A stretch of 63,478 nt of DNA, counting the filler. It is 6 parts of 6 records of this genome, joined end to end, with 100 filler letters (N's around TTAATTAATTAA, not from the genome) between each part and the next. Parts side by side here need not be neighbours in the genome. Positions count along the whole stretch, not along the records: positions 48,184 to 58,336 come from SRR20825006_1886; 5 more parts are not named here. One strand, written 5' to 3'. Of this stretch, positions 1 through 63,478 are shown piece by piece. The translations under genes were made by a program, and so were the position numbers. The notes beneath the pieces were generated by a model that saw only the letters and a list, made by a program, of their open reading frames with translations, did no database searches and was not told the DNA's origin. How positions within the stretch are numbered: position 1 is the stretch's first letter; the number at the start of each line of letters is the position of its first letter.

Positions 1-39
1 GATGTGTGGCACGAAAACGCTGGAAGCCTATGCCACAGG

Positions 40-1023
40 CTAGGACTTGATGCCGATGTTGAGGTAGGCGTGGACGTGGGGGGCGCCGCGGAAGTGCCAG
101 ACCATTGATGGACCTTCGACTCGCCAGATGTCCCAGACGCGATCGTTGTCGACGTCTTCTTGTTGATAGAAAGCCATGTGCAGTTGGTCGATGCCTCCGC
201 TGCTGTTTAGGATCTCCAGCACTTCCTTCGAATCGTTTTCGCGATACGGGGCGAGCAACATCTTCAGAGTCGACTCGACCAGTTCCTTTTGATCGCTGGA
301 AAGTTGATCGACGCCAATGCCGGGGAAGTGACCGCTCTCGCCTTTCAATTGCACCGCGGTTTCACTGGGGGCCTTCTTTTGCAACGCCAGCTTGGCTTGG
401 TCGGCGTCCAAGGCTTGGAAAACCTTGTTGGCTTGCAACGTCTGCTGAAAGAAGGGGCTGTCGGGGAGATATTCCTCGCCGTGACCGTAAACGACGGGTC
501 CGCCAAATGCGATTTTGTCGAGTCGATTTCCGTCGGCTCGCATCGTCACGTGTCGACCAGTCAATTCGAATTGGAACTGGTCGGTTCCCGGTTCGCCGAA
601 CAACGCGAAACTGTAGCTTTCCAAACCGCCGTCATCGTATTCCATTTGTTCGATCAAACGATCGTAACCATCTTTGGATGTGATGTTGCGAACGATTTGA
701 TCGACCAACGTCTTTTGTTTCTGTGAAAACAAATCGTCGCCGATGGTCGTTTTGCTGACGTGCCAGTTCGGATTGATTTTCAAGCGGTCCGCATGATCGA
801 ACGGTCGCCAAACAGCGGTTTTCTGCTTGTCGGATAAGGAAGCGTACAATTCCCCCACGTAGGTTTCTGCCGACGCGGTGGGCGAACCCGCGGCATGAGC
901 AAAGCGGGCGTCGAAGAGGTTGGTCGTCGCGACACCGGCGGCGATGGCTCCTCCCAGTTTGACGAAGTCTCGTCGGGCAACGCGTTGGCCATCAGGACGT
1001 TGGGCGTTCATCGGAAAGCTCAT
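40..1023 (-). CDS. Tat-exported DUF3500-like protein
   Basis: 327-aa ORF; N-terminal twin-arginine signal (RRDFVK...AHA); C-terminal WRVEGPS.VWHF...HVHAY resembles DUF3500 family; start could be a few codons downstream. Confidence 0.7.
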   Translation of the reverse strand: MSFPMNAQRPDGQRVARRDFVKLGGAIAAGVATTNLFDARFAHAAGSPTASAETYVGELYASLSDKQKTAVWRPFDHADRLKINPNWHVSKTTIGDDLFSQKQKTLVDQIVRNITSKDGYDRLIEQMEYDDGGLESYSFALFGEPGTDQFQFELTGRHVTMRADGNRLDKIAFGGPVVYGHGEEYLPDSPFFQQTLQANKVFQALDADQAKLALQKKAPSETAVQLKGESGHFPGIGVDQLSSDQKELVESTLKMLLAPYRENDSKEVLEILNSSGGIDQLHMAFYQQEDVDNDRVWDIWRVEGPSMVWHFRGAPHVHAYLNIGIKS

Positions 1024-1156
1024 GAGGGTTGGGGGGAAGGCAGGCGGGGACCGTCTGTGTCAAACGGCCGCTTTCGATTCTACCAAATTCAACCCCGACA
1101 AACACAAATTGGATCGTTCCGGACGCACCCTTGTCGAACTCCGAAAGTTGCCGAAC

Positions 1157-4045
1157 TCAGTTTGTCGTTGATTGTGGCCAATCTTCGATTTCGTCGATGG
1201 CCTTCATGACTTGAGGAAGGATGGTTCCGGTCACTCGCGACAGACGAGCGGTGACACGGGTGTTGAACAGCAACGCAACGTTCTTTCCATCCGAACGACG
1301 AACGAGAATCGTGTTGGTCCCGGGGAGTGAACCGCCATGGGAAGCAGTCAATTCGCCAGATTCGTCGGTGACGACTGACCATCCCTGTCCGTAATACTTG
1401 GACTTGGGGTCTCCGTTCTTTTTGTGTCCCGCCAACCCGTCCGGCCGAGCGAACATGTCGGTGATTCTGGCCGACGACAGCAGCGGGCTGTTCTCGGGAT
1501 CATCAAAGGCGCTGGCGAAGCGAGCCAGATCACTGGCCGATGCAATCCACGCTCCGTGTGAATCCATCGCTTCCAGGTGCCAAGCCCCATACGTCTGCGG
1601 CACACGCGAATTCAAGTCGTTGGCGAAGACGGAGTCACCTTGGTGCGGATCGTAGTAACGGACCTCGTTTGGTTTGCGACCATCCAAGCGAGTCGCACCG
1701 ATAGACATCGATGTCACGCCGATCGGTTGCAGAACGTGTTGTTGGACAAAGTCTTCGTAGGCTTCGCCGCTGATCTTCTCGATGACTCGGCCGAGCAAAC
1801 AGTAGCCGTAATTGGAATACGCGTATCTCTCGCCGGGATCAAAGTCGAGCGGTTTGCCTCGCATGACACGGATGATGGTGTCGGGCGTTGCCGGGTGGGA
1901 TGCACCGAGAGCGTTTGCAAATTGGGTGGAGCGGAACATGGCGTCGAACGATTGGTCTCGGTCCCAACCACCCCGGTGCTGCAACAGATGTTCAATTGTG
2001 ATTTGGTCCTGTCGCTCATCGATCTTGGAGCCCTCTTCGACATGAGGCTCATGGTCGAGGATTTCGAAGACTTTGTCGTCGAGTGACAACTTGCCTTGAT
2101 CAACCAACTGCAAGATCGCGACGGCGGTGATCGGTTTGGAAATGCTGGCAATCCGAAACAGACTTTCAGGCGTCACCGGCTCACGCTGTCCCACATCGGC
2201 ATAGCCAAACCCACGTGCGTACACGACGTTGCTTTTGTCGGTGATCGCCAATGAAGCACCTGGGATACGATGCTCGCGGAGGAAAGACTGCATCACCGCA
2301 TCGACTTCGCGAAACGCCGGTTGGTCTTCTCCGGTGATGATTGCATGCGGCGCGGTGGCGGGATCGAAACCGGGGCCGCGGAGGACTTTGCCGGGACGTT
2401 TCCCCGTGAATTTTCCATCCTCGAGCACGGGGATTCCGTTGACGACCACATGTTTCATTCCAACCGACTCAGCGTGCGGGTTTTCGAAGTCGGCTCGATC
2501 GGCGAGTTCGTTGAAATCGAAAACGATCACATCGGCGGCCAGTCCTTCGGCAATTCGGCCGCGGTCATAAACCATCACGGCGTTGGCCGCGGCGGCGCTG
2601 GCTTGCGAGATGGCTTGTTCCATCGAGATCGCGCCAAGGTCGCGAACATATCGCGACAACATCCGTGGGAACGCTCCGTAAGAACGTGGGTGTGATGCAC
2701 CTCGATTGCCACCGGCGGGACCGACATCTGTGCAGAACGAAACGAACTCTTGTTGCATCGCCAAAATTTTGTTCGCGTCGCTCATCGTTTCGGGCAGTGC
2801 AAACGTGGACGCATTGCAAAGTCCAAAGAATGTGTCCCAAGCATCTTCTCCCGTTGCTTTGGCGATCGCGGCAACCGACTGACCGGTGTACTCGCGGTAA
2901 CGAGGTTCTGTGGTTTGGCCGATGATGATGCGGTTCCAATCCGATCCCGCGTGGCGAAACCAATTTTCCCAACCGCCGGTGGATTCGATTTCCTCGCGAA
3001 CTTCGGCGCGAAGCTCTTCGTCGTTGGCCAAACGATTGAGGAACTTCGCTCGTCCCTCACCAAAGTGTCTCGGATGGATCAATGCATCGATTCCTAAACC
3101 GTTGTTGATGTAAGGGTAGATGTCCGCGGTGACTTGATGACCTTCGCTGCGAGCGGCCTTGATTCGGGCGATCGCCAATTGCATCTTGCCCCAGTTCTGA
3201 CGTCCGGCGGCCTTCAAGTGAAAGATGTGAACGGGGGTGTTGCCGATGCGACCGATTTCCAAGGCTTCGTCGATTGCTTCAAGAAGCTGATCACCTTCGT
3301 TACGCATGTGTGTGTAGTAACGTCCGCCGTGTTCGCCGGCGACTCCGGCCAAGGCACCGATTTCGTCGGTCGATGCGTAAACGGCCGGCGGATAGATCAG
3401 CGCGGTGGAGACTCCAATCGCACCAGAACGCATGGCTTCGCGAACGTGTTCCTTCATTGCCTCCAGTTCATCGTCGCTGGGACGCCGGTCGTCTTCGCCC
3501 ATTACCAACCGGCGGACTTGGGTGTGCCCAATGGTCTGCACGGTGTTGACGGGCATGCCTTTCAGGTCCAGCAACTGAAAGTACTCCGCCATGTTTTGCC
3601 AGCCGACCGATTTCGCGTCACGATCTGAAACCGGCGCGGCGGACGATCCTTCGCCCGCGTTGATGGTCGTGATGCCTTGGGTCAGCAGGTTCATTGCCGT
3701 GGAAGGATTCCGCAGCATCGGCGTGGCGGTTTGGCCCATCATGTCGATGAAGCCCGGAGCGACGATCAACCCTTCGGCATCGATCGTGTCGACCGCGGAC
3801 GCCGGATCGATGCGGCCGATGTGGGTGATCTTGCCATCGGTGATTCCGACATCGGCTTCGTACCAAGGGGCTCCCGTGCCATCGACGACGTGCCCGTTCA
3901 GAATCGCGAGATCAAACGTGGGCTTGTTTGATTTGGTCTCGGCGTCAGTGTCGGTTGCAAAGGTTGCCGATGATGTCAGCCAAACAACCAAGAAACAAAC
4001 GACCACAGATCGGCGCGGCGCAACGTCAGAGGGCTTCTTCCACAC
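1157..4045 (-). CDS. Secreted N-acyl-D-amino-acid deacylase (amidohydrolase) fused to beta-lactamase-family serine hydrolase
   Basis: Signal peptide; amidohydrolase motifs VVDGTG, APGFID, THMRNE, FHLK, HPRSYGAFPR, GLAADVIVFD; C-terminal half has FRIASISK (SxxK), YAYSNYGY (YxN), HGGSLPG. Confidence 0.88.
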   Translation of the reverse strand: MWKKPSDVAPRRSVVVCFLVVWLTSSATFATDTDAETKSNKPTFDLAILNGHVVDGTGAPWYEADVGITDGKITHIGRIDPASAVDTIDAEGLIVAPGFIDMMGQTATPMLRNPSTAMNLLTQGITTINAGEGSSAAPVSDRDAKSVGWQNMAEYFQLLDLKGMPVNTVQTIGHTQVRRLVMGEDDRRPSDDELEAMKEHVREAMRSGAIGVSTALIYPPAVYASTDEIGALAGVAGEHGGRYYTHMRNEGDQLLEAIDEALEIGRIGNTPVHIFHLKAAGRQNWGKMQLAIARIKAARSEGHQVTADIYPYINNGLGIDALIHPRHFGEGRAKFLNRLANDEELRAEVREEIESTGGWENWFRHAGSDWNRIIIGQTTEPRYREYTGQSVAAIAKATGEDAWDTFFGLCNASTFALPETMSDANKILAMQQEFVSFCTDVGPAGGNRGASHPRSYGAFPRMLSRYVRDLGAISMEQAISQASAAAANAVMVYDRGRIAEGLAADVIVFDFNELADRADFENPHAESVGMKHVVVNGIPVLEDGKFTGKRPGKVLRGPGFDPATAPHAIITGEDQPAFREVDAVMQSFLREHRIPGASLAITDKSNVVYARGFGYADVGQREPVTPESLFRIASISKPITAVAILQLVDQGKLSLDDKVFEILDHEPHVEEGSKIDERQDQITIEHLLQHRGGWDRDQSFDAMFRSTQFANALGASHPATPDTIIRVMRGKPLDFDPGERYAYSNYGYCLLGRVIEKISGEAYEDFVQQHVLQPIGVTSMSIGATRLDGRKPNEVRYYDPHQGDSVFANDLNSRVPQTYGAWHLEAMDSHGAWIASASDLARFASAFDDPENSPLLSSARITDMFARPDGLAGHKKNGDPKSKYYGQGWSVVTDESGELTASHGGSLPGTNTILVRRSDGKNVALLFNTRVTARLSRVTGTILPQVMKAIDEIEDWPQSTTN

Positions 4046-4674
4046 AGGATTGACTCAGCAGGCGGGGAGGGGCAGGCGGGACATCGATCCGAACCGACGA
4101 CGCGGAACGAATCAAATTGCAGCCACCAGCTTAACTGATCCGAGAGGGTGACTCGGCATTCCGCAATCGTTGCCGGATGGGGGTGGGTCAGGGAATCAAT
4201 TCTGCACCGGTTGACAATTCAGTGCCGAGTCACAGGGTCCTTTCCGCGACGGTGGGTTTGTTTGTCTCGAATGGGTGGAGTCAAAGCGAGTGCAGTGTTT
4301 CTTTTTCTTGCCTAAATTCTCACCGTAGCCAAGATTGACACCGGGATTTGCTAGTAAATGCGCAGCACACACGTCCCAGAACGCAAATCATTTTCGCGGC
4401 ACCCGTGGAAGGGGGGTTCGATCTCTCTTGGCAACCTGTAACGATAGGGCATCTTGAGAAGTTTTGGAGTCCCGCCATCCATGACGATTGTGCGGTAAGC
4501 AAGGATGCCCCCCTGACGAATTTTGACCTGTCGTCAAAGAAACGCCATCATGCTTTCCATCCACCTAGCAGAGTTATATGCTAGGACGAAAGACGACCCA
4601 AACTCACTATCCTGCCCCGGCGAGCCAAACAGTTTTCGAGTTGCCCACCTGATCGGCCATCCGCCCGAGACCGT

Positions 4675-7020
4675 ATGTTACGCAAATCAGAGATCACTGA
4701 TTCCACGACCCGCGAGCCCAATGAGACGCGATGGAAATCGCTCGCTCATTTGCTCGTTGATCGTGCCGCGCGGCATCCCGATCGTCCGGCGCTGACGTTT
4801 TTGCCCGACGATTCGTTGGACGGGGCGGAGGAACCGCAGACGCTGACATACGCCGAATTGCATCGTCGTGTCTGTGCGGTCGCGAATCGTCTGTTGCGTG
4901 ATACGGGGGCGACGGCTGGCGATCGAGCGATGTTGCTGTTCCCGCCTGGTTTGGAATTCATGGTCGGGTTCATGGCCTGCGAGATGGCTCGGTTGATTCC
5001 GGTTCCGACCAGCTATCCAAAACCCGGACGTGCGATGCCACGTTTGGATACCTCCGTCGCGGATTGTCGTCCTTCCGTCTTGATCAGCGATCAAGAAACC
5101 ATCGCGGGCATCGATCCGCATCGTGTGTCGCCCGAGACCGCGGCGCTGCCCAAGATCGCGACAGATGCTTCGGTCGAAGAAGATCTGACAACGATCGACA
5201 TCTCGGAAGATGCACTGCCGCTGGGCGAAATTGAATCCACCGACCTGGCGTTGCTGCAATACACCAGTGGATCCACAAGCGATCCAAAGGGAGTGATGGT
5301 TTCGCACGCCAATTTGCTAAGCAACCTGGAATCCATCCGTCATGCATTCGGAATTGAATGGTCCGATGACGATGGGGACAACTTTGAACGTGGTTTGTTC
5401 TGGTTGCCACCCTTTCACGACATGGGATTGATTGGCGGAATCCTTGAACCGTTGTATGTCGGTGGTCACGCGATTTTGATGTCGCCGCGGTCTTTTCTCG
5501 CTCGGCCAATGCGTTGGCTTCGAGCGATCTCGGATTACAAAGCCACCATCAGCGGCGCCCCCAATTTTGCGTATCAACTGTGTGTTGATCGAGTCGACTT
5601 GGCTCAAGCCGAGTCGCTTGATTTGAGCGGTTGGGAGCTGGCGTTTTGTGGTGCCGAACCAATCAACGCGGACACGTTGCAGCAGTTCACCGATCGATTC
5701 TCCGACGCTGGTTTTCGCGGCGAAACGTTTTGCCCGTGTTACGGATTGGCCGAAGCGACATTGATGGCGGCGAGCTGCCGGTCTGGGCAAGCACCCAGTT
5801 TGCTGGACGTTGACAAAGATGAATTGGCTCATGGTCGTGGACGCGTTATCCGCCAGACCATGCTTGGCAAAACTTTGCCGGACGATGCATCGATCGCGAA
5901 ACCCGATCCCGCGACCTCACGTCAATTGGTGAGCTCGGGAAGTCCCGCTCACTCAATGACCGTGTTGGTCGTCGATCCAGAAACAAAACGCGAACGTCCC
6001 GACGGCGAGATTGGCGAAATCTGGTTGGCTGGGCCATCGGTGACCTCAGGTTATTGGAAACGCGAAACCGTCAACGCGGAAGTCTTCGGTGCGACTCTCG
6101 CAGACGGAGATCCGGCGGAGAAATTTCTGCGAACCGGCGATTTGGGATTCATCCACGACGGCGAAGTCTACGTGACCGGACGTAGCAAAGACGTGGTGAT
6201 TCTGCGTGGTCGAAACCTGTTCCCGCAAGACATCGAGGCCACGGTCAAAGGTTTGCTGCAAGCGAACGTATTGCAGTGTGCTGCTGTCGCAACGACCGGA
6301 CGGACCGGGGATGCTTTGACGGTCGCCGCCGAAGTTTCGCGACATGTCGATTCAGAAGAGTTGCCTGACATCGTGCGTCACATTCGACGGGCGATCATTG
6401 ATGATCATGAAGTCGACGCTCGCCAAGTGTTGATCACGCGGCCGGGCGGGATCCCACTGACGACCAGCGGCAAAGTCCAGCGACAACAATGTCGTGCGAT
6501 GATCGAAGCCGGCGAATTGTCGGCACGTTACCAGTGGTCACGCAATCGATTCATCGACGATTCGGAATCTGTCGCCCTGCCCGAATTGCCGACTCGCGTG
6601 ACTCGGGAAGAGATTCCAGAGGCAACCGAACAAATCACCGCTTGGTTGCTGGCTTGGTTGTCGGGGCACAGTGGCGAACAAATTCATGAGGACGGTGAAC
6701 GACCGGTCCGCAACGCTTCGCTGACACCGGAAACTCCGTTCGCAGAAACCGGCATGGATTCGTTGACGGCGGTGGAGCTGAGTAGCGAACTGGAGGACTG
6801 GTTGGGCATCGAGCTGACACCTGTGTTGGCGTTCAACTATCCGACTTCAGCACGTTTGGCGGCGTATTTGGCGGAGACGTTGGCCGGTGGTCCCGAACAA
6901 GATTCCGCTGCGAATGAGTTTGGTGCTTCGGAAGGCGACATTCAGTCGGATATCGAAGCGTCGGATTTGTCGCCCGAAGAGTTGGAAGCTTTGTTGAGCG
7001 AAATCGAAAACGAATCGTAG
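4675..7020 (+). CDS. Fatty acyl-AMP ligase (FAAL) fused to acyl carrier protein
   Basis: LQYTSGSTSDPKGV, WLPPFHDMGLIG, PCYGLAEATL followed by FAAL-type insertion, FLRTGDLGF, TTSGKVQR; ACP motif GMDSLTAVEL...FNYPT. Confidence 0.9.
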   Translation: MLRKSEITDSTTREPNETRWKSLAHLLVDRAARHPDRPALTFLPDDSLDGAEEPQTLTYAELHRRVCAVANRLLRDTGATAGDRAMLLFPPGLEFMVGFMACEMARLIPVPTSYPKPGRAMPRLDTSVADCRPSVLISDQETIAGIDPHRVSPETAALPKIATDASVEEDLTTIDISEDALPLGEIESTDLALLQYTSGSTSDPKGVMVSHANLLSNLESIRHAFGIEWSDDDGDNFERGLFWLPPFHDMGLIGGILEPLYVGGHAILMSPRSFLARPMRWLRAISDYKATISGAPNFAYQLCVDRVDLAQAESLDLSGWELAFCGAEPINADTLQQFTDRFSDAGFRGETFCPCYGLAEATLMAASCRSGQAPSLLDVDKDELAHGRGRVIRQTMLGKTLPDDASIAKPDPATSRQLVSSGSPAHSMTVLVVDPETKRERPDGEIGEIWLAGPSVTSGYWKRETVNAEVFGATLADGDPAEKFLRTGDLGFIHDGEVYVTGRSKDVVILRGRNLFPQDIEATVKGLLQANVLQCAAVATTGRTGDALTVAAEVSRHVDSEELPDIVRHIRRAIIDDHEVDARQVLITRPGGIPLTTSGKVQRQQCRAMIEAGELSARYQWSRNRFIDDSESVALPELPTRVTREEIPEATEQITAWLLAWLSGHSGEQIHEDGERPVRNASLTPETPFAETGMDSLTAVELSSELEDWLGIELTPVLAFNYPTSARLAAYLAETLAGGPEQDSAANEFGASEGDIQSDIEASDLSPEELEALLSEIENES

Positions 7021-7138
7021 TCGATGGAAGTTTTCAACCGAGTCGAACATTTGTCCCCAAATGTTTGCGTGCGTGGTGCACGTTGAGCGGTTGGTGTTGA
7101 GTGTTCGGCGAGGGTAGTGTGACCTCGCGTTTCACCTT

Positions 7139-7160
7139 GCCAGGTGGAACCTGGCCTACG
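7139..7160. repeat. REP-like hairpin between convergent genes
   Basis: GCCAGGT-GGA-ACCTGGC (7-bp stem) followed by CTACG (CGTAG on minus strand); overlaps the stop codon of the minus-strand gene. Confidence 0.5.
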
Positions 7161-8568
7161 GGATGGGTTGTGGTTTTGGACAACATCGACTGACAATCGT
7201 GACTGCAATCCAGACAGGCAGCCAAACCGCAGCGGCGTCTGAAAAGCGTCCGATCGGCGGGCTTGTCAGTGACACAAACGCAATTTTGAACAGCCAGTAG
7301 CTGAATGCCAACCAAGTCAGCGCGGCCAGTCCAGCTTGGTTGGATGTGTACTTGCGAACTGGATCGGTCGTCTGCTTTTCATTGAAACGGACCGACGCGA
7401 CACAGGCGGCGACAGCCAGTCCCATGGCCGCGACAAAAAAGATCGGATGCATCAGCATGTCCGCGACGGATCCCCAGACTCCCCGTCGGATCGCCAACGC
7501 AATCCAGCGCATATACCGAACCGGATAGCTGCGAACGATCGTGCGGTCGAGTTCCGCAAGCATCTGGTGCTGGTGGACTCGTTGCATTCCAGGTGCTAGG
7601 TCGTCAACTTCCAACGTTCGATTCGCGACGTTTTCGGCGGCGGGGATCACCACCATGTAGGTCATCGCGTCCCATCGATTTTCGATCGTCGTGTACGAGT
7701 TCGCTCGTGGTACCGCGTCCGCAATCGGGCGAAGGTTCAAACCGTCGGCGGCAGCACGGTCACCGGCTGCCATTTCAATGCGACGGTCGGCAATCTCTTT
7801 TCCAAGCTCACCCAGGCGGCCAGTTAGGTTCTCGAGTTCTTCGGCGTCGAGCAATTGGGTTGTCACAGCGGCCATGTTTTGGTGGCCAAAGGGAAGAATG
7901 CCAAAGTCGTCCACCGTGATGGATCGAAAGGTGCACCATCCAAACAGAGCGAGGATGGGGATGGATCCGATTGAGAGTGCTTGGATCCAGCGATTTGAGA
8001 AGGTGATGTTCGGACGGATGAAAACGCTGAGCATCAACCAGGGGATCAGGAACAGATACGCCGGGCGGAGGGCGATGACCAAGGTGGTCAGGACACCTAT
8101 TGCGATGCAAAGTCTTGGTGTCCATTCAGTTCGCCAAATTCGCAGGACGCCGATTCCGATCATGGCGGCCAGCGACATCGCGGGCGCATCGGTTGCGATT
8201 GTGTTGACGTGATCCCAAAACGTGCAACCAATCGCGAAAGCGATCGACGCGATGACGATTGTTTTGGTTGAGAACTTCCAGGCGGCGAGCTCGATCGCTA
8301 AAAAGCCAACCGCGATGGCTTGCAATGCAATGTGAAGAATCACCAATGCTTGGTTTGCATTGGAACTCGCCAGACCATTCGCGAATCGAACCAAGATCGG
8401 GTAACCCGGCGTTCGAATCTGAGTCGCGATCGCTTCGGCGGACTCAAATGAGTATTCGGTGTAGCTGGGTGAATCGGGCACCAAATGAGGTGCGAACCGA
8501 TTCGTCGCCCAACATGTCCCCATCAGGATGATGAACGCAACGAGCGATATCAAAGCGAAGTGTTTCAT
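7156..8568 (-). CDS. Polytopic membrane protein, possible GT-C glycosyltransferase
   Basis: 470 aa, about 10 hydrophobic segments; first-loop PDSPSY...RTPGYP and later LRP motif resemble PMT/ArnT-like GT-C proteins. Confidence 0.55.
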   Translation of the reverse strand: MKHFALISLVAFIILMGTCWATNRFAPHLVPDSPSYTEYSFESAEAIATQIRTPGYPILVRFANGLASSNANQALVILHIALQAIAVGFLAIELAAWKFSTKTIVIASIAFAIGCTFWDHVNTIATDAPAMSLAAMIGIGVLRIWRTEWTPRLCIAIGVLTTLVIALRPAYLFLIPWLMLSVFIRPNITFSNRWIQALSIGSIPILALFGWCTFRSITVDDFGILPFGHQNMAAVTTQLLDAEELENLTGRLGELGKEIADRRIEMAAGDRAAADGLNLRPIADAVPRANSYTTIENRWDAMTYMVVIPAAENVANRTLEVDDLAPGMQRVHQHQMLAELDRTIVRSYPVRYMRWIALAIRRGVWGSVADMLMHPIFFVAAMGLAVAACVASVRFNEKQTTDPVRKYTSNQAGLAALTWLAFSYWLFKIAFVSLTSPPIGRFSDAAAVWLPVWIAVTIVSRCCPKPQPIP

Positions 8569-8697
8569 ACCGACCAGCTTAACCTGCCAGCGGATGAACG
8601 CGACAAGCCCTCATTGCCTCACTTCCGCCGAGCATGGTCTGATTCGTTTGAATGTGGACTTGCCTGCGAATTGGAGCTGCGACCTGTCCCATCCATT

Positions 8698-8723
8698 CCA
8701 AATTTTTGGCGAATCCGGCTGCG
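8698..8723 (-). repeat. Intergenic REP-like repeat, copy 1
   Basis: Reverse complement CGCAGCCGGATTCGCCAAAAATTTGG matches 14573-14598 at 23/26 positions. Confidence 0.6.
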
Positions 8724-8805
8724 TTTTGCCTGGCCAATGGAAGCGACGGTTCTGGTCTGACGCCGATTCCCACCGACACTCCCCTTCCTCTCCATCGTTT
8801 CCTTC

Positions 8806-10209
8806 ATGATCTCCGCGCTCAAGGAAGTTCTTCGCGTTGCGGTTCCGTTGATGGTCAGCACCGGCATGTTTTCGCTGGTTCTGTTCGTCGACCGAACGTT
8901 GCTGCTATGGCACGAGCCTTCTCAAATGGGCGCTGCGATGGCGGCTGGAAACTTGTTTTGGGTTTCCGTCTGCGTTTTCGTCGGCATCGCGTCGATGACC
9001 AGTGCGATTATCAGTCAATACATTGGAGCGGATCAGCCTAAACGAGTGGGCCAGCTGCTGTGGCAAGCGACTTGGTTTTCCGCGGCAACGTTGCCGTGGT
9101 TCGTTCTGGTGGGCAGCTTTGGTGAGTCGTTGTTTCGATTGACGGACCAGCCCGAGCATCTGATTCCGATGCAGGCCGCTTACTTTGGCATATTGATGTG
9201 GGGTGGTGCCGGCGAAGTTTTGCAGACGGCTCTATCGGGTTTCTACAGCGGAACTCACCGGACTCGAACGATCATGTTGGTGTCGCTCGCCTCTGGTGTG
9301 CTGAACTTATTGCTGGACCTCGTGTTGATTTTCGGTGTTGGCTCGGCGGACCCCGAGACCGGATTGCGATTCCTCGAACTCGGCATCGCTGGAGCGGCGA
9401 TCGCGAGCACGCTGTCGTTTTGGTTCAAAGCGGTCTGTTATGCCGTGTTGCTGATGAAGCCTATCGAACGGGAACGGTACGGGATCCTGCGTGGTATCCG
9501 GTTGAACCGTCGAATGATGAAACGCCTGATTTACTTCGGGTTGCCCGCTGGTTTGATGTATGTGACCGAAGCGGGCGGTTTCACCGTCATCGTTTTGCAA
9601 ATTGGTCGACTTGGCGACGTTCCACTGCAAGCCACTACGATGGCTATCAATTTCAACATGATCGCTTTCATTCCTTTGGTCGGCATGTCGATCGCCGCGT
9701 CGGTTCTGGTTGGTCAGCATTTGATTCGGACTGGCCCCGGTCCCGCGATTCGTTGCGTGATCGCGGCGTTGGTTGTCGGTTGGGCATATTCGTTGGCATG
9801 GGCGATCGCATACGTCTTTGCACCGGGCGGCTTGATCGCGCTGTATTCGCTGTCGCCAACGGGAGTGGACAGTGAGGTCGCTTTCGAAATTGCTGAAAAA
9901 CTGCTGGGCTTTGTCGCGATCTACGTGATTCTGGATGCCACTCAGTTGATTCTCGCGGGAGCCCTCCGCGGTGCAGGTGACACCTGGTTCGTGCTTTTGG
10001 CGGGACTGTTTGTGTCCGCCGTGGCCGTTGTCGTGGGGACGGTGTGGCAACCTGTCGCGGCTCGTTTTCAGGACCCGGATGGGCAAGCTGCGGCGTTAGT
10101 GGCGTTGGATTGGTGGTGGTGGGTGATTACGGGTTGGGTCTGCACCCTCGCAATCGTCATGGCCGGCCGTTTTTTGCAGGGCAAATGGCAGCGGATGCGG
10201 ATGGTTTGA
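8806..10209 (+). CDS. MATE family efflux transporter
   Basis: 467 aa, about 12 TM; VAVPLMVS, GQHL, ELGIAGAAIAS, GALRGAGDT motifs. Confidence 0.9.
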   Translation: MISALKEVLRVAVPLMVSTGMFSLVLFVDRTLLLWHEPSQMGAAMAAGNLFWVSVCVFVGIASMTSAIISQYIGADQPKRVGQLLWQATWFSAATLPWFVLVGSFGESLFRLTDQPEHLIPMQAAYFGILMWGGAGEVLQTALSGFYSGTHRTRTIMLVSLASGVLNLLLDLVLIFGVGSADPETGLRFLELGIAGAAIASTLSFWFKAVCYAVLLMKPIERERYGILRGIRLNRRMMKRLIYFGLPAGLMYVTEAGGFTVIVLQIGRLGDVPLQATTMAINFNMIAFIPLVGMSIAASVLVGQHLIRTGPGPAIRCVIAALVVGWAYSLAWAIAYVFAPGGLIALYSLSPTGVDSEVAFEIAEKLLGFVAIYVILDATQLILAGALRGAGDTWFVLLAGLFVSAVAVVVGTVWQPVAARFQDPDGQAAALVALDWWWWVITGWVCTLAIVMAGRFLQGKWQRMRMV

Positions 10210-10295
10210 TTCCACCACTACGGTTTTCCGAGACGCATTGCTAAACTGTTGGCCGCTCAGCACTTTTCGGCAATTCGACAACAGGAAACCATGCA

Positions 10296-13001
10296 GTGAC
10301 TGCGGATATCTTCGGCGCACGCGAACAATTTGAAACCGGATCCGGCTCTGCAGCGATGTATCGCTTGGAGGCGCTCCAGAAACGAGGCTTGGGGCAAATT
10401 GACCGCTTGCCGTTTTCGATTCGCGTGCTGTTGGAAGCCGTGCTGCGGAACTGCGACGGTTTCCAAATCAGTGAGGACGACGTCAAGAACCTCGCCGGTT
10501 GGGACGCGAAAGCGGTTGCTCCTCACGAGGTACCGTTCAAACCTTATCGCGTTGTCTTGCAGGATTTCACGGGCGTTCCCGCCGTGGTCGACTTGGCCGC
10601 GATGCGTTCCGCGATGGAACGAATCGGGGGCGATCCGAACAAGATCAACCCGCTGATCCCCGTCGACCTCGTCATCGACCACTCGGTGCAAGTCGACTTC
10701 TTCGGCAGCGAAGGCGCGTTGGTCCAAAACGTCGAGCGTGAATTCGAACGCAACAAGGAACGTTACGAGTTCCTCCGTTGGGGCCAACAAGCGTTCGACA
10801 ACTTCGGCGTGGTTCCTCCCAATGTTGGGATCGTTCACCAAGTCAACCTGGAATACCTCGCTCGCGTCGTTGCCATGGGCAAAGACGAGCAAGGCCCCGT
10901 GGCGATGCCCGACACATTGGTCGGTACTGATTCGCACACGACCATGATCAATGGTTTGGGTGTTTTGGGATGGGGCGTTGGAGGCATCGAAGCCGAAGCC
11001 AACATGCTCGGCCAACCGCTTTACATGTTGATGCCCGAAGTCATCGGTTTCGAACTGACCGGTGAATTGCCATCCGGAGCGACCGCGACGGACATGGTGT
11101 TGCGAGTCGTCGAAATCTTGCGAGCCGAAGGCGTGGTGGGCAAGTTCGTGGAATTCTTCGGGACCGGCATGAACGCGATGAGCGTCGCTGACCGAGCCAC
11201 GATCGCAAACATGGCACCCGAGTACGGTGCCACGATGGGATTCTTCCCCGTCGATGATCTGACGCTGCATTACATGCGTCAAACCGGTCGCAGCAAAGAA
11301 AACGTTGAGCTGGTCGAACGCTACTGCAAAGAACAAGGTTTGTTCCGTCTCGATGACGGCCCAACGCTGAACTACACCAAGACCGTGTCGCTCGACTTGT
11401 CGACGGTGGAACCCAGCATGGCTGGACCAAAACGTCCACAAGACCGTGTGCCATTGGCGTCGATGAAGAAGGCGTTCAACGAATCGTTGACGGCTCCCGT
11501 TGGTGCCTCCGGATTCGGTCTCGCTCCCGAGGCTCTCAGCCGCACCGGTCACGTCTCCAACAACGGTGCCAGCACCGACATCACGCACGGTGCCGTCGTG
11601 ATTGCTGCGATCACATCTTGCACGAACACATCCAACCCATCGGTGATGGTTGGTGCCGGTTTGCTGGCCAAGAAGGCTGCCGAACGTGGATTGACCGTGC
11701 CGTCCCACGTCAAAACGTCGTTGGCCCCTGGTTCGCGAGTCGTGACGGATTACTTGAACAAAGCCGGCCTTTCCGAATCGCTTGACAAGCTTGGTTTCAA
11801 CACCGTTGGCTATGGTTGCACGACCTGCATCGGTAACTCCGGACCTCTGCCTGAACCCGTTGCCGCCGCCATCCAAGAAGGCGACTTGATCGCTTCAGCG
11901 GTCCTGTCCGGCAACCGAAACTTTGAGGGCCGGGTCAATCCGCTGACCAAAGCCAACTACTTGGCCAGCCCACCGTTGGTGGTCGCTTACGCTTTGGCGG
12001 GAACCACTGACATTGATCTGGTCACGGAGCCACTGGGCAAAGACACCAACGGCGAAGACGTTTACTTGAAGGACGTATGGCCATCGGCCGAAGAAATTCG
12101 CGAAACCATCGCGGCTTGCATTCAGCCGGAAATGTTCACCAACGAATACGAAGCCGCCGTGTCGGGCAACGACATGTGGAACGCCATTGAAGCGGCTGGC
12201 GGAGCGTTGTATCCGTGGGACGAAAAGAGCACCTACATTCACCACCCACCGTTCTTGGACAGTGTCACTGCGGAAGCGGTGCCGGACATCGCTCCGATCA
12301 AGGGTGCCAAGGTGCTGGCATTGCTGGGTGATTCGGTCACGACCGACCATATTTCGCCTGCCGGTGCGATCGCGACCGACGGGCCTGCGGGCCGATACCT
12401 GCAAGAAAACGGTGTGCCGATTCGCGAGTTCAACTCGTTCGGTTCGCGTCGTGGGAACGACCGAGTGATGGTGCGTGGAACGTTCGCCAACATTCGCATC
12501 CGCAATCAACTGGCACCGGGCACCGAAGGCGGCGTGACGCGTTACTTGCCGACTGGTGAAACGATGAGCATCTACGATGCTTCGATGAAGTACCAAGCTG
12601 ACAACGTGCCATTGGTTGTCTTGGCTGGCAAGGAATACGGAACCGGCAGTAGTCGTGACTGGGCCGCCAAGGGAACGATGATGTTGGGTGTCAAAGCCGT
12701 CATCACGACCAGCTTCGAACGGATCCACCGCAGCAACTTGGTCGGGATGGGAGTGTTGCCTTTGGAATTCGCCGATGGCGGTTCGTGGCAATCACTCGGT
12801 TTGACCGGTGAGGAAAGCTATGACATCGACGGCTTGTCCAACGATCTGGAACCTCGTTCGTTGATCACCGTTGTCGCCACGGCGGAAGACGGTAAGAAGA
12901 CCGAGTTCGAGTGCCGTGTTCGCATCGATACGCCAGTTGAATTGCAGTACTACCAAAACGGCGGGATCCTCCCGACGGTTCTGCGAAACCTTCGCGGTTG
13001 A
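10296..13001 (+). CDS. acnA: Aconitate hydratase A
   Basis: 901 aa; [66 protein letters not shown]. Confidence 0.98.
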
Positions 13002-13018
13002 GCTTGATTGACTAGCCA

Positions 13019-14563
13019 GTGATTCATCGCGCCCCGCTGCACCTGCTGTATCTCAACGTGCTCGTCATTGCGACGTGCGGGTTGATCTACGAGTTGTTGG
13101 CGGGGACGTTGGCGAGCTACCTACTGGGTGATTCCGTCACCCAGTTTTCGCTCATCATCGGCGTCTATCTGTCGGCTTTGGGCTTTGGCGCCTGGTTGTC
13201 CCAGTACGTGACAACCAAGCTGGCACGCGTGTTCATCGAAGTCGAGCTGGCTCTCGCGTTGTTGGGCGGGTTCTCGACACCGCTGCTGTTCCTTGCGTTC
13301 CCGATGATCGAGTGGTTTCAGTGGCTGCTCTTTGGCAGCGTGATCGTGATCGGGACGCTGGTGGGTTTGGAGCTTCCGCTGTTGATGCGGATTCTCAAGG
13401 AACACCTTGAGTTTGAGGAATTGATCTCTCGGGTTCTCGCGTTTGATTACTTGGGGGCTCTCTTCGCCTCGCTCTTGTTCCCGATCTTTCTGGTCCCAAG
13501 ACTCGGTCTCAACCGGACCGCGATCGTGTTCGGATTGCTCAACGCATTGGTTGGGTTGTGGGGGACGTATTTACTGCGTCCACTGCTAGCGAAGAAAGGC
13601 CTGGATGGGCTTCGAGGTCGGGCGTTCTTGGTCATCGGATTGCTGATCGCCGGCTTTATCAAAGCTGATTCGATCACCAGCCTCGCGGAAGAGAATACGC
13701 TGGGTGGTCGAATTGTTTACGCTGACACGTCGCCCTATCAACGCATCGCGGTAACTCGCAACGAAAAAGGGTTTCAGCTGTATCTGAACGGGCATCTGCA
13801 ATTCAATAGCGTCGACGAATACCGATATCACGAGGCTCTTGTGCACCCGGTCATGTCCGTTTGCAAAGACGCTCGACGAGTCTTGGTGCTGGGCGGTGGC
13901 GACGGTTTGGCCGTTCGTGAGATTCTGCGATATGAGCATGTTGAGTCGGTCACATTGGTGGACCTGGACCCAGCGATGACTCGCTTGGCAACCCAGTTCG
14001 AACCGCTGGCGGAACTCAATGGCCGGTCGTTGGAAATGGACCGCGTCACTGTCGTCCATCGCGATGCGTTTTTGTGGGTGGGCGAAGGCGATGAGCAATT
14101 CGATGCGGTCGTGATCGACTTCCCCGATCCCGGCAACTACTCAATCGGCAAACTGTATTCCTCGCGTTTTTACAATCTGCTTCGAGAGCGGATGACGGAG
14201 GACGCGGGATTAGCGATTCAGTGCACTTCGCCTTTGGTGGCCCCAAAATCCTACTGGTGCATCCTGCGGACGATGCAGGCATCCGGGTTTGACGTCACGC
14301 CGTATCACGCACCGGTGCCCACGTTTGGGATCTGGGGGTTTGCTCTGGCTCGAATCGCTGAAGATCCAGAATCAGATTCGGATTGGCGGTTGCCGCCGGA
14401 GTTGTCGGCCGAGGTGGCTGGTCTGCGATATCTCACGCCGTCCACCATGGCGGGGTTGTTCGATCTGCCCGCCGATCAACAGCCCCGCGACGTGCCACCG
14501 AACCGATTGAACGATCAAATCCTCGTGCGTTTGTACGACGAGGAATGGGGCCAGAACCAATAG
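13019..14563 (+). CDS. speE: Membrane-bound polyamine aminopropyltransferase (spermidine synthase-like)
   Basis: N-terminal multi-TM domain (GLIYELL) plus [36 protein letters not shown]. Confidence 0.88.
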
Positions 14564-14572
14564 CCACAACAC

Positions 14573-14598
14573 CGTAGCCGGATTCGCGAAAAATTCGG
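14573..14598 (+). repeat. Intergenic REP-like repeat, copy 2
   Basis: CGTAGCCGGATTCGCGAAAAATTCGG, 9 nt after the speE stop; 23/26 match to reverse complement of 8698-8723. Confidence 0.6.
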
Positions 14599-14638
14599 GT
14601 GTGTGAGTTGTTGTGCTGCCGTAGCTCACTTCGTTCGG

Positions 14639-14738
14639 NNNNNNNNNNNNNNNNNNNNNNNNNNNNNNNNNNNNNNNNNNNNTTAATTAATTAANNNNNN
14701 NNNNNNNNNNNNNNNNNNNNNNNNNNNNNNNNNNNNNN
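14639..14738. other. Artificial contig spacer
   Basis: 44 N + TTAATTAATTAA (stops in all frames) + 44 N. Confidence 0.99.
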
Positions 14739-14949
14739 GGCTCGGTCCGAATATCTTCAACTCCCTCAAACAGGTGGCCAGACAAGAGATTCACCCCATA
14801 CAAAAACGCAACCACGCCGCCCCCTCGTGCATTCTCATGACGATGCACCAGCGAGCCTCTCGAGCCTCTCCTCGCATCTTTAGAGTCACGCTGTTCACGA
14901 CACGCGCGTTCGGTGTGATGCACGGTACAAAGAACCACAAGGAGCCAGG

Positions 14950-15609
<660 letters not shown>

Positions 15610-15632
15610 TCCTCACCATCGTCGAACACGCT

Positions 15633-15680
15633 AAGAAGCGGCGAGGGGCGTCCTCCAGAGGACGCCCCTCGCCGCTTCTT
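15633..15680. terminator. Perfect 23-bp inverted repeat downstream of msrA (terminator or REP-like)
   Basis: AAGAAGCGGCGAGGGGCGTCCTC-CA-GAGGACGCCCCTCGCCGCTTCTT. Confidence 0.65.
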
Positions 15681-15877
15681 GGCGTCGTGGCATCGGCGCG
15701 ACCTGGCTACGAAATCTCGTCAAGGCGGAGGATTCGACGAAGACGGGGAAAATAAGCGAGGCGGGTTCGCTTCGATGAAACATAATGATACAAAAGGACC
15801 CGGTCTGGAGGAGTTGTTTTGTTGTTCCTCCACCTTGCTGCACACCTCGTGCACATCCCCGAACAAATGAGGTCCCC

Positions 15878-17368
15878 GTGTCCAGACGACTCACCCCGCT
15901 GTTGTCCATCCTTCTGCTCGCTGCTTGCTCTTCGGAGCCCGACGCCACACCAACCGAAGATATGCAGACGACCACTCCCGGCGCTGATATGAGCGCCGCG
16001 GATATGTCGACGCCCACCGAACAGGATATGCCTGGTCCTGTGGTCGAGGAGGATATGAACACTCCTGCGGCGGACATGGCGAACACGCCAGAGGATATGA
16101 CGTCGAATATGCCTGACGCGGACATGAGCACTCCGCCAGAAGATATGGGGACGCCGCAACCACGCAGCCTCTGCGCCCCGATGGAAGCCCCCTCTGGGAA
16201 CGTCATCACCGTGACGCCGTCGCAAGCCAATGACCTGCCCTCGATCATCGCCTCGGCCAACACGGGCGATACGATCCTGCTCGAGGATGGCGTCTACAAG
16301 AGCACGTTGTCTGGCGAGGGTTCACGGCGACTGATTTTCAGGACGCCGGGGATCACGCTGCGTTCTGCTTCTGGCGATCCCACAAAGGTCATCATCGATG
16401 GCGAGTACAACACCAACGAGCTCGTGTATGTGACGACCGATGACATCACCGTCGCCGAGGTCACGCTCACCAGAGCGCGCGATCACCTGGTGCATGCCAC
16501 AGGAGACGGCGCGACGACGACGCGCAATCTGCAGCTGCATCGCGTGCACTTCGTCGACGCCGGCGAGCAATTCGTCAAGATCAACTCCACCACTCAGGAT
16601 GGTTACGCCGATGATGGCGAGATCACCTGCTCGAGGTTCGAGTTGACCGACGCGGGTCGCCCCGAGATCGAGCGCTCGCCGGGCGGTTGCTACACGGGCG
16701 GCGTGGACGCGCACGCGGCCAGGGGGTGGCGCATCGCACACAACCACTTCGAGGGCATTTATTGCGCGGGTGAAGGGCTGGCCGAGCACGCGGTTCACTT
16801 CTGGCGCAGCTCGCGCGATACGATCGTGGAGAACAACACGATCATCGATTGCGCTCGTGGCATTGGCTTTGGCCTGGGCGGCCCCGTCGAGAAGCGGACC
16901 TACCCGGATGACCCTTACGCCGGAGTGGGTTCCATCGAGCACTTCGACGGCGTGATCCGCAACAACGTCATCTTCGCCGACATCGACTTCTACGACACGG
17001 GCATCGAGCTGCAGTACGCGAGGGGCGCGAGGGTCTATCACAACACGGTCATGAGCACCGAGGACGCCGCAGGCTTCTACACCTCGATCGACTACCGCTT
17101 CGAGACCACGCTCGTCGAACTCCACAACAACATCGCGCGCCGCATCACGAGCCGAAACGGTGGCATGGCAAACCGCGAAGGCAACCTCGAAGGGTTGGCG
17201 CTCGACCTGTTCGTCGACCCATTGAATGGCGACTTCCACCTGGTCGAGGGAGCCGCAGCCATCGACGCGGGCGTATCACTGGGCATGGACAGCGGCCTCG
17301 ATCTCGATGGTCTCCCTCGCGAAGATGACAAACCCGATGTTGGCGCAGACGAGTACGGGGTGCCATGA
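15878..17368 (+). CDS. Lipoprotein with right-handed parallel beta-helix and choice-of-anchor-Q-like C-terminus
   Basis: GTG start after GAGG; lipobox LLAAC; DM-rich linker; NTGDTILLEDGVY, IVENNTI, IRNNVI, VYHNTV repeats; DFHL...AIDAG...DLDGLPR...PDVGADE. Confidence 0.75.
   Translation: MSRRLTPLLSILLLAACSSEPDATPTEDMQTTTPGADMSAADMSTPTEQDMPGPVVEEDMNTPAADMANTPEDMTSNMPDADMSTPPEDMGTPQPRSLCAPMEAPSGNVITVTPSQANDLPSIIASANTGDTILLEDGVYKSTLSGEGSRRLIFRTPGITLRSASGDPTKVIIDGEYNTNELVYVTTDDITVAEVTLTRARDHLVHATGDGATTTRNLQLHRVHFVDAGEQFVKINSTTQDGYADDGEITCSRFELTDAGRPEIERSPGGCYTGGVDAHAARGWRIAHNHFEGIYCAGEGLAEHAVHFWRSSRDTIVENNTIIDCARGIGFGLGGPVEKRTYPDDPYAGVGSIEHFDGVIRNNVIFADIDFYDTGIELQYARGARVYHNTVMSTEDAAGFYTSIDYRFETTLVELHNNIARRITSRNGGMANREGNLEGLALDLFVDPLNGDFHLVEGAAAIDAGVSLGMDSGLDLDGLPREDDKPDVGADEYGVP
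15955..16150 (+). repeat. Low-complexity (E/A/Q)DM peptide repeats
   Basis: EDMQ, ADMS, ADMS, QDMP, EDMN, ADMA, EDMT, ADMS, EDMG in the translated linker. Confidence 0.75.
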
Positions 17369-17450
17369 TCGCGTGGCTGCGATAATTTTGCTGGCATCGC
17401 CCTGGACCATCCGCTAGAAAACTGTGTTGTACAATGAAGACGAGGTAAAC

Positions 17451-17759
17451 ATGAGCGAGGAGCCATCACGGAGAAGAATCGGCTGGCCCTGGCTTATGAT
17501 TCACGCCGCGATCATCCTGAACTTCGCCGTCGAGATCTTCTACGCGTCCTACGTGTTATTCGTGGTGCTCGCGCCAGAAGGCGGCGGAGGCCCTCTCTGG
17601 GCAAAAGCCGCCGAGGTCGATATGGACCTGATGATGCGGCGCAGGTTGTATGCCACAGAGGCATGGATCGCGATCGCTGGCCTGAGCGTCTACCTCGCCA
17701 TCACAGAGATCGGTCCGCGCATGTGGCGACACCACATGCGCTCGGAACAGAGCACATGA
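17451..17759 (+). CDS. Small two-TM hypothetical protein
   Basis: ATG after GAGG; two hydrophobic segments; codon usage as neighbours. Confidence 0.65.
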   Translation: MSEEPSRRRIGWPWLMIHAAIILNFAVEIFYASYVLFVVLAPEGGGGPLWAKAAEVDMDLMMRRRLYATEAWIAIAGLSVYLAITEIGPRMWRHHMRSEQST

Positions 17760-17780
17760 CAGCACGACCAGAGGTAGAAG

Positions 17781-18965
17781 TTGAGCGACTCGAGCGACCC
17801 GAAGACATGGATCGGCGGCATCATCGACGCGTGCCCGAGGCGCGTGGCGGGGAGTGAATCCGAGCGGCGCGCACACGAGATGATGCAAGCAGACGCCGAA
17901 GCACTCGGCCTGGACGTGACGCTGCGCCCCTTTCGGCACAACCGCAGCCTGTACGCGAACATGGCGCTCCACTTCGCCATCGCGCTCGTCGGCACGGCGC
18001 TCCTGCCCGTGGCGCCGATCGCGTCGCTCTTCATTCACCTGTTCGTGGTCATCTCTTACTGGCTCGAGTCGAACAAGAAGGCGATGGTGCTGCGCCACCT
18101 CTTCCCATTCCACGACTCGCAGAATCTTATCGCGACGCACGCGGCCAAATCAGAGCTTCGCAAGCGTATCGTCTTCGTCTCACACATCGACGCCGCGTTC
18201 ACCGGCTGGGTCTTCCACCCGACGATGATCAAGTTGGCGACGGCGCCCCCGCCGCTCAAGGCGCTCGAGTTCATGCGCAAGTCGATGTTGGTGGGGACGC
18301 TCTCTGTCTTCCTGCTGGCGATCCTCGACGTGGCAGCGATCGTGTTGGAGACGCCGACCTGGTTGATGATCACCGCGAGCCTGCTGTCGATCCCGGCGTT
18401 CCTGACGATGGCGATGAATGGCCAGGTGGTCCTGAACAACACAGTGGTTCCTGGCGCCAATGATAACCTGACGGGTTGCTGGGCCAACCTCGAGTTGGCC
18501 CGGCGCCTGATCCCCGATTGCCCCGATGATATCGAGCTGGTGTTCGTCGCCACAGGTTGCGAGGAGGCGGGAACGGGCGGCGCCTGGGCGCTCTCGAAGC
18601 AGGTCGAGGGGGAGTGGCCAAAGGAAAACACCTACATCATGGGGATCGACTCGCTCACAAACGGGACGCTGCGCAGGTTCATCGAGGGGGAGTTGCTGAC
18701 CGTCCCACCACCGCGCGAGCTCTCGCAGGTCATGGAAGAGCATGCCCCTGAGGTCCCCCCATTTCAGATCCCATCTGGCGCCACGGACTCGCTCCCATTC
18801 CTGATTCGAGGATGGCAGGCGGCGAGCTTCGGGTGTGTGGACGAGGAGATCGGCGCGCCACGTAACTACCACTGGCCAACCGATAATGTGGAGAACCTCG
18901 ATCTCGAGCAGCTCGACACGTCCATCGCCCAGATCGAGCGGGTGGCTCGCGCGCTCTTCGATTGA
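17781..18965 (+). CDS. M28 family metallopeptidase with inserted TM hairpins
   Basis: SHID, PGANDNLTG, TGCEEAGTGG, IDS, YHWPTD zinc-ligand pattern. Confidence 0.85.
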   Translation: MSDSSDPKTWIGGIIDACPRRVAGSESERRAHEMMQADAEALGLDVTLRPFRHNRSLYANMALHFAIALVGTALLPVAPIASLFIHLFVVISYWLESNKKAMVLRHLFPFHDSQNLIATHAAKSELRKRIVFVSHIDAAFTGWVFHPTMIKLATAPPPLKALEFMRKSMLVGTLSVFLLAILDVAAIVLETPTWLMITASLLSIPAFLTMAMNGQVVLNNTVVPGANDNLTGCWANLELARRLIPDCPDDIELVFVATGCEEAGTGGAWALSKQVEGEWPKENTYIMGIDSLTNGTLRRFIEGELLTVPPPRELSQVMEEHAPEVPPFQIPSGATDSLPFLIRGWQAASFGCVDEEIGAPRNYHWPTDNVENLDLEQLDTSIAQIERVARALFD

Positions 18966-19055
18966 CTTCCAACGCTAGACAGCCCAAACCCTCTCTGCTA
19001 GGTCGAGTGAATCATTGATTCACCAACAAACGACGACAGTGTCACGAGAGGTCTT

Positions 19056-20465
19056 GTGGTGTTGAAATTTCGACAGTTCGATGCTCTGCGAAAACGATGG
19101 CTCGCGCTCTGCGCGACGCTCTTTTGCGCGATCCTCTCATCTCCGCTAACGGCGCTGGCGCAGAATAATACAAGCAGCGCGACGACTCCCGCCAAGGACG
19201 CGGCCAAGGAGGCCGCCAAGAATCCGCTCCCCCCATGGCGGCAGGTGATCGAGGAGATCTCGGCGCTCGATGTCTTCCACATCGAGCCATGGCGTCTCGT
19301 GGCCGCAGCGTTCGCGTTGCTGCTCGGGTTCGCGATGCGAACCTACCTGCTCTCGCGCGTGCTCAAGCCGTTCGAGAAGATCGCTGGTCGCACCGACACC
19401 GAGATCGATGATCGCATCATCTCCGAGACGCGCCGCCCGCTCGGGTGGCTCATCAACATCCTGGGGATTTACCTGGCGGTGATCATCCTGCAGCTGCCGC
19501 CTGGACTGCAGGCGGGCGTGCTCTTGATCTTGCACACGGTCGGCGTCGTCTTCGTGGCATGGATGCTCTACAACGCCGTCGAAGTCGTCGCCATCGCGCT
19601 CGATCGCTTCACCGAGCGGACCGACTCCGAGATGGATGACCACCTGGTGCCGCTGGTGAGAAAGATCCTCAGGATCGCCATCATCATCGTCACCGTCATC
19701 ACGATCATCCAGCAGTGGGGTTACGACGTCACGAGCCTGATCGCAGGTCTCGGGCTGGGCGGGCTGGCGTTCGCGCTCGCGGCGCAGCAGACATTGGCGA
19801 ACCTGTTCGGGTCGTTGATGATTTTCACCGACCGCCCCTTCACGCTTGGCGATTGGATCAAGACCTCGCATGGCGAGGGTGTGGTCGAGGAGATCGGCCT
19901 GCGCTCGACCAAGATCAGGACCTTCACCAAGTCGCTGATTTCTGTGCCCAACGCGGATATCGCCAGCGCGCCGGTCGAGAACTTCGCCTACATGAACCTG
20001 CGCCGCATCAAGACCACCGTGGGGCTGACGTACTCGACGACGCCAGAACAGATGGAGTATGTGGTCGAGGGGATCAAGGATCTGATCCGCGAGGAGCCGG
20101 GGATGTACAAGGAGGCGTTCTACGTGAACTTCGTGGAGTTTAGCGCCAGCTCGCTCGATATCATGATCTACTGCTTCACCGAGACGACCAATTGGGGGGA
20201 GTTTCTGGCGATTCGCCAGCGTTTCTATCTCAACATCATGCGATTGGTGAAGGAAGCTGGTTCCGACTTCGCCTTTCCGAGCCAATCGCTCTACGTGGAG
20301 AATCCGATCGGGCTCTACGAGCAAAAAGCCTCCGGCGCGCCTCCCAGGCTCGATGTGCCGCAGGTGGTGGAAGATTTTGTCGCCACGCGATCGGTCCAGA
20401 CCAAGACACAGCGCAAGGATCTTGGCGATACTGATGATGGTATGAGCGCAGATGGCGAAGGTTAA
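19056..20465 (+). CDS. Small-conductance mechanosensitive channel (MscS family)
   Basis: LIAGLGLGGLAFALAAQQTLANLFG, DRPFTLGDWI, GVVEEIGLRSTKIRT, FAFPSQSLY. Confidence 0.93.
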   Translation: MVLKFRQFDALRKRWLALCATLFCAILSSPLTALAQNNTSSATTPAKDAAKEAAKNPLPPWRQVIEEISALDVFHIEPWRLVAAAFALLLGFAMRTYLLSRVLKPFEKIAGRTDTEIDDRIISETRRPLGWLINILGIYLAVIILQLPPGLQAGVLLILHTVGVVFVAWMLYNAVEVVAIALDRFTERTDSEMDDHLVPLVRKILRIAIIIVTVITIIQQWGYDVTSLIAGLGLGGLAFALAAQQTLANLFGSLMIFTDRPFTLGDWIKTSHGEGVVEEIGLRSTKIRTFTKSLISVPNADIASAPVENFAYMNLRRIKTTVGLTYSTTPEQMEYVVEGIKDLIREEPGMYKEAFYVNFVEFSASSLDIMIYCFTETTNWGEFLAIRQRFYLNIMRLVKEAGSDFAFPSQSLYVENPIGLYEQKASGAPPRLDVPQVVEDFVATRSVQTKTQRKDLGDTDDGMSADGEG

Positions 20466-20480
20466 GCGCGACGAGGAGCC

Positions 20481-21452
20481 ATGAACTTCTTTCGCTGGAT
20501 CGACTGCACTGACAAGCGACGCCCTCACCGCATCGAGCGGCCCGAGGGCGTGGTCTTGCGACTGGCGCAGCTGACCGATCCTCATGTCCCCGGCGAGATC
20601 ACGCTCGTGCGGCGCTTGCGTGACCTGATGCGTCCGCACGCCTCGGCGTCCGGGCTCTCGCACGAGCTCTCGGCGATCTCGAACGAGCTCAGTCACACCT
20701 ACCGCAAGCAGCGCAAGATCTACACGAACCTGTTGAAGAAAGCGCTCCTGGGGCTTCGGCGCGCCGAGGTCGATCACCTGCTCATCACGGGCGATGTCGC
20801 CCACTGCGGGATGGCCGCAGAGTTCTTGGAGATGAAGGCGGTCCTCTCGATCACCGGTTGGTGGGGCTCACCGAGGTTGACCGTGATCCCTGGAAACCAC
20901 GACCGCTTCAACCTCTACGAGGCGATCCCGGAGGACCCGATGGAGTCCTTCTTCGATGTGGTGGGAGCGCGCGAACCGCGCGTCAAGAAGCTGCCAGGCG
21001 GCGTCGCCCTGTTCGAGATCGACTCCAACTGTGACCGCAGCGATGATCGCCACTACATGGAGAAGTGGCTCCCGAACACCGTCGGCAAGATCTACCCCGA
21101 GACGCTCGAGAAGCTCGATGCCTTGCGCGCAGAGATCGAGGGAAACCGCCTCCTGGTGTTGATCCACCACCACGTCTCGACCGACTGGTATCCAAGAAAA
21201 ACAAGCAGAGATCTTGGCGGCCTGATGAACCCCGCGGAAGGGATCGACGAGCTGCTCGAGCTCGCGAGGTTGGTCGACCCGAACGCGATCCTTCTTCACG
21301 GGCACATCCACGACGTGATGCCGCTCAACTACAATTTCCAGGGGCATCAGACGCTTAACCCTGGCGGTTTTGCAGAAGCGCTGAGGTTGAATATCCTCGA
21401 CGTCGACACACATGGCGAGATCACCGTCACCCAGATCGAGCTGCGCGTGTGA
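20481..21452 (+). CDS. Calcineurin-like metallophosphoesterase (Icc/CpdA-like)
   Basis: LTDPH, ITGDVAH, PGNHD, IHHH, LHGHIH. Confidence 0.88.
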   Translation: MNFFRWIDCTDKRRPHRIERPEGVVLRLAQLTDPHVPGEITLVRRLRDLMRPHASASGLSHELSAISNELSHTYRKQRKIYTNLLKKALLGLRRAEVDHLLITGDVAHCGMAAEFLEMKAVLSITGWWGSPRLTVIPGNHDRFNLYEAIPEDPMESFFDVVGAREPRVKKLPGGVALFEIDSNCDRSDDRHYMEKWLPNTVGKIYPETLEKLDALRAEIEGNRLLVLIHHHVSTDWYPRKTSRDLGGLMNPAEGIDELLELARLVDPNAILLHGHIHDVMPLNYNFQGHQTLNPGGFAEALRLNILDVDTHGEITVTQIELRV

Positions 21453-21477
21453 CTTCTTTTTTCAGGGACCGGTCAGC

Positions 21478-22317
21478 TTGCCAAAGTCACTCCATACAAC
21501 CCTCGCGCTCGCTGCGCTCCTGCTCTCATCATGTGGAGGGTGTGATGGGGGCGCGAGCGATGTGCTCCCGCTTTGCGAGGACACGAGCACGAGCGCGGAG
21601 TGCTACTCGACCTGGGAACCCACAGTCGCGCCAGCCGAACCCTCCACATGCCAGATCAGCCTGTGCCTGACAGGGGCGGTCAATCAGAACTCTGGCTCGA
21701 ACGCGTACTTTCACAACATCTGCGAGTACGAGCCGATCCCTGGGTTACTGGAGGATTGCGAGCTGGAGGGTTGTTACAAATCCTTCGATAGCTTCATCGA
21801 CAGCTCGCGGCGCACGATCTACCCGGAGCTGTTCGGCGCGCTCGACACCAACGTGGATGGCAAGGTCGACGATCGGGACGAGCTCTGCGAGCTCAACCTG
21901 ATCACCTTCTCCTGGGGTGGTCCCACGGCGGTGGAGCTCGCCAGAGAGCTCGGGCGAGACGAGCGCGTCGCCGTGTCACACCGCGAGGTGACGCGACTGT
22001 TGATGCTCGATCCCTATCAACCGAACACGAAGCTCATCATCCCGAATAATATCGACAAGGTGCGCGTCTGGCGGCAATCAGCCTCTCCTACAGATGACTG
22101 CTCGAGCATCGCGCCGGGAGGCCCGTACAGAGGACTACCGCCGCTTTGTCCTTCAGGCATGGATTGTCGAGACTTCAACATCTCGAGGATGGACACCACG
22201 CTCGTCACCACGGACAGCCCGCCCGAGCTTGTCGAACCGACAGAAGTGGGCCATTGCGAAGTCCCCCTTGTCTCGCGAGACTGGGTGATGGAGGCGCTCT
22301 TCGACATGGATGACTAG
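21478..22317 (+). CDS. Cys-rich lipoprotein, possible alpha/beta hydrolase
   Basis: Lipobox LSSCGGC; TFSWGG elbow-like motif, LLMLDPY, C-terminal GHC; EF-hand-like DTNVDGKVDDRDE; TTG start inferred. Confidence 0.55.
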   Translation: MPKSLHTTLALAALLLSSCGGCDGGASDVLPLCEDTSTSAECYSTWEPTVAPAEPSTCQISLCLTGAVNQNSGSNAYFHNICEYEPIPGLLEDCELEGCYKSFDSFIDSSRRTIYPELFGALDTNVDGKVDDRDELCELNLITFSWGGPTAVELARELGRDERVAVSHREVTRLLMLDPYQPNTKLIIPNNIDKVRVWRQSASPTDDCSSIAPGGPYRGLPPLCPSGMDCRDFNISRMDTTLVTTDSPPELVEPTEVGHCEVPLVSRDWVMEALFDMDD

Positions 22318-22390
22318 AGCGACACCCAGCTCCCTCGCCGGGAGCTCGCGCGAGCGCGTCACCTGACACATCTCGGACACGAGCATGCAC

Positions 22391-23335
22391 CTACTTGAAG
22401 ACAAGTGGGTAGGTGATCGTGGCGTTGTCTCCTTCAGGCTCGCGAAAGATCCATCGGTTCACCTTCTTCACGACACAATCCTCCACGACGCGGTCATCGA
22501 GATCAGACGAGGTCACCTTCGTGGCCTTGACAGAGCCCGACTTCGAGACCGTGATCTCGAGGTTGATGGTCCCCTTGAGGTTGGCGTTCGACTCCAGCCC
22601 TTTTTTGTAACACGTGTTGATCTCGTAACGATGCTTGCGAAAGACGCTACGCACCCCACCGAGGTCGAGCCCCCCTCGGGCCGTGATCTTGACGGGCGCC
22701 ACTTTTTTCGTCACAGGAGCGACCTTCCTCGTCGGGCTTTGTTTGGCGAGGTGCTCGCGCACAGCCTTGGCGGTCGCAGGCCCTGTCGTATGTGCCTTCG
22801 AGTCGGTTCTGGCGTTCAGCTCCTCGAACCACTCGGGGCGGCGCTCGAAGCGAGAGGTCTTGGGGTTCCACTCGAGGCCCTCCACGGTGTAGTGGGTCCA
22901 GGCGCCGTGGATACCCCCTCTTGTCGTGGAGTGGAGGACGAAGACCTCGACCAGGCCATCACCTTGAATATCCTCGAAGAAGACCGCTTCGATGTCTGCC
23001 ATCTCATCTGCGACCGCAGACCACGCCTGCCACGAACCCTCGACGTTTCCGAGCACCCAAAAGGAGAAGCCGTTCCCCACAGCGCTCACATGGACATATC
23101 CCTTCTTGAACGGTCCCACCGGACCACGGAACGCATGGACGATCCCTCCCGCGGTAGGGCTACCTAACGAATCACCGACATCCTCGACCACATCGCGCAC
23201 CTCGGCTTTCTTCGCGATGCGTTTGATCTCGGTGGGCTTGACCTTTGTATAGGTCGCCTTTTTCTGGGCGTAGGCGGTCGTCACGAAGAGCAAACTGCTC
23301 GCGACAACAAGCATCGAAGAAACGTATTTCATCAT
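22391..23335 (-). CDS. Secreted protein with AgmX/PglI-type (TonB C-terminal-like) domain
   Basis: Signal peptide ending AYA; C-terminal GGLD...INTCYKKGL..NANLKGTI...G.V.......DCVVKKVNRWIFREP...ITYPLVF. Confidence 0.8.
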   Translation of the reverse strand: MMKYVSSMLVVASSLLFVTTAYAQKKATYTKVKPTEIKRIAKKAEVRDVVEDVGDSLGSPTAGGIVHAFRGPVGPFKKGYVHVSAVGNGFSFWVLGNVEGSWQAWSAVADEMADIEAVFFEDIQGDGLVEVFVLHSTTRGGIHGAWTHYTVEGLEWNPKTSRFERRPEWFEELNARTDSKAHTTGPATAKAVREHLAKQSPTRKVAPVTKKVAPVKITARGGLDLGGVRSVFRKHRYEINTCYKKGLESNANLKGTINLEITVSKSGSVKATKVTSSDLDDRVVEDCVVKKVNRWIFREPEGDNATITYPLVFK

Positions 23336-23450
23336 GTCAGAACCTCTTTTTTCATCTATCTCGAGTCATCACAGCATCCATTCATGATGCCATGACGTAT
23401 CCAGGCTACGATCTATTCAACCGTTTTTGCAAAACCCTCGAGATATTGGC

Positions 23451-25802
23451 TCACTCTTCCTCTGAACCCGCGCTCATCTTCGCGGCAGCGAGCTCGAACT
23501 GCCTTGGCCAGTCGGGGTATTTTCGCTCGAGGAAGCGGTCGGTGAGGACGGCTTGAGCGGCCTCGCACAGGTCATAGATCAGCGCCGCGTTGAGCGCGGC
23601 GCCGAGGATCGCGCCGACCCAGGGGAGCGCCTTGCCAGGGGCGGCGTTGACGGCGCGCTGCTCGAAGTTGCGCTGCACCGCGCGCCTGGCGATATCACGA
23701 GCGCGCGTGGCCAACCGTGGCGAGAGCTGCGCCTCGAAGAGTTGATTGATGGCGCGACCTGCGGCCTGGTTGATCGCGCCCTTGGCGAGCGCGCCGACCA
23801 TGAGTGATTTCTGAACCGCGAACTCGCGAAGGTTCTGGCGAAGCAACATCGGATGGATCGCAGCGGGGCGAGATCCTCCGAGCGCCACGGCAAGGATCTC
23901 CATGGGGAGCTCGCGCTCTTCTCTCGGATCAAACCCATAGTACCAGCAGAAGCGGCCGCAAATATCGGCGGTGATTCCCAGAATCACCGGGATATCCGCC
24001 AGCGAGATCACGCCCCACCCGAGCGGCGCGAGGCCACCCGAGAGACCACCCGCGAGCGCGCCGAGCAGCAGGCGCTTGTTGCGCCTGCTGTGGAGCAGCA
24101 TCTCGACGTGGTCGATGCTCAACTTACCGATCTGTTCGAACTGCTCGATGGGCGAACCGTTGAGGCGAAACTCGTCGAGCACAGATTCGCGAAGATCCTG
24201 GGAGTTGATGCGTGACTCGAACACGAGCAAACCGCGCTCGACGGCGTGATGAATCAGGCGCATATCGCCCATCGTCGCGCCGATCCATTCCACAGGAGAG
24301 AAGGCCACATCGACCATGCGCGTCATGCTCCCCGGCTGCACGCGCTTCTCGATGAAGTACTTGACCCTCGTGGCGGCGTGTTTGTCCGCGTGGTGGAGCT
24401 TGACGCCATCGTACTTGCAGGTCAGGTGCTGGAAGGCGCGCTCGTAGTCTCCGATCAGCAGGTAGAGTTCGAGCTCGTCGGAATCGAGCGTGGCGCGAAT
24501 GCGCTCGTCCTTGCACCACTGATGAACAAAGCGCGCCTTGCACGGCTCGATCTCGTAGTTCTTGACGTAGAACCCGAGCAACCGGGTGACATGTTCGAGC
24601 GCGACGGCGTCCTCGTTAAGATCGAGTGATTCGAGCGCGCGCTTGATCTTGCGATGCGCGGTCACGCCGCGCGTGCCGAGCACGCGCTCGACCAGCGCGA
24701 GCTCCAACAGACGCTGCGCGCGCGTGGGGTTGCTCTCCTCGAGGCGCTTTGCCTCGGCCAACAGAAAATCTGCGGGCTGACGCCCTGCTCTGGCGCGGCT
24801 CCAGGTCTCGGAGGGCGCCGCGTAGAGCTCGAACAACCGAGCATGATCGGCTTCATAGGGCTTGTTTGCGTGGTGAGCGCGCAAGGCGCGCTCGCGCTCC
24901 TCGTTCGAAATGGAGAGCCTGATGCTGGCCCCCATCACGCGCTCGACCCATGGATGATCAAGCTCTCCGCCGAGCACCGCATCACTCATCACCTCGATCC
25001 AGGCGGCCTCGCGGTGAGGGTATTCGATGGCGACTCTGTCACACGCCTGCTCGAGCGAACGCGCCGCTTTCGAAGGGCTCCAGCGACCGTAACGGTTGAC
25101 GAAGGAGAGCCCGGCGAGCAGCGCGCTGATGTTCCAGAAGCGGCTCTCGAGTTGGATCTTTGCCAGGGATAACAGATCACGTCCCTCGGTCGGTCTCTTG
25201 CGATCGAGCACCTCGAGGCGGCGCACCAACTGGATCAACCAGTCGAGATCATCGGGCAGCGCTCTCCCGGCCAATAGCTCACACGCCTGCTCGTAGTGTT
25301 CTCCGCCGTGGCGCCAGAGCGCGAGCGTGGCGGTCGCCGCGAGCGGATGGAGCGTCGGGCGGTTCGGGTGCGTGGAGCGCGCGATGGCCCACATCGCATC
25401 GTGGGCGCCATCACTGAGCGCGGAGAACTTCTTCGGATCGAGCAAATCCCACAGCAAGGCGCCGCGCTCGATGTTCCTCGGCTTGACCTTGCGACGCGCG
25501 AGCCCTGTATGGATCGCGATCCAGGTGATCAGGAGCTCGCGTTGCTCGCTCGGGTGCTCGGCGATGCCGTCCTTGATGGTGGTCAGCAACGCCTCGACGT
25601 CGAGCTCCCCGAGCGCATTCCACCGCTGCTTGAAGTCCTCCAGGCGTGCGGCGAGCAGCTCCTCGGCGTCGAGCTGCTCGCCGCTCTGTTCTCGAGGATC
25701 AGGCGGGAGAGGGATCCCGAGCTCTTCCTGCTCGGGTTTTATGAAGTCATCTTCGGGGAGTTGTTCTGGCGACTGGCGAGCAGGTTCTTGCTCCACGTTC
25801 AC
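23451..25802 (-). CDS. EcsC-family domain protein with long N-terminal helical region
   Basis: C-terminal GALAGGLSGG...LADIPVIL...YYGFDP..E.E...ALPWVGAILGAALN...AQAVLTDRFL; start overlaps upstream gene stop (GTGA). Confidence 0.7.
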   Translation of the reverse strand: MNVEQEPARQSPEQLPEDDFIKPEQEELGIPLPPDPREQSGEQLDAEELLAARLEDFKQRWNALGELDVEALLTTIKDGIAEHPSEQRELLITWIAIHTGLARRKVKPRNIERGALLWDLLDPKKFSALSDGAHDAMWAIARSTHPNRPTLHPLAATATLALWRHGGEHYEQACELLAGRALPDDLDWLIQLVRRLEVLDRKRPTEGRDLLSLAKIQLESRFWNISALLAGLSFVNRYGRWSPSKAARSLEQACDRVAIEYPHREAAWIEVMSDAVLGGELDHPWVERVMGASIRLSISNEERERALRAHHANKPYEADHARLFELYAAPSETWSRARAGRQPADFLLAEAKRLEESNPTRAQRLLELALVERVLGTRGVTAHRKIKRALESLDLNEDAVALEHVTRLLGFYVKNYEIEPCKARFVHQWCKDERIRATLDSDELELYLLIGDYERAFQHLTCKYDGVKLHHADKHAATRVKYFIEKRVQPGSMTRMVDVAFSPVEWIGATMGDMRLIHHAVERGLLVFESRINSQDLRESVLDEFRLNGSPIEQFEQIGKLSIDHVEMLLHSRRNKRLLLGALAGGLSGGLAPLGWGVISLADIPVILGITADICGRFCWYYGFDPREERELPMEILAVALGGSRPAAIHPMLLRQNLREFAVQKSLMVGALAKGAINQAAGRAINQLFEAQLSPRLATRARDIARRAVQRNFEQRAVNAAPGKALPWVGAILGAALNAALIYDLCEAAQAVLTDRFLERKYPDWPRQFELAAAKMSAGSEEE

Positions 25803-27868
25803 TCCTCACTTTGTGAGAGCGGGCGAGGCTCCTCTCCCTGGACCACGCGATAGCGCGTGTCCGCGAAGACAGAGAAGGTCTGGCTGGTGCGCTCGCTATC
25901 GGGCCAGTAAATCGTGACCTCAGCCGTGCAGGCCTCTCCCAACCCGAAGTGAGCGCGTAGATCGTGTTGGATACCGTAGTGACCGTGGCCTCCGTTGACC
26001 TCGTGAACCTGGAGCAGGTCACCGGCGCGGACCTCGATGCGAGCGCCGATGGCCGCGCGGTTGGAGCCTTCGCCCCCTTCGAGGTCGAGCTGGACCCAGT
26101 GATTTTGATTGCCCACGAGGTTCTCGAAGTAGCGTGCGTGAGCGCGCTCGTAGCAGTGGTCTCCGCTGGAGCATCGGTTGCGAGAGTGGCCCGCGACAAG
26201 ATCGAGGTCGCCGTCATTATCGAAGTCTGCGATGGCGATCCCGTGGCTGCTCTTGTGATCGATGCCCAGGTCGAGGGGGACGCGCGCAAAGGTGCCGTCC
26301 TCCTTCTGATGATACAACCAACCGCGGGTGCCCGGGTAATCCGTCGAGCCGACGTAAATATCGAGCCTGCCGTCGTTGTCAAAGTCGAACACGGCCGAGG
26401 TGATGTCTCCATCATCCCAGGTCGGCGAGGTGCGCTCCTTGGTCAAACCAGTCACCTCGTTGCCAGGGCGCGTGAAGGTGATGCTAGACTCGCCAGTGTT
26501 GTAGAGGATCTCGCTCGGGTCGCTCGATTCTCCGACATCCCAGTGCACGATCTCGGAGGTCAGCAGATCGAGGTGGCCATCATTATTGATATCGGCGCAG
26601 ACGGTTGTCCCGGAGTTACCGCCGAGGCGGAAGGGGAATCGATCGTACTGGTGCCTCCAACGGAAGGCATCTCCCTGGACCTGACAGCGAATGTTTGGCT
26701 CGGGGACGCCGGCGCAATCCTGCTCGTCGGGGTTGAGCTTGCAGTGACAGCGCGCCGATTCGTTATCGCTCCAGTCGGTCTTGTCATCGAAGGCGTACCC
26801 GGAGGCGATCGAGCGGTTGACGTACGAGCGCCCTTCGAGGGTGAAGCCCGCCTGCCACAAGTGATTCGGGGTGCGTCCATAGGACGCGCTGAGCAAGTCA
26901 GGCCACCCATCATTGTTCAGGTCGCAAGCGTTCCCGCCCCATGCCTGCGTATGAGCCAGCGCGTTACTCAGATCGCTCAGGCTGATCCACGGCTTGGTGA
27001 CCAGGCCAAACTGCTCGGTGACATCGATAAAGCCGCCCTCTCCATCTCCGCGATAGAGGCGATCCTGTTGGGGACCATCCATATTGGAGTCATGCGTGAT
27101 AAAGACATCGATGATTCCATCGCGGTCGACATCGGTGAAGACCACGCTGCTGCGGTTGCTGATCTCGTTCTCTGGCAAGCGCAGGTCGTGCTTCTCGAGC
27201 GGCGAGAGCGCGAAGGTGCCGTTGCCGGTGTTCAGGACCACCTCGGCGCCTTCGGGGCTCAGGTTGTTGGGGTCGACCTCGAGCGTGACGGTGATCGCGT
27301 CGAGGTCGCCATCGTTATCGATATCAGCGAACGCGGCGACCTCGACGGGGCGACCGCGGTTTGGCTGACCATCGCGGCGCGTGACAAAACCGCTGGTTTG
27401 TGTGGCATCCTCGAAGGTGCCGTCGCCGCGATTTTCGAGCAACCAGACGGAGCGACGCCCATCTGGCGAGAAGTCATCGCCAGCGGGCGCGTTGATGCGA
27501 CGCAAGATCAGATCCGTATCGCCATCGCCGTCGAAGTCGACGCTGGAGATGCGACCTCCCGCGGCAGCGAGCGCCTCGAGTTGGGACTCGGAGGTCTTGT
27601 TGGCGAACGCGGGGGTACCTTGCTCCAAGCTCCACGGAGACACTGGCTCGCAAACCACCTGAGAGTCCTTGCCGCTATCGAGGCCGAGATCGGGGATGCC
27701 CGTCTCGCCGCCCATATCCTCGGGATCTTGCGTTCCCATCTCCTCAGACGGCGCGCTCATATCACTGACGGGGTCGTCCGGGATGAGGATCACGACGGGT
27801 GGATCTTCCGGTTGCTCTTCGTCATTTCGCGAGCACCCGAAGGTGCCGATCATCGAGACGGCGAGCAA
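25799..27868 (-). CDS. CRTAC1-family lipoprotein (FG-GAP/VCBS repeats + ASPIC/UnbV domain)
   Basis: Repeated D(F/I/L/V)DxDGxxD motifs; NHWVQLDLEG..SNRAAIGARIEV, HFGLG, IYWPD; start codon uncertain (the ORF-track start overlaps the divergent gene). Confidence 0.85.
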   Translation of the reverse strand: MLAVSMIGTFGCSRNDEEQPEDPPVVILIPDDPVSDMSAPSEEMGTQDPEDMGGETGIPDLGLDSGKDSQVVCEPVSPWSLEQGTPAFANKTSESQLEALAAAGGRISSVDFDGDGDTDLILRRINAPAGDDFSPDGRRSVWLLENRGDGTFEDATQTSGFVTRRDGQPNRGRPVEVAAFADIDNDGDLDAITVTLEVDPNNLSPEGAEVVLNTGNGTFALSPLEKHDLRLPENEISNRSSVVFTDVDRDGIIDVFITHDSNMDGPQQDRLYRGDGEGGFIDVTEQFGLVTKPWISLSDLSNALAHTQAWGGNACDLNNDGWPDLLSASYGRTPNHLWQAGFTLEGRSYVNRSIASGYAFDDKTDWSDNESARCHCKLNPDEQDCAGVPEPNIRCQVQGDAFRWRHQYDRFPFRLGGNSGTTVCADINNDGHLDLLTSEIVHWDVGESSDPSEILYNTGESSITFTRPGNEVTGLTKERTSPTWDDGDITSAVFDFDNDGRLDIYVGSTDYPGTRGWLYHQKEDGTFARVPLDLGIDHKSSHGIAIADFDNDGDLDLVAGHSRNRCSSGDHCYERAHARYFENLVGNQNHWVQLDLEGGEGSNRAAIGARIEVRAGDLLQVHEVNGGHGHYGIQHDLRAHFGLGEACTAEVTIYWPDSERTSQTFSVFADTRYRVVQGEEPRPLSQSEE

Positions 27869-28013
27869 GATTGGAAGTCTTTGAAATACATTGCTAACAT
27901 GTCTGTGACGAATTGTTGAAGCGATGTAGGGGGATGTGCTAAGGTCGCCCGCTGCGATCGAAAGTTTGCTCGAGGCACGCGCGGTGTGTGTCTGTACGAA
28001 GAGGTTGTTCATC

Positions 28014-29522
28014 ATGAAGACATATATGCAACGTTCAATGGGATTGTTACTGGCGCTCTTTTTCCTGTTCTCGGTAGGTCTGCAGACCGCCTGTTCAGAC
28101 GATACTATGGAGAATAACGCGCAAACAAACAACTCCACCACCATGGGCGGAGACCAATGCGCAGAGGGCGAACGTTATAACCCCATCCTCGCAAAGTGTG
28201 TGGCGGAGAACCCCGCCAACATGATCACGCCTCCGAATACCAACACGGGCAACAACACCTCGAGCGGCAATAACGCCACGAACGAGAACAACCAGACCTC
28301 TGGTAACAACGCGACCAGCGGCAACAACCAGACCTCTGGCAACAACACGACGCCCGCGAATAACACCGCGGCGAACAACACAACTCCGGCGAACAACACG
28401 ACGCCAGCAAACAACACGACTCCGGCGAACAACACCACGACGGAGGTTTGCGGTCGCGGCGTGATCAAGGGGCGCGCGTGTGCTCCGAGTGGTGATATCC
28501 TGGCGTCAGCGAGCATCACGATCACCGGGACAGACTGCGCCAACAACGACGCCCCCTTCACGCTGACGACCACCACCGCGGGTGATGGCACCTACCGCAT
28601 CGAGGATGTGCCAAGCGGCTTGCACACGGTCACGATCGCATCGGGCTCGTTCTCGCGCGACTTCCAGGTGTTGGTGCGCGATCAGGAAGAGACGGACTTG
28701 ACGCGTCAGGCGTCGAAGTACTGCCTGGAGGCAGACTCGGTCAAAATCGCGGTGCTCCAGGGCGTGTTCGATGACATCGAGGGAATCCTCGACGACTTGA
28801 GCCTCGACTACACCATCGAAGGCAACGATGGCGATGGCGTCGATCCCTTCTTTGGCCTCGTCAACGATCAGGCTGGCCTGAATAACTCGCGCAACTTCCT
28901 GCTCGATCCTGCGAGGATGAGCCAGTACGACATCATCTTCATCAACTGTGGGCTGTTGTGGGACTTGCTCAAGCGAGATAACCCGAACGACGTCACCACG
29001 ATCGTCAACAACCTGCGCCAGTACTATCAGGATGGCGGCAGCCTCTACACCTCGGACTGGGCGTTCATGTTCATCGAGCAGGCGTTCCCCAATGTGCTCG
29101 ACTTCCTGCCCGCAGGCGGCGGCACAGACACCGAGACGGGCGCACGTCAAGGCTACGCACCACAGGTCATCAACGCCTCGGTCAACTCGCCAGAGCTTCA
29201 AATGCTGCTCGGCCAGAACACCGTCAACATTGACTTCCCACAAGATCCCGCCAACGGCGTCGTCAACACGCAGTGGGTTATGGTCGCTGGCGCTGACGCG
29301 GCAACCACCATCCACCTGAGCGGCAACGCCCAACAGTGCGCCTCCGCCGACAACTGCTCTTCCTCAGGCGCCACGCTCAACAACTCGCCGCTGTTGATCA
29401 CGTACAAAAACGCTGTCTCCGGCGGCTCGATGGCATTCACAGCCTTCCACAACCACGCCGAAGGCACCCCGATCAGCCCCGAGATCTCGGCCATCCTCAA
29501 GTTCCTCATCTTCCAGCTCTGA
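28014..29522 (+). CDS. Lipoprotein with Asn/Thr-rich linker, carboxypeptidase-regulatory-like domain and C-terminal alpha/beta domain
   Basis: ATG after GAGG; lipobox LQTAC; IKGRACAPSG...TAGDGTYRIEDVPSG; YDIIFINCG, GGSLYTSDWA. Confidence 0.72.
   Translation: MKTYMQRSMGLLLALFFLFSVGLQTACSDDTMENNAQTNNSTTMGGDQCAEGERYNPILAKCVAENPANMITPPNTNTGNNTSSGNNATNENNQTSGNNATSGNNQTSGNNTTPANNTAANNTTPANNTTPANNTTPANNTTTEVCGRGVIKGRACAPSGDILASASITITGTDCANNDAPFTLTTTTAGDGTYRIEDVPSGLHTVTIASGSFSRDFQVLVRDQEETDLTRQASKYCLEADSVKIAVLQGVFDDIEGILDDLSLDYTIEGNDGDGVDPFFGLVNDQAGLNNSRNFLLDPARMSQYDIIFINCGLLWDLLKRDNPNDVTTIVNNLRQYYQDGGSLYTSDWAFMFIEQAFPNVLDFLPAGGGTDTETGARQGYAPQVINASVNSPELQMLLGQNTVNIDFPQDPANGVVNTQWVMVAGADAATTIHLSGNAQQCASADNCSSSGATLNNSPLLITYKNAVSGGSMAFTAFHNHAEGTPISPEISAILKFLIFQL
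28250..28442 (+). repeat. Hexapeptide repeats NN(T/Q/A)T(SG/PA)
   Basis: About 11 consecutive 18-bp units such as AACAACACGACGCCCGCG encoding NNTTPA/NNQTSG. Confidence 0.85.
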
Positions 29523-29536
29523 GATGACGCGCCCCC

Positions 29537-29636
29537 NNNNNNNNNNNNNNNNNNNNNNNNNNNNNNNNNNNNNNNNNNNNTTAATTAATTAANNNNNNNN
29601 NNNNNNNNNNNNNNNNNNNNNNNNNNNNNNNNNNNN
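29537..29636. other. Artificial contig spacer
   Basis: N-run with TTAATTAATTAA. Confidence 0.99.
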
Positions 29637-29820
29637 TCGGGCAGAGCTGGTCTGCGCGGAATGGCTTCTTGGGGCCCACGAGGCCGTTAACGAAGAACTT
29701 CTGAGAGTCCTCCGTCACAGCGGCAGCGCCGCGATCGGTGTACGTGAACGACGTGCGATAACAACCGGAAAGTACGGTCATCGCGATGAGTAGCGCTGCC
29801 AACAGAAACGCTCGCTTCAT
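29637..29820 (-). CDS. Bor/Iss-family lipoprotein (3' truncated by contig end)
   Basis: MKRAFLL...LSGCY lipobox; FFVNGLVG...ADQLCP pattern. Confidence 0.65.
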
Positions 29821-30022
29821 TCTCTTTCTCCGTCAATAGGGTGGGATATTGATTTGACTTACCACCAGTGAAATCTAAGGGGCATGAAATAAGAACAGAC
29901 TCGCCCCTTGTCACTCCCTTTCTGTCTCGTTGGCATGACCTAACACGAGCACATAAGGGTGTCAACTTGGTTGGAGTGGATTCAGTCGCTTTTCTAGAGA
30001 CCCATGGCGGGTCTGCCCCGAT

Positions 30023-31504
30023 TTAGACTCGCCTCAAACCCTCTTCCCAGAGCGCGAGCATTTGTTCGCGCTCCGTCTTGGTCATGTCGGGGGTGAACAC
30101 CGCCTCGGCCTCCCATGTTTGCTCGATGTCCGCCAGATCCTCGAAGACGCCCACGTGCAGCCCGGCGAGCAGCGCGCTGCCGAGCGCGGTGGTGTCGGTC
30201 ATCTCGGGGCGCTCGATGCGCCGGTCGAGCAGGTCGGCTTGCAGCTGCATGAGCAGTCCGTTGGCCGAGGCGCCGCCATCGACCTTGAGCTCCTTGAGCG
30301 GTTGCCCGAGGTCGGACTCCATCGCCTTGAGGATGTCCACGTTCTGGAGCGCGATCGCCTCGAGCGCGGCTCTGGCGACGTGCGCGCGCGTCGTCCCGCG
30401 CGTCATCCCCCACAACACCCCGCGCGCGTCCGCGTTCCAGTGCGGCGCGCCGAGCCCGGCAAGACTTGGCACCAGCACGACGCCATCCGAGGACTCGACC
30501 GTGGCGGCCAGCTCCTCGATCTCTGCCGAGTGCTTGAAGAAGCCGAGCCCATCGCGCAGCCATTGCACGAGCGCGCCCGCGATGAACGCGCTCCCCTCGA
30601 GCGCGTAGGTGATCTCCTGACCTGGGAGCTGCCAGGCTGCCGTGGTCAGCATCCTGTGCGCCGAGTGCACGATCTTGTTGCCTGTGTTCATCAGCAGGAA
30701 GGCGCCCGTGCCAAACGTGCATTTGGCGTCCCCTGGCGAGAAGCAGGTCTGGCCAAAGAGCGCCGCTTGCTGATCGCCTGCCATCCCGCAAACGGGCGTG
30801 CCATCTGCGAGGCCCGGGATGCCGCGGACTTCTCCGTAGAACTCCGAGTTGCCCACGATCTCTGGCAAGATCTCGGCGGGCACATTGAGCAGCGAGAGCA
30901 GCTCCTCGTCCCAGGCCCCCGTGGCGAGGTTCATCAGCATCGTCCGCGAGGCGTTGGAGACGTCCGTCTTGTGCTCGCTCCCTCCGGTCAGGCGCCAGAG
31001 CAGGAAGGCGTCGATGGTGCCCACGGCGAGCTCTCCCTTGTTTGCCTTCGCGCGCGCGCCGTCGACGCGATCGAGGATCCACTCGATCTTGGTGCCCGAG
31101 AAGTAGGGGTCGAGCACCAGCCCGGTGCGCTTTTGAACCATCGGTCCTTTGCCCTCGTCGGTCAGGGATTGGATGCGACCTCGCGTGCGACGATCCTGCC
31201 AGACGATGGCGTTGTGGATCGGCTTCCCGCTCTCTCGCTCCCACACCACCGTGGTCTCTCGCTGGTTGGTGATGCCGACGGCGACGATCTCTTCTGGTGT
31301 GATCCCCGCCTCCTGCTGCGCGCGCTCGATGGTCGCCAGCGTCGACTTCCAGATCTCCTCGGGGTCATGTTCGACCCAACCTGGCTTGGGGAAGATCTGT
31401 GGGAACTCCTGGTTGACGCGCGCTCGAACCTCGAGCGCGCCGTCGATGATGATCACGGTGGTCCCGGTCGTGCCCTGATCGATCGCGCAAATGAATTGAC
31501 CCAT
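30023..31504 (-). CDS. glpK: Glycerol kinase
   Basis: AIDQGTTGT, PGWVEHDP, GITNQRET, VWQDRRT, DPYFSGTK, GDQQAALFGQ, KCTFGTGAF, LKVDGGAS. Confidence 0.97.
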   Translation of the reverse strand: MGQFICAIDQGTTGTTVIIIDGALEVRARVNQEFPQIFPKPGWVEHDPEEIWKSTLATIERAQQEAGITPEEIVAVGITNQRETTVVWERESGKPIHNAIVWQDRRTRGRIQSLTDEGKGPMVQKRTGLVLDPYFSGTKIEWILDRVDGARAKANKGELAVGTIDAFLLWRLTGGSEHKTDVSNASRTMLMNLATGAWDEELLSLLNVPAEILPEIVGNSEFYGEVRGIPGLADGTPVCGMAGDQQAALFGQTCFSPGDAKCTFGTGAFLLMNTGNKIVHSAHRMLTTAAWQLPGQEITYALEGSAFIAGALVQWLRDGLGFFKHSAEIEELAATVESSDGVVLVPSLAGLGAPHWNADARGVLWGMTRGTTRAHVARAALEAIALQNVDILKAMESDLGQPLKELKVDGGASANGLLMQLQADLLDRRIERPEMTDTTALGSALLAGLHVGVFEDLADIEQTWEAEAVFTPDMTKTEREQMLALWEEGLRRV

Positions 31505-31565
31505 GGTGATGTTACCTCGCAGTGATTCTGGTTGTTTCGGTTGTTTTGGGTTTATGCCCTGGAAG

Positions 31566-33218
31566 TCATGAGGGGAGCGCGCTCGCGCGGTAGAAGTCGA
31601 TCTCGATCTCGCGCGCATTTCCCCTGTCGAAGGGGCGCCATCGGGATGCGCGCGCGCGCGATCGGATCTCCTGCGCTGTGTTTCTGTCCGCGAGCAATTG
31701 TTTATAGAGGCTCTTTGCCGCGAGCCGCTGTCCTTTCATATCGAGCGCCCACGCCAGGTAGAGCACGACCTCTGCGCGCCGGTTGCCATCCTCCACGCGA
31801 AGCTCCATGGCGCGCCGGAGCGCGCCATGCGCGCGCTCCTCGCGGTTGCTCTTTATCGCGAGTAATCCGGTCAAGATCTGGAGGTCGGGGTCCTCGGGCA
31901 TGTGCGCGAGCGCGTGCTCGATCTTGATCAGCGTGTGCTCGGCGCTCTCCCCTTCGAGGTGACGCCAGCACGCCTGCCTGTAGAGTTCGAACGCCTTGCC
32001 GTGCGCGCTCGCTGGCCAGTCAGGGTCCACGCAGAACGGCGCGAGCTCGAGGTCAGGCCCACCATCGCTGCGGTCGGTCAATGTGATGGGGACAAACCAA
32101 CCTCTCGGCGTCGGCGTCGAGCCTGCAGCGATCCAGACCCTCCTGGCGGCGGGTTCGAAAATCACCGCGCCGATGGTGGTCACGCCCGCGGCGGCAGGAT
32201 CGAGCAGCGAGAGCTTTTTCGACGCCGCCTCGTCACGTTTGTCGCCGTATGCGAGCCACGCCGCGATCTGCTCGCGCGAGGATGGTGCGTGTTTCTCGAG
32301 CGAGAGGAGCTGGCGCTGTTGGTGGTGCGGCGAGATCTCGAAGCGCATCGCGCGCCCGGTGTCTCCTTCCGTGAGCGTGTATCGCCAACCTCCCACCGGA
32401 GGGTGGTCGCGCAAGATGGCGATGGCGGCCTCGATGTCTGTCGCGCCCCGCATGGCCGCTTCTGTGGCGACGCCAAAGGGGACGCCGTCGAGGTTTAACG
32501 CGATGCCCGCGAGCGGTTTCGCCGCGATGGTCAGCCCTGCGGCGTTCATTGCGAGCGCGCCGGCGCCCAGGAACCCGGCCGATGCGATCGCCACGTACGA
32601 GAGCCCATCGTCGGGGTGGTAGATGGTGGCGGTGGTGTAGCGCTCCCACAGGTTGCCACCTGCAAAGTCCAGGTTTCTGCCATGGAGGACGCCGCCATCC
32701 TTATCCATGCGCACGATCTGAGCGCACTGGGTCGGGCCGATGGCGACGCGCAGTGGATACTTCGCGCGCGCCCTCGACCACGCGAGCTCGACGCTCGCCA
32801 GGGTCTCGGGCAGGAGGTGCGCGTCGAGGATCTCTCGTTCCTCCATGCCAAGCTCGCGCGCGAGTTCAGCGAGCGCGCGCCGATAGGACGTCGGGAGCCT
32901 GCGCGCCATGCGGCGCGTGACCAGTTGGCGTGTCGTGCGCGAGAGCGTCTGGCGCAAGAACCGCGCTGGCGTCTTCGCCAACGCCGCGCTCACGAACTGC
33001 GCGTAGAAGGGGAGGGCTCCTCTTCTGCTCGCCTCGGCGGTGCGCTGGCCAAGTTGCCTGGCGCACGCCTCGATATCCCCTCTGAGGTTCAGGTAGCGAA
33101 GATCGCCTGCTGCGGTCGTGATGCGGCCTGGTTGGGCGCTCGACTCGGGGAAGATGCTTCCGATGAACGGCGCCTCGTCGGCCACGGGCCAGGTCATTGC
33201 CTGGTTTTCATCGGGCAT
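31566..33218 (-). CDS. C45-family (Ntn-hydrolase) peptidase/acyltransferase-like protein with C-terminal TPR
   Basis: TQC putative autocleavage Cys followed by LHGRNLDF and MNAAGLTI; helical TPR-like C-terminus. Confidence 0.68.
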   Translation of the reverse strand: MPDENQAMTWPVADEAPFIGSIFPESSAQPGRITTAAGDLRYLNLRGDIEACARQLGQRTAEASRRGALPFYAQFVSAALAKTPARFLRQTLSRTTRQLVTRRMARRLPTSYRRALAELARELGMEEREILDAHLLPETLASVELAWSRARAKYPLRVAIGPTQCAQIVRMDKDGGVLHGRNLDFAGGNLWERYTTATIYHPDDGLSYVAIASAGFLGAGALAMNAAGLTIAAKPLAGIALNLDGVPFGVATEAAMRGATDIEAAIAILRDHPPVGGWRYTLTEGDTGRAMRFEISPHHQQRQLLSLEKHAPSSREQIAAWLAYGDKRDEAASKKLSLLDPAAAGVTTIGAVIFEPAARRVWIAAGSTPTPRGWFVPITLTDRSDGGPDLELAPFCVDPDWPASAHGKAFELYRQACWRHLEGESAEHTLIKIEHALAHMPEDPDLQILTGLLAIKSNREERAHGALRRAMELRVEDGNRRAEVVLYLAWALDMKGQRLAAKSLYKQLLADRNTAQEIRSRARASRWRPFDRGNAREIEIDFYRASALPS

Positions 33219-33761
33219 GCGCGTGCTCCTGCGTGAACAGTCAGCGCGAACAAGGCGATGCTCTCTTTGTTCGCGAAGCGATGATGGTGATCCTCGACAC
33301 CACTTGCATAGCAGATCGCCCGCGCATGCAGCAACCGCGGGCGTGCTCGAGTGAGGCTATAGATGCGCGAACATCCCATCAGAGGTGCGCGCTCAGTATA
33401 CGAATACTCGCGAGCGCGCGCTCACGGTCGCGTCGAGCATTGGCCTCGCGAGATTCTCGCGGGAGATCTTCTCGAGGAGGGCTCGAAACGTGTCGATACG
33501 GGCGTGGAGAACCCTCGGATTTCAGGCTCCTGAGCGGTGTGTTCAGGGGGGCATCCCTTGCAAATTACACGGTGTTCTTCTAGGGTCTCCGATTGGGTGT
33601 AAATCGAGCAATAGCAGGCGTTTCTGCCTGATGGCGCTCTGCCAAATAAGGTTATTTGGTGGAGTTGCTCGAAAGTATGTATGGGGGTGATTCGTATCGT
33701 TTCTTAAATGCGTTGTGAGTCACCTTCTTCGTTTCACGTTTGTTCGCGGGAGAACCAAAAA

Positions 33762-36700
33762 ATGAAAGAATCCTCTAGACACCAAACATCCGCCCAGGCG
33801 GTGTTTGCGGAGGCGAGCGGTGAGGTGTGGAGCCTCGCCAGAAGGCTCGCTTTCGGTGTCGCGCTCCTTTCTATCAGCGCCTTCATATCGGCGTGTGGTG
33901 GTTGCGGAGGTGACAACAACGATACGCCAGATGCATGTGAAGGTGTCACATGCGAGCGCGGCGTCTGTAGCGCGGAGAATGACGGGGTTTGCGTCAACGC
34001 GGACGACTGTTCAGCGGACGCGAACCTCTGTTTGGAAGGGTTCGAGTGTCGCGACGGCAGCTGCCAGACCGACTACCCTTGCAACGACGTCGACAACCCC
34101 TGTGATCGGGGCACCTGCCAGGTTGGCGCATGCGTCAATACGGAGTCGTGCTCGATCGAGGCGGACTGCCTGCCCGGCTACGTCTGTGATGGCGGCGCCT
34201 GCGTCGAAGATCCCTGCGAAAGCGGCGAGGTGACCTGTGATCGCGGCGTCTGCTCTTCGGATGAGGCAGCGTGTGTGAACAAGGAGGTTTGCGCGGCTGC
34301 GTCCGAGGGCGAAGATTGCCTCGAGGGTTACAAGTGCTACGCGCAATCGTGTGTCAACAATGATGAGTTCTGCGCGGCGATCGATTGCCAGCGCGGCATC
34401 TGCTCGTTCGACGAGAAGGCTTGCGTGAGCGCGCCTGATTGTAGCGATGAGAATGGCGATCCTGACGATGGCCTCTGCCTCGCTGGCGAGTACTGCAACG
34501 CGGACAACACCTGCGTGGCAAACGAGTGCGAGATCGGCTCGGTGATGTGTCCTCGCGGCGAGTGCGACCGCGACTCCGGCGAGTGCGTCAACCCCGGCGC
34601 CTGTGATGCATCGCAAGACTGCCTCCCGATGTTCCTCTGCGTGGACAACGTCTGTACGCCAGAAGCCGAGGCTTGTGGCGTCGAGGGATGTCCTGGCAAC
34701 CAGGTCTGCTTCCACGAAGAGATCACGCTCGAGGCGAGCTGCATCGAGGACGTCAACAGCGGCTGCACGAATGCCTTTGACTGTGTCGACGACCGCATCT
34801 GTGTCAATGGCGCCTGCTCACCTCCTCCCGCGTGTGAGCCAGACGCTTACGAGATGAACAATGACGAGATGTCGGCGACGCTCTTCCAGGACGTCGCGCC
34901 GCTCGGGTTCGTGAACGTCAACCTGTGCAGCAACGACGTGGACGTCTACACCTATGACACCGAGCGTGACATCGACGGCATCGGCAAGCTCGTCGTGCAG
35001 CTCGATTACGCCCCCGAAGATATCGGCTTGGGCATCCTCAAGGCAGAGATTCTCTCGCCAAACGGGATGGTCGTCGCTCAGGGTGAGGCCGTCGATGGCC
35101 GCCTCGACCTGAACACCGATGTCACCATCGTCAACAAGGGCGTCTACACTGTGCGCGTCTCCCCCGGAGCATCGGGCGTGACGACAGCAGGTGTGCGCTA
35201 CAGGCTCTCGATCGACGTCGTCGACACGACCGCCATCGACGCCTGCGATATCGCAGATACGGACGCGCCGCTCGCGGCCGACACGATGGTCATGAGCAAC
35301 ACGGTCTCGGGTAACTCGGCGGCGCTCGCGTCGACCTGTGCAGACCCAGACGGCCTTGTCGCAGAGGATATCTACCGCATCGAGGTCCCCACCGCGTCGT
35401 ATGTGACGATCACGGCGACCCCGTCGGATATGGCCTCGGATATCTCCGTGAGCCTTCGCTCGAACTGCTTGCGCAACACCTCACAAGTCCCCGGCTCCTG
35501 TTCGGAGCAGGGCGGCGCTGGCGTCGAGGAGAGCTCCAACGCGCTGCTCTCACCTGGCACCTATTACATCGTCGTCCAGGGCCCCGCTGAGGGGGCCGGC
35601 GGATCTTATAGCCTCGTCTGGTCGCGTCAGGATGTCGTGTGTACGTCTGCTGACAATGGTTGTCAGGACGCCAACACCGCGCAGGTTTGTCGCCCCGACG
35701 GCACGGGCTTCGACACGGAGAACTGTCTCCAGGGCTGCAACATGATGCAGGGCGCGTGTAATCGCCTCGATGGCGACCTGTGCTCGACGGCGACGACGGT
35801 CGATCCTGTGACGGGTTACACCGGCATGATTCCCTGGGGGAGCTACCGCTCCGACTACGATCCTGGCGTGGGTGGTTGCGTGATCACCAGCGACGCAGGG
35901 CAGACCCCGACGGATGGCCCCGATGTGACCTACTCGGTCACGTTGCAGCCAAACCAGGGCGTGGTCGTCGACCTCACCTCGAACGGCAACGACGTCAGCC
36001 TCTACGCTGTGACCGATTGCTTCGACGTGACCTCGACCTGTCAGGTTGGCGCCAACGCCAACGACGCGGCGTCGAACAACGACGAGTTCCTCTTCTACGC
36101 CAACCAGGGCGCCACCGCCGAGACGATCCTTCTCGTCGCTGATGTCGCCGCGAGCGCGGACGGCACCTACACCGACTCGGCGATCACCATCTCGGTCAAC
36201 GACATCATCTGTACGCCTGGCGAGGTTAGCTGTAGCGCGGCCGACGAGAGCCAGCAGTGTGATCCGACCGGTACCGGTTATGATGTCCTCGAGGCGTGTC
36301 AGTTTGGCTGTGATGCGAACAGCGGCCTCTGCCTGACGCCTCCAAACGACACCTGCTCGGGCGCGATCGCGCTCACCTCGGGCGTGCCTGCCATGGCCGA
36401 GCTCGGGGATTACTCGAACACCGATGAACTTAGCAGCAGCGACTGCACGGGCTTCTCCACCCCTGGCGGCGACGCGATTTACACGATCGCGGTCCAGGAG
36501 AATGACATCGTCGATGTCCTCTTGACCGCACCGTTCGATGGCGCGGTCTGGGTCGCGACGACCTGTGATCCTGCCAACGATACGCTGGTCGGTTCCTGCA
36601 TCGGCGGCGCCGATGAGAACTTCACCGGCGGCGACGAGCAAGTCCAGGTGGTCGCGCCGTTCACGGGCGATCTCTACGTGGTCGCGACCTCGTTCTCGGC

Positions 36701-39700
36701 GTCCGGCTCCGGCGTGTTCTCGCTGACGGCGACCGTGACCACCCCCGAGTGTACGCGCGGCCAGCCCGCGACCTGTAGCTCGGGCACCACGCTCGAGTAC
36801 TGCGACAACATCGGCTTCTTGCAGAACTACACCTGCTCGACGACATGCACCAACGGCGCATGCGACGATCCCATCGGTGACATCTGCCCCGATCCCAAGG
36901 TGCTCGATCCTCTCGGCGGCTCGATCGTTGGCGACACGTTCGGTGGCACCAACAGCATCGAGTTCCCCGAGGGTGTCTCTGGCAACTGCTACGTCGGCTC
37001 GTTCGATGAGACCGACGGCGACGAGAACATCTACAGCATCGACCTCGCTGCTGGAGACCTCTTCTCGCTCGATGTGGACTCTCCCGAGACCACCATCAAC
37101 GCCTTCGTGCTCGAGAACTGCTACGAGCTCGATTCGTGCCAGAAGAACTTCCTGAGCGAGGGTCCAAACTCGCTCGAGTTCTACGCGCAGACGGCGGGGA
37201 CGTACTTTGTCGTGATCGACACCTCGGACAACTCGAGCTCGGATCCCTACGACCTGACCTGGTCGGTGACCTCCGGGTTGGTGTGTGCTCCTGGGCAGAC
37301 CTACTGCCAGGACGCGACGACGATGGCCAAGTGTGATGACGCTGGTTCCAGCGCGCTGTTCACGACCACGTGCGCCAATGGCTGCCAGGCTGGCTACTGT
37401 CTGCCTGACCTCACGACGACCGACACGTGTTCGGCGGCGTCGATGGCCACGGACGTCGGCCAGGGCATCTCGGCGGTCTTTAGCTACGATGACCTGACCA
37501 ACGACGTCGAGATGCAGACGCCAAACTGCGTCGGTCAACTCACCGATGGTCCTGACGCCTTCTACAAGGTGACGCTCCAGCCGACCGAGATCCTCCAGGC
37601 GAGCGTCATCTCGATCTACGAGTTCGACGATCCTCAGGTGTACGCGTTCACTGACTGCGCCGACCCTGTCGGTACGTGTGTGGCGGGCGCGCCTGAGCTC
37701 GGCGGGGATAACACCTCCGAGATCCAGTGGGCGAACGACACGGGCGCCCCAGTCACGCTTATCGTGGCCGCGGACAACGAGTCGAGCTTTGCGGACGAGC
37801 CCTTCATCTTCAACATCGCGGTGCGCACTCCCGAGTGTGTGCCTGGCGAGCGTACGTGTCAGCCAACCCCTGGCATCAACGACCAGCTCCGCCTCTGCAA
37901 TGATGTCGGCCTCTACGACATCTACACCTGCGATGGCGCGTGTGGGACCAACGCTCCGGGAACCTGTGATTCTCCGAGCGGTGAGATCTGCTTCGACCCG
38001 ATCCCTCTGCGCGACCCGGCTCAACCCGGCGCGACGAGCGGCGAGTTTGTCGACCAGTCCTTCCTGACTGGCGACGACGTGACGCTGCTCGAGGGACGCA
38101 CGGGAAGCTGCAACATCGACACCGCTGACCAGTCCGATGGTCCAGATACCTTCTACACGATCTCGCTCGCTGCGGGTGATGTCTTGACGGCAGACCTGAT
38201 CACGACCGAGACGACCGCGTACGTGATGATCCTCGAGGATTGCTCCGCGGATTCGTGCGTCGCCAACAACGTCAACCCTGGCGCTGCCTCGGTGACGTAC
38301 TACGCTGATGCACCTCGCGATGTGTTTGTCGTGGTCGACTCGACCACGACCACCTCGCTCGATCCATACACCTTGCGTTGGAACGTCCAGAGCGGCCTCG
38401 CGTGTGCTCCCGGCCAGTTCCGCTGTATTGATGCCACGACGCTCGGCGCGTGCTCCAATGATGGCCTGACGGAAGCATCCGTCACCTGTCCTGGCGCATG
38501 TGATGGCAACACCTGCGTCGCAGATCCGCTGACGGGCGACACCTGTACGGCAGCCTCGGCAGCACCTGCTGTGACGGGCTCCTACTCGACCTATGCGAGC
38601 TACGATGACCTGACCAATGACATCGACATGCCATCGTCGAGCTGTGCAGGACAACAAACCGATGGCCCTGACCTCTTCGTTCCTGTCGAGGTCCAGGCTG
38701 GCCAGATCCTCTCGGCGCGCGTCGAGTCGTTCGGAGACGAGCCTCCGATCGTCTTCATGGTGACGGATTGTGCTGCCCCCGAGACGAGCTGCGTCGCTGG
38801 CGGCGAAGAGCTCGGCACGAGCAACGTCGCGACGGCGACCTGGGTCAACGACACGGGCGCTCCTGCGACCGTGCTCGTCGCTGCGGATAACGAGTTCTCG
38901 ACCGCAGACGAGCCCTTCGGTCTGTTCATCAGCCTGCGCTCGCCAGAGTGTACGCCTGGCGCTCGCCAGTGCGTGCCAAACTCGAGCACGTTGCAGATCT
39001 GTAACGAGTTCGGACTCTACGACAACTACACCTGTAACGGTGGTTGCGGAAACCTGAACCAGGGCCGCTGTGACAACCCCACGGGTGATGTCTGCGCGGA
39101 CGCGTTCGTGATGACCTACCCGAGCGGGTCGGTCGTCGACGCGGCGTTCGAGGGCTCGAACAGCTTCGAGCTTGGCCAGGGCGCGACGGGCGGTTGCTTC
39201 ATCGACGACTTCGATGAGAACGACGGCCCCGACACGCACTACAGCATCGATCTGCAAGCGGGCGATGTCCTGGATGTGACGTTGACCACGGCGCACACGG
39301 CGGCGCACCTCTTCCTCTCGGAAGGGTGCTCGCCGACGTCCTGTGTCGATAACCTGTGGCAGCAAGGTAGCGGCACGCTCAGCTACTACGCGCCTCAGGC
39401 GACCACGGTGTATGTCGCCGTGGACACCGACTTCACCTCTGCCGTCAGCGAGCCCTACACGCTCGAGTGGAACGTGCGCACCGGCCTCGCCTGTGTGCCC
39501 GGCGAGTCGCGTTGTACTGGCCCGAATATGCTCGGCGTCTGCTCGAACGATGGCAGCTCCGAGTCCATGGTCACCTGCCCAGGCGCTTGCGAAGGCAAGG
39601 CGTGTGTCGCAGATGCTGTGGCCAATGACATCTGCGCGACGGTCGCCGCAGGTCCAGACATCGGCGCGGGCATCTCTGTCTCGTCGAACTTCGACCTGCT

Positions 39701-42700
39701 GACCAACGATGTGCAGATGGCGACGCCAAACTGCACCGGCCAGATTACCGACGGCCCTGACCTCTTCTACAAGGTCACCGTCCAACCTGGTGAAGTCCTC
39801 GTGGCGAGCCTCGAGTCCTATGGCGACGAGGATCCGCTGTTGTACGCGATCGAGGATTGCGCCGCCGCTGAAGCGACCTGCCTGGCGGGCGCTCAGGAGG
39901 TCGGAAGCACGAACTACAACGAGATCCTCTGGGCGAACGACACCGGCATGCCGAAGTCGCTTATCGTCGGCGCGGACTCCGAGCTGAGCACGGCGAACGA
40001 GGTCTTCGGGCTCTCCATCGCAGTGCGTCCTCCCGAGTGTACTCCTGGCCAGCAGGAGTGCGGCGGCGACTCGCTCAAGCTCTGCAACGAGTTCAGCCTG
40101 TTCGACATCTACCAGTGTGATGGTGGCTGCGGGAACTTGCAGCCAGGTCGCTGTGACAACCCCACGGGCGATGTCTGCATCGACGCGCTCACGCTAACCT
40201 ACCCGAGCGGCTCGATCGTCGATTCGCAGTTCGAGGGCAACAACACCTACCAACTCCCAGAAGGGCGCACGGGTGGTTGCTTCATCGACAGCTTCGATGA
40301 GAACGATGGCCCTGACACCTTCTACCGCATCGACCTCCAGGCCAATGACGTCGTGGACGTCAAGCTGACCACCAACCACCCGGAAGCCTACCTCTTCCTC
40401 CTGGAAGGGTGTGGCGCGGCCGCGGATTGTCGCGACAACCTGTGGCAGCAAGGAAGTGGCACGCTCACTTACTACGCACCTCAGGCGACCTCGCTTCTGG
40501 TCGCGGTGGATACGGATGATGCGTCACCTTCGGATACGGACCTCTACACGCTCGAGTGGAGCGTGCGCACGGGTCTCAACTGTGCTCCGAGCGGCTACCG
40601 CTGCCTGGACGCGACGACGCTCGGCATCTGCTCGCCGGATGGCGCCGTCGAGACGCCCGTGACCTGTTCGGTCGGCTGCGAAGCTGGCGGTTGCGTCGAA
40701 GATGCGATGGCCAACGACGACTGCTCGTTGGTCGCTGGTGGCACAGACATCGGCGCTGGCATCGCTGTCTACACGACCTTCGACGGTCGCACCGACAGCG
40801 TCGATATGCCGACGCCAAACTGCACCGGTCAGGTCACCGATGGTCCCGACTTCTTCTACAAGGTCAACGTGCCCGCCGGGAACGTCCTCCACGCCTACGT
40901 CGAGTCGTACGGTGACGAGGACCCACTGGTCTACGGCATCACGGACTGCAACACCCCCGATGCGACCTGCGTCGGCGGTGGGCAGGAGTTTGGCTCGACC
41001 AACCGCTCCGAGTTCTACTGGGTCAACGACACGGGCCTCACCGCCACGATCATCGTGGGCGCGGACTCCGAGTCGACGACAGCAGACGAGCCTGTCGGCT
41101 TGTTCATCGAGAACCTCCAGCCTCAGTGCACCGCTGGCGCGGTGAACTGTAACGCGGGGCAGCTCGAGATCTGCAACCAGTTCGGTCTCTACGACTACTA
41201 CGCCTGCGATGGCGGTCAGTGTAACGCGACCAACGACGCCTGCCTCAACCCGAGGGGTGATGTCTGCGCGGACGCGGTCACGCTCATCGACGCCAACGGC
41301 GTGGGTGGCCCGAGCGGTTCGGTCACCGGTGACTTCACCGGCACCAACACGGTGGTCTTCCCCTCGGGACGTTCTGCTGCATGTCACGTCGATTCGTTCG
41401 ACGAGTCTGACGACGCAGACACGTTCTACCGCGTCGAGCTCAAGGCCAACGATGTGCTGCGAGCACAGCTCGTGACCGGCAACTCCGGCGCGCACATCTA
41501 CCTGACGACCACATGCGGTGACGCGAGCACCTGCCTTGCCAACGACTTCAACCTCGGCGGCGGCACGATCTCGTACTTCTCTTCTGTGGATCAGACGGTG
41601 TTCATCGGCATCGACTCCTCGGTGGCTTCGACGGCGGACTACACGCTCAACTACGAGGTCACAAACGGCCTCGCGTGTGCGCCGAACCAGTTCACCTGTA
41701 AGGATGCGATGAACCTGAGCAAGTGCTCGGCGGACGGTCTCACCGAGACGGTCGTGCCTTGCAACTGCGTCGACGGCGCATGCGTCGATGATGTGGCAAA
41801 CAACGACACCTGCGCAGCAGCAGTGGCGGCTCCGCTCGTCGGCGATGCGTACGCGATGTTTGGCACCTTCGATGACCACACCGATGACATCCAGATGGCG
41901 ACGCCAAACTGCACCAACAACCTGACCGATGGTCCTGACGCGTTCGTGCGCGTCGAGCTCGCGCCAAACGAGATCCTCCACGCATGGGTCGACTCGTTCG
42001 GTGATGAAGGCCCGCTCGTCTACGCATTCTCCGATTGCGCTGATGCAGAGAACTCCTGTGTGGCGGGCGCTTCCGAGAGCGGAAGCACCGACCGCGCAGA
42101 GCTCTACCACGTCAACAACACGGGCGCGCCGCTCACGTTGTTCGTCGCGGCAGACTCGACCTTCTCGACCGCGGACGAGCCCTTCGGCTTGTTCGTCGAG
42201 AAGCTCCAGCCTCAGTGCGTGGCCAACACCTCGCAGTGTGGCGCCGACGGCTCGACGCTCGAGATCTGCAACGAGTTCGGGGTCTACGAGTACTACACGT
42301 GTAATGGCGCCTGTGACCCTCAGACGGGTTTCTGCGCCAACCCCACGGGTGATATCTGCCTCGACACGATCAAGGTCAACGACGTGGCAGCTGGCACGAC
42401 GATGACGCCTCAGACCTACAGCTACACGGGCATCCTGTTCAGCTCGCTTACCAACTCTCAAACGTTGGATAACGCGAACGGCTGTACATCGTTCGATGGC
42501 GCTAATGGTCCTGACGCGATCTTCCAGGTCACCCTGTTGCCGAACCAGACCGTGGATGTCAGCCAGACCTCGTTGAACGAGGACAGCGTCGTCTACATTC
42601 TCACCGACTGTGGCGATGGCGGCGCATCCTGCGTCGACGGCGGCGATGACACCTTCACCGGTGGCACCGAGACGGCGACCTACACCAACACCACTGGCAT

Positions 42701-42782
42701 GAACCAGACCGTGTTCGTGGTCGCCGATGCTTACTTCACCACAGCGACCGATGCCTTCGACATCGACATCACCGTGCGTTGA
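33762..42782 (+). CDS. Giant (~3000 aa) Cys-rich surface lipoprotein with tandem PPC-like beta-sandwich repeats
   Basis: ATG after GGAG; lipobox FISAC; EGF-like Cys-rich N-terminus; CEPDAYEMNN/DVDVY PPC-like domain; repeated DGPD.FY.V/I.L domains separated by Cys-rich spacers. Confidence 0.85.
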   Translation: MKESSRHQTSAQAVFAEASGEVWSLARRLAFGVALLSISAFISACGGCGGDNNDTPDACEGVTCERGVCSAENDGVCVNADDCSADANLCLEGFECRDGSCQTDYPCNDVDNPCDRGTCQVGACVNTESCSIEADCLPGYVCDGGACVEDPCESGEVTCDRGVCSSDEAACVNKEVCAAASEGEDCLEGYKCYAQSCVNNDEFCAAIDCQRGICSFDEKACVSAPDCSDENGDPDDGLCLAGEYCNADNTCVANECEIGSVMCPRGECDRDSGECVNPGACDASQDCLPMFLCVDNVCTPEAEACGVEGCPGNQVCFHEEITLEASCIEDVNSGCTNAFDCVDDRICVNGACSPPPACEPDAYEMNNDEMSATLFQDVAPLGFVNVNLCSNDVDVYTYDTERDIDGIGKLVVQLDYAPEDIGLGILKAEILSPNGMVVAQGEAVDGRLDLNTDVTIVNKGVYTVRVSPGASGVTTAGVRYRLSIDVVDTTAIDACDIADTDAPLAADTMVMSNTVSGNSAALASTCADPDGLVAEDIYRIEVPTASYVTITATPSDMASDISVSLRSNCLRNTSQVPGSCSEQGGAGVEESSNALLSPGTYYIVVQGPAEGAGGSYSLVWSRQDVVCTSADNGCQDANTAQVCRPDGTGFDTENCLQGCNMMQGACNRLDGDLCSTATTVDPVTGYTGMIPWGSYRSDYDPGVGGCVITSDAGQTPTDGPDVTYSVTLQPNQGVVVDLTSNGNDVSLYAVTDCFDVTSTCQVGANANDAASNNDEFLFYANQGATAETILLVADVAASADGTYTDSAITISVNDIICTPGEVSCSAADESQQCDPTGTGYDVLEACQFGCDANSGLCLTPPNDTCSGAIALTSGVPAMAELGDYSNTDELSSSDCTGFSTPGGDAIYTIAVQENDIVDVLLTAPFDGAVWVATTCDPANDTLVGSCIGGADENFTGGDEQVQVVAPFTGDLYVVATSFSASGSGVFSLTATVTTPECTRGQPATCSSGTTLEYCDNIGFLQNYTCSTTCTNGACDDPIGDICPDPKVLDPLGGSIVGDTFGGTNSIEFPEGVSGNCYVGSFDETDGDENIYSIDLAAGDLFSLDVDSPETTINAFVLENCYELDSCQKNFLSEGPNSLEFYAQTAGTYFVVIDTSDNSSSDPYDLTWSVTSGLVCAPGQTYCQDATTMAKCDDAGSSALFTTTCANGCQAGYCLPDLTTTDTCSAASMATDVGQGISAVFSYDDLTNDVEMQTPNCVGQLTDGPDAFYKVTLQPTEILQASVISIYEFDDPQVYAFTDCADPVGTCVAGAPELGGDNTSEIQWANDTGAPVTLIVAADNESSFADEPFIFNIAVRTPECVPGERTCQPTPGINDQLRLCNDVGLYDIYTCDGACGTNAPGTCDSPSGEICFDPIPLRDPAQPGATSGEFVDQSFLTGDDVTLLEGRTGSCNIDTADQSDGPDTFYTISLAAGDVLTADLITTETTAYVMILEDCSADSCVANNVNPGAASVTYYADAPRDVFVVVDSTTTTSLDPYTLRWNVQSGLACAPGQFRCIDATTLGACSNDGLTEASVTCPGACDGNTCVADPLTGDTCTAASAAPAVTGSYSTYASYDDLTNDIDMPSSSCAGQQTDGPDLFVPVEVQAGQILSARVESFGDEPPIVFMVTDCAAPETSCVAGGEELGTSNVATATWVNDTGAPATVLVAADNEFSTADEPFGLFISLRSPECTPGARQCVPNSSTLQICNEFGLYDNYTCNGGCGNLNQGRCDNPTGDVCADAFVMTYPSGSVVDAAFEGSNSFELGQGATGGCFIDDFDENDGPDTHYSIDLQAGDVLDVTLTTAHTAAHLFLSEGCSPTSCVDNLWQQGSGTLSYYAPQATTVYVAVDTDFTSAVSEPYTLEWNVRTGLACVPGESRCTGPNMLGVCSNDGSSESMVTCPGACEGKACVADAVANDICATVAAGPDIGAGISVSSNFDLLTNDVQMATPNCTGQITDGPDLFYKVTVQPGEVLVASLESYGDEDPLLYAIEDCAAAEATCLAGAQEVGSTNYNEILWANDTGMPKSLIVGADSELSTANEVFGLSIAVRPPECTPGQQECGGDSLKLCNEFSLFDIYQCDGGCGNLQPGRCDNPTGDVCIDALTLTYPSGSIVDSQFEGNNTYQLPEGRTGGCFIDSFDENDGPDTFYRIDLQANDVVDVKLTTNHPEAYLFLLEGCGAAADCRDNLWQQGSGTLTYYAPQATSLLVAVDTDDASPSDTDLYTLEWSVRTGLNCAPSGYRCLDATTLGICSPDGAVETPVTCSVGCEAGGCVEDAMANDDCSLVAGGTDIGAGIAVYTTFDGRTDSVDMPTPNCTGQVTDGPDFFYKVNVPAGNVLHAYVESYGDEDPLVYGITDCNTPDATCVGGGQEFGSTNRSEFYWVNDTGLTATIIVGADSESTTADEPVGLFIENLQPQCTAGAVNCNAGQLEICNQFGLYDYYACDGGQCNATNDACLNPRGDVCADAVTLIDANGVGGPSGSVTGDFTGTNTVVFPSGRSAACHVDSFDESDDADTFYRVELKANDVLRAQLVTGNSGAHIYLTTTCGDASTCLANDFNLGGGTISYFSSVDQTVFIGIDSSVASTADYTLNYEVTNGLACAPNQFTCKDAMNLSKCSADGLTETVVPCNCVDGACVDDVANNDTCAAAVAAPLVGDAYAMFGTFDDHTDDIQMATPNCTNNLTDGPDAFVRVELAPNEILHAWVDSFGDEGPLVYAFSDCADAENSCVAGASESGSTDRAELYHVNNTGAPLTLFVAADSTFSTADEPFGLFVEKLQPQCVANTSQCGADGSTLEICNEFGVYEYYTCNGACDPQTGFCANPTGDICLDTIKVNDVAAGTTMTPQTYSYTGILFSSLTNSQTLDNANGCTSFDGANGPDAIFQVTLLPNQTVDVSQTSLNEDSVVYILTDCGDGGASCVDGGDDTFTGGTETATYTNTTGMNQTVFVVADAYFTTATDAFDIDITVR
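36870..42340 (+). repeat. Five tandem ~1.09-kb (~364 aa) intragenic repeats
   Basis: Unit start P(I/S/T/R)G(D/E)(I/V)C recurs near 36870, 37975, 39079, 40160, 41250 and 42340. Confidence 0.85.
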
Positions 42783-42832
42783 TGTTCGGCATCACCAGCG
42801 CGCCTGGCGCGCTGGTCCTGTGTGAATGATTC

Positions 42833-42872
42833 GAGAGCCCCGCAGCGCCAAGCTGCGGGGCTCTCTTCGTTT
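42833..42872 (+). terminator. Rho-independent terminator
   Basis: GAGAGCCCCGCAGC-GCCAA-GCTGCGGGGCTCTC then TTCGTTT; a second 11-bp inverted repeat lies at 42794-42816. Confidence 0.8.
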
Positions 42873-42903
42873 GGCGCCCCCCGCGGCCTCCCTTCGGTCG
42901 CCG

Positions 42904-43003
42904 NNNNNNNNNNNNNNNNNNNNNNNNNNNNNNNNNNNNNNNNNNNNTTAATTAATTAANNNNNNNNNNNNNNNNNNNNNNNNNNNNNNNNNNNNNNNNN
43001 NNN
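42904..43003. other. Artificial contig spacer
   Basis: N-run with TTAATTAATTAA. Confidence 0.99.
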
Positions 43004-43234
43004 ATCGCCTGTCTGGGCCATGAAGCCGTCAATCACGCGGTGGAACACCACGCCATCATAGGCCCCTTCGCGGGCCAGTTCGGTGATGCGGGCCACATGC
43101 TCGGGTGCCACGTCTTCCAGCAGGTCGATCTGGATCGTGCCCTTGGCGTTTTCGCCGTCGACCTCGATGGCCAGACCCGTGGCCAGCGCGGGGCTGGCCA
43201 GAAAGGCAAGCGGGATCAGAAGGTTACGCAACAT
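43004..43234 (-). CDS. Periplasmic cyclophilin-type peptidyl-prolyl isomerase (3' truncated)
   Basis: Signal peptide, APEHVARI, YDGVVFHRVIDGFMAQTGD. Confidence 0.9.
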
Positions 43235-43733
43235 CCGCGGCAACCTTGACGCTGATCATACGGTCGGGCTGCGCGGGCGGCTCGCCACGGGTGATCGCAT
43301 CCACATGTTCCATGCCGGAAATGACCTGACCGTAGACGGTGTATTGACCGTTCAGGAAATCATTGTCCTTGAAGTTGATGAAGAACTGGCTGTTGGCGCT
43401 GTTGGGGTTGGCCGAACGGGCCGCGCCGATGGAACCGCGGGCGTGCGGCACCTTGGAGAACTCGGCCGGCAGGTCGGGCAGCGACGAGCCACCGGTGCCA
43501 GCGGCACGGATGTTAAAGCCGTCTTCCATGTCGCCGTTTTGCACGTCGCCGGTCTGGGCCATGAAGCCCTCGATGACGCGGTGGAAGGCAACGTTGTCAT
43601 ATTCACCGGCACGGGCCAGCTCTTTCATCCGCTCGACATGCTTGGGCGCCAGGTCGGGCAGCAGCTGGATGACGACGGTGCCGCCTTTCAGCTCCATCAG
43701 GATGGTGTTTTCCGGGTCTTTGATCTCGGCCAT
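43224..43733 (-). CDS. Cyclophilin-type peptidyl-prolyl isomerase
   Basis: MAEIKDPENT; FHRVIEGFMAQTGD, GAARSANPNSANSQFFI, GQYTVYGQV. Confidence 0.95.
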   Translation of the reverse strand: MAEIKDPENTILMELKGGTVVIQLLPDLAPKHVERMKELARAGEYDNVAFHRVIEGFMAQTGDVQNGDMEDGFNIRAAGTGGSSLPDLPAEFSKVPHARGSIGAARSANPNSANSQFFINFKDNDFLNGQYTVYGQVISGMEHVDAITRGEPPAQPDRMISVKVAADVA

Positions 43734-43865
43734 TTTCGGCTCCTCTGTCTTGATATTGCAAGGATACCTAAGGCGCAGACCCGCTTTTGCCAAGCCGCTG
43801 CATTGACCTGAACGAGAAATGCCGCGAAACACCGCCCAACGGATCGGATCAAGGGGACCAAAACG

Positions 43866-45056
<1,191 letters not shown>

Positions 45057-45138
45057 GCAGCTGCACCCGGTCAATCGCCGCACGCGCCCCGCCCTGCTCG
45101 CCGGGGTGCGGCGGCACATCTCACAGTGTTGCACACCG

Positions 45139-45197
45139 GATTCACCTGACCCGTTTGTGTTCACACATAGCGAATCGAGGGATTCCCTTGGCGAATC
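45139..45197. promoter_or_regulatory. Cluster of four GANTC (CcrM) sites upstream of ftsB
   Basis: GATTC 45139, GAATC 45172, GATTC 45181, GAATC 45193. Confidence 0.5.
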
Positions 45198-45255
45198 ATC
45201 TGTGACATAAAGAAATCATCGCCCACCCAAGAGGCGAAACCTAAAGGCAGCAGTC

Positions 45256-45555
45256 ATGACCCGCATCGCGCGCCCCGCATTTGGTACATTCCTCTTTTTC
45301 GCCGTGGCCTTTGCCTTGTGCGTCTACTTTACCTTTGCCGCCGTGCAGGGGGATTTCGGACTGTTCCAGCGCGCGCAGATTGATGCCGAAAGCCGTGTGC
45401 TGGCGGCGCAGCTGGCCGAAGTGCGCGCCGACGTGACGCGCATGGAGAACCTGACCTACCGTTTGTCCGACGACTATCTTGACCTTGACCTGCTGGACGA
45501 ACAGGCCCGCCGGGTTCTGGGCATGGTCCGCAGCGACGAGATCGTCATTCGCTGA
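45256..45555 (+). CDS. ftsB: Septum formation initiator (FtsB/DivIC)
   Basis: 99 aa; single TM, YFTFAAVQGDFGL, coiled coil, LDLDLLDEQARRVLG. Confidence 0.88.
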   Translation: MTRIARPAFGTFLFFAVAFALCVYFTFAAVQGDFGLFQRAQIDAESRVLAAQLAEVRADVTRMENLTYRLSDDYLDLDLLDEQARRVLGMVRSDEIVIR

Positions 45556-46077
45556 CACGTTGCCAACGGCAACCGGGCGCGCCCCTCTGCCGCCAGCCCT
45601 CCCCACATTTTTCGAATCGCACATGGCACAGTCGCGCATCAATAGTGGCAAACCTGTGCCAAGCCGCGTCCCGCCCGTCAGATTTTAGGACGCGCTGACC
45701 GTCGAACCCATCCGCTGCGCCCTGGTCCAGTGCATATGGGCGAGAATATTTTGGTCCCTTGAGACCCCAGCTTTGGCAACAGCGGACAGAACATGTTCGA
45801 TTGGTGGTGTTGGGCAAGAATTTGACCACCCCGGAAAAGCAAGGCCGCACAACTTAAGGTGTTTTTATCGCTGCGGGAGGCAAAACCAACACACAACCAT
45901 AAAGTGTATAATATTGGATCAATAGCCTGAATAAGAGCGAGATGACACTCTCGATTACCAACAAAATATAATTCTATGGGATTGAAATTTGCTAGTAGCA
46001 ATGTATTTGCCAAATTCCCGCCACAGTTCGAATACACCCTTAAGCAGAGTTAACCATTCTGTTTGCGAGGTAACAAT

Positions 46078-47442
46078 ATGTCTGAGCTTACATGGAATCT
46101 CCTCTCTATCCCGAACAACAACGGAACGTGGAATTTCGGCACGCTTAACTGGAGCGTCGAAGTCATTGACGTGATCACATTGCTCACCGTTTCGCTTCCT
46201 GCCCTGTTCGCTAATGGCGACGATGTCATCTTTGTCGATGATGACTACACCGTAACAATCGAAACCGGTGGGCTGGGCGTACGGGCCGGAGACATCACCC
46301 TTGAAGGTGGCAATGTTCTGATTACGGGCGACGCGGACGAAGACCTGCGCCTGGGCACAGGATCACTCGTCTCGGTCGCCAGCGGTGCCACTTTGACCGT
46401 CGCACAGGACATTACCGCAGGCGACGTCGTTCTGGGCGACACCGGCACACTGATCCTGAACGGTGCGAACAGCCACACAGGTGCAACCACTGTCGGCGTT
46501 GGTACGCTCGAGGTGAACGGGTCCATCACCGCATCAGACGTCAGCGTCTCTGGCACCGGCGTGCTGCAGGGCACGGGCACTATTTTCTCCGATGTCACGC
46601 TGGCCGGTGGCACGTTGGCCGGATCGCTGACCTTTGGCGGCGGGCTGGATGTCACGGGAACCACCACCGTGAACACCGATTTGACCTTCAACAATCTGGC
46701 CAACACATTGGACCTGACCAATCAGGCGCAGGTCAACGGACGGGTCTATATGAAGGGCGGCAATGATGTCCTGAACGTTGGCAGCAATGCCGGGATCGAC
46801 GGCAATGTGCTGACCGGGTCGGGCGATGACAATGTCACCGCGACCGGCAGCCTGTCGGGCTTTGTCCGACTGGGCAACGGCAACGACACCTTTGACAGCA
46901 CCGGATCATCCGAAGCCCGCACCGTGATCGCAGGTCAGGGTGACGACACGATGACCGGCGGCAGCGGCGACGACCTGCTGCGGGGTGAAGGGGCCAACGA
47001 CGTGATCAACGGCGGCGACGGCAACGACATCCTTGACGGCGGCAAAGGCCGCGATGTCATCGACGGCGGTGCGGGCGACGACATGATCTATGGCGGCAAC
47101 GGCAACGACACGCTAACCGGGGGTGCAGGTGCCGATCTGTTCATCTTTACCGAGATCGAGGACCTCTGGAACGGCGGCACCCGCGAGGTGATCACCGACT
47201 TTACTCAAGGCGAGGACCGCCTGCGGATGCGCGGCATCGACGCGGATATCACCACGGGCGGCGACCAGAACTTCAACTTTGTCGGCGACGCAGACTTTAG
47301 CGGAACCGCAGGCGAATTGCGGTCGATAATCTCGGACGGTCGTACCTTTGTCAGCGGTGACGTGGACGGCGATGGCCTGGCCGACTTCCATCTGATCCTG
47401 GACGGCGAAATCACCTTGCTGGGGTCGGATATCATTCTGTAA
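46078..47442 (+). CDS. RTX-type Ca-binding secreted protein with one autotransporter-associated beta-strand repeat and serralysin-like C-terminal domain
   Basis: ATG after GAGG; GTLILNGANSHTGATTVGVGTL; about 7 GGxGxDxLx nonapeptides; VITDFTQGEDRL...IDAD...GDQNFNFVG...GDVDGDGLADF. Confidence 0.82.
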   Translation: MSELTWNLLSIPNNNGTWNFGTLNWSVEVIDVITLLTVSLPALFANGDDVIFVDDDYTVTIETGGLGVRAGDITLEGGNVLITGDADEDLRLGTGSLVSVASGATLTVAQDITAGDVVLGDTGTLILNGANSHTGATTVGVGTLEVNGSITASDVSVSGTGVLQGTGTIFSDVTLAGGTLAGSLTFGGGLDVTGTTTVNTDLTFNNLANTLDLTNQAQVNGRVYMKGGNDVLNVGSNAGIDGNVLTGSGDDNVTATGSLSGFVRLGNGNDTFDSTGSSEARTVIAGQGDDTMTGGSGDDLLRGEGANDVINGGDGNDILDGGKGRDVIDGGAGDDMIYGGNGNDTLTGGAGADLFIFTEIEDLWNGGTREVITDFTQGEDRLRMRGIDADITTGGDQNFNFVGDADFSGTAGELRSIISDGRTFVSGDVDGDGLADFHLILDGEITLLGSDIIL

Positions 47443-47519
47443 CCCCGCCGCCGCGCCCCCGGTCTGTCGCAGAGGAATTCATCCCGTTCCACCGCGATGG
47501 CGCGGCACAGCAAGTGACA

Positions 47520-47547
47520 CACTGCCCCCGCTATGCCGGGGGCAGTG
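47520..47547. terminator. 11-bp inverted repeat downstream of RTX gene
   Basis: CACTGCCCCCG-CTATGC-CGGGGGCAGTG. Confidence 0.5.
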
Positions 47548-47712
47548 GCACGTTTGGCCCCCCGGATCTGCGTCTACGCCCTGAAAATCCACCATCTGCA
47601 CGCAGATTCAAACGCTCAGGTGCCGGAAAACAAGGCACGCCCCGACAATACGGGCGCGAATTGCCACGCGTGAATATAACCTCTCGCATCGCTCCACCGA
47701 ATCCGATAAAAG

Positions 47713-47732
47713 ATAGTTTAACGCTAAACTAT
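47713..47732. promoter_or_regulatory. Palindromic operator-like site upstream of pdhA
   Basis: ATAGTTTA-ACGC-TAAACTAT, 21 nt before the ATG and just upstream of the GGGAGG RBS. Confidence 0.55.
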
Positions 47733-47753
47733 TAACGTCAGGGAGGGTCGCGC

Positions 47754-48083
47754 ATGGCCGCGAGAAAGACCACCAAGAAGCCGAATGTCTCGGCAGACGA
47801 GCTGAAGGCCTATTATCACGACATGCTGCTGATCCGCCGTTTCGAGGAAAAGGCAGGCCAGCTTTATGGCATGGGTCTGATCGGCGGCTTTTGTCACCTT
47901 TATATCGGGCAAGAAGCCGTTGTCGTTGGCCTGGAAGCCACGACCAAGGAAGGCGACAGCCGCATTACCACCTACCGCGACCACGGCCACATGCTGGCCT
48001 GCGGCATGGACCCCAATGGCGTCATGGCCGAGCTGACCGGCCGCGAGGACGGCTATTCCAAGGGCAAGGGCGGCTCGATGCAC
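47754..48083 (+). CDS. pdhA: Pyruvate dehydrogenase E1 alpha (3' truncated)
   Basis: IRRFEEKAGQLYGMGLIGGFCHLYIGQEA, TYRDHGH, GKGGSMH. Confidence 0.96.
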
Positions 48084-48183
48084 NNNNNNNNNNNNNNNNN
48101 NNNNNNNNNNNNNNNNNNNNNNNNNNNTTAATTAATTAANNNNNNNNNNNNNNNNNNNNNNNNNNNNNNNNNNNNNNNNNNNN
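48084..48183. other. Artificial contig spacer
   Basis: N-run with TTAATTAATTAA. Confidence 0.99.
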
Positions 48184-48984
48184 AACCGCCTGATCCATAT
48201 CGGCATCGGGCATAATGATCATGTGGTTTTTCGCACCACCAAGGGCCTGACAACGTTTGCACTGCGCGGTTGCGGTTTCATAGATGTATTTGGCAATCGG
48301 GGTCGAACCGACAAAGCTGATTGCGGTGACGTCCGCATCAAACAAAAGCGCATCGACAGCTTCTTTGTCGCCCTGAACAACGTTAAATACGCCATTCGGA
48401 AGACCTGCCTCGGTCAGCCATTCGGCCAGCAGCAACGCTGCGGACGGATCGCGTTCTGATGGTTTGAGGATAAAGCAGTTGCCACATGCAAGGGCAACCG
48501 GGAACATCCACATCGGCACCATCGCCGGGAAGTTGAACGGCGTGATCCCGGCAACAATGCCAAGCGGCTGACGGATCGAATGACTATCAACTTTGGTGCC
48601 GACGTTTTCGGTGAACTCACCCTTAAGCAACTGCGGGGCGCCGGTTGCAAATTCAACAACCTCAATCCCGCGGGTGACTTCACCCAGCGCATCGGACAGA
48701 ACCTTGCCGTGTTCGGCGGTGATGGCTGCGGCCAATTCTTCGGCGCGGTCTTCCAGAATGCCAAGGAATTTGTTCAGGATACGCGAACGGCGCAGCGGGG
48801 TTGTGTTGGCCCATTCGTCGCGCACGGCGACGGCGGATTCAACAGCAGCGCGGACTTCGGATTTCGAGGCAAGATCAACCGTCGCACTTTGCGCACCGGT
48901 TGCCGGATTGAAAACCGGTGCTGAACGACCGGACGTACCGGCAACGCGCTTGCCGTTGATATAGTGGGTGAGCTGGTTGGACAT
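48184..48984 (-). CDS. mmsA: CoA-acylating methylmalonate-semialdehyde dehydrogenase (3' truncated)
   Basis: [55 protein letters not shown]. Confidence 0.92.
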
Positions 48985-49137
48985 TAGGTGTCTCCCGATA
49001 AACCTGATTTGGTGATTGCGTGATGATAGCATCCGCAAAGTGTCCTTATTATGCCTATGCACAGCGATGCACATCAATTATCATTCCTGCAAATTCGATG
49101 TGCAAAAATTAAAGTCGCATAAAGGCCGTTACCGATT

Positions 49138-50025
49138 ATGGATTGGGATCGCTTTCGCATATTCCTTGCCGTCGCCAGACAGGGACAAATCCTTGGCGCA
49201 GCCCGGCTACTTGGCCTGAACCATGCAACCGTGGGCCGACAACTGACCACGCTTGAGCAGGAACTGGGCATTAAACTGATCGAACGGCGCACCACCGGGT
49301 CGGAGTTAACCGCCGCCGGGCGAGAGCTTATGCAGGCGGCAGAGGCGGCTGAATCTGCCTTCCTTCGGGCCGGAACGGCGGTTTCGAACCGCACAGAATC
49401 CATAAGTGGCACCGTGCGCGTCGGTGTCCCGGACGGGCTTGGTAACTATTTTCTGGCAAGTGAGCTGGCCGGTTTTGCGGCAGAACATCCCGATCTTGTG
49501 ATCCAGTTGGTCCCGCTTCCGCGCACATTCTCGCTGTCACAGCGCGAAGCCGATATCGCCATCACCCTTGATCGTCCGAAACAAGGCCGTTTGGTGATCA
49601 AGAAACTCACCGACTATACGCTCAGCGTCTATGCCACCAACGCCTATATCGCGCGGTTTGGGGTGGTGGATACAGAAGCCGACTTATCTGATCGCTTGTT
49701 TGTCACCCATATCGAAGATTTGATTTACAGCCGCGCACTTGATTATGCCGCCCGCCTTGGCAAATTGATGCGCCGACGCTTTGAATGCGGTAGCGTGGTT
49801 GCCCAGATGGAAGCTGTCCACAACGGGCACGGCATCGGCATCCTGCATGATTACGCCACCAAAGGCGTGCCTGATCTGATCCGTTTACTGCCCGAAATCC
49901 GCTTTACGCGCAATTACTGGATGCTCCAGCACCCGGACACCAAAGACACCAGAAGTGTCGCCGCCGTTGCGGAATACATTACCCGTGTCGTCCGCACAGA
50001 ACGCGACCGGTTTGTAATGAGCTAA
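49138..50025 (+). CDS. LysR-family transcriptional regulator, divergent from mmsA
   Basis: [40 protein letters not shown]; 295 aa. Confidence 0.95.
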
Positions 50026-50093
50026 AGCAAGTCTCTCAGATGCCCCGCATTGCACAAAAGATATCCACCCTAACCAAAGCATACCAAAATAAG

Positions 50094-50128
50094 AACGGGC
50101 CCAAAGACGTTTCGTCTTTGGGCCCGTT
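50094..50128. terminator. Bidirectional terminator between convergent genes
   Basis: AACGGGCCCAAAGACG-TTT-CGTCTTTGGGCCCGTT (16-bp stem). Confidence 0.8.
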
Positions 50129-50196
50129 AATGGTGCGTGCCATGTCCAGAAAAGAGCAGCGTGACGTCAACCAGCCGCCAAACTAGTGACCATCGG

Positions 50197-50601
50197 TCAC
50201 TTTTTTCGCCAATCCACATCAATCACTTGTTGCTTGGACATTCTGCGCAGGTTTTCTTCGAAGTAATCGCGGATTTGATTCAGTCCCTTGCCATCCGAGG
50301 CCGACATCGCGACCGTCAAAAATGACGAACTGGCAGAAATTTCACATACACCGTCTTCAAAGGCCAGAAGCCCTCTGTTCGGGTCCCGCAGCTCCCCGCG
50401 AACAGGTTCCTGCGCTTCTCCAAGAAACTCTTGAAGGTAAACGGGGGCATTGCGTACATAGATATCAGCAAAACAATAGTTGGCGTCCATTTCCCGATCC
50501 AATCCAACATCAGGCAGGTCTGGCATCTCTGGTGAATGAGCCGTTGCTTCCTCACCTGTATCTTCCCCGACATCTTTCGCACTGATCATCCGGTCAGACA
50601 T
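50197..50601 (-). CDS. DUF2218-like small protein
   Basis: Pattern A..YL...F.DGVCEI.A...L.V...D...L.......L.R......V.W resembles DUF2218; acidic N-terminal extension. Confidence 0.45.
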   Translation of the reverse strand: MSDRMISAKDVGEDTGEEATAHSPEMPDLPDVGLDREMDANYCFADIYVRNAPVYLQEFLGEAQEPVRGELRDPNRGLLAFEDGVCEISASSSFLTVAMSASDGKGLNQIRDYFEENLRRMSKQQVIDVDWRKK

Positions 50602-50856
50602 GCACAAACCCATTTTTCCAATGGTGCCAAACGTGCACCAAGCTAATCCCCTTACCCCTTTCGCATGCATAGCACAGAGCCATCGCACGCGGCAATAGTG
50701 ACCATTGGTCACTAAAATGTGAGGCGTTTGTGTAACCCCGCATTCCTAAAGGCAAAATGTCGCAAAATTCCAAGATCGCAAGTCTTGGACGCAACTTTTT
50801 TAAAGAAAATTGCTGCATCCGCACAAATTATTGATTTTTGGCGGCTTTTTAGACGC

Positions 50857-50894
50857 AAAAAAACGGGCGTCCTAGCCTAGGATCGCCCGCTTTG
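50857..50894 (-). terminator. Rho-independent terminator of FAH-family remnant
   Basis: A7 tract followed by CGGGCG.TCCTAG-C-CTAGGA.TCGCCCG imperfect stem. Confidence 0.6.
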
Positions 50895-50934
50895 TCATAA
50901 AATTTTAAAGATACTGGAACAGTGCAGTTGCCTT

Positions 50935-51330
50935 CTAACCCTGAACAACTTCCTGTCGCTGGCAGCTCAGACCTTCGAATCCAAGCTCCATTACATCATC
51001 GGGCTTTAAGAACACTTGCGGGTTTTGCCCCATCCCAACACCGGGTGGCCTGCCAGTTGAAATGATATCACCGGGCTGCAAGCTCATGAAGCTCGACAGG
51101 TAGCTCACCACAAACGCAACCCCATATACCATGGTCTTTGTACTGCCATCCTGATAGCGCTTGTTATCGATATCCAGCCACATCGACAGGTTCTGTGGAT
51201 CTGCGATCTCATCACGGGTGACAAGCCACGGGCCGGTGGGGCCAAAAGTATCGGCACTTTTTCCCTTTACCCATTGCCCGGAATGTTCAAGTTGAAAGGC
51301 GCGCTCCGAAACGTCATTGGTCAGGCAACG
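50935..51330 (-). pseudogene. 5'-truncated fumarylacetoacetate-hydrolase-family (ureidoglycolate lyase/FAHD-like) remnant
   Basis: Only the C-terminal half is present (NDVSERAFQ, WVKGKSADTFGPTGPW, LQPGDIISTG); conserved GTPPGVG reads GRPPGVG; the N-terminal part with the metal-binding ExE is absent. Confidence 0.75.
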
Positions 51331-51669
51331 GCCCCAGCTTTTCCTTACCCAATGGGCCATAGCGCAAAAGTTTCAGCATCTACCTCCCGATATTATTTAT
51401 TGTTGCTTATTCTGCACCGTTCTGGCCGCACTGCCGCAATCCCCGGATACAGACATATTCATTCCTCATACAATAGTGTTGTCACAGCATGAAGCCAAAG
51501 CGCAAGTCATGTGGTTTTCAAAATCACTTTCTTGAACCTCACATCCTCAAAAGTAAGGAGTGGAGAACCGCTCCAATTCTATGAAGTCGTTGCACTTCGC
51601 GACATTGCGCTCGATGATGATTGCAATACGCGCCTACTCGAACAAATTGACAAAGGAAGTGCCTCCCCC

Positions 51670-52623
51670 ATGCGTATCGCCATTCTTGACGATTATCAGA
51701 ACCTTGCCCTGCAATCCGCCAATTGGTCGGAAGTTCTATCCTTTAGCGAGATCACGGTTTTCAATGACACAATCACCAAACAAGACGATTTACGTTCCCG
51801 GTTAGAACCGTTTGATGTGATCTGCGTCATGCGCGAAAGAACCCCGTTTTCGGGTGAGCTTATCGGTGCACTTCCGAACCTGAAACTGATTGTCACGACC
51901 GGCAAACGCAATGCCGCAATCGATGTTGCTGCGGCAACCAAACTGGGGATCACGGTTTGCGGGACAGATTCCCCGTCGACAGCGACGCCTGAGCTTACCT
52001 TTGCCTTGATGTTGGGTTTGGCACGCAACCTCGTTCCTGAAAACGCGTCAATGCGTAGCGGCGGCTGGCAAGTCGGTCTTGGGCAAGATCTTGCCGGATC
52101 AACACTTGGCATCATCGGGCTGGGGCGATTGGGTGCAAATGTAGCCAAGATTGCACAGGCCTTTGGCATGCATGTCACGGCCTGGAGCACAAACTTAACT
52201 CAGGATCGCTGCGATGAAATTGGCGTTGAGTTCAAAGACAGTAAAGAAGCCCTGTTGCGCGACGCCGATTTTGTCACCATCCATCAACGGCTGTCTGATA
52301 GAACACGGGGGTTGATCGGCAACGAAGAATTCAAGAAAATGAAGTCGAGTGCCTATCTGATCAATACATCGCGCGGGCCGATTATCGATGATGTTGCATT
52401 GATTGATGCGATAAATTCCGGTGAAATCGCCGGTGCAGGCATTGATGTCTATGACATTGAACCGCTGCCACCCTCCCACCCGTTGCGCCAATGCGAGGGG
52501 CTATTACTTACACCGCATCTTGGCTATGTCACACAACATACTTGGGAGGTATTTTACGGCCAAACCGCCACGGCCATTGCCGCATGGATTAATGGCAGGC
52601 CACATGGCGTCATCACGTCCTGA
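51670..52623 (+). CDS. D-2-hydroxyacid dehydrogenase family protein
   Basis: MRIAILDDYQ, MRERTPF, NAAID, GIIGLGRLG, INTSRGPII, DVYDIEPLP, TPHLGYV. Confidence 0.93.
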   Translation: MRIAILDDYQNLALQSANWSEVLSFSEITVFNDTITKQDDLRSRLEPFDVICVMRERTPFSGELIGALPNLKLIVTTGKRNAAIDVAAATKLGITVCGTDSPSTATPELTFALMLGLARNLVPENASMRSGGWQVGLGQDLAGSTLGIIGLGRLGANVAKIAQAFGMHVTAWSTNLTQDRCDEIGVEFKDSKEALLRDADFVTIHQRLSDRTRGLIGNEEFKKMKSSAYLINTSRGPIIDDVALIDAINSGEIAGAGIDVYDIEPLPPSHPLRQCEGLLLTPHLGYVTQHTWEVFYGQTATAIAAWINGRPHGVITS

Positions 52624-52903
52624 CGACTGGCGATACGGCCCTGCAATTACCATCGGCAAAATTCATGATATTTCCCGCATGACTTTTGTCCGCACGGGTT
52701 CCAACTAAAAATTGCAAATAACCATTAAACTTTAACTTATTTTTTTACACCTGCACTTGAAAACAAGGTAGGAACAACGTCATATTCGGTACTGAAGGCT
52801 GACGGGGAAATCAATTAGATCAACGCAATAGAAAAATGAACGAGCACATTAATCGCGTTTGAGAAATTTTGATTTTAGGTACAGCGTTTGAAGGGGCCAG
52901 ACG

Positions 52904-55900
52904 TTGCAAAAGAAAGAAGTAAATCAGCTGGCGACGCGGGCGGATACGAAACACTATCCTCTCACGTCACCTCAAGCTGCCATTTGGCTCGATCTGGCCA
53001 AAGGCCGTGATCCTGCACAATATAATGTGTGCAATATTCTCGAGTTTGACGGCGATCTCGACATTGCCTTGTTGCACCAAGCCATCGCCCAAAGTGATCG
53101 CGAAAATGATGCTCTGCGGCTGCGCTTTTCAAACCACGAAGGCCAGATCACGCAATTCTTTGCCGATGAATGCCTCCCAACCGATTTTGATGTCATTGAT
53201 CTACAATCCTCTGATGATCCAAATGCCGCGGCCTTGGTCGAAGTCAGGGCCTTGCAAAGCAGACAGCTTTCTTTTGAAACTGGCGAAAACTGTCGCCATC
53301 GGCTGTTGCAGTTAAGCAAAAAGCTTTTCTGGTGGGTCCGCGTTTATCATCACATTGTGATTGACGGTTATGCCGGTCATTTGATCGCCGAACGGGTTGC
53401 GTCGATCTATAACGCACTTCAAACAAAGACAGCCATTCCCAACTGCCCGTTTCATTCCTACCGCACTTTCGTTGAAGCTGACGCCACCTATGCGAACAGC
53501 CCCGCATATCAACGTGATCTGACCTATTGGCGCGACCGCCTGACACCTGACAAGCAACCATCGCAATTCTCGGCCCGTCCAACCCCCAAGACGCAAAAAA
53601 ATGCGCAATTTACACGCATGTTGGACAGCGAAACACTGCAGGCACTGCAGAACGTGTCGCGCGCATTTGGCATGTCATCCGCGGCAATGACGATGAGCAT
53701 TTTTGCCATCTTGCTTGGACGGATTACACATCAAAATCATCCTGTCTGGAATATGCCAATCCTTAACCGGCTTGGAAAGGCAGAACGAAACACGCCGGGC
53801 ACATTCACCTGTGTTGTGCCCTATGATGTTAATTTGGATGAACACAAAAGTTTATCGGAATTAGGCAAAGCCATCCTTGCCAAAACCCGCGGTGATCTTC
53901 GCCATGCCCGGATAACCCCAGTACGTTTGCGTATGGCAAATCTTGGCGTGAAAAGCCTTTCTGCATCTGGTGCCCTGTTCAACAGTCTTGATGCGGCGAA
54001 ACCGATTACGTTTGCCGGTCTCTCAACCCGGTTCATTAACATTCAGGTCGGCCCGGCAAGTGACATCAACCTCGCATTCTTTAGCGAAACCAGCGCCCCA
54101 AACAACTCAAGAGCTGAATTGATCTGGCAATTCGATGCCAATCGCATTGATGAGCAGGCCGTCACACAGATTGCCGATCAGTTTGAACTGATCCTTGCAT
54201 CGGTATTGGCAAATCCCGATCAAGATATCGACACCATTGGCAGTGCTGTTGATATTGATCAGGAAAGCCTTGGTCTAACGGGCCAGACACTCGGCACGCC
54301 ATCCATCCCGTCCCGCCCTGCAGTCACGACAGAACTCGTTTCGCAGGATGAAAAGCAGCTTGCCGCTGATATCACCCGAATCTGGACCGGATTGATCAGG
54401 AATGACGATATTGGGCCAGACGATAATGTTATCGAAGCGGGGGCGCATTCACTGTTGCTGCCGCGTGCTCAATATGCGCTGTCGCAACGAATTGGGCGTG
54501 ATATTTCGCTGGATGAAATTGTTGAAAACCCGACCATAAACGCCCTGACAAGGCATATCTGCGATACCTATTCCGATATCAAGACCGTATTGGCCAATGC
54601 CGATCAAGATATAGACGCGGCAAACGGCCTAGCGCGCACAAACACTGTTGATATCGCGCGCCACCGTATTGCTGAAATTACCTCGCATGATCGCCAACAG
54701 CTTGTTGCAGACATTACCGGCATCTGGGCCGGATTGCTTGAATATGATGATATCGGGCCGGACGACAATCTGATCGAAGCAGGGGCACATTCGATGCTTC
54801 TGCCCCGCGTACAGTATGAGATTTCGCAACTTTTCGGGATTGAATTGTCCCTGCTTGAGATTGTCGAATGCGCAACAATTAACGCCATCGCAGATCGTAT
54901 CTGTGACACCTACCCCAATTTCAAGACCGTCCGTGACAGTGCCATTTCTGCCGCCCTCGTGTCAGAAGATGCACATGCTTCCGATCCATTTTTGGCAAAA
55001 AAACTGCCTGTCATCTGGCCAAATGGCCTTCACATATTGCCGTTCAGCGCCACGACCCGCAATGAACTCGACAAAATCACAGAACAGGCTTGTGCACAAC
55101 TCAGTGACGATGGGGCAACTGACCGGCTCACCATTCTGGCGACGCAACTGGCAGCCGCCGCGGCCTATCCAGAACGTGTAGCGATCGTTGCGAACGATAC
55201 GGCATCAGCCATCGACGCGCTTACGTCCAATCGCTCGACAAGGCGCATTGACGCGAGCCTTTCGGGTGATGCTGTCAAAACCTTTTTGCTGTTTCCCGGA
55301 CAAGGATCGCAACGTCCGGGAATGGCACGTGCGCTGTTTGACGTCGACCCGGATTGCGCAAAACTGATTAATCTCGCCTGCAAGAAAGTTGCCGGTTTTT
55401 CCGGGCCGGTTGACCTGCGTGATTTGCTTTTATCGCCAGATCAAACACCGGCTGAAACAGCAAAGCTTGCTGGCACCGACTATGCCCAGCCAGCTTTGTT
55501 TATCTTTGAATATGCGCTTGCAAGCTGGCTGATGCTGTTTGGCGTCACACCATCAGGTCTGGCTGGACATAGTATCGGTGAATATGTTGCAGCCTGCATT
55601 GCAGGCGTCATGTCCTTTGAAGATGCGCTGCGCCTTGTTGTGATGCGCGGCAAGTTGATGAGTCAAACGGCACCCGGTGCGATGTATGCCCTTTCCATGC
55701 CCGAAGAGGAGGTCACAGGTCTTCTGGCACAATTTGGCCCGGGACTTTCTTTGGCCGCGAAAAACGGACCGCGCCAGCATGTGATTTCCGGTGATATTGC
55801 ATCGGTTGATCGCCTTGAAAACCAACTGAAGGCTGCCGGAAAAACTGGCAAACGTCTGATGGTTTCGCGTGCTTTCCATTCTGATCTGATGAACCCGATC

Positions 55901-58336
55901 CTCGCGGCATTTCGTGACGAATTTGCATCTATCACCCTGCATCCACCGCAAATCCCGATCCAGTCGAACCTGACGGGGGCATGGCTGACGGATGAAGATG
56001 CGACAAATCCCGACTATTGGATGCGTCATTTGCGTCATGGCGTCCGGTTTGCAGATAACATTGACGGCCTTTTGTCATCCTCGCCCGACGCCTTGTTTAT
56101 CGAATGCGGTCCGGGCAATACGGCGACCCGTCTGGCGGCTGTAAACGGCGTCAAGGTAGAACAGTGCATTGCCCTGCAACCTGCCTCAAACCCCGAAAGC
56201 ATGGAGCAGAAAATATTTGCGGGACAGGATGCGCTGGCCCTTGGTCTTGCTGCTATCTGGGCAAAGGGGACTGCGTTTGCGGCATCTCCCGAAAATGCGA
56301 TCCCCACGTCAAAAGCCCCCCCACTTCGGCATGTCAGCACGCAAAAGCGGGAAGTTGGCCCCTCAGGTACCACGGATGGTGCAAAGCCCGGCCCCATCAT
56401 TGCGACTTTCCCGGCCCATCCCGCAGTCGAAGGGCAATGGTTGGCCCGTCGCGATAAGCCCGCAGACAACAGCCATCACATTATTGTCAGCTTCCGCTTG
56501 CCGCAAAATACCAGTTTTGAGGATGCAAAACGCGCCCTTGAGCAGGTCATAGACCGCAATGACGCCCTGCGTTCCACATTTGACGAACACCAAGGCCAGC
56601 TCCTGCAGCGCGTCCACGCCACGATGCCGGTCCCGATCGGCCGACTAAATCGCGTTGAAGATATCCGAATTGGCCTGTTTGATCTGCGCACCGGCCCCTT
56701 AGCCCGATTTGGCTATGTTGAACAAAGCAGTTCGCGGCCGTCGCTTTTGGCACTTGCCATTGACCACATGTGCTTTGACGGACAATCCACCGCGATGCTG
56801 GAGCGCGCGTTTCTCGACGCGCTAGACGGCATTGAGAAACCCCGTCCTGAAACGGCACAATCAGTTGCCGAACGCAGACATAAAGATTTGGCTGGCATCC
56901 GCGGGCAATCTGGAAAGAATTTCTGGAAAGAACACAGTGAATTGCTACTGGCACCCCCATTGCCCGGCGGATCGGATGCGACACATCCCGGCCATTCCAC
57001 CCGTCTGTTTAAAAAGCTGAGCGACGAACAGGTTGACGCCTTTACAACGCTCTCGCGCCGCATCAAAAGCGCCACGCCAACGGCGATCTGGAACGCGCTT
57101 ATCATGGCCGTAATTGCAAGGCACAAGGAACATAACATCGCGGTTCTCGGGCAGCCGTTTTCCGGGCGGCATGGTCGAGACGACCAACAGGTCATCGGTT
57201 GCTTTGCCAACGTTTTGCCAATTGCGATCAAGCTCGACATGCAAGCAGGTTTTGATGTGTTGGTCGGTAATGTTGGCCGTGAAATGCTGTCGATGCTTGA
57301 TGTGCAGGATTATCCGTTATCGCATGTGATCAAAGACCTGTCACAGAAGGCACAGGCGCCGGTCAATCTGCCGTTTGACGCGGTCAGCACCATCGAATTC
57401 AACGAAAATATTGACGACATAAGCGATATTGATTTTGGGGCGGGAAAGTTCCCCTTGATGGCAACACTTCTTAAATGTGGTGCCGGATCATTTATCGTCA
57501 TTGAACATCAAACGTCGCTATATGGCCCTCGATGGGCGGAACGATTTGCCGAACGACTGGTCTCGTTCCTTGGCAAACTGGCCAAAGAACCAGGAAAACC
57601 ACTAGGCGAAATTGATATTCTGCCCGATGAAGAACGGCAGATTTTGATCGAAGACCTCAACGCGACACATTCCCGATATCCACGTGACACGGGACTTGGC
57701 GAATTGCTGGCACGGCGCATTCAAGACCCGACATGTGCCAACCGCATCGCGATTGACGATGGCAAAACCAAAATCAGTTACCCCGAACTCGGAAGTCTTC
57801 TTTCCAGATTGGCGCGCAAGCTTGATGAAATCGGTGTCCAACCCGGTCAAACTGTTGCCCTTGCAACAGAACGCAATATGGATGCGGTTATCGCCCTGCT
57901 AGCGCTGGTCTGGCATGGCAATGTCTATCTTCCCATCGACAAATCCCTGCCGGCAAAGGCGATTGCCGATCTGATGGAAGAATGCGGCGCCAAAACGCTT
58001 CTGTGCAGCCCGCATGAACAAGACCGATTGGCGGAACTTTCGACACGTTTCACCCTTGCCCCGCTACCGACCGCAGACATGGATGCGGACACAGACGCAA
58101 CAACAGCCAAATTCAACCTCCCTGCGAAACGGTTGGGGGATGACCTTGCTTATGTCATGTTTACATCCGGATCGACGGGCAAACCAAAAGGCGTTCTGGT
58201 GCCCAACCGGGCCGTTGCCCGCCTTGTTGTGAACAACCCCGCTTTGCCATTTGATGAAAACGACGTCGTAGCACAAGCCGCGTCCCTTGGCTTTGATGCG
58301 GCAACGCTTGAAATCTGGGCACCGCTTCTGAATGGC
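52904..58336 (+). CDS. Hybrid NRPS with domain order C-T-T-AT-C-A (3' truncated)
   Basis: C1 HHIVIDG (53348); T1 GAHSL (Ser 54449); T2 GAHSM (Ser 54791); AT FPGQGSQ, GHSIG (Ser 55571), RAFHS; C2 DHMCFDG (56762); A YVMFTSGSTGKPKG, FDAATLEIW. Confidence 0.9.
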
Positions 58337-58436
58337 NNNNNNNNNNNNNNNNNNNNNNNNNNNNNNNNNNNNNNNNNNNNTTAATTAATTAANNNNNNNN
58401 NNNNNNNNNNNNNNNNNNNNNNNNNNNNNNNNNNNN
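58337..58436. other. Artificial contig spacer
   Basis: N-run with TTAATTAATTAA. Confidence 0.99.
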
Positions 58437-60884
58437 GTGTACCGTAAAGCATGGAAAATGTGGGGCGGTGGTCCAGATAGTAAACTTTGGAAGTCCACAG
58501 ATGGTGGAGAAACCTGGACAGACCTCACCGAAAATCCAGGGATGCCCGAAGGCCCGATCGGTAAGATTGGGGTAACGGTTTCCCCAGCAGATTCTAACAG
58601 GGTTTGGGCCATTGTAGAGGCCAATGAAGGCGGTGTTTTCCGTTCCGATGACGCTGGCAAGACGTGGGAACTCACCAACAACGAACGTAAACTGAGACAA
58701 CGTGCCTTTTACTATTCCAGAATTTATGCCGATCCCAAAGACAAAGATGTGGTGTATGGCCTAAATGTAGGATTCTTTAAATCCACCGATGGAGGAAAAA
58801 CATTTGACGAAAAAATTAACACCCCACATAGCGACAACCATGATCTGTGGATCGACCCAAACGACCCTGATAGAATGATCAGTTCCAATGACGGAGGTGG
58901 CGTGGTAAGCATCAACGGAGGAAAAACCTGGACCGAACAGGACTATCCAACCTCGCAGTTTTATCATGTAATGGCCACTAGCGATGTTCCGTATCACGTG
59001 GCAGGTGCCCAGCAGGACAACTCTACCTTGGCCATGCCAAGCGAAGGATGGGACTTTATGCAAGCAAGGGGGCCAAGTTCCGAATGGTACTACGCCGTTG
59101 GTGGCGGGGAAAGTGGTTGGATCACACAAAGTCCGACCAACCCCGATATTTTTTATGCAGGAAGCCAAGGAGCACTTTTGACAAGGTATGACCGAAGCAA
59201 TGGTCAGACCAGAGATATTCAAGTATATCCCCGATTTTTCTCTGGTGAACCTGCAAGTGCCCTTCCCGAGCGTTGGCAATGGACGTTCCCCATTATGTTC
59301 GCTCCCAAAGACCCCAATGTAATGTACACCTGCTCCCAACACGTTTGGAAAACAACAAATGATGGACAGACATGGAAAAAAATCAGTCCGGACCTTACCT
59401 ATGCCGACCCGGAAACCTTGGGCAAGACGGGGGGTATTTTAACCATGGACATGAACGGACCAGAGATTTATGCCACCGTATTCGCTTTGGCTCCATCCCA
59501 TCACGACATCAACACCATTTGGGCAGGTTCTGACGACGGCAAAATTCACATCACAAGAGATGGTGGTGAAAACTGGGAGGATATTACCCCAGAAAATCTA
59601 CCAAAATATTCAAGGGTGAGCATTATTGAAGAGTCCATCCACAATCCTGGAACTTTATATGTGGCGGCCAACAGATACCAAGTGGATGACAGGGCGCCCT
59701 ACGTTTTTAAAACACACGATTACGGAAAAACCTGGACCAAGATCATTACAGGAATAAAAGACGGTCACTTTGCCAGGGCAATCCGTGAAGACCATAAAAG
59801 AGAAGGACTACTGTTTTTGGGGACCGAACACGGAGTGTATTTTTCCATAAACGATGGTGCCGAATGGCAGTCGCTTCAATTGAACTTGCCCGATACCCCG
59901 ATCAGGGATTTGGTGATCAAGGACAACGATGTGGTTCTGGGCTCCCACGGCAGGGGATTTTGGATCTTGGACGACATTCAGCCTTTTAGGGAGTATTCAG
60001 AAGATTTAAAAAGTGAAAAAAATGTCTTGTTCAAACCCTCCGATGCCATCAGAGGTATTTACAACGCCAATTTCCAGTACTATTTGGAAAAAGAGGTGGA
60101 TACAGTCACCTTTTCTATTTTCGATGCTAACAATAACCTCATCGAATCCTTTGGCGGCAACAAACCAAAATATGAAGATTCTGGCGAATCTTCCTGGTGG
60201 AGCCGTTTTAGCAGTACCAAGCCCACTACGGCAAAAGGCATCAACACTTTTACTTGGAACTTGAGGTATCCTGGACCCACTACTTTTGATGGTATCATTA
60301 TTTGGGGAGCTTCGGCCACCACAGGACCAAAAGCACCACTGGGCACCTATACCGTGCAAATGAAGGTGGGCCCTGAAGTCATCAAAAGCTATCCATTTAA
60401 AATTGAAATGGACCCCAACTTGAAAGGGATTACAGCGGAAGACCTTCAAAAGCAATTTGAATTGGCTTCCAAAATCACCAAGAAAGCGACCATCGCCAAC
60501 GAAGCGGTCATTCAAATAAGAAGCATCCGCAAACAATTGGATAGTTTGGGCAAGGGGATTTCCAGTAGAAAGTTCACAAAGCTAACTGAAGATTTCATGG
60601 AGACCTTGACCGAAATCGAGAATGATCTTTATCAAACCAAAAACCAATCAGGACAAGACCCATTGAACTTCCCCATCAAATTGAACAATAGGTTCAATGC
60701 CCTGCAGAGAAGTATTGAAAACGGGGACGCCAGACCAACGGATGCCGCTTATGTGGTATACGATGAACTTGTTGCCGAGTTGGAGACTCACATGGCCAAA
60801 CTGAACAGCACATTGGATAAAGAGCTTCCAAAAGTGAATGCTGTTTTGGAAGAAAACGGAATTTCAACCATCAAGGCCCAATAG
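58437..60884 (+). CDS. BNR/Asp-box (VPS10-like) beta-propeller protein, putative glycosyl hydrolase (5' truncated)
   Basis: Many S/TxDGGxTW repeats, RQRAFYYS, DNHDLWIDP, GGGESG, SHGRGFWILDD; C-terminal coiled region QDPLNFPIKLNN. Confidence 0.88.
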   Translation: MYRKAWKMWGGGPDSKLWKSTDGGETWTDLTENPGMPEGPIGKIGVTVSPADSNRVWAIVEANEGGVFRSDDAGKTWELTNNERKLRQRAFYYSRIYADPKDKDVVYGLNVGFFKSTDGGKTFDEKINTPHSDNHDLWIDPNDPDRMISSNDGGGVVSINGGKTWTEQDYPTSQFYHVMATSDVPYHVAGAQQDNSTLAMPSEGWDFMQARGPSSEWYYAVGGGESGWITQSPTNPDIFYAGSQGALLTRYDRSNGQTRDIQVYPRFFSGEPASALPERWQWTFPIMFAPKDPNVMYTCSQHVWKTTNDGQTWKKISPDLTYADPETLGKTGGILTMDMNGPEIYATVFALAPSHHDINTIWAGSDDGKIHITRDGGENWEDITPENLPKYSRVSIIEESIHNPGTLYVAANRYQVDDRAPYVFKTHDYGKTWTKIITGIKDGHFARAIREDHKREGLLFLGTEHGVYFSINDGAEWQSLQLNLPDTPIRDLVIKDNDVVLGSHGRGFWILDDIQPFREYSEDLKSEKNVLFKPSDAIRGIYNANFQYYLEKEVDTVTFSIFDANNNLIESFGGNKPKYEDSGESSWWSRFSSTKPTTAKGINTFTWNLRYPGPTTFDGIIIWGASATTGPKAPLGTYTVQMKVGPEVIKSYPFKIEMDPNLKGITAEDLQKQFELASKITKKATIANEAVIQIRSIRKQLDSLGKGISSRKFTKLTEDFMETLTEIENDLYQTKNQSGQDPLNFPIKLNNRFNALQRSIENGDARPTDAAYVVYDELVAELETHMAKLNSTLDKELPKVNAVLEENGISTIKAQ

Positions 60885-60921
60885 GGCCTGATGGTTTTTA
60901 AAAATCAGACTCATTCTAAAT

Positions 60922-60929
60922 TAAGTTTG
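60922..60929 (+). promoter_or_regulatory. Possible Bacteroidota -7 promoter element
   Basis: TAAGTTTG matches TAnnTTTG, 45 nt upstream of the His-rich ORF; no clear -33 TTTG. Confidence 0.35.
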
Positions 60930-60974
60930 GTCATCTATGGTGCCGCGTATTATTCTTAATTTTACGTTGTCAGG

Positions 60975-61373
60975 ATGAATAAAATTATCACCATAGGGAT
61001 ATCCCTGCTCATTCTGCTCCAAGGAGCCAACATTCATTTTAAGGATTTGGTGGAACTTGGGCAACTTTTTGAGCATTACCAGTTCCACAATGAGGAATAT
61101 GGTGATGACTTTACGGTCTTTGTTTCCAAACACTACGGAGAACTCAAAGCTTCGCACAGCGAAAAGCACCAAGAAGAGCAAAAAGAGCATGAAAAATTGC
61201 CTTTTCAGCATCAATCCCATTGTTCGCAACCGCATGTTTTTGTTCTTGGAGCGGATAATTTTATCAATTCCCGTTCTGAAATTCCAGTTACAGAAAAAGG
61301 AAATTTCCACTATCAAATATCGTATTCCCATATTTGGGGAGACAACCCTTTTCAACCGCCCAAACACGCATAA
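60975..61373 (+). CDS. His-rich exported small protein, putative metal-sensing leader of cusA
   Basis: 132 aa; N-terminal signal/TM; 13 His including HQSHC; ends FQPPKHA. Confidence 0.8.
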   Translation: MNKIITIGISLLILLQGANIHFKDLVELGQLFEHYQFHNEEYGDDFTVFVSKHYGELKASHSEKHQEEQKEHEKLPFQHQSHCSQPHVFVLGADNFINSRSEIPVTEKGNFHYQISYSHIWGDNPFQPPKHA

Positions 61374-61449
61374 TTCATAGTATTTCAGCTTTGCTGAACA
61401 CTTCTATCAAGCCTTATTCTATTTAATAATGCTATCATACTCTATGAAT
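61373..61449 (+). promoter_or_regulatory. Intergenic RNA stem predicted to mask the cusA initiation region
   Basis: ATTCATAG (61373-61380) is complementary to CTATGAAT (61442-61449), ending 2 nt before ATG 61451; inner hairpin TTCAGC-TTT-GCTGAA (61384-61398). Confidence 0.6.
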
Positions 61450-61450
61450 C

Positions 61451-63478
61451 ATGTTTTCAAAAATTATCAACTTTAGTGTAAAGAACAAGTTCATTGTTCT
61501 TCTGTTTACAGCGGCCATAGCCCTTGTTGGGTTATTTTCGCTATCACAAATACCCATTGGTGCTGTACCCGATATCACCAATAACCAAGTACAGGTATTA
61601 ACCACTTCTAATCGTCTTTCCACACAGGACATGGAAAAGTTCGTCACCTATCCCGTTGAGTTGGAAATGGCGAACCTGCCCGGTGTAAAAGAAATAAGGT
61701 CGGTTTCCAAATTTGGCCTATCGGTGGTCACCATTGTCTTTGAGGACGATATGGGCACCTATCTGCCAAGACAGCTCATTGCCGAAAAGATAAAATCAGC
61801 ATCCAGTCGTATCCCAGAGGGTTTTGGTAGCCCAGAAATGGGACCAATTACCACTGGTCTGGGCGAAATCTATCAATATATTCTGGATGTTGAGCCCGAG
61901 TACAAGGACCAATACAATTCCACGGAGCTTAGGACCATTCAGGATTGGATTGTAAAACGTCAGCTTTCCGGTATTCCTGGTGTAGTCGAGGTAAATACTT
62001 GGGGGGGGCATCTTAAACAATACGAAGTTGCCATCCAGACCCAAAAGCTTAACGCTTTCAATATAACCGCAAGGGAGATTTTCACCGCATTGGAAAAAAA
62101 TAACAGTGTCACTGGTGGAGGTTATATTGAAAAAGTAAACCAAGCCTATTTTATTCGCGGGGAAGGTTTGGTGAGCAGCCTCAAGGACATCGAGAATATC
62201 GTCGTAACCACAAGGAACAGCATCCCTATATATATTAAGGATGTGGCCAAAGTTGGTTTTGGAAGCGCCCCCCGTTTTGGAGCCATCACTGGAAATGGAG
62301 AGGGCGAAAAAGTGCTCGGCCAGATCATGATGCTCAAGGATGCCGATTCCAAACGCGTTATCGAAGCGGTCAAAGAACGAGTGGCCGCCATCTCGGCATC
62401 GCTACCCGAAGGGGTTTACATCAACCCATTTTTGGACCGTAGCGAACTTATCGGAAGAACTACCTTCACGGTTACCGAGAACTTGGTGTTGGGTTGTTTG
62501 ATCGTGATTTTCGTGGTGGTCCTGTTGTTGGGCAACTGGCGGTCAGGACTTGTTGTAGCCTCCGTAATTCCGCTTTGTTTGCTTTTTGCCCTCACCTTAA
62601 TGAACATTTTTGGGGTCGATGCCAACTTGTTGAGCCTTGGGGCCATCGACTTTGGTATCATTATAGACGGAGCAGTCATCATAGTCGAGTACATTGCGTT
62701 TCAAATTACCCGACGGCAAACCGAACTTGTTAATCTGGACAAAGAAGCCACACAATCCATAAAGGATAAAATAACTGTGGAGGGAGCCACCAAAATGATG
62801 AACTCCGCCGTATTTGGACAGCTCATTATTTTGATTGTTTTCATTCCGATCCTATCACTCAGCGGTGTGGAAGGTAAAATGTTCAAACCCATGGCACTTA
62901 CCTTCAGTTTTGCCCTTTTGGGAGCTGTTTTGTTCTGCTTTACCTACGTGCCCGTGGCTTCCGCATTATTTTTAAAGCCCACCAAAGAATCGTCCAAGAA
63001 CATCTCCACCCGTTTGGTCAACTGGATCAACAAGCAATACGAGCCCGTTATCGAATGGGCCATGAAAAGCAAAAAATTGGTACTTTCCATCGCTGCGGCT
63101 TTGTTGGTCGGAGCCATTTTGCTGTTCTCCTCAATGGGTGGGGAATTTGTACCTACCCTGGACGAGGGTGATTTTGTGATTCAACCTGTATTAAAAACGG
63201 GGACTTCCTTGGCAAAGACCGTGGAGACGACCACCAAAATCGAAAAAATCCTCCTAGACCAATTTCCTGAAGTGAAACAGGTGGTAAGCCGTATCGGTGC
63301 AGCAGAAGTACCCACCGACCCCATGTCCATGGAGGAGAGCGATGTGATCATTTCCCTAAAACCTAAAGATGAATGGGTCTCTGCGGAAACCAAGGATGAA
63401 CTGGCCGACAAGTTTAAGGAAGCCCTAGCCGTGATACCTGGAATGGAAGTAGAATTTACCCAGCCCATTGAAATGCGC
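61451..63478 (+). CDS. CusA/CzcA family heavy-metal efflux RND transporter (runs off window; absent from ORF track)
   Basis: Manual translation: MFSKIINFSVKNK...IPIGAVPDITNNQVQV; RSVSKFGLSVVT; ANLLSLGAIDFGIIIDGAVIIVE; GVEGKMFKPMA; GGEFVPTLDEGD. Confidence 0.95.
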   Translation, partial: MFSKIINFSVKNKFIVLLFTAAIALVGLFSLSQIPIGAVPDITNNQVQVLTTSNRLSTQDMEKFVTYPVELEMANLPGVKEIRSVSKFGLSVVTIVFEDDMGTYLPRQLIAEKIKSASSRIPEGFGSPEMGPITTGLGEIYQYILDVEPEYKDQYNSTELRTIQDWIVKRQLSGIPGVVEVNTWGGHLKQYEVAIQTQKLNAFNITAREIFTALEKNNSVTGGGYIEKVNQAYFIRGEGLVSSLKDIENIVVTTRNSIPIYIKDVAKVGFGSAPRFGAITGNGEGEKVLGQIMMLKDADSKRVIEAVKERVAAISASLPEGVYINPFLDRSELIGRTTFTVTENLVLGCLIVIFVVVLLLGNWRSGLVVASVIPLCLLFALTLMNIFGVDANLLSLGAIDFGIIIDGAVIIVEYIAFQITRRQTELVNLDKEATQSIKDKITVEGATKMMNSAVFGQLIILIVFIPILSLSGVEGKMFKPMALTFSFALLGAVLFCFTYVPVASALFLKPTKESSKNISTRLVNWINKQYEPVIEWAMKSKKLVLSIAAALLVGAILLFSSMGGEFVPTLDEGDFVIQPVLKTGTSLAKTVETTTKIEKILLDQFPEVKQVVSRIGAAEVPTDPMSMEESDVIISLKPKDEWVSAETKDELADKFKEALAVIPGMEVEFTQPIEMR

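Follow-up and report, generated by a model that had tools for sequence, protein, structure and literature searches.

A conserved ketosynthase-less acyltransferase in a thalassospiramide-type assembly line of Thalassospira

What could an acyltransferase (AT) do in an NRPS when two carrier (T) domains precede it, a condensation (C) domain follows it and no ketosynthase (KS) stands before it? This arrangement was met in the window, the whole 63,478-nucleotide stretch of DNA analysed, which contains five artificial spacers between joined contigs; G+C content differs among these contigs. The frame in question starts with TTG at 52904 and is open to 58336 (1811 real codons) in the order C–T–T–(KS-AT linker)AT–C–A(partial), with every catalytic motif intact. 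A previous reading of the letters alone (hereafter the sequence-only reading) had described a single open frame with intact catalytic residues. The motifs bear this out; the frame, however, has no natural end. It lacks a stop and runs into a spacer at 58337, and the sequence from 58437 onward is a different contig. What can be seen is thus just the N-terminal 1811 residues of a far longer protein; the window holds roughly the first third of a megasynthase gene, cut by the contig end. The features are as follows.

48184..52903, no strand assigned: remainder of the same contig, with a truncated aldehyde dehydrogenase (-), LysR (+), DUF2218 (-), an FAA-hydrolase fragment (-) and a D-2-hydroxyacid dehydrogenase (+)
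52904..58336, + strand: 5' 1811 codons of a thalassospiramide-type NRPS-PKS megasynthase gene (94.7% amino acid identity, 0 gaps, to P0388 residues 1-1811; 96.2% DNA identity to L004)
52949..54268, + strand: C1, starter-type condensation domain (aa 16-455; HHIVIDG 149-155)
54377..54559, + strand: T1 carrier domain (aa about 492-552, Ser516)
54710..54901, + strand: T2 carrier domain (aa 603-666, Ser630)
55031..55288, + strand: KS-to-AT linker, KS absent (aa 710-795, starts HILPFSATT)
55289..56113, + strand: AT domain, malonyl-type (aa 796-1070; GQGSQ, Ser890, Arg915, AFH His992)
56114..56410, + strand: post-AT linker leading directly into C2, carrier-free (the frame has only two PP-binding stretches)
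56411..57646, + strand: C2 condensation domain (aa about 1170-1581; DHMCFDG 1287-1293)
57737..58336, + strand: A2 adenylation (A) domain, only the N-terminal about 200 aa (A3 core at aa 1753, FDAATLE at 1797)
58337..58436, no strand: artificial contig spacer, N44-TTAATTAATTAA-N44

Pfam recognized two Condensation and two PP-binding domains at the C and T positions listed, one Acyl_transf_1 domain (E=7e-43) and an AMP-binding match at aa 1612-1812 that covers profile positions 9-232 of 384, so this domain is incomplete. There was no Pfam match for ketoacyl-synthase in the 1811-residue frame. The domains had been placed correctly by the sequence-only reading: its intact HHxxxDG motif is the HHIVIDG of C1, its two carriers after C1 are those with Ser516 and Ser630 (motif GAHS), and its variant second C motif is DHMCFDG. 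The DHxxFDG variant is family-wide, being present in 17/17 sequences, the Ttc type included. The partial code D-A-L given for the A domain is read at FDAATLE, and motif anchoring yields the pocket DALWMGGTFK for A2 and, in the orthologues that carry modules 2-3, DVWHFSLVDK for A3; the A2 pocket positions are identical between Ttc-type and KS-less loci. We take these codes to specify Val (A2) and Ser (A3). The published account of the thalassospiramide line reports that its A2 loads Val.

By alignment of the carriers, T2 is an old tandem duplicate of T1, with a 384-bp unit at 54203-54586 recurring at 54587-54970 (DNA mean column identity of 77%). Tandem Repeats Finder called no array at T1/T2 because the copies are too diverged. 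Both carriers match the PCP of TtcA-like proteins and not their C-terminal ACP, and the alignment to the TtcA-like post-AT region ends short of that ACP. The earlier description of a KS-AT linker and a complete AT without a KS also agrees with the alignments: the segment ILPFSATT...YPERVAIVA aligns with the post-KS linker of KS-AT proteins, and the linker-AT region can be aligned with the structures of the excised ZmaA AT (residues 13-382) and the CurL KS-AT (residues 491-862), while the Pfam KS-AT linker model stays below its cut-off in the frame (20.1 vs 27 bits).

The AT carries the catalytic set of a malonyl-CoA:ACP transacylase, namely GQGSQ (799-803), the GHSxG serine (GHSIG 888-892, Ser890), an arginine 25 residues past it (Arg915) and the xAFH histidine (RAFHS 989-993, His992), and it aligns to the ZmaA AT, CurL and DEBS structures. 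Its motifs YAQPALF, GHSIGE and xAFHS are those that indicate a malonyl substrate. The frame is not a canonical cis-AT PKS extension module, as it has neither a ketoacyl-synthase nor a carrier after the AT; nor is this a discrete trans-AT, being embedded between T2 and C2 in a single frame. It may nevertheless work like a trans-AT though it is not a member of that discrete group.

The contig (48184-58336) aligns to the closed chromosome of T. lucentensis Mv1 (L004) over 10,153 columns, gap-free and at 96.2% DNA identity, and is colinear with three further assemblies as well. The misassembly at the T2-AT junction that the sequence-only reading had considered is thereby excluded at the level of sequence comparison. 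The host is a Thalassospira close to T. lucentensis Mv1. The genes at 48184..52903 are syntenic with this strain, and we found no evidence of a pathway role for them. Of the large ORFs examined on the window's remaining contigs, none continues the gene as an NRPS or PKS.

Orthologues supply the remainder of the line; modules 3-6 were observed in P0388 and L004, as the window itself reaches only A2. The full-length orthologue P0388 (5777 aa) is 94.7% identical without gaps over residues 1-1811 and has the order C-T-T-AT-C-A-T-C-A-T-KS-(weak DH)-KR-T-T-C-T-C, the module order of thalassospiramide lines. In L004 the frame stays open over at least 3782 aa, with an identical order through KS4. The series of modules 1, 2 (Val), 3 (Ser), 4 (KS-DH-KR-T-T without an AT), 5 and C6 was found in P0388 and L004. 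The sole KS of P0388, in module 4, has no AT and its sole AT has no KS; a Pfam scan of its last 2537 residues (3241-5777) gave no second Acyl_transf_1 and no AMP-binding match. The terminal module of such lines, with MT, A, T and TE, is a separate protein (TtcC/TtmB) and falls outside the 10-kb flanks of each locus and past the end of the contig, as would any free-standing AT.

The same configuration recurs in the genus. Alignment of C1 retrieved 18 loci with 10-kb flanks, including 16 informative Thalassospira/Fodinicurvata loci: four are C-T-T-AT, six C-T-AT, one has no AT and five have the "complete" TtcA form C-A-T-KS-AT-T. Thus a KS-less AT is present in 10 other species-level loci besides the window, and in each of these (10/10) the line is a single uninterrupted frame up to the locus end. 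When residues 1-1200 were searched against representatives, P0122 was the only one of the 150 matches listed whose best stretch led from the carrier via the AT to C2 (query 600-1200); it shares the T-to-linker junction with the window (51% identical). The remaining listed matches were mostly giant PKSs, and six others were examined by BLAST. A KS-like match upstream in L002 and L003 was rejected as part of the line, as it belongs to a neighboring aryl-polyene-type fatty-acid-synthase-like gene set. The KS may have been lost once or twice, depending on where the C1+C2 tree is rooted.

The relationship to thalassospiramide assembly lines that the sequence-only reading had proposed is confirmed. 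C1, T and AT find their closest relatives in Thalassospira proteins of the C-A-T-KS-AT-T type. Among these, P0002 and P0007 carry Gly631 within TSGSTG and Lys972 within the A10 motif, exactly the positions that were mutated in TtcA. C1 is 46-54% identical to that of TtcA-like and related Thalassospira/Fodinicurvata proteins. Against the Ttc type (TtcA/TtcB, Thalassospira sp. CNJ-328 type; represented by P0002-P0012 and loci L010, L012, L015, L017 and L018), which is of the same genus, identity is 46-49% in the starter C, 47-53% in the KS-AT linker plus AT and 45-47% in C2; the carrier is homologous, C2 has the same DHxxFDG variant and the A2 pocket residues are identical. In the Ttc type C-A-T-KS-AT-T is a separate protein followed by TtcB, whereas in the window both are fused into one frame, with A1a, KS1b and T1b absent and T1 duplicated. 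The derivation by module deletion that had been offered as an alternative fits these data, since the KS-AT linker and AT are what remains. With TtmA of Tistrella mobilis the line shares the A-less module 1 and one giant protein from C1 on and, via the orthologue P0388, the A-less module 5 and the AT-less module 4 with tandem carriers. Ttm, which we compared by the text of the paper, is described there as lacking module 1b entirely, whereas the window line keeps its AT. Fodinicurvata offers two further contrasts: the F. sediminis protein P0011 (C-T-KS-AT-ACP) keeps the KS and ACP, and the F. fenggangensis locus L009 (C-T, then C-A...) is entirely without an AT. The A-less C-T junction of Fodinicurvata is nevertheless contiguous and homologous (43% identity, query 1-585), and its AT is 52-53% identical to that of the window. 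Relatives with an intact KS thus exist, as the earlier reading had allowed, but the decay that it coupled to them is not seen here.

Conservation within the AT was examined in 11 KS-less ATs at 47-96% identity. GHSIGE, the arginine and AFHS are each kept in 11/11, and GQGSQ in 10/11 (the exception, L008, has GQGAQ). Between the window and L002 and L003 the dN/dS of the AT core is 0.145 and 0.147, compared with 0.164 and 0.159 for C1 and 0.162 and 0.149 for C2; over the frame it is about 0.2-0.3. An active site kept throughout and a dN/dS of about 0.15, like that of the adjoining domains, lead us to predict that the orphan AT is functional and not decaying. With its KS-less AT, the line is a natural and conserved variation on an assembly line already known, neither an error nor a new kind of system.

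In trans-AT PKSs a free-standing AT serves AT-less KS modules. The principle proposed here is similar, one AT supplying malonyl to a module that has none; unlike in those systems, the AT lies within the same polypeptide and descends from a cis-AT module, not from the trans-AT clade. We regard it as probable, with some reserve, that the frame opens a thalassospiramide-type line whose AT-less module 4 is loaded by the orphan AT. The line would in effect be a TtcA/TtcB fusion with no A domain left in module 1 and, in the small PKS module 1b, the AT retained after loss of KS and carrier. In published Ttc and Ttm experiments, the starter C attaches a fatty acid to the amino group of the first residue, a downstream A domain, A3 (Ser) or A2 (Val), charges the A-less T1, and tandem carriers raise flux but leave the products unchanged; the same would be expected here. 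The orphan AT would be an active malonyl-CoA transacylase that loads the module 4 carriers, which lie 3400 residues further along the same protein (or belong to a dimer partner), as a built-in 'trans' AT beside or in place of the cell's FabD, and the duplicated T1/T2 may make up for slow loading between modules. Such a line should yield thalassospiramides of the A-like or E-like kind, with no statine unit at position 1. Service to a downstream AT-less KS had been suggested by the sequence-only reading, and it is the best available explanation given that the sole KS of the orthologue has no AT; the orphan AT most likely supplies malonyl to module 4.

Published work on the family, so far as its text describes it, bears on this proposal in both directions. 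Module 4 is without an AT in both Ttc and Ttm, and the AT that serves module 4 can in part stand in for AT1b (bioRxiv 10.1101/560987), so ATs can act across modules; cross-module action is documented in the family for AT, A, MT and possibly KR domains. Mutagenesis in Ttc and Ttm showed T1 to be loaded by A3/A2 (bioRxiv 10.1101/560987), and C1a/C1 was found essential by experiment. Ttm, without any AT, makes thalassospiramide A in P. putida, which indicates that primary metabolism can serve module 4. Expression of ttc in E. coli reportedly failed, perhaps for want of a compatible AT. In the Ttc AT1b mutant B-like analogues fell to 8-24%, and the effects described concern B-like analogues only, which argues that AT1b is dispensable for module 4 in Ttc.

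These last observations are what favors regarding the AT as a leftover of the lost module 1b, kept without a catalytic role, to space T from C2 or to support the fold there, with FabD alone serving module 4 as in Ttm; the F. fenggangensis locus, too, exists without an in-line AT. We consider this unlikely, as the active-site Ser, His and Arg are kept in 11/11 sequences, the dN/dS of the AT core equals that of the essential C domains, and 10/10 KS-less Thalassospira loci kept the AT after cleanly losing A, KS and ACP. The documented cross-module action, together with the second carrier directly before the AT in the C-T-T-AT clade, would also suit a KS-less extension station, with malonyl passed from the AT to T2 (or T1) and KS4 extending the first acyl-amino acid across modules to give statine-type (B-like) units. 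This appears improbable, given that 6/10 KS-less loci have a single T and still keep the AT, that T2 was copied from the peptidyl carrier T1 and not from the ACP T1b, and that the chemistry found for these strains in published tables contains only an A-type signal. That the single module 4 KS also serves such a T2-AT station across about 2,600 residues, producing statine-type first units despite the KS1b deletion, is a long shot; if it did, one KS would work at two places in a line lacking KS1b.

The sequence-only reading had further proposed that the AT takes the place of an A domain, putting acyl or malonyl units on T1/T2 for condensation by C1 or C2. The AT does adjoin A-less carriers, but we judge this highly improbable and do not uphold it: the motifs are malonyl-type, a malonyl thioester has no amine for the C1 acceptor site, Ttm and L009 have A-less first modules without any AT, and in the published mutagenesis T1 is loaded by A2/A3. 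An assembly artefact or decaying pseudogene might be suspected of a short contig with both ends broken inside genes, in a window that concatenates contigs of unlike G+C content. Its probability is negligible against the gap-free colinearity with a closed chromosome and three further assemblies, a T1/T2 divergence (about 77% DNA identity) unlike that of collapsed repeats, frames open in 10/10 related loci and the overall dN/dS.

Thalassospiramide lines are a textbook case of domains acting outside their own module. The published comparison, according to its text, was limited to the two extremes, Ttc as the most complete and Ttm as the most incomplete form, and stated that the function of intermediates was unclear; the window line is one such intermediate configuration between Ttc and Ttm. 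It belongs to a known family and adds no new kind of enzyme or pathway. Whether its architecture was already characterized has a divided answer: it is present in public genomes of an experimentally studied family, but the configuration itself is uncharacterized in the literature found, and our search, with the primary cluster papers outside its scope, located no open paper describing the C-T-T-AT form. Ten species-level lineages conserve the KS-less AT under selection, which makes the question of which AT feeds module 4 a simple one to test. Strains typed as T. lucentensis gave an m/z 958.55 signal of thalassospiramide A and its ring fragment, as tabulated in PMC5377448 (Table 1). Among the large ORFs examined elsewhere in the window just one is related, a FAAL-ACP didomain on a different contig (4675-7017).

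The window consists of six contigs, with a G+C content of about 0.42 to 0.65, joined by five N44-TTAATTAATTAA-N44 spacers (14639-14738, 29537-29636, 42904-43003, 48084-48183 and 58337-58436), so genes flanking a spacer are not neighbours. The joined pieces may derive from more than one organism. The BNR/sortilin and AcrB genes past 58437 lie on a separate contig and are not neighbours of the NRPS. Elsewhere, a contig of 63% G+C carries a 3024-aa ORF (33708-42779, +) whose sole Pfam match is a weak pre-peptidase C-terminal (PPC) domain. Another contig encodes a carrier joined to an AMP-binding domain of the fatty-acyl-AMP-ligase-like type (4675-7017, +; AMP-binding, DIP2-like, PP-binding). This protein could act as fatty-acid donor for a starter C domain, but no evidence ties it to the NRPS contig.

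Features of the NRPS-bearing contig (aa counted from the start of the frame; domains by Pfam)
48184-58336: NRPS-bearing contig, 10,153 bp
52904-58336, + strand: NRPS reading frame, TTG start at 52904, open to the contig end at 58336, 1811 real codons
aa 16-455, + strand: condensation domain (C1), with HHIVIDG at aa 149-155
aa about 492-552 and 603-666, + strand: two PP-binding carriers (T1, T2), with Ser516 and Ser630 in GAHS
aa 796-1070, + strand: Acyl_transf_1 domain (AT), E=7e-43, with GHSIG at 888-892, Arg915 and RAFHS at 989-993
aa about 1170-1581, + strand: second condensation domain (C2), with DHMCFDG at aa 1287-1293
aa 1612-1812, + strand: AMP-binding domain (A2), profile positions 9-232 of 384, with the A3 core motif at 1753 and FDAATLE at 1797

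No ketoacyl-synthase was found by Pfam in the frame. The sequence-only reading had described a C-T-T-AT-C-A protein; that layout is real and its motifs, from HHIVIDG through FDAATLE, lie where they were placed, but it is the head of a gene and not the entire gene. The excised ZmaA AT structure was covered in full (chain residues 13-382) by the AT plus its N-terminal linker, which also aligned to the CurL and DEBS KS-AT didomains from just past their KS. T1 and T2 form a diverged 384-bp tandem duplication with a mean column identity of 77%. Each unit opens with a 30-nt stretch coding VLAN(P/A)DQDID (54203-54232 and 54587-54616), 90% identical between copies and clearly better kept than the remainder of the unit.

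The nearest proteins of similar length were from Thalassospira (2121-2163 aa, order C-A-T-KS-AT-T), with about 48% identity in C1 and about 50% in linker plus AT; against their first carrier, T1 was 53-59% and T2 about 45% identical. Two of them, P0002 and P0007, have Gly631 within the TSGSTG core and Lys972 within the A10 motif. The thalassospiramide study (bioRxiv 10.1101/560987) reports TtcA mutants G631D and K972A, and describes TtcA as having a starter C domain (C1a), KS1b and AT1b, with a gene over 6.5 kb; by sequence, then, these relatives are TtcA. When longer proteins were searched, a partial one from a Thalassospira MAG (P0122, 3174 aa, C-T-AT-C-A-T-C-A-T-KS) matched in a single alignment at 51% identity over 70% of the query.

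A 5777-aa full-length orthologue, P0388, was 94.7% identical to residues 1-1811 with zero gaps. Mapped with BLAST, and with Pfam over the final 2537 residues, it reads C1-T-T-AT-C2-A2-T2-C3-A3-T3-KS4-linker-(weak DH)-KR-T-T-C5-T5-C6; neither a second AT nor an A domain after A3 was found by these searches. This is the published thalassospiramide order. Module 4, which has tandem carriers and no AT, agrees with the published description of both Ttc (with TtcA/TtcB) and Ttm (the Tistrella mobilis line); the lack of an A domain in modules 1 and 5 agrees with that of Ttm. Among seven full-length KS-less orthologues, the module 5 A domain was absent in four (P0388, P0389, P0412, P0423; Ttm-like) and present in three (P0427, P0433, P0449; Ttc-like), so its loss varies independently of that of KS1b.

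By motif anchoring, the A2 pocket of the complete orthologue reads D-A-L-W-M-G-G-T-F-K, constant over 16 loci bar one M/L difference at one position, and the A3 pocket D-V-W-H-F-S-L-V-D-K; we take these codes to be Val-like and Ser, respectively. In thalassospiramide lines, Val is loaded by A2 and Ser by A3 (bioRxiv 10.1101/560987). The C2 variant DHxxFDG is common to 17/17 sequences, Ttc type included, and C2 is reported there as catalytically required in Ttm; the variant is therefore a family trait and not decay. The A2 of the T. lucentensis Mv1 locus L004 (14801-16390), orthologous to that of the window, matched the second A domain of LgrA (linear gramicidin synthase; chain residues 1242-1718) at 493 bits, an unexpectedly close cross-phylum match, the next-best solved A domain scoring 345 bits.

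An alignment of six C1 domains, run against a single genome of each species, returned 18 loci (17 Thalassospira, 1 Fodinicurvata). Domains were mapped by tblastn and 16 loci were counted, leaving out two that break off directly behind C1 or within A. C-T-T-AT-C-A-C-A-KS occurred in 4/16 (L001-L004), C-T-AT-C-A-C-A-KS in six (L005-L008, L013, L016), C-A-T-KS-AT followed by C-A in five (L010, L012, L015, L017, L018), and C-T followed by C-A-C-A-KS without an AT in one (F. fenggangensis, L009). Ttc-type loci have two genes. In 10/10 KS-less loci the frame is unbroken from C1 to the locus end (3188 to 3791 codons). The carrier-to-linker junction is identical in the window and P0122, the KS being cleanly gone up to the linker start 'ILPFSA'. 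A tree of C1 plus C2 placed the C-T-T-AT loci in a single clade with support 100, whose sister is one of the two C-T-AT clades; the Ttc loci likewise formed a single clade. The tree did not resolve its deepest split. In L009 and for protein P0275, a short stand-alone protein (615 and 602 aa) holds the starter C and its carrier, and C2 opens the next gene; in the sister species F. sediminis the order is C-T-KS-AT-ACP (P0011).

The entire contig aligned end to end and gap-free with the closed L004 chromosome (10,153 columns, 96.2% identity), which rules out the misassembly that the sequence-only reading had named as a refutation. With a second assembly (L001) identity was 94%, and across the NRPS gene (52700-58336) it was 77% with T. 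lohafexi and T. lucentensis DSM 14000. On this alignment evidence the KS-less AT architecture is no artefact. A collapsed repeat at T1/T2 was rejected, the copies having diverged to the extent given. In T. lohafexi and T. lucentensis DSM 14000 (L002 1-6414 and the same region of L003) an aryl-polyene-like gene set (two KS-like genes, ApeP-like dehydratase, KR, DUF3261, halogenase-like flavoprotein, MMPL fragment) lies just upstream of a D-2-hydroxyacid dehydrogenase and the megasynthase; other genes occupy that position in the window's contig and L004.

GHSIGE, the Arg 25 residues past the Ser, and AFHS were kept in 11/11 KS-less ATs (window plus 10 loci) and GQGSQ in 10/11 (GQGAQ in L008), the same picture as in five Ttc-type ATs. 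Nei-Gojobori dN/dS of the window against L002 and L003 was 0.145 and 0.147 for the AT core, 0.164 and 0.159 for C1, 0.162 and 0.149 for C2, and 0.11-0.15 for the carriers. AT protein identity to distant KS-less relatives (53-57%) was not below C1 or C2 values. These values indicate that the orphan AT is constrained equally with its essential neighbours; that it is vestigial is improbable in our judgement.

According to bioRxiv 10.1101/560987, in Ttc and Ttm the fatty acid is added by C1, T1 receives its amino acid from A3 or A2 even where its module lacks an A domain, and tandem carriers only raise yield; malonyl reaches module 4 from an AT that is not part of that module and can also partly replace AT1b. 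With KS1b and T1b lost, module 4 would be the sole remaining malonyl-consuming step, so its malonyl would most simply be supplied by the conserved, selected, malonyl-type AT of the same protein, and the second T may compensate slow inter-module aminoacylation. This combined reading is probably correct, with considerable room for doubt. Against AT feeding of module 4, Ttm without an in-line AT is reported to yield thalassospiramide A in P. putida, and reported effects of the Ttc AT1b mutant concern B-like products only; the orphan AT may therefore be redundant with FabD. KS4 acting in trans at a station that uses T2 is a distinctly unlikely alternative, and the earlier suggestion that the AT replaces an A domain deserves very little weight.

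The frame belongs to the thalassospiramide synthetase family, with a layout part-way from the 'most complete' form, Ttc, to the 'most incomplete', Ttm. According to review PMC5577590, an earlier study inspected 26 newly sequenced Thalassospira genomes along with public ones, so the KS-less AT architecture has very probably been seen before. The feature is real, was correctly described in the sequence-only reading, and is ordinary in kind. A thalassospiramide A signal from strains typed as T. lucentensis (PMC5377448 Table 1) fits a working line.

What the first reader, a model, noticed from the sequence alone, without database searches (positions are those of the whole stretch)
60975..61453. 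Putative metal-sensing ribosome-stalling leader controlling a CusA/CzcA pump in Bacteroidota
Seen: a 132-aa ORF with an export signal, 13 His (HSEKH, EHEKLPFQHQSHCSQPH), a spacer, and C-terminal F-Q-P-P (QPP codons 61353-61361) three codons before the stop. The last base of the stop begins ATTCATAG, which pairs with CTATGAAT at -9 to -2 of the cusA ATG and encloses a second hairpin. Known: SecM and RAPP-type arrest peptides, and the proteobacterial copper leaders CutF and CruR, couple co-translational export and Pro-rich stalling to unfolding of a downstream mRNA structure. Inference: a ribosome paused at QPP would reach the base of this stem and free the cusA start, with periplasmic metal binding by the His-rich nascent chain tuning the pause. 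I know of no characterised Bacteroidota QPP-type equivalent.
Basis: partly seen in the sequence, partly recalled or inferred. Interest (0 to 1): 0.82.

Follow-up and report, generated by a model that had tools for sequence, protein, structure and literature searches.

The report
Stalling-type leader before metal pump
A small exported, histidine-rich gene in front of a heavy-metal efflux pump ends in a fixed Gln-Pro-Pro motif, and its stop codon base-pairs with the pump's start codon, so it most likely acts as a translational switch like the copper leaders CutF and CruR.

Summary
ORF 60975-61373 encodes 132 aa with 13 His and QPP three codons before the stop. A 12-pair helix joins its last codon and stop (61368-61380) to the cusA start region (61442-61454) and includes the AUG.

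Comparison shows this is a conserved module.
- Q-P-P is kept in 80 of 80 loci with free synonymous codon use.
- The helix is found in 98 of 106 loci, against 12% of shuffles, with compensatory changes.
- The spacer between the His domain and PP keeps its length (53±1 residues in 222 of 242 members) although its sequence varies.
- A gapless aromatic motif, NF[FHY]Y, lies 15-18 residues before PP.

The family is found in 77 of 401 sampled Flavobacteriales genomes. It has no Pfam hit and no detectable link to DUF2946 (CutF/CruR). By profile comparison it is a distant sister (94% probability) of the uncharacterised Pfam family DUF6660, which shares the QPP end, the helix and the position before cusA.

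Best reading (about 0.5): a cis-acting, exported metal-sensing leader whose PP pause holds the helix open. Main rival (0.3): a stable accessory protein with plain translational coupling. The pause and the metal dependence are untested. This is a new variant of a known kind.

The parts
60874..60889 (+). Terminator-like hairpin with a T-run at the end of the upstream BNR/sortilin-like gene. It sets the small ORF apart as the start of a new transcription unit.
   Evidence: consensus scan only
60954..60961 (+). TAATTTTA, a conserved TAnnTTT[AG] block 14-21 nt before the ATG. It is probably the Bacteroidota -7 promoter element, which would give a very short 5' UTR.
   Evidence: Alignment A6 of 18 upstream regions. 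That this is the -7 consensus is recalled, not tested. RNA contigs from two studies begin at 60984 and 60986, a weak hint.
60975..61373 (+). Small ORF of 132 aa including the stop. It is the leader-type gene.
60975..61031 (+). N-terminal hydrophobic export signal or membrane anchor (residues 1-19, with Q16 conserved).
   Evidence: AF2 helix 2-17; Q16 conserved in at least 90% of sequences. No SignalP run.
61038..61211 (+). Conserved His-rich helical domain (residues 22-79): EH..xH..YGD..SKHYG..H..H.EH..LPF. Presumed metal-binding sensor.
   Evidence: H38 and H53 invariant; H34 and H72 conserved in at least 90% of 62 diverse members. pLDDT 80-88.
61212..61301 (+). Spacer (residues 80-109). Its sequence varies and it is predicted disordered, but its length is conserved.
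   Evidence: L(LPF)-to-PP distance is 52-54 in 222 of 242 members; pLDDT below 55.
61302..61364 (+). C-terminal conserved module N-F-H-Y ... F-Q-P-P-K (residues 110-130). Candidate tunnel-interacting and pause motif. The QPP codons are 61353-61361.
   Evidence: PP-anchored gapless profile of 255 members: Y at -15 in 240, F at -17 in 202, F at -2 in 209, Q at -1 in 240, K/R at +2 in 232. Synonymous codon variation.
61368..61380 (+). 5' arm of the closing helix (last sense codon GCA, stop TAA, and 7 further nt).
61384..61398 (+). Inner hairpin 1 (6 bp).
   Evidence: Inner hairpins with different sequences are present in most relatives.
61410..61433 (+). Inner hairpin 2 (8 bp with a bulge).
61442..61454 (+). 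3' arm of the closing helix. It covers -9..-2, the cusA AUG and the first base of codon 2 (+4).
61451..63478 (+). CusA/CzcA-type RND pump gene, cut by the window end. In a complete relative it is a 1448-aa CusA-OEP fusion followed by cusB.

Best explanation
The small ORF is a cis-acting, co-translationally exported leader that gates translation of the cusA pump gene.

Proposed sequence of events:
1. The mRNA starts just before the ORF.
2. In the resting state the ORF's last codon and stop codon pair with the cusA start codon region. Bacteroidota ribosomes ignore Shine-Dalgarno sequences and depend on an unstructured start region, so cusA is poorly initiated.
3. A ribosome translating the leader reaches F-Q-P-P-[K/R], 3 codons before the stop, and dwells there. 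Slow Pro-Pro bond formation causes the dwell, helped by the conserved NF[FHY]Y segment 15-18 residues back in the exit tunnel.
4. The leading edge of the paused ribosome lies inside the 5' arm of the helix, so the cusA AUG is freed for another ribosome.
5. At that moment the ~50-residue spacer fills the tunnel and translocon, and the His-rich domain has just emerged outside the membrane. Metal binding there (Zn, Cd, Co or Cu; not determined) would change the pulling force or folding, and so the length of the pause.

Shown here: the anatomy, its conservation, the covariation and the geometry.
Inferred: the pause, the metal dependence and its sign, and action in cis only.
For: 1. QPP is kept at the amino-acid level in 80 of 80 loci with free codon choice (CAA 38, CAG 42; all four CCN). 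The last codon is instead constrained as NCA/NNA, an RNA constraint. xPP lies 1-8 residues from the end in 136 of 149 cluster representatives, with QPP+3 in 99.
2. Closing helix: 13 pairs are 86.6% paired against 31-45% when slid. Five pairs show changes on both sides, in 25 cells, and 0 of 500 shuffles reach this. RNAalifold recovers the helix. It is present in 98 of 106 loci against 248 of 2120 shuffles.
3. The helix starts +5..+14 nt from the first Pro codon in 105 of 106 loci.
4. Spacer length is conserved: 52-54 residues in 222 of 242 members, despite low sequence conservation. [quoted passage not shown]
5. A gapless conserved aromatic motif lies 15-18 residues before PP.
6. The C-terminal half is predicted disordered and the N-terminal His domain helical.
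7. The ORF heads metal-efflux operons. A cusA-like gene follows in 79 of 80 loci and in 28 of 30 further loci. Two members instead precede a small membrane protein, in one case with a CDF transporter gene further on.
8. Sister family DUF6660 has the same QPP[KR] end, the same helix and the same position.
9. CutF and CruR work by this logic (PMC9973294; 10.1101/2025.02.05.636593; PMC9426467).
10. In Bacteroidota, initiation is tuned by mRNA structure (PMC6847099, start of the abstract as shown in the search listing).
Against: - No pause was observed; no ribosome profiling or toeprint data exist for this gene.
- F-Q-P-P is not a RAPP-like motif ([RQH]-[AG]-P-P), and most RAPP-like sequences tested by Fujiwara et al. 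did not stall (PMC10987492, passages read).
- CutF's own proline motif did not stall in a LepB reporter (PMC9973294, section 8).
- Any ribosome that finishes the ORF opens the helix, so a pause is not strictly required.
- The His-rich domain is well conserved and predicted folded, as expected of a protein with a function of its own.
- In 21 of 80 loci and in most DUF6660 loci the helix ends before the AUG.
- 8 of 106 loci show no closing helix in the MFE fold.
- No sequence link to DUF2946 was found.
- The metal is unknown.
Confidence: 0.5

Rival explanations
1. The ORF encodes a stable, membrane-anchored or periplasmic His-rich metal-binding accessory protein of the pump, functionally like CusF or CzcI. 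The stop-start helix provides only passive translational coupling, so that CusA is made when and where the small protein is made. QPP[KR] would be a structural or interaction motif.
For: - The N-terminal domain is conserved with 4-5 near-invariant His and a confident helical model.
- The gene is always adjacent to the pump.
- A ribosome terminating at the stop covers the whole 5' arm, so no pause is needed (geometry).
- The language-model search lists clusters carrying the CzcI family among the nearest named ones (9 of 30 named hits, scores 0.92). This is a lead only.
Against: - The C-terminal 50 residues are disordered and variable, yet their length is fixed.
- PP sits at a fixed 2-3 codons from the stop across two families that differ in their ligand motifs.
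- The helix start tracks the PP position.
- There is no match to CusF or to any solved structure, by sequence or by fold.
- Two members precede genes other than cusA.
Confidence: 0.3
2. CruR-type control. The PP pause keeps the leader ribosome on the mRNA and blocks Rho-dependent or other premature transcription termination between the leader and cusA. Metal relieves or strengthens the pause, so the control is on transcription rather than on initiation.
For: [quoted passage not shown]
- RNA contigs from three metatranscriptome runs (two studies) cover the leader and the intergenic region up to 61446.
Against: - The intergenic region is only 69-81 nt in 75 of 80 loci. CruR-type loci have long intergenic regions, 162 nt in B. 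pertussis (PMC9973294, discussion passage; PMC9426467, section 10).
- The conserved feature is a helix that pairs the stop with the start, which points to initiation control.
- The inner hairpins have no T-run.
- Missing contig cover over cusA is not evidence.
Confidence: 0.08
3. The closing helix mainly serves RNA stability or processing, as a 3' stabiliser of a separate leader transcript or as an RNase site. The peptide motif is unrelated to it.
For: One RNA contig ends at 61446, inside the 3' arm. This is very weak, because contig ends are not RNA ends.
Against: The helix is tied to the stop codon and the AUG in register in 59 of 80 loci, and to the PP position. A stabiliser would have no need for either.
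Confidence: 0.07

Closest known systems
CutF of Rhodobacter capsulatus (DUF2946; cutFOG operon)
   Same: - Small exported protein that is the first gene of a metal-detoxification operon.
[quoted passage not shown]
- Short intergenic region whose stem-loop shields the initiation site of the next gene.
- Proposed melting of that stem-loop by the paused ribosome.
(PMC9973294 abstract and sections 6, 8, 10-12; 10.1101/2025.02.05.636593 abstract and discussion.)
   Different: - No DUF2946 match.
- His ligands instead of CxxxC.
- QPP instead of PPP.
- The target is the AUG or start region of a mRNA without Shine-Dalgarno sequence, paired to the leader's own stop codon, rather than an SD sequence.
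- The downstream gene is an RND pump rather than a multicopper oxidase.
CruR (Bp2923) of Bordetella pertussis (DUF2946)
   Same: [quoted passage not shown]
- The spacing between the ligand motif and PP is conserved: 45 residues there, about 48-50 here.
- N-terminal export signal.
- First gene of a metal operon.
(PMC9426467 sections 9, 10.)
   Different: - RAPP there, FQPP here; CXXC there, His here.
- CruR acts through Rho-dependent termination over a long intergenic region and controls an importer.
- No detectable homology (hhalign 0.3% against six Bacteroidota DUF2946-like proteins).
Pfam DUF6660 (PF20365), uncharacterised Bacteroidota family
   Same: - Distant homology: hhalign probability 94.4%, E 8.9e-8, 105 columns.
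- N-terminal signal and C-terminal [LFW]QPP[KR].
- Lies directly upstream of cusA-like genes in 29 of 30 loci.
- Same closing helix starting at the last codon and stop.
- Similar frequency in Flavobacteriales: 75 of 301 genomes against 77 of 401.
   Different: - DUF6660 is about 105 aa and carries CSPFCxCxCCH. The window family is 132 aa, has an extra helical His-rich insert and no conserved Cys.
- The window protein does not reach the Pfam model: no hit at E<=1, and 1 of 62 members at E 0.7.
- In DUF6660 loci the helix's 3' arm usually ends 2-12 nt before the AUG.
- No paper in the held library mentions DUF6660.
SecM and RAPP-like arrest peptides (ApdA, ApdP, RQH family)
   Same: An exported monitoring substrate with a C-terminal Pro-containing arrest site, conserved residues further back in the tunnel, and a downstream stem that opens on arrest. 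RQH members exist in Flavobacteriales (PMC10987492, passages read).
   Different: The motif is not [RQH]-[AG]-P-P or RAGP. The downstream gene is not sec or yidC. The arrest is not demonstrated.
CzcI of Cupriavidus metallidurans (PF28244)
   Same: A small exported protein encoded upstream of a czc RND operon and suggested to be a metal-sensing regulator (PMC9973294, discussion passage). Clusters carrying the CzcI family are among the nearest named clusters in the language-model search.
   Different: CzcI lacks the C-terminal proline motif (same passage). The HMM is not in the local library, so membership is untested.

Membership tests
DUF2946 / CutF-like (CutF, CruR) | Match to Pfam PF11162 | tested here: not met
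   No hit at E<=1 for the window protein. 0 of 62 diverse members hit at E<=10. hhalign against 6 Bacteroidota DUF2946-like proteins gives probability 0.3%; that profile is small.
DUF2946 / CutF-like (CutF, CruR) | Under 150 aa with an N-terminal export signal | tested here: inconclusive
   132 aa. A hydrophobic helix at 2-17 follows a Lys. No signal-peptide predictor was available. Ozturk et al. required a SignalP SPI call (PMC9973294, section 25 passage).
DUF2946 / CutF-like (CutF, CruR) | Cys metal motif (CXXC or CXXXC) | tested here: not met
   One non-conserved Cys. The conserved ligand candidates are H34, H38, H53, H61 and H72.
DUF2946 / CutF-like (CutF, CruR) | PP motif within the last 15 residues (CruR: three residues before the end) | tested here: met
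   QPP+3 in 80 of 80 loci. xPP in 136 of 149 representatives.
DUF2946 / CutF-like (CutF, CruR) | Conserved spacing between ligand motif and PP | tested here: met
   52-54 residues in 222 of 242 members.
DUF2946 / CutF-like (CutF, CruR) | First gene of a metal-homeostasis operon, with the next gene on the same strand after a short gap | tested here: met
   Gap of 69-81 nt in 75 of 80 loci. Operon leader-cusA(OEP)-cusB. Terminator-like hairpin upstream.
DUF2946 / CutF-like (CutF, CruR) | Downstream stem-loop that shields the next gene's initiation site | tested here: met
   The closing helix covers the AUG or the bases just before it. There is no SD sequence to shield.
DUF2946 / CutF-like (CutF, CruR) | Metal-dependent ribosome stalling and action in cis only | not testable with these tools
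   Needs toeprinting, profiling or reporters.
Pfam DUF6660 (PF20365) | Score over the Pfam gathering cut-off | tested here: not met
   No hit. 1 of 62 members at E 0.7.
Pfam DUF6660 (PF20365) | Profile-level homology | tested here: met
   hhalign probability 94.4%, E 8.9e-8, 105 columns. Negative controls with a similar architecture gave 0.3% and 0.1%.
Pfam DUF6660 (PF20365) | CSPFCxCxCCH Cys cluster | tested here: not met
   A7 compared with A3: only the (L/S)PF part is shared.
Pfam DUF6660 (PF20365) | C-terminal [LFW]QPP[KR], position before cusA, closing helix at the stop | tested here: met
RAPP-like arrest peptides (SecM, ApdA/P, RQH) | [RQH]-[AG]-P-P or RAGP at the arrest site | tested here: not met
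   The motif is [FL]-Q-P-P.
RAPP-like arrest peptides (SecM, ApdA/P, RQH) | Encoded upstream of secA, secDF or yidC | tested here: not met
   The downstream gene is cusA.
CusF (PF11604) | Match to the family model | tested here: not met
   No CusF hit.
CzcI (PF28244) | Match to the family model | not testable with these tools
   PF28244 is absent from the local Pfam library, so the match could not be tested. Clusters carrying the CzcI family appear only as a language-model lead, with score 0.92 and 114 shared features, below the level usual for the same family.

The most novel reading that the evidence does not exclude
DUF6660 and this His-rich branch together form a Bacteroidota-specific superfamily of exported metal-sensing arrest peptides that arose independently. 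It would have its own arrest module, NF[FHY]Y-x11-[FL]QPP[KR]. It would work on Shine-Dalgarno-blind ribosomes by pairing the leader's stop codon with the pump's start codon. The Cys branch would sense Cu or Ag, and the His branch Zn, Cd, Co or Ni. That would make it a second, convergent invention of the CutF/CruR principle, and the main metal switch of RND pumps in marine Flavobacteriales.
Probability: 0.35. Interest if true: 0.75.

Novelty: new variant of a known kind. Interest (0 to 1): 0.6.

Why it matters
If the mechanism holds, it extends sensing by an exported nascent chain from Proteobacteria (CutF, CruR) to Bacteroidota, whose ribosomes do not use Shine-Dalgarno sequences. It would supply a new arrest-type motif (FQPP with an upstream aromatic block) and a very simple RNA design in which the stop pairs with the start.

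It would also give a function to Pfam DUF6660 and to an unannotated family of at least 500 sequence clusters. Each of these two families was found in roughly a fifth to a quarter of the sampled Flavobacteriales genomes (77 of 401 and 75 of 301). It would explain how metal pumps are regulated in loci where no dedicated regulator is evident next to the operon.

The module is compact, about 480 nt, and directly testable with reporters.

Tried and rejected
- Rfam scan of 60850-61550 at E<=10: only chance-level eukaryotic snoRNA and miRNA hits.
- NCBIfam and Pfam scans of the small protein: nothing.
- PDB sequence-profile search and Foldseek on the AF2 model: nothing below E 1.
- Whole-genome search of the window's own genome: none is held.
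- Earlier findings of this scan, searched by sequence: nothing.
- DUF2946 in four Flavobacteriaceae genomes: none over the cut-off. In 201 Bacteroidota genomes there were 5 weak hits. The four whose ORFs I read were RAPP- or RGPP-ended proteins unrelated to this family by hhalign.
- Homologue search with one of these proteins gave only 3 close copies, so the DUF2946-like profile stayed small.
- DUF6769: no hit in five genomes.
- PF28244 (CzcI): not in the library.
- RNA runs: contigs cover 60984-61446 at 100% identity in three metatranscriptome runs. The absence of contigs over the cusA start proves nothing, and contigs cannot give levels or ends.
- I considered that the helix is a by-product of the palindrome CATAA/TTATG forced by the stop and start codons. 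I rejected this because of compensatory changes further in (TA to CG at one pair in 9 sequences, AU to UA in 8), and because other clades keep a helix in a different register.
- I considered the antisense ORF 60921-61367. I rejected it because the + strand codon pattern shows selection on the + frame.
- Complex prediction was not used, because the pump is too large and binding is not the claim.
Full report
**What is there.** The window right of an N-run (58385-58436) is a short Bacteroidota-like stretch holding three things.
- The 3' part of a BNR/sortilin-like gene, which ends in a terminator-like hairpin at 60874-60889.
- The small ORF 60975-61373.
- After 77 nt, a CusA/CzcA-type RND pump gene that runs off the window (PF00873 E=7e-163; TIGR00914 695.8 bits).

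The ORF encodes 132 aa with 13 His. QPP lies at 61353-61361 and is followed by K-H-A-TAA. It extends outward by GCAT 61368-71 with ATGT 61451-54. So the last sense codon and the T of the stop are paired with the cusA AUG. Two hairpins lie inside the loop. The single-sequence fold is moderately unusual (z -2.5).

**The ORF is a real, conserved gene family.**
- A word-indexed search found 168 relatives, almost all 129-135 aa. The ones that carry a name are 'hypothetical protein' from Flavobacteriaceae such as Flagellimonas/Muricauda, Arenibacter, Flavivirga and Spongiivirga.
- A profile search of 1.84 billion cluster representatives found 500 clusters at E<=1e-3 and 190 at E<=1e-10.
- In an even sample of Flavobacteriales genomes, 77 of 401 carry it, and some carry 2-3 copies.
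- In 62 diverse members (25-53% identity to the window protein), H38, H53, P128 and P129 are invariant. Q16, H34, F49, Y54, G55, H72, L75, P76 and Q127 are at least 90% conserved.
- AlphaFold2 with the family alignment gives an N-terminal hydrophobic helix (2-17), then helices at 22-42, 46-54 and 58-73 at pLDDT 80-88. Everything after residue 80 has low confidence.
- Nothing similar was found in Pfam, NCBIfam or the PDB, by sequence or by fold.

**The C-terminal motif is selected as peptide, and the last codon as RNA.** This analysis used 80 rows: the window plus the 79 of 80 fetched genome loci that have a recognisable cusA start. L042 was dropped because no such start was found.
- Q, P and P are each present in 80 of 80 rows while their codons vary freely (CAA 38, CAG 42; CCG 25, CCT 24, CCC 16 and CCA 15 at the first Pro).
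- K or R follows in 78 of 80.
- The final residue varies (A, S, V, T, I, L), but its codon is NCA or NNA in 73 of 80. That pattern is what pairing to the AUG predicts.
- Of the 149 cluster representatives listed, QPP occurs in 122: +3 residues to the end in 99, +2 in 11, +4 in 8, +6 in 3 and +1 in 1. Another residue precedes PP in 14. Thirteen have no terminal PP, and these are mostly fragments.
- Anchored on PP without gaps, 255 members show a second conserved block. N is at -18, F at -17 (202), an aromatic residue or His at -16, Y at -15 (240), Y at -11 and S at -10. Then come F at -2 (209), Q at -1 (240), P, P and K/R (232).
- The stretch between this block and the His domain is the least conserved part of the protein, yet its length is fixed. 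From L of the LPF motif to the first P is 52-54 residues in 222 of 242 members, with a range of 50-56.

**The RNA helix is conserved.**
- The gap to cusA is 69-81 nt in 75 of 80 rows.
- In 59 of 80 the register is identical to the window, with the T of the stop opposite the A of the AUG. In 21 of 80 the 3' arm sits 6-12 nt further upstream, so the helix ends just before the AUG.
- In the 55 non-redundant register-0 loci, positions -3..+9 are 86.7% paired against 32-45% when the partner is slid.
- I aligned 45 of the 79 distinct segments with MAFFT. These were register-0 loci only; near-duplicates, shifted-register loci and long-gap loci were left out. RNAalifold returns the outer helix on this alignment.
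- Counting 13 named pairs gives 86.6% paired against 31.5-44.9% slid. Five pairs change on both sides, in 25 cells. Zero of 500 shuffles reach the observed value for percent paired, for those cells, or for the covariation score. For the number of pairs with a change on both sides, 12 of 500 shuffles reach it. For the number of further pair types, 248 of 500 do, so that measure is uninformative.
- Much of the helix is sequence-conserved because it contains a stop and a start codon, so covariation is modest. The clearest cases are TA to CG in 9 sequences and AU to UA in 8.
- An MFE test covered 106 loci: the 80 rows plus 26 of the 30 order-level loci. It dropped two duplicates of species already present, L115 (no recognisable cusA start) and L117 (another gene lies between). 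At least 6 pairs between the stop region and the start region occur in 98 of 106 loci. The same is true of 248 of 2120 dinucleotide shuffles. The median z of the fold energy is -3.5.
- Eight loci show fewer than 6 such pairs: L050, L090, L094, L095, L097, L101, L103 and L111.

**Geometry.** In the MFE folds the first paired base of the closing helix lies 5-14 nt after the first base of the first Pro codon in 105 of 106 loci, with modes at +12, +10 and +7. A ribosome covers roughly 12-16 nt downstream of the first base of its P-site codon (textbook value, recalled). So a ribosome holding Pro128 and Pro129 in its P and A sites has its front edge at about 61368-61372. It would have melted the GCAT/ATGT pairs that hold the cusA AUG. 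This step is inference. A terminating ribosome would cover the whole 5' arm.

**Context.** In a complete Flagellimonas genome the unit has three genes.
- The leader (132 aa).
- CusA fused to an outer-membrane-factor domain (1448 aa; ACR_tran plus OEP).
- CusB (377 aa; HlyD_D23).

A ZIP transporter, a DtxR-type repressor and a TonB receptor lie nearby, and the same BNR gene lies upstream.

Upstream of the ATG a TAnnTTT[AG] block is conserved 14-21 nt away across genera (window 60954-60961). I recall this as the Bacteroidota -7 promoter element. If so, the leader ORF starts a few bases into the mRNA.

Metatranscriptome contigs from three runs in two studies match 60984-61446 at 100% identity. 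So the leader occurs in RNA libraries, but contigs say nothing about ends or levels.

In 28 of 30 more distant loci a cusA-like gene follows. In L117 a 163-aa membrane protein precedes cusA, with a stop-anchored helix before that gene. In L115 a small lipoprotein-like ORF, a similar membrane protein and a CDF transporter follow.

**Relation to known families.**
- CutF and CruR belong to DUF2946. The window family does not hit PF11162: 0 of 62 members at E<=10.
- Bona fide DUF2946-like proteins are rare in Bacteroidota. Five of 201 genomes have a hit at E<=1e-3, and two are over the cut-off. The four whose ORFs I read end in RAPP or RGPP.
- A profile of six such proteins shows no similarity to the window family (0.3%). 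That profile is shallow.
- The protein language-model search listed clusters carrying CzcI, DUF6769, DUF6660 and DUF2946 as the nearest named ones, at 0.90-0.92. I treated these as leads.
- Following DUF6660 was productive. It occurs in 75 of 301 sampled Flavobacteriales genomes. In the 30 loci fetched its members have these features.
  - They are about 105 aa.
  - They start with a hydrophobic signal ending in P-C-x-D.
  - They carry a CSPFCxCxCCH cluster.
  - They end in [LFW]-Q-P-P-[KRQ] plus 1-3 residues in 23 of 30; the other seven have another residue before PP.
  - They lie directly upstream of a cusA-like gene in 29 of 30.
- hhalign of the two family alignments gives 94.4% probability, E 8.9e-8, over 105 columns. 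DUF6660 against the DUF2946-like set gives 0.1%.
- The 12 DUF6660 loci with a recognisable cusA start within 260 nt all have a closing helix. It begins 5-12 nt after the first Pro codon, and its 3' arm usually ends 2-12 nt before the AUG.
- The window ORF is therefore a His-rich, longer sister of DUF6660. The leader-plus-helix module is common to both.

**What is already in print.**
- Ozturk et al. 2023 (PMC9973294; abstract, sections 6, 8, 10-12 and passages read) show that CutF needs its signal peptide, its CxxxC motif and its proline-rich end to open a stem-loop over the cutO SD sequence.
[quoted passage not shown] It lists 5,334 'CutF-like' proteins, 19% from Bacteroidota, with ACR_tran among the neighbours found.
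- The His-only clusters they mention (14 and 17) sit next to HupE/UreJ. Whether DUF6660 or this family is in their list is in supplements I could not open.
- The 2025 preprint (abstract and discussion read) shows stalling at PPP that depends on EF-P.
- Roy et al. 2022 (PMC9426467; abstract and sections 9, 10 read) show the following for CruR:
  - The spacer is a conserved 45 residues.
  - Control is through Rho-dependent termination.
- Fujiwara et al. 2024 (PMC10987492; passages read) describe RAPP-like arrest peptides, including in Flavobacteriales, and note that most RAPP-like sequences do not stall.
- No paper in the held library contains 'DUF6660'. A search for stalling, Bacteroidota, efflux and uORF returned nothing closer.

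**Verdict.** The comparative predictions of the stalling-leader idea all hold, and the architecture matches CutF and CruR point by point.
- An export signal.
- A ligand-rich exported domain.
- A spacer that is length-conserved but sequence-free.
- xPP 2-3 codons before the stop.
- A helix over the next gene's start.

Sequence relatedness to CutF and CruR could not be detected.

I put 0.5 on the full mechanism and about 0.75 on the narrower claim that translating the leader's 3' end controls cusA initiation through the helix. The main rival, at 0.3, is a stable accessory metal-binding protein with plain translational coupling. The pause, the identity of the metal and the direction of the response remain open.

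Noticed in passing
window 58385-58436 and 52904-58384: An N-run joins two pieces. To its left is an 1826-aa ORF with peptide-synthetase/polyketide-like sequence, at 54-55% GC. To its right GC is 39-50%. The window may be a scaffold of unrelated contigs.
   Followed up: partly
L124-L153 (Flavobacteriales genomes): Pfam DUF6660 proteins (about 105 aa, with a CSPFCxCxCCH cluster) mostly end in QPP[KR]x and sit before cusA, with the same stop-anchored helix. An uncharacterised Pfam family thereby gains a likely role.
   Followed up: yes
table (for example G466 C10:570205 and 576838; G521 C15:639698 and 649067; G336 C5:234625 and 235256): Several genomes carry two family members 6-10 kb apart, or divergently adjacent. 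This suggests tandem or divergent pump operons, each with its own leader.
   Followed up: no
L115 and L117: Two family members are followed not by cusA but by a 160-aa membrane protein with an HxxxVH(L)P start. L115 also has a small lipoprotein-like ORF and a CDF transporter. In L117 cusA follows one gene later.
   Followed up: partly
L088 8558-12904 (-): In a complete Flagellimonas genome the pump is a single 1448-aa protein: a CusA (ACR_tran) body fused to an outer-membrane-factor (OEP) domain.
   Followed up: partly
window 60903-60923: The block AATCAGACTCATTCTAAATTA, 52-72 nt before the ATG, is nearly identical in Flagellimonas relatives. It could be an operator or a -33 region, or just reflect close relatedness.
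   Followed up: no
window 60984-61446: Metatranscriptome contigs from two studies begin at 60984 and 60986, and one ends at 61446, inside the 3' arm of the helix. This is a weak hint only, because contig ends are not RNA ends.
   Followed up: partly
L084-L087: Rare Bacteroidota DUF2946-like proteins (118-128 aa, rich in His and Cys) end in SRAPP+2/3 or RGPP+4. In L085, L086 and L087 the next ORF encodes a small protein with a lipoprotein-like start and a conserved HEGHFDF-type motif.
   Followed up: no
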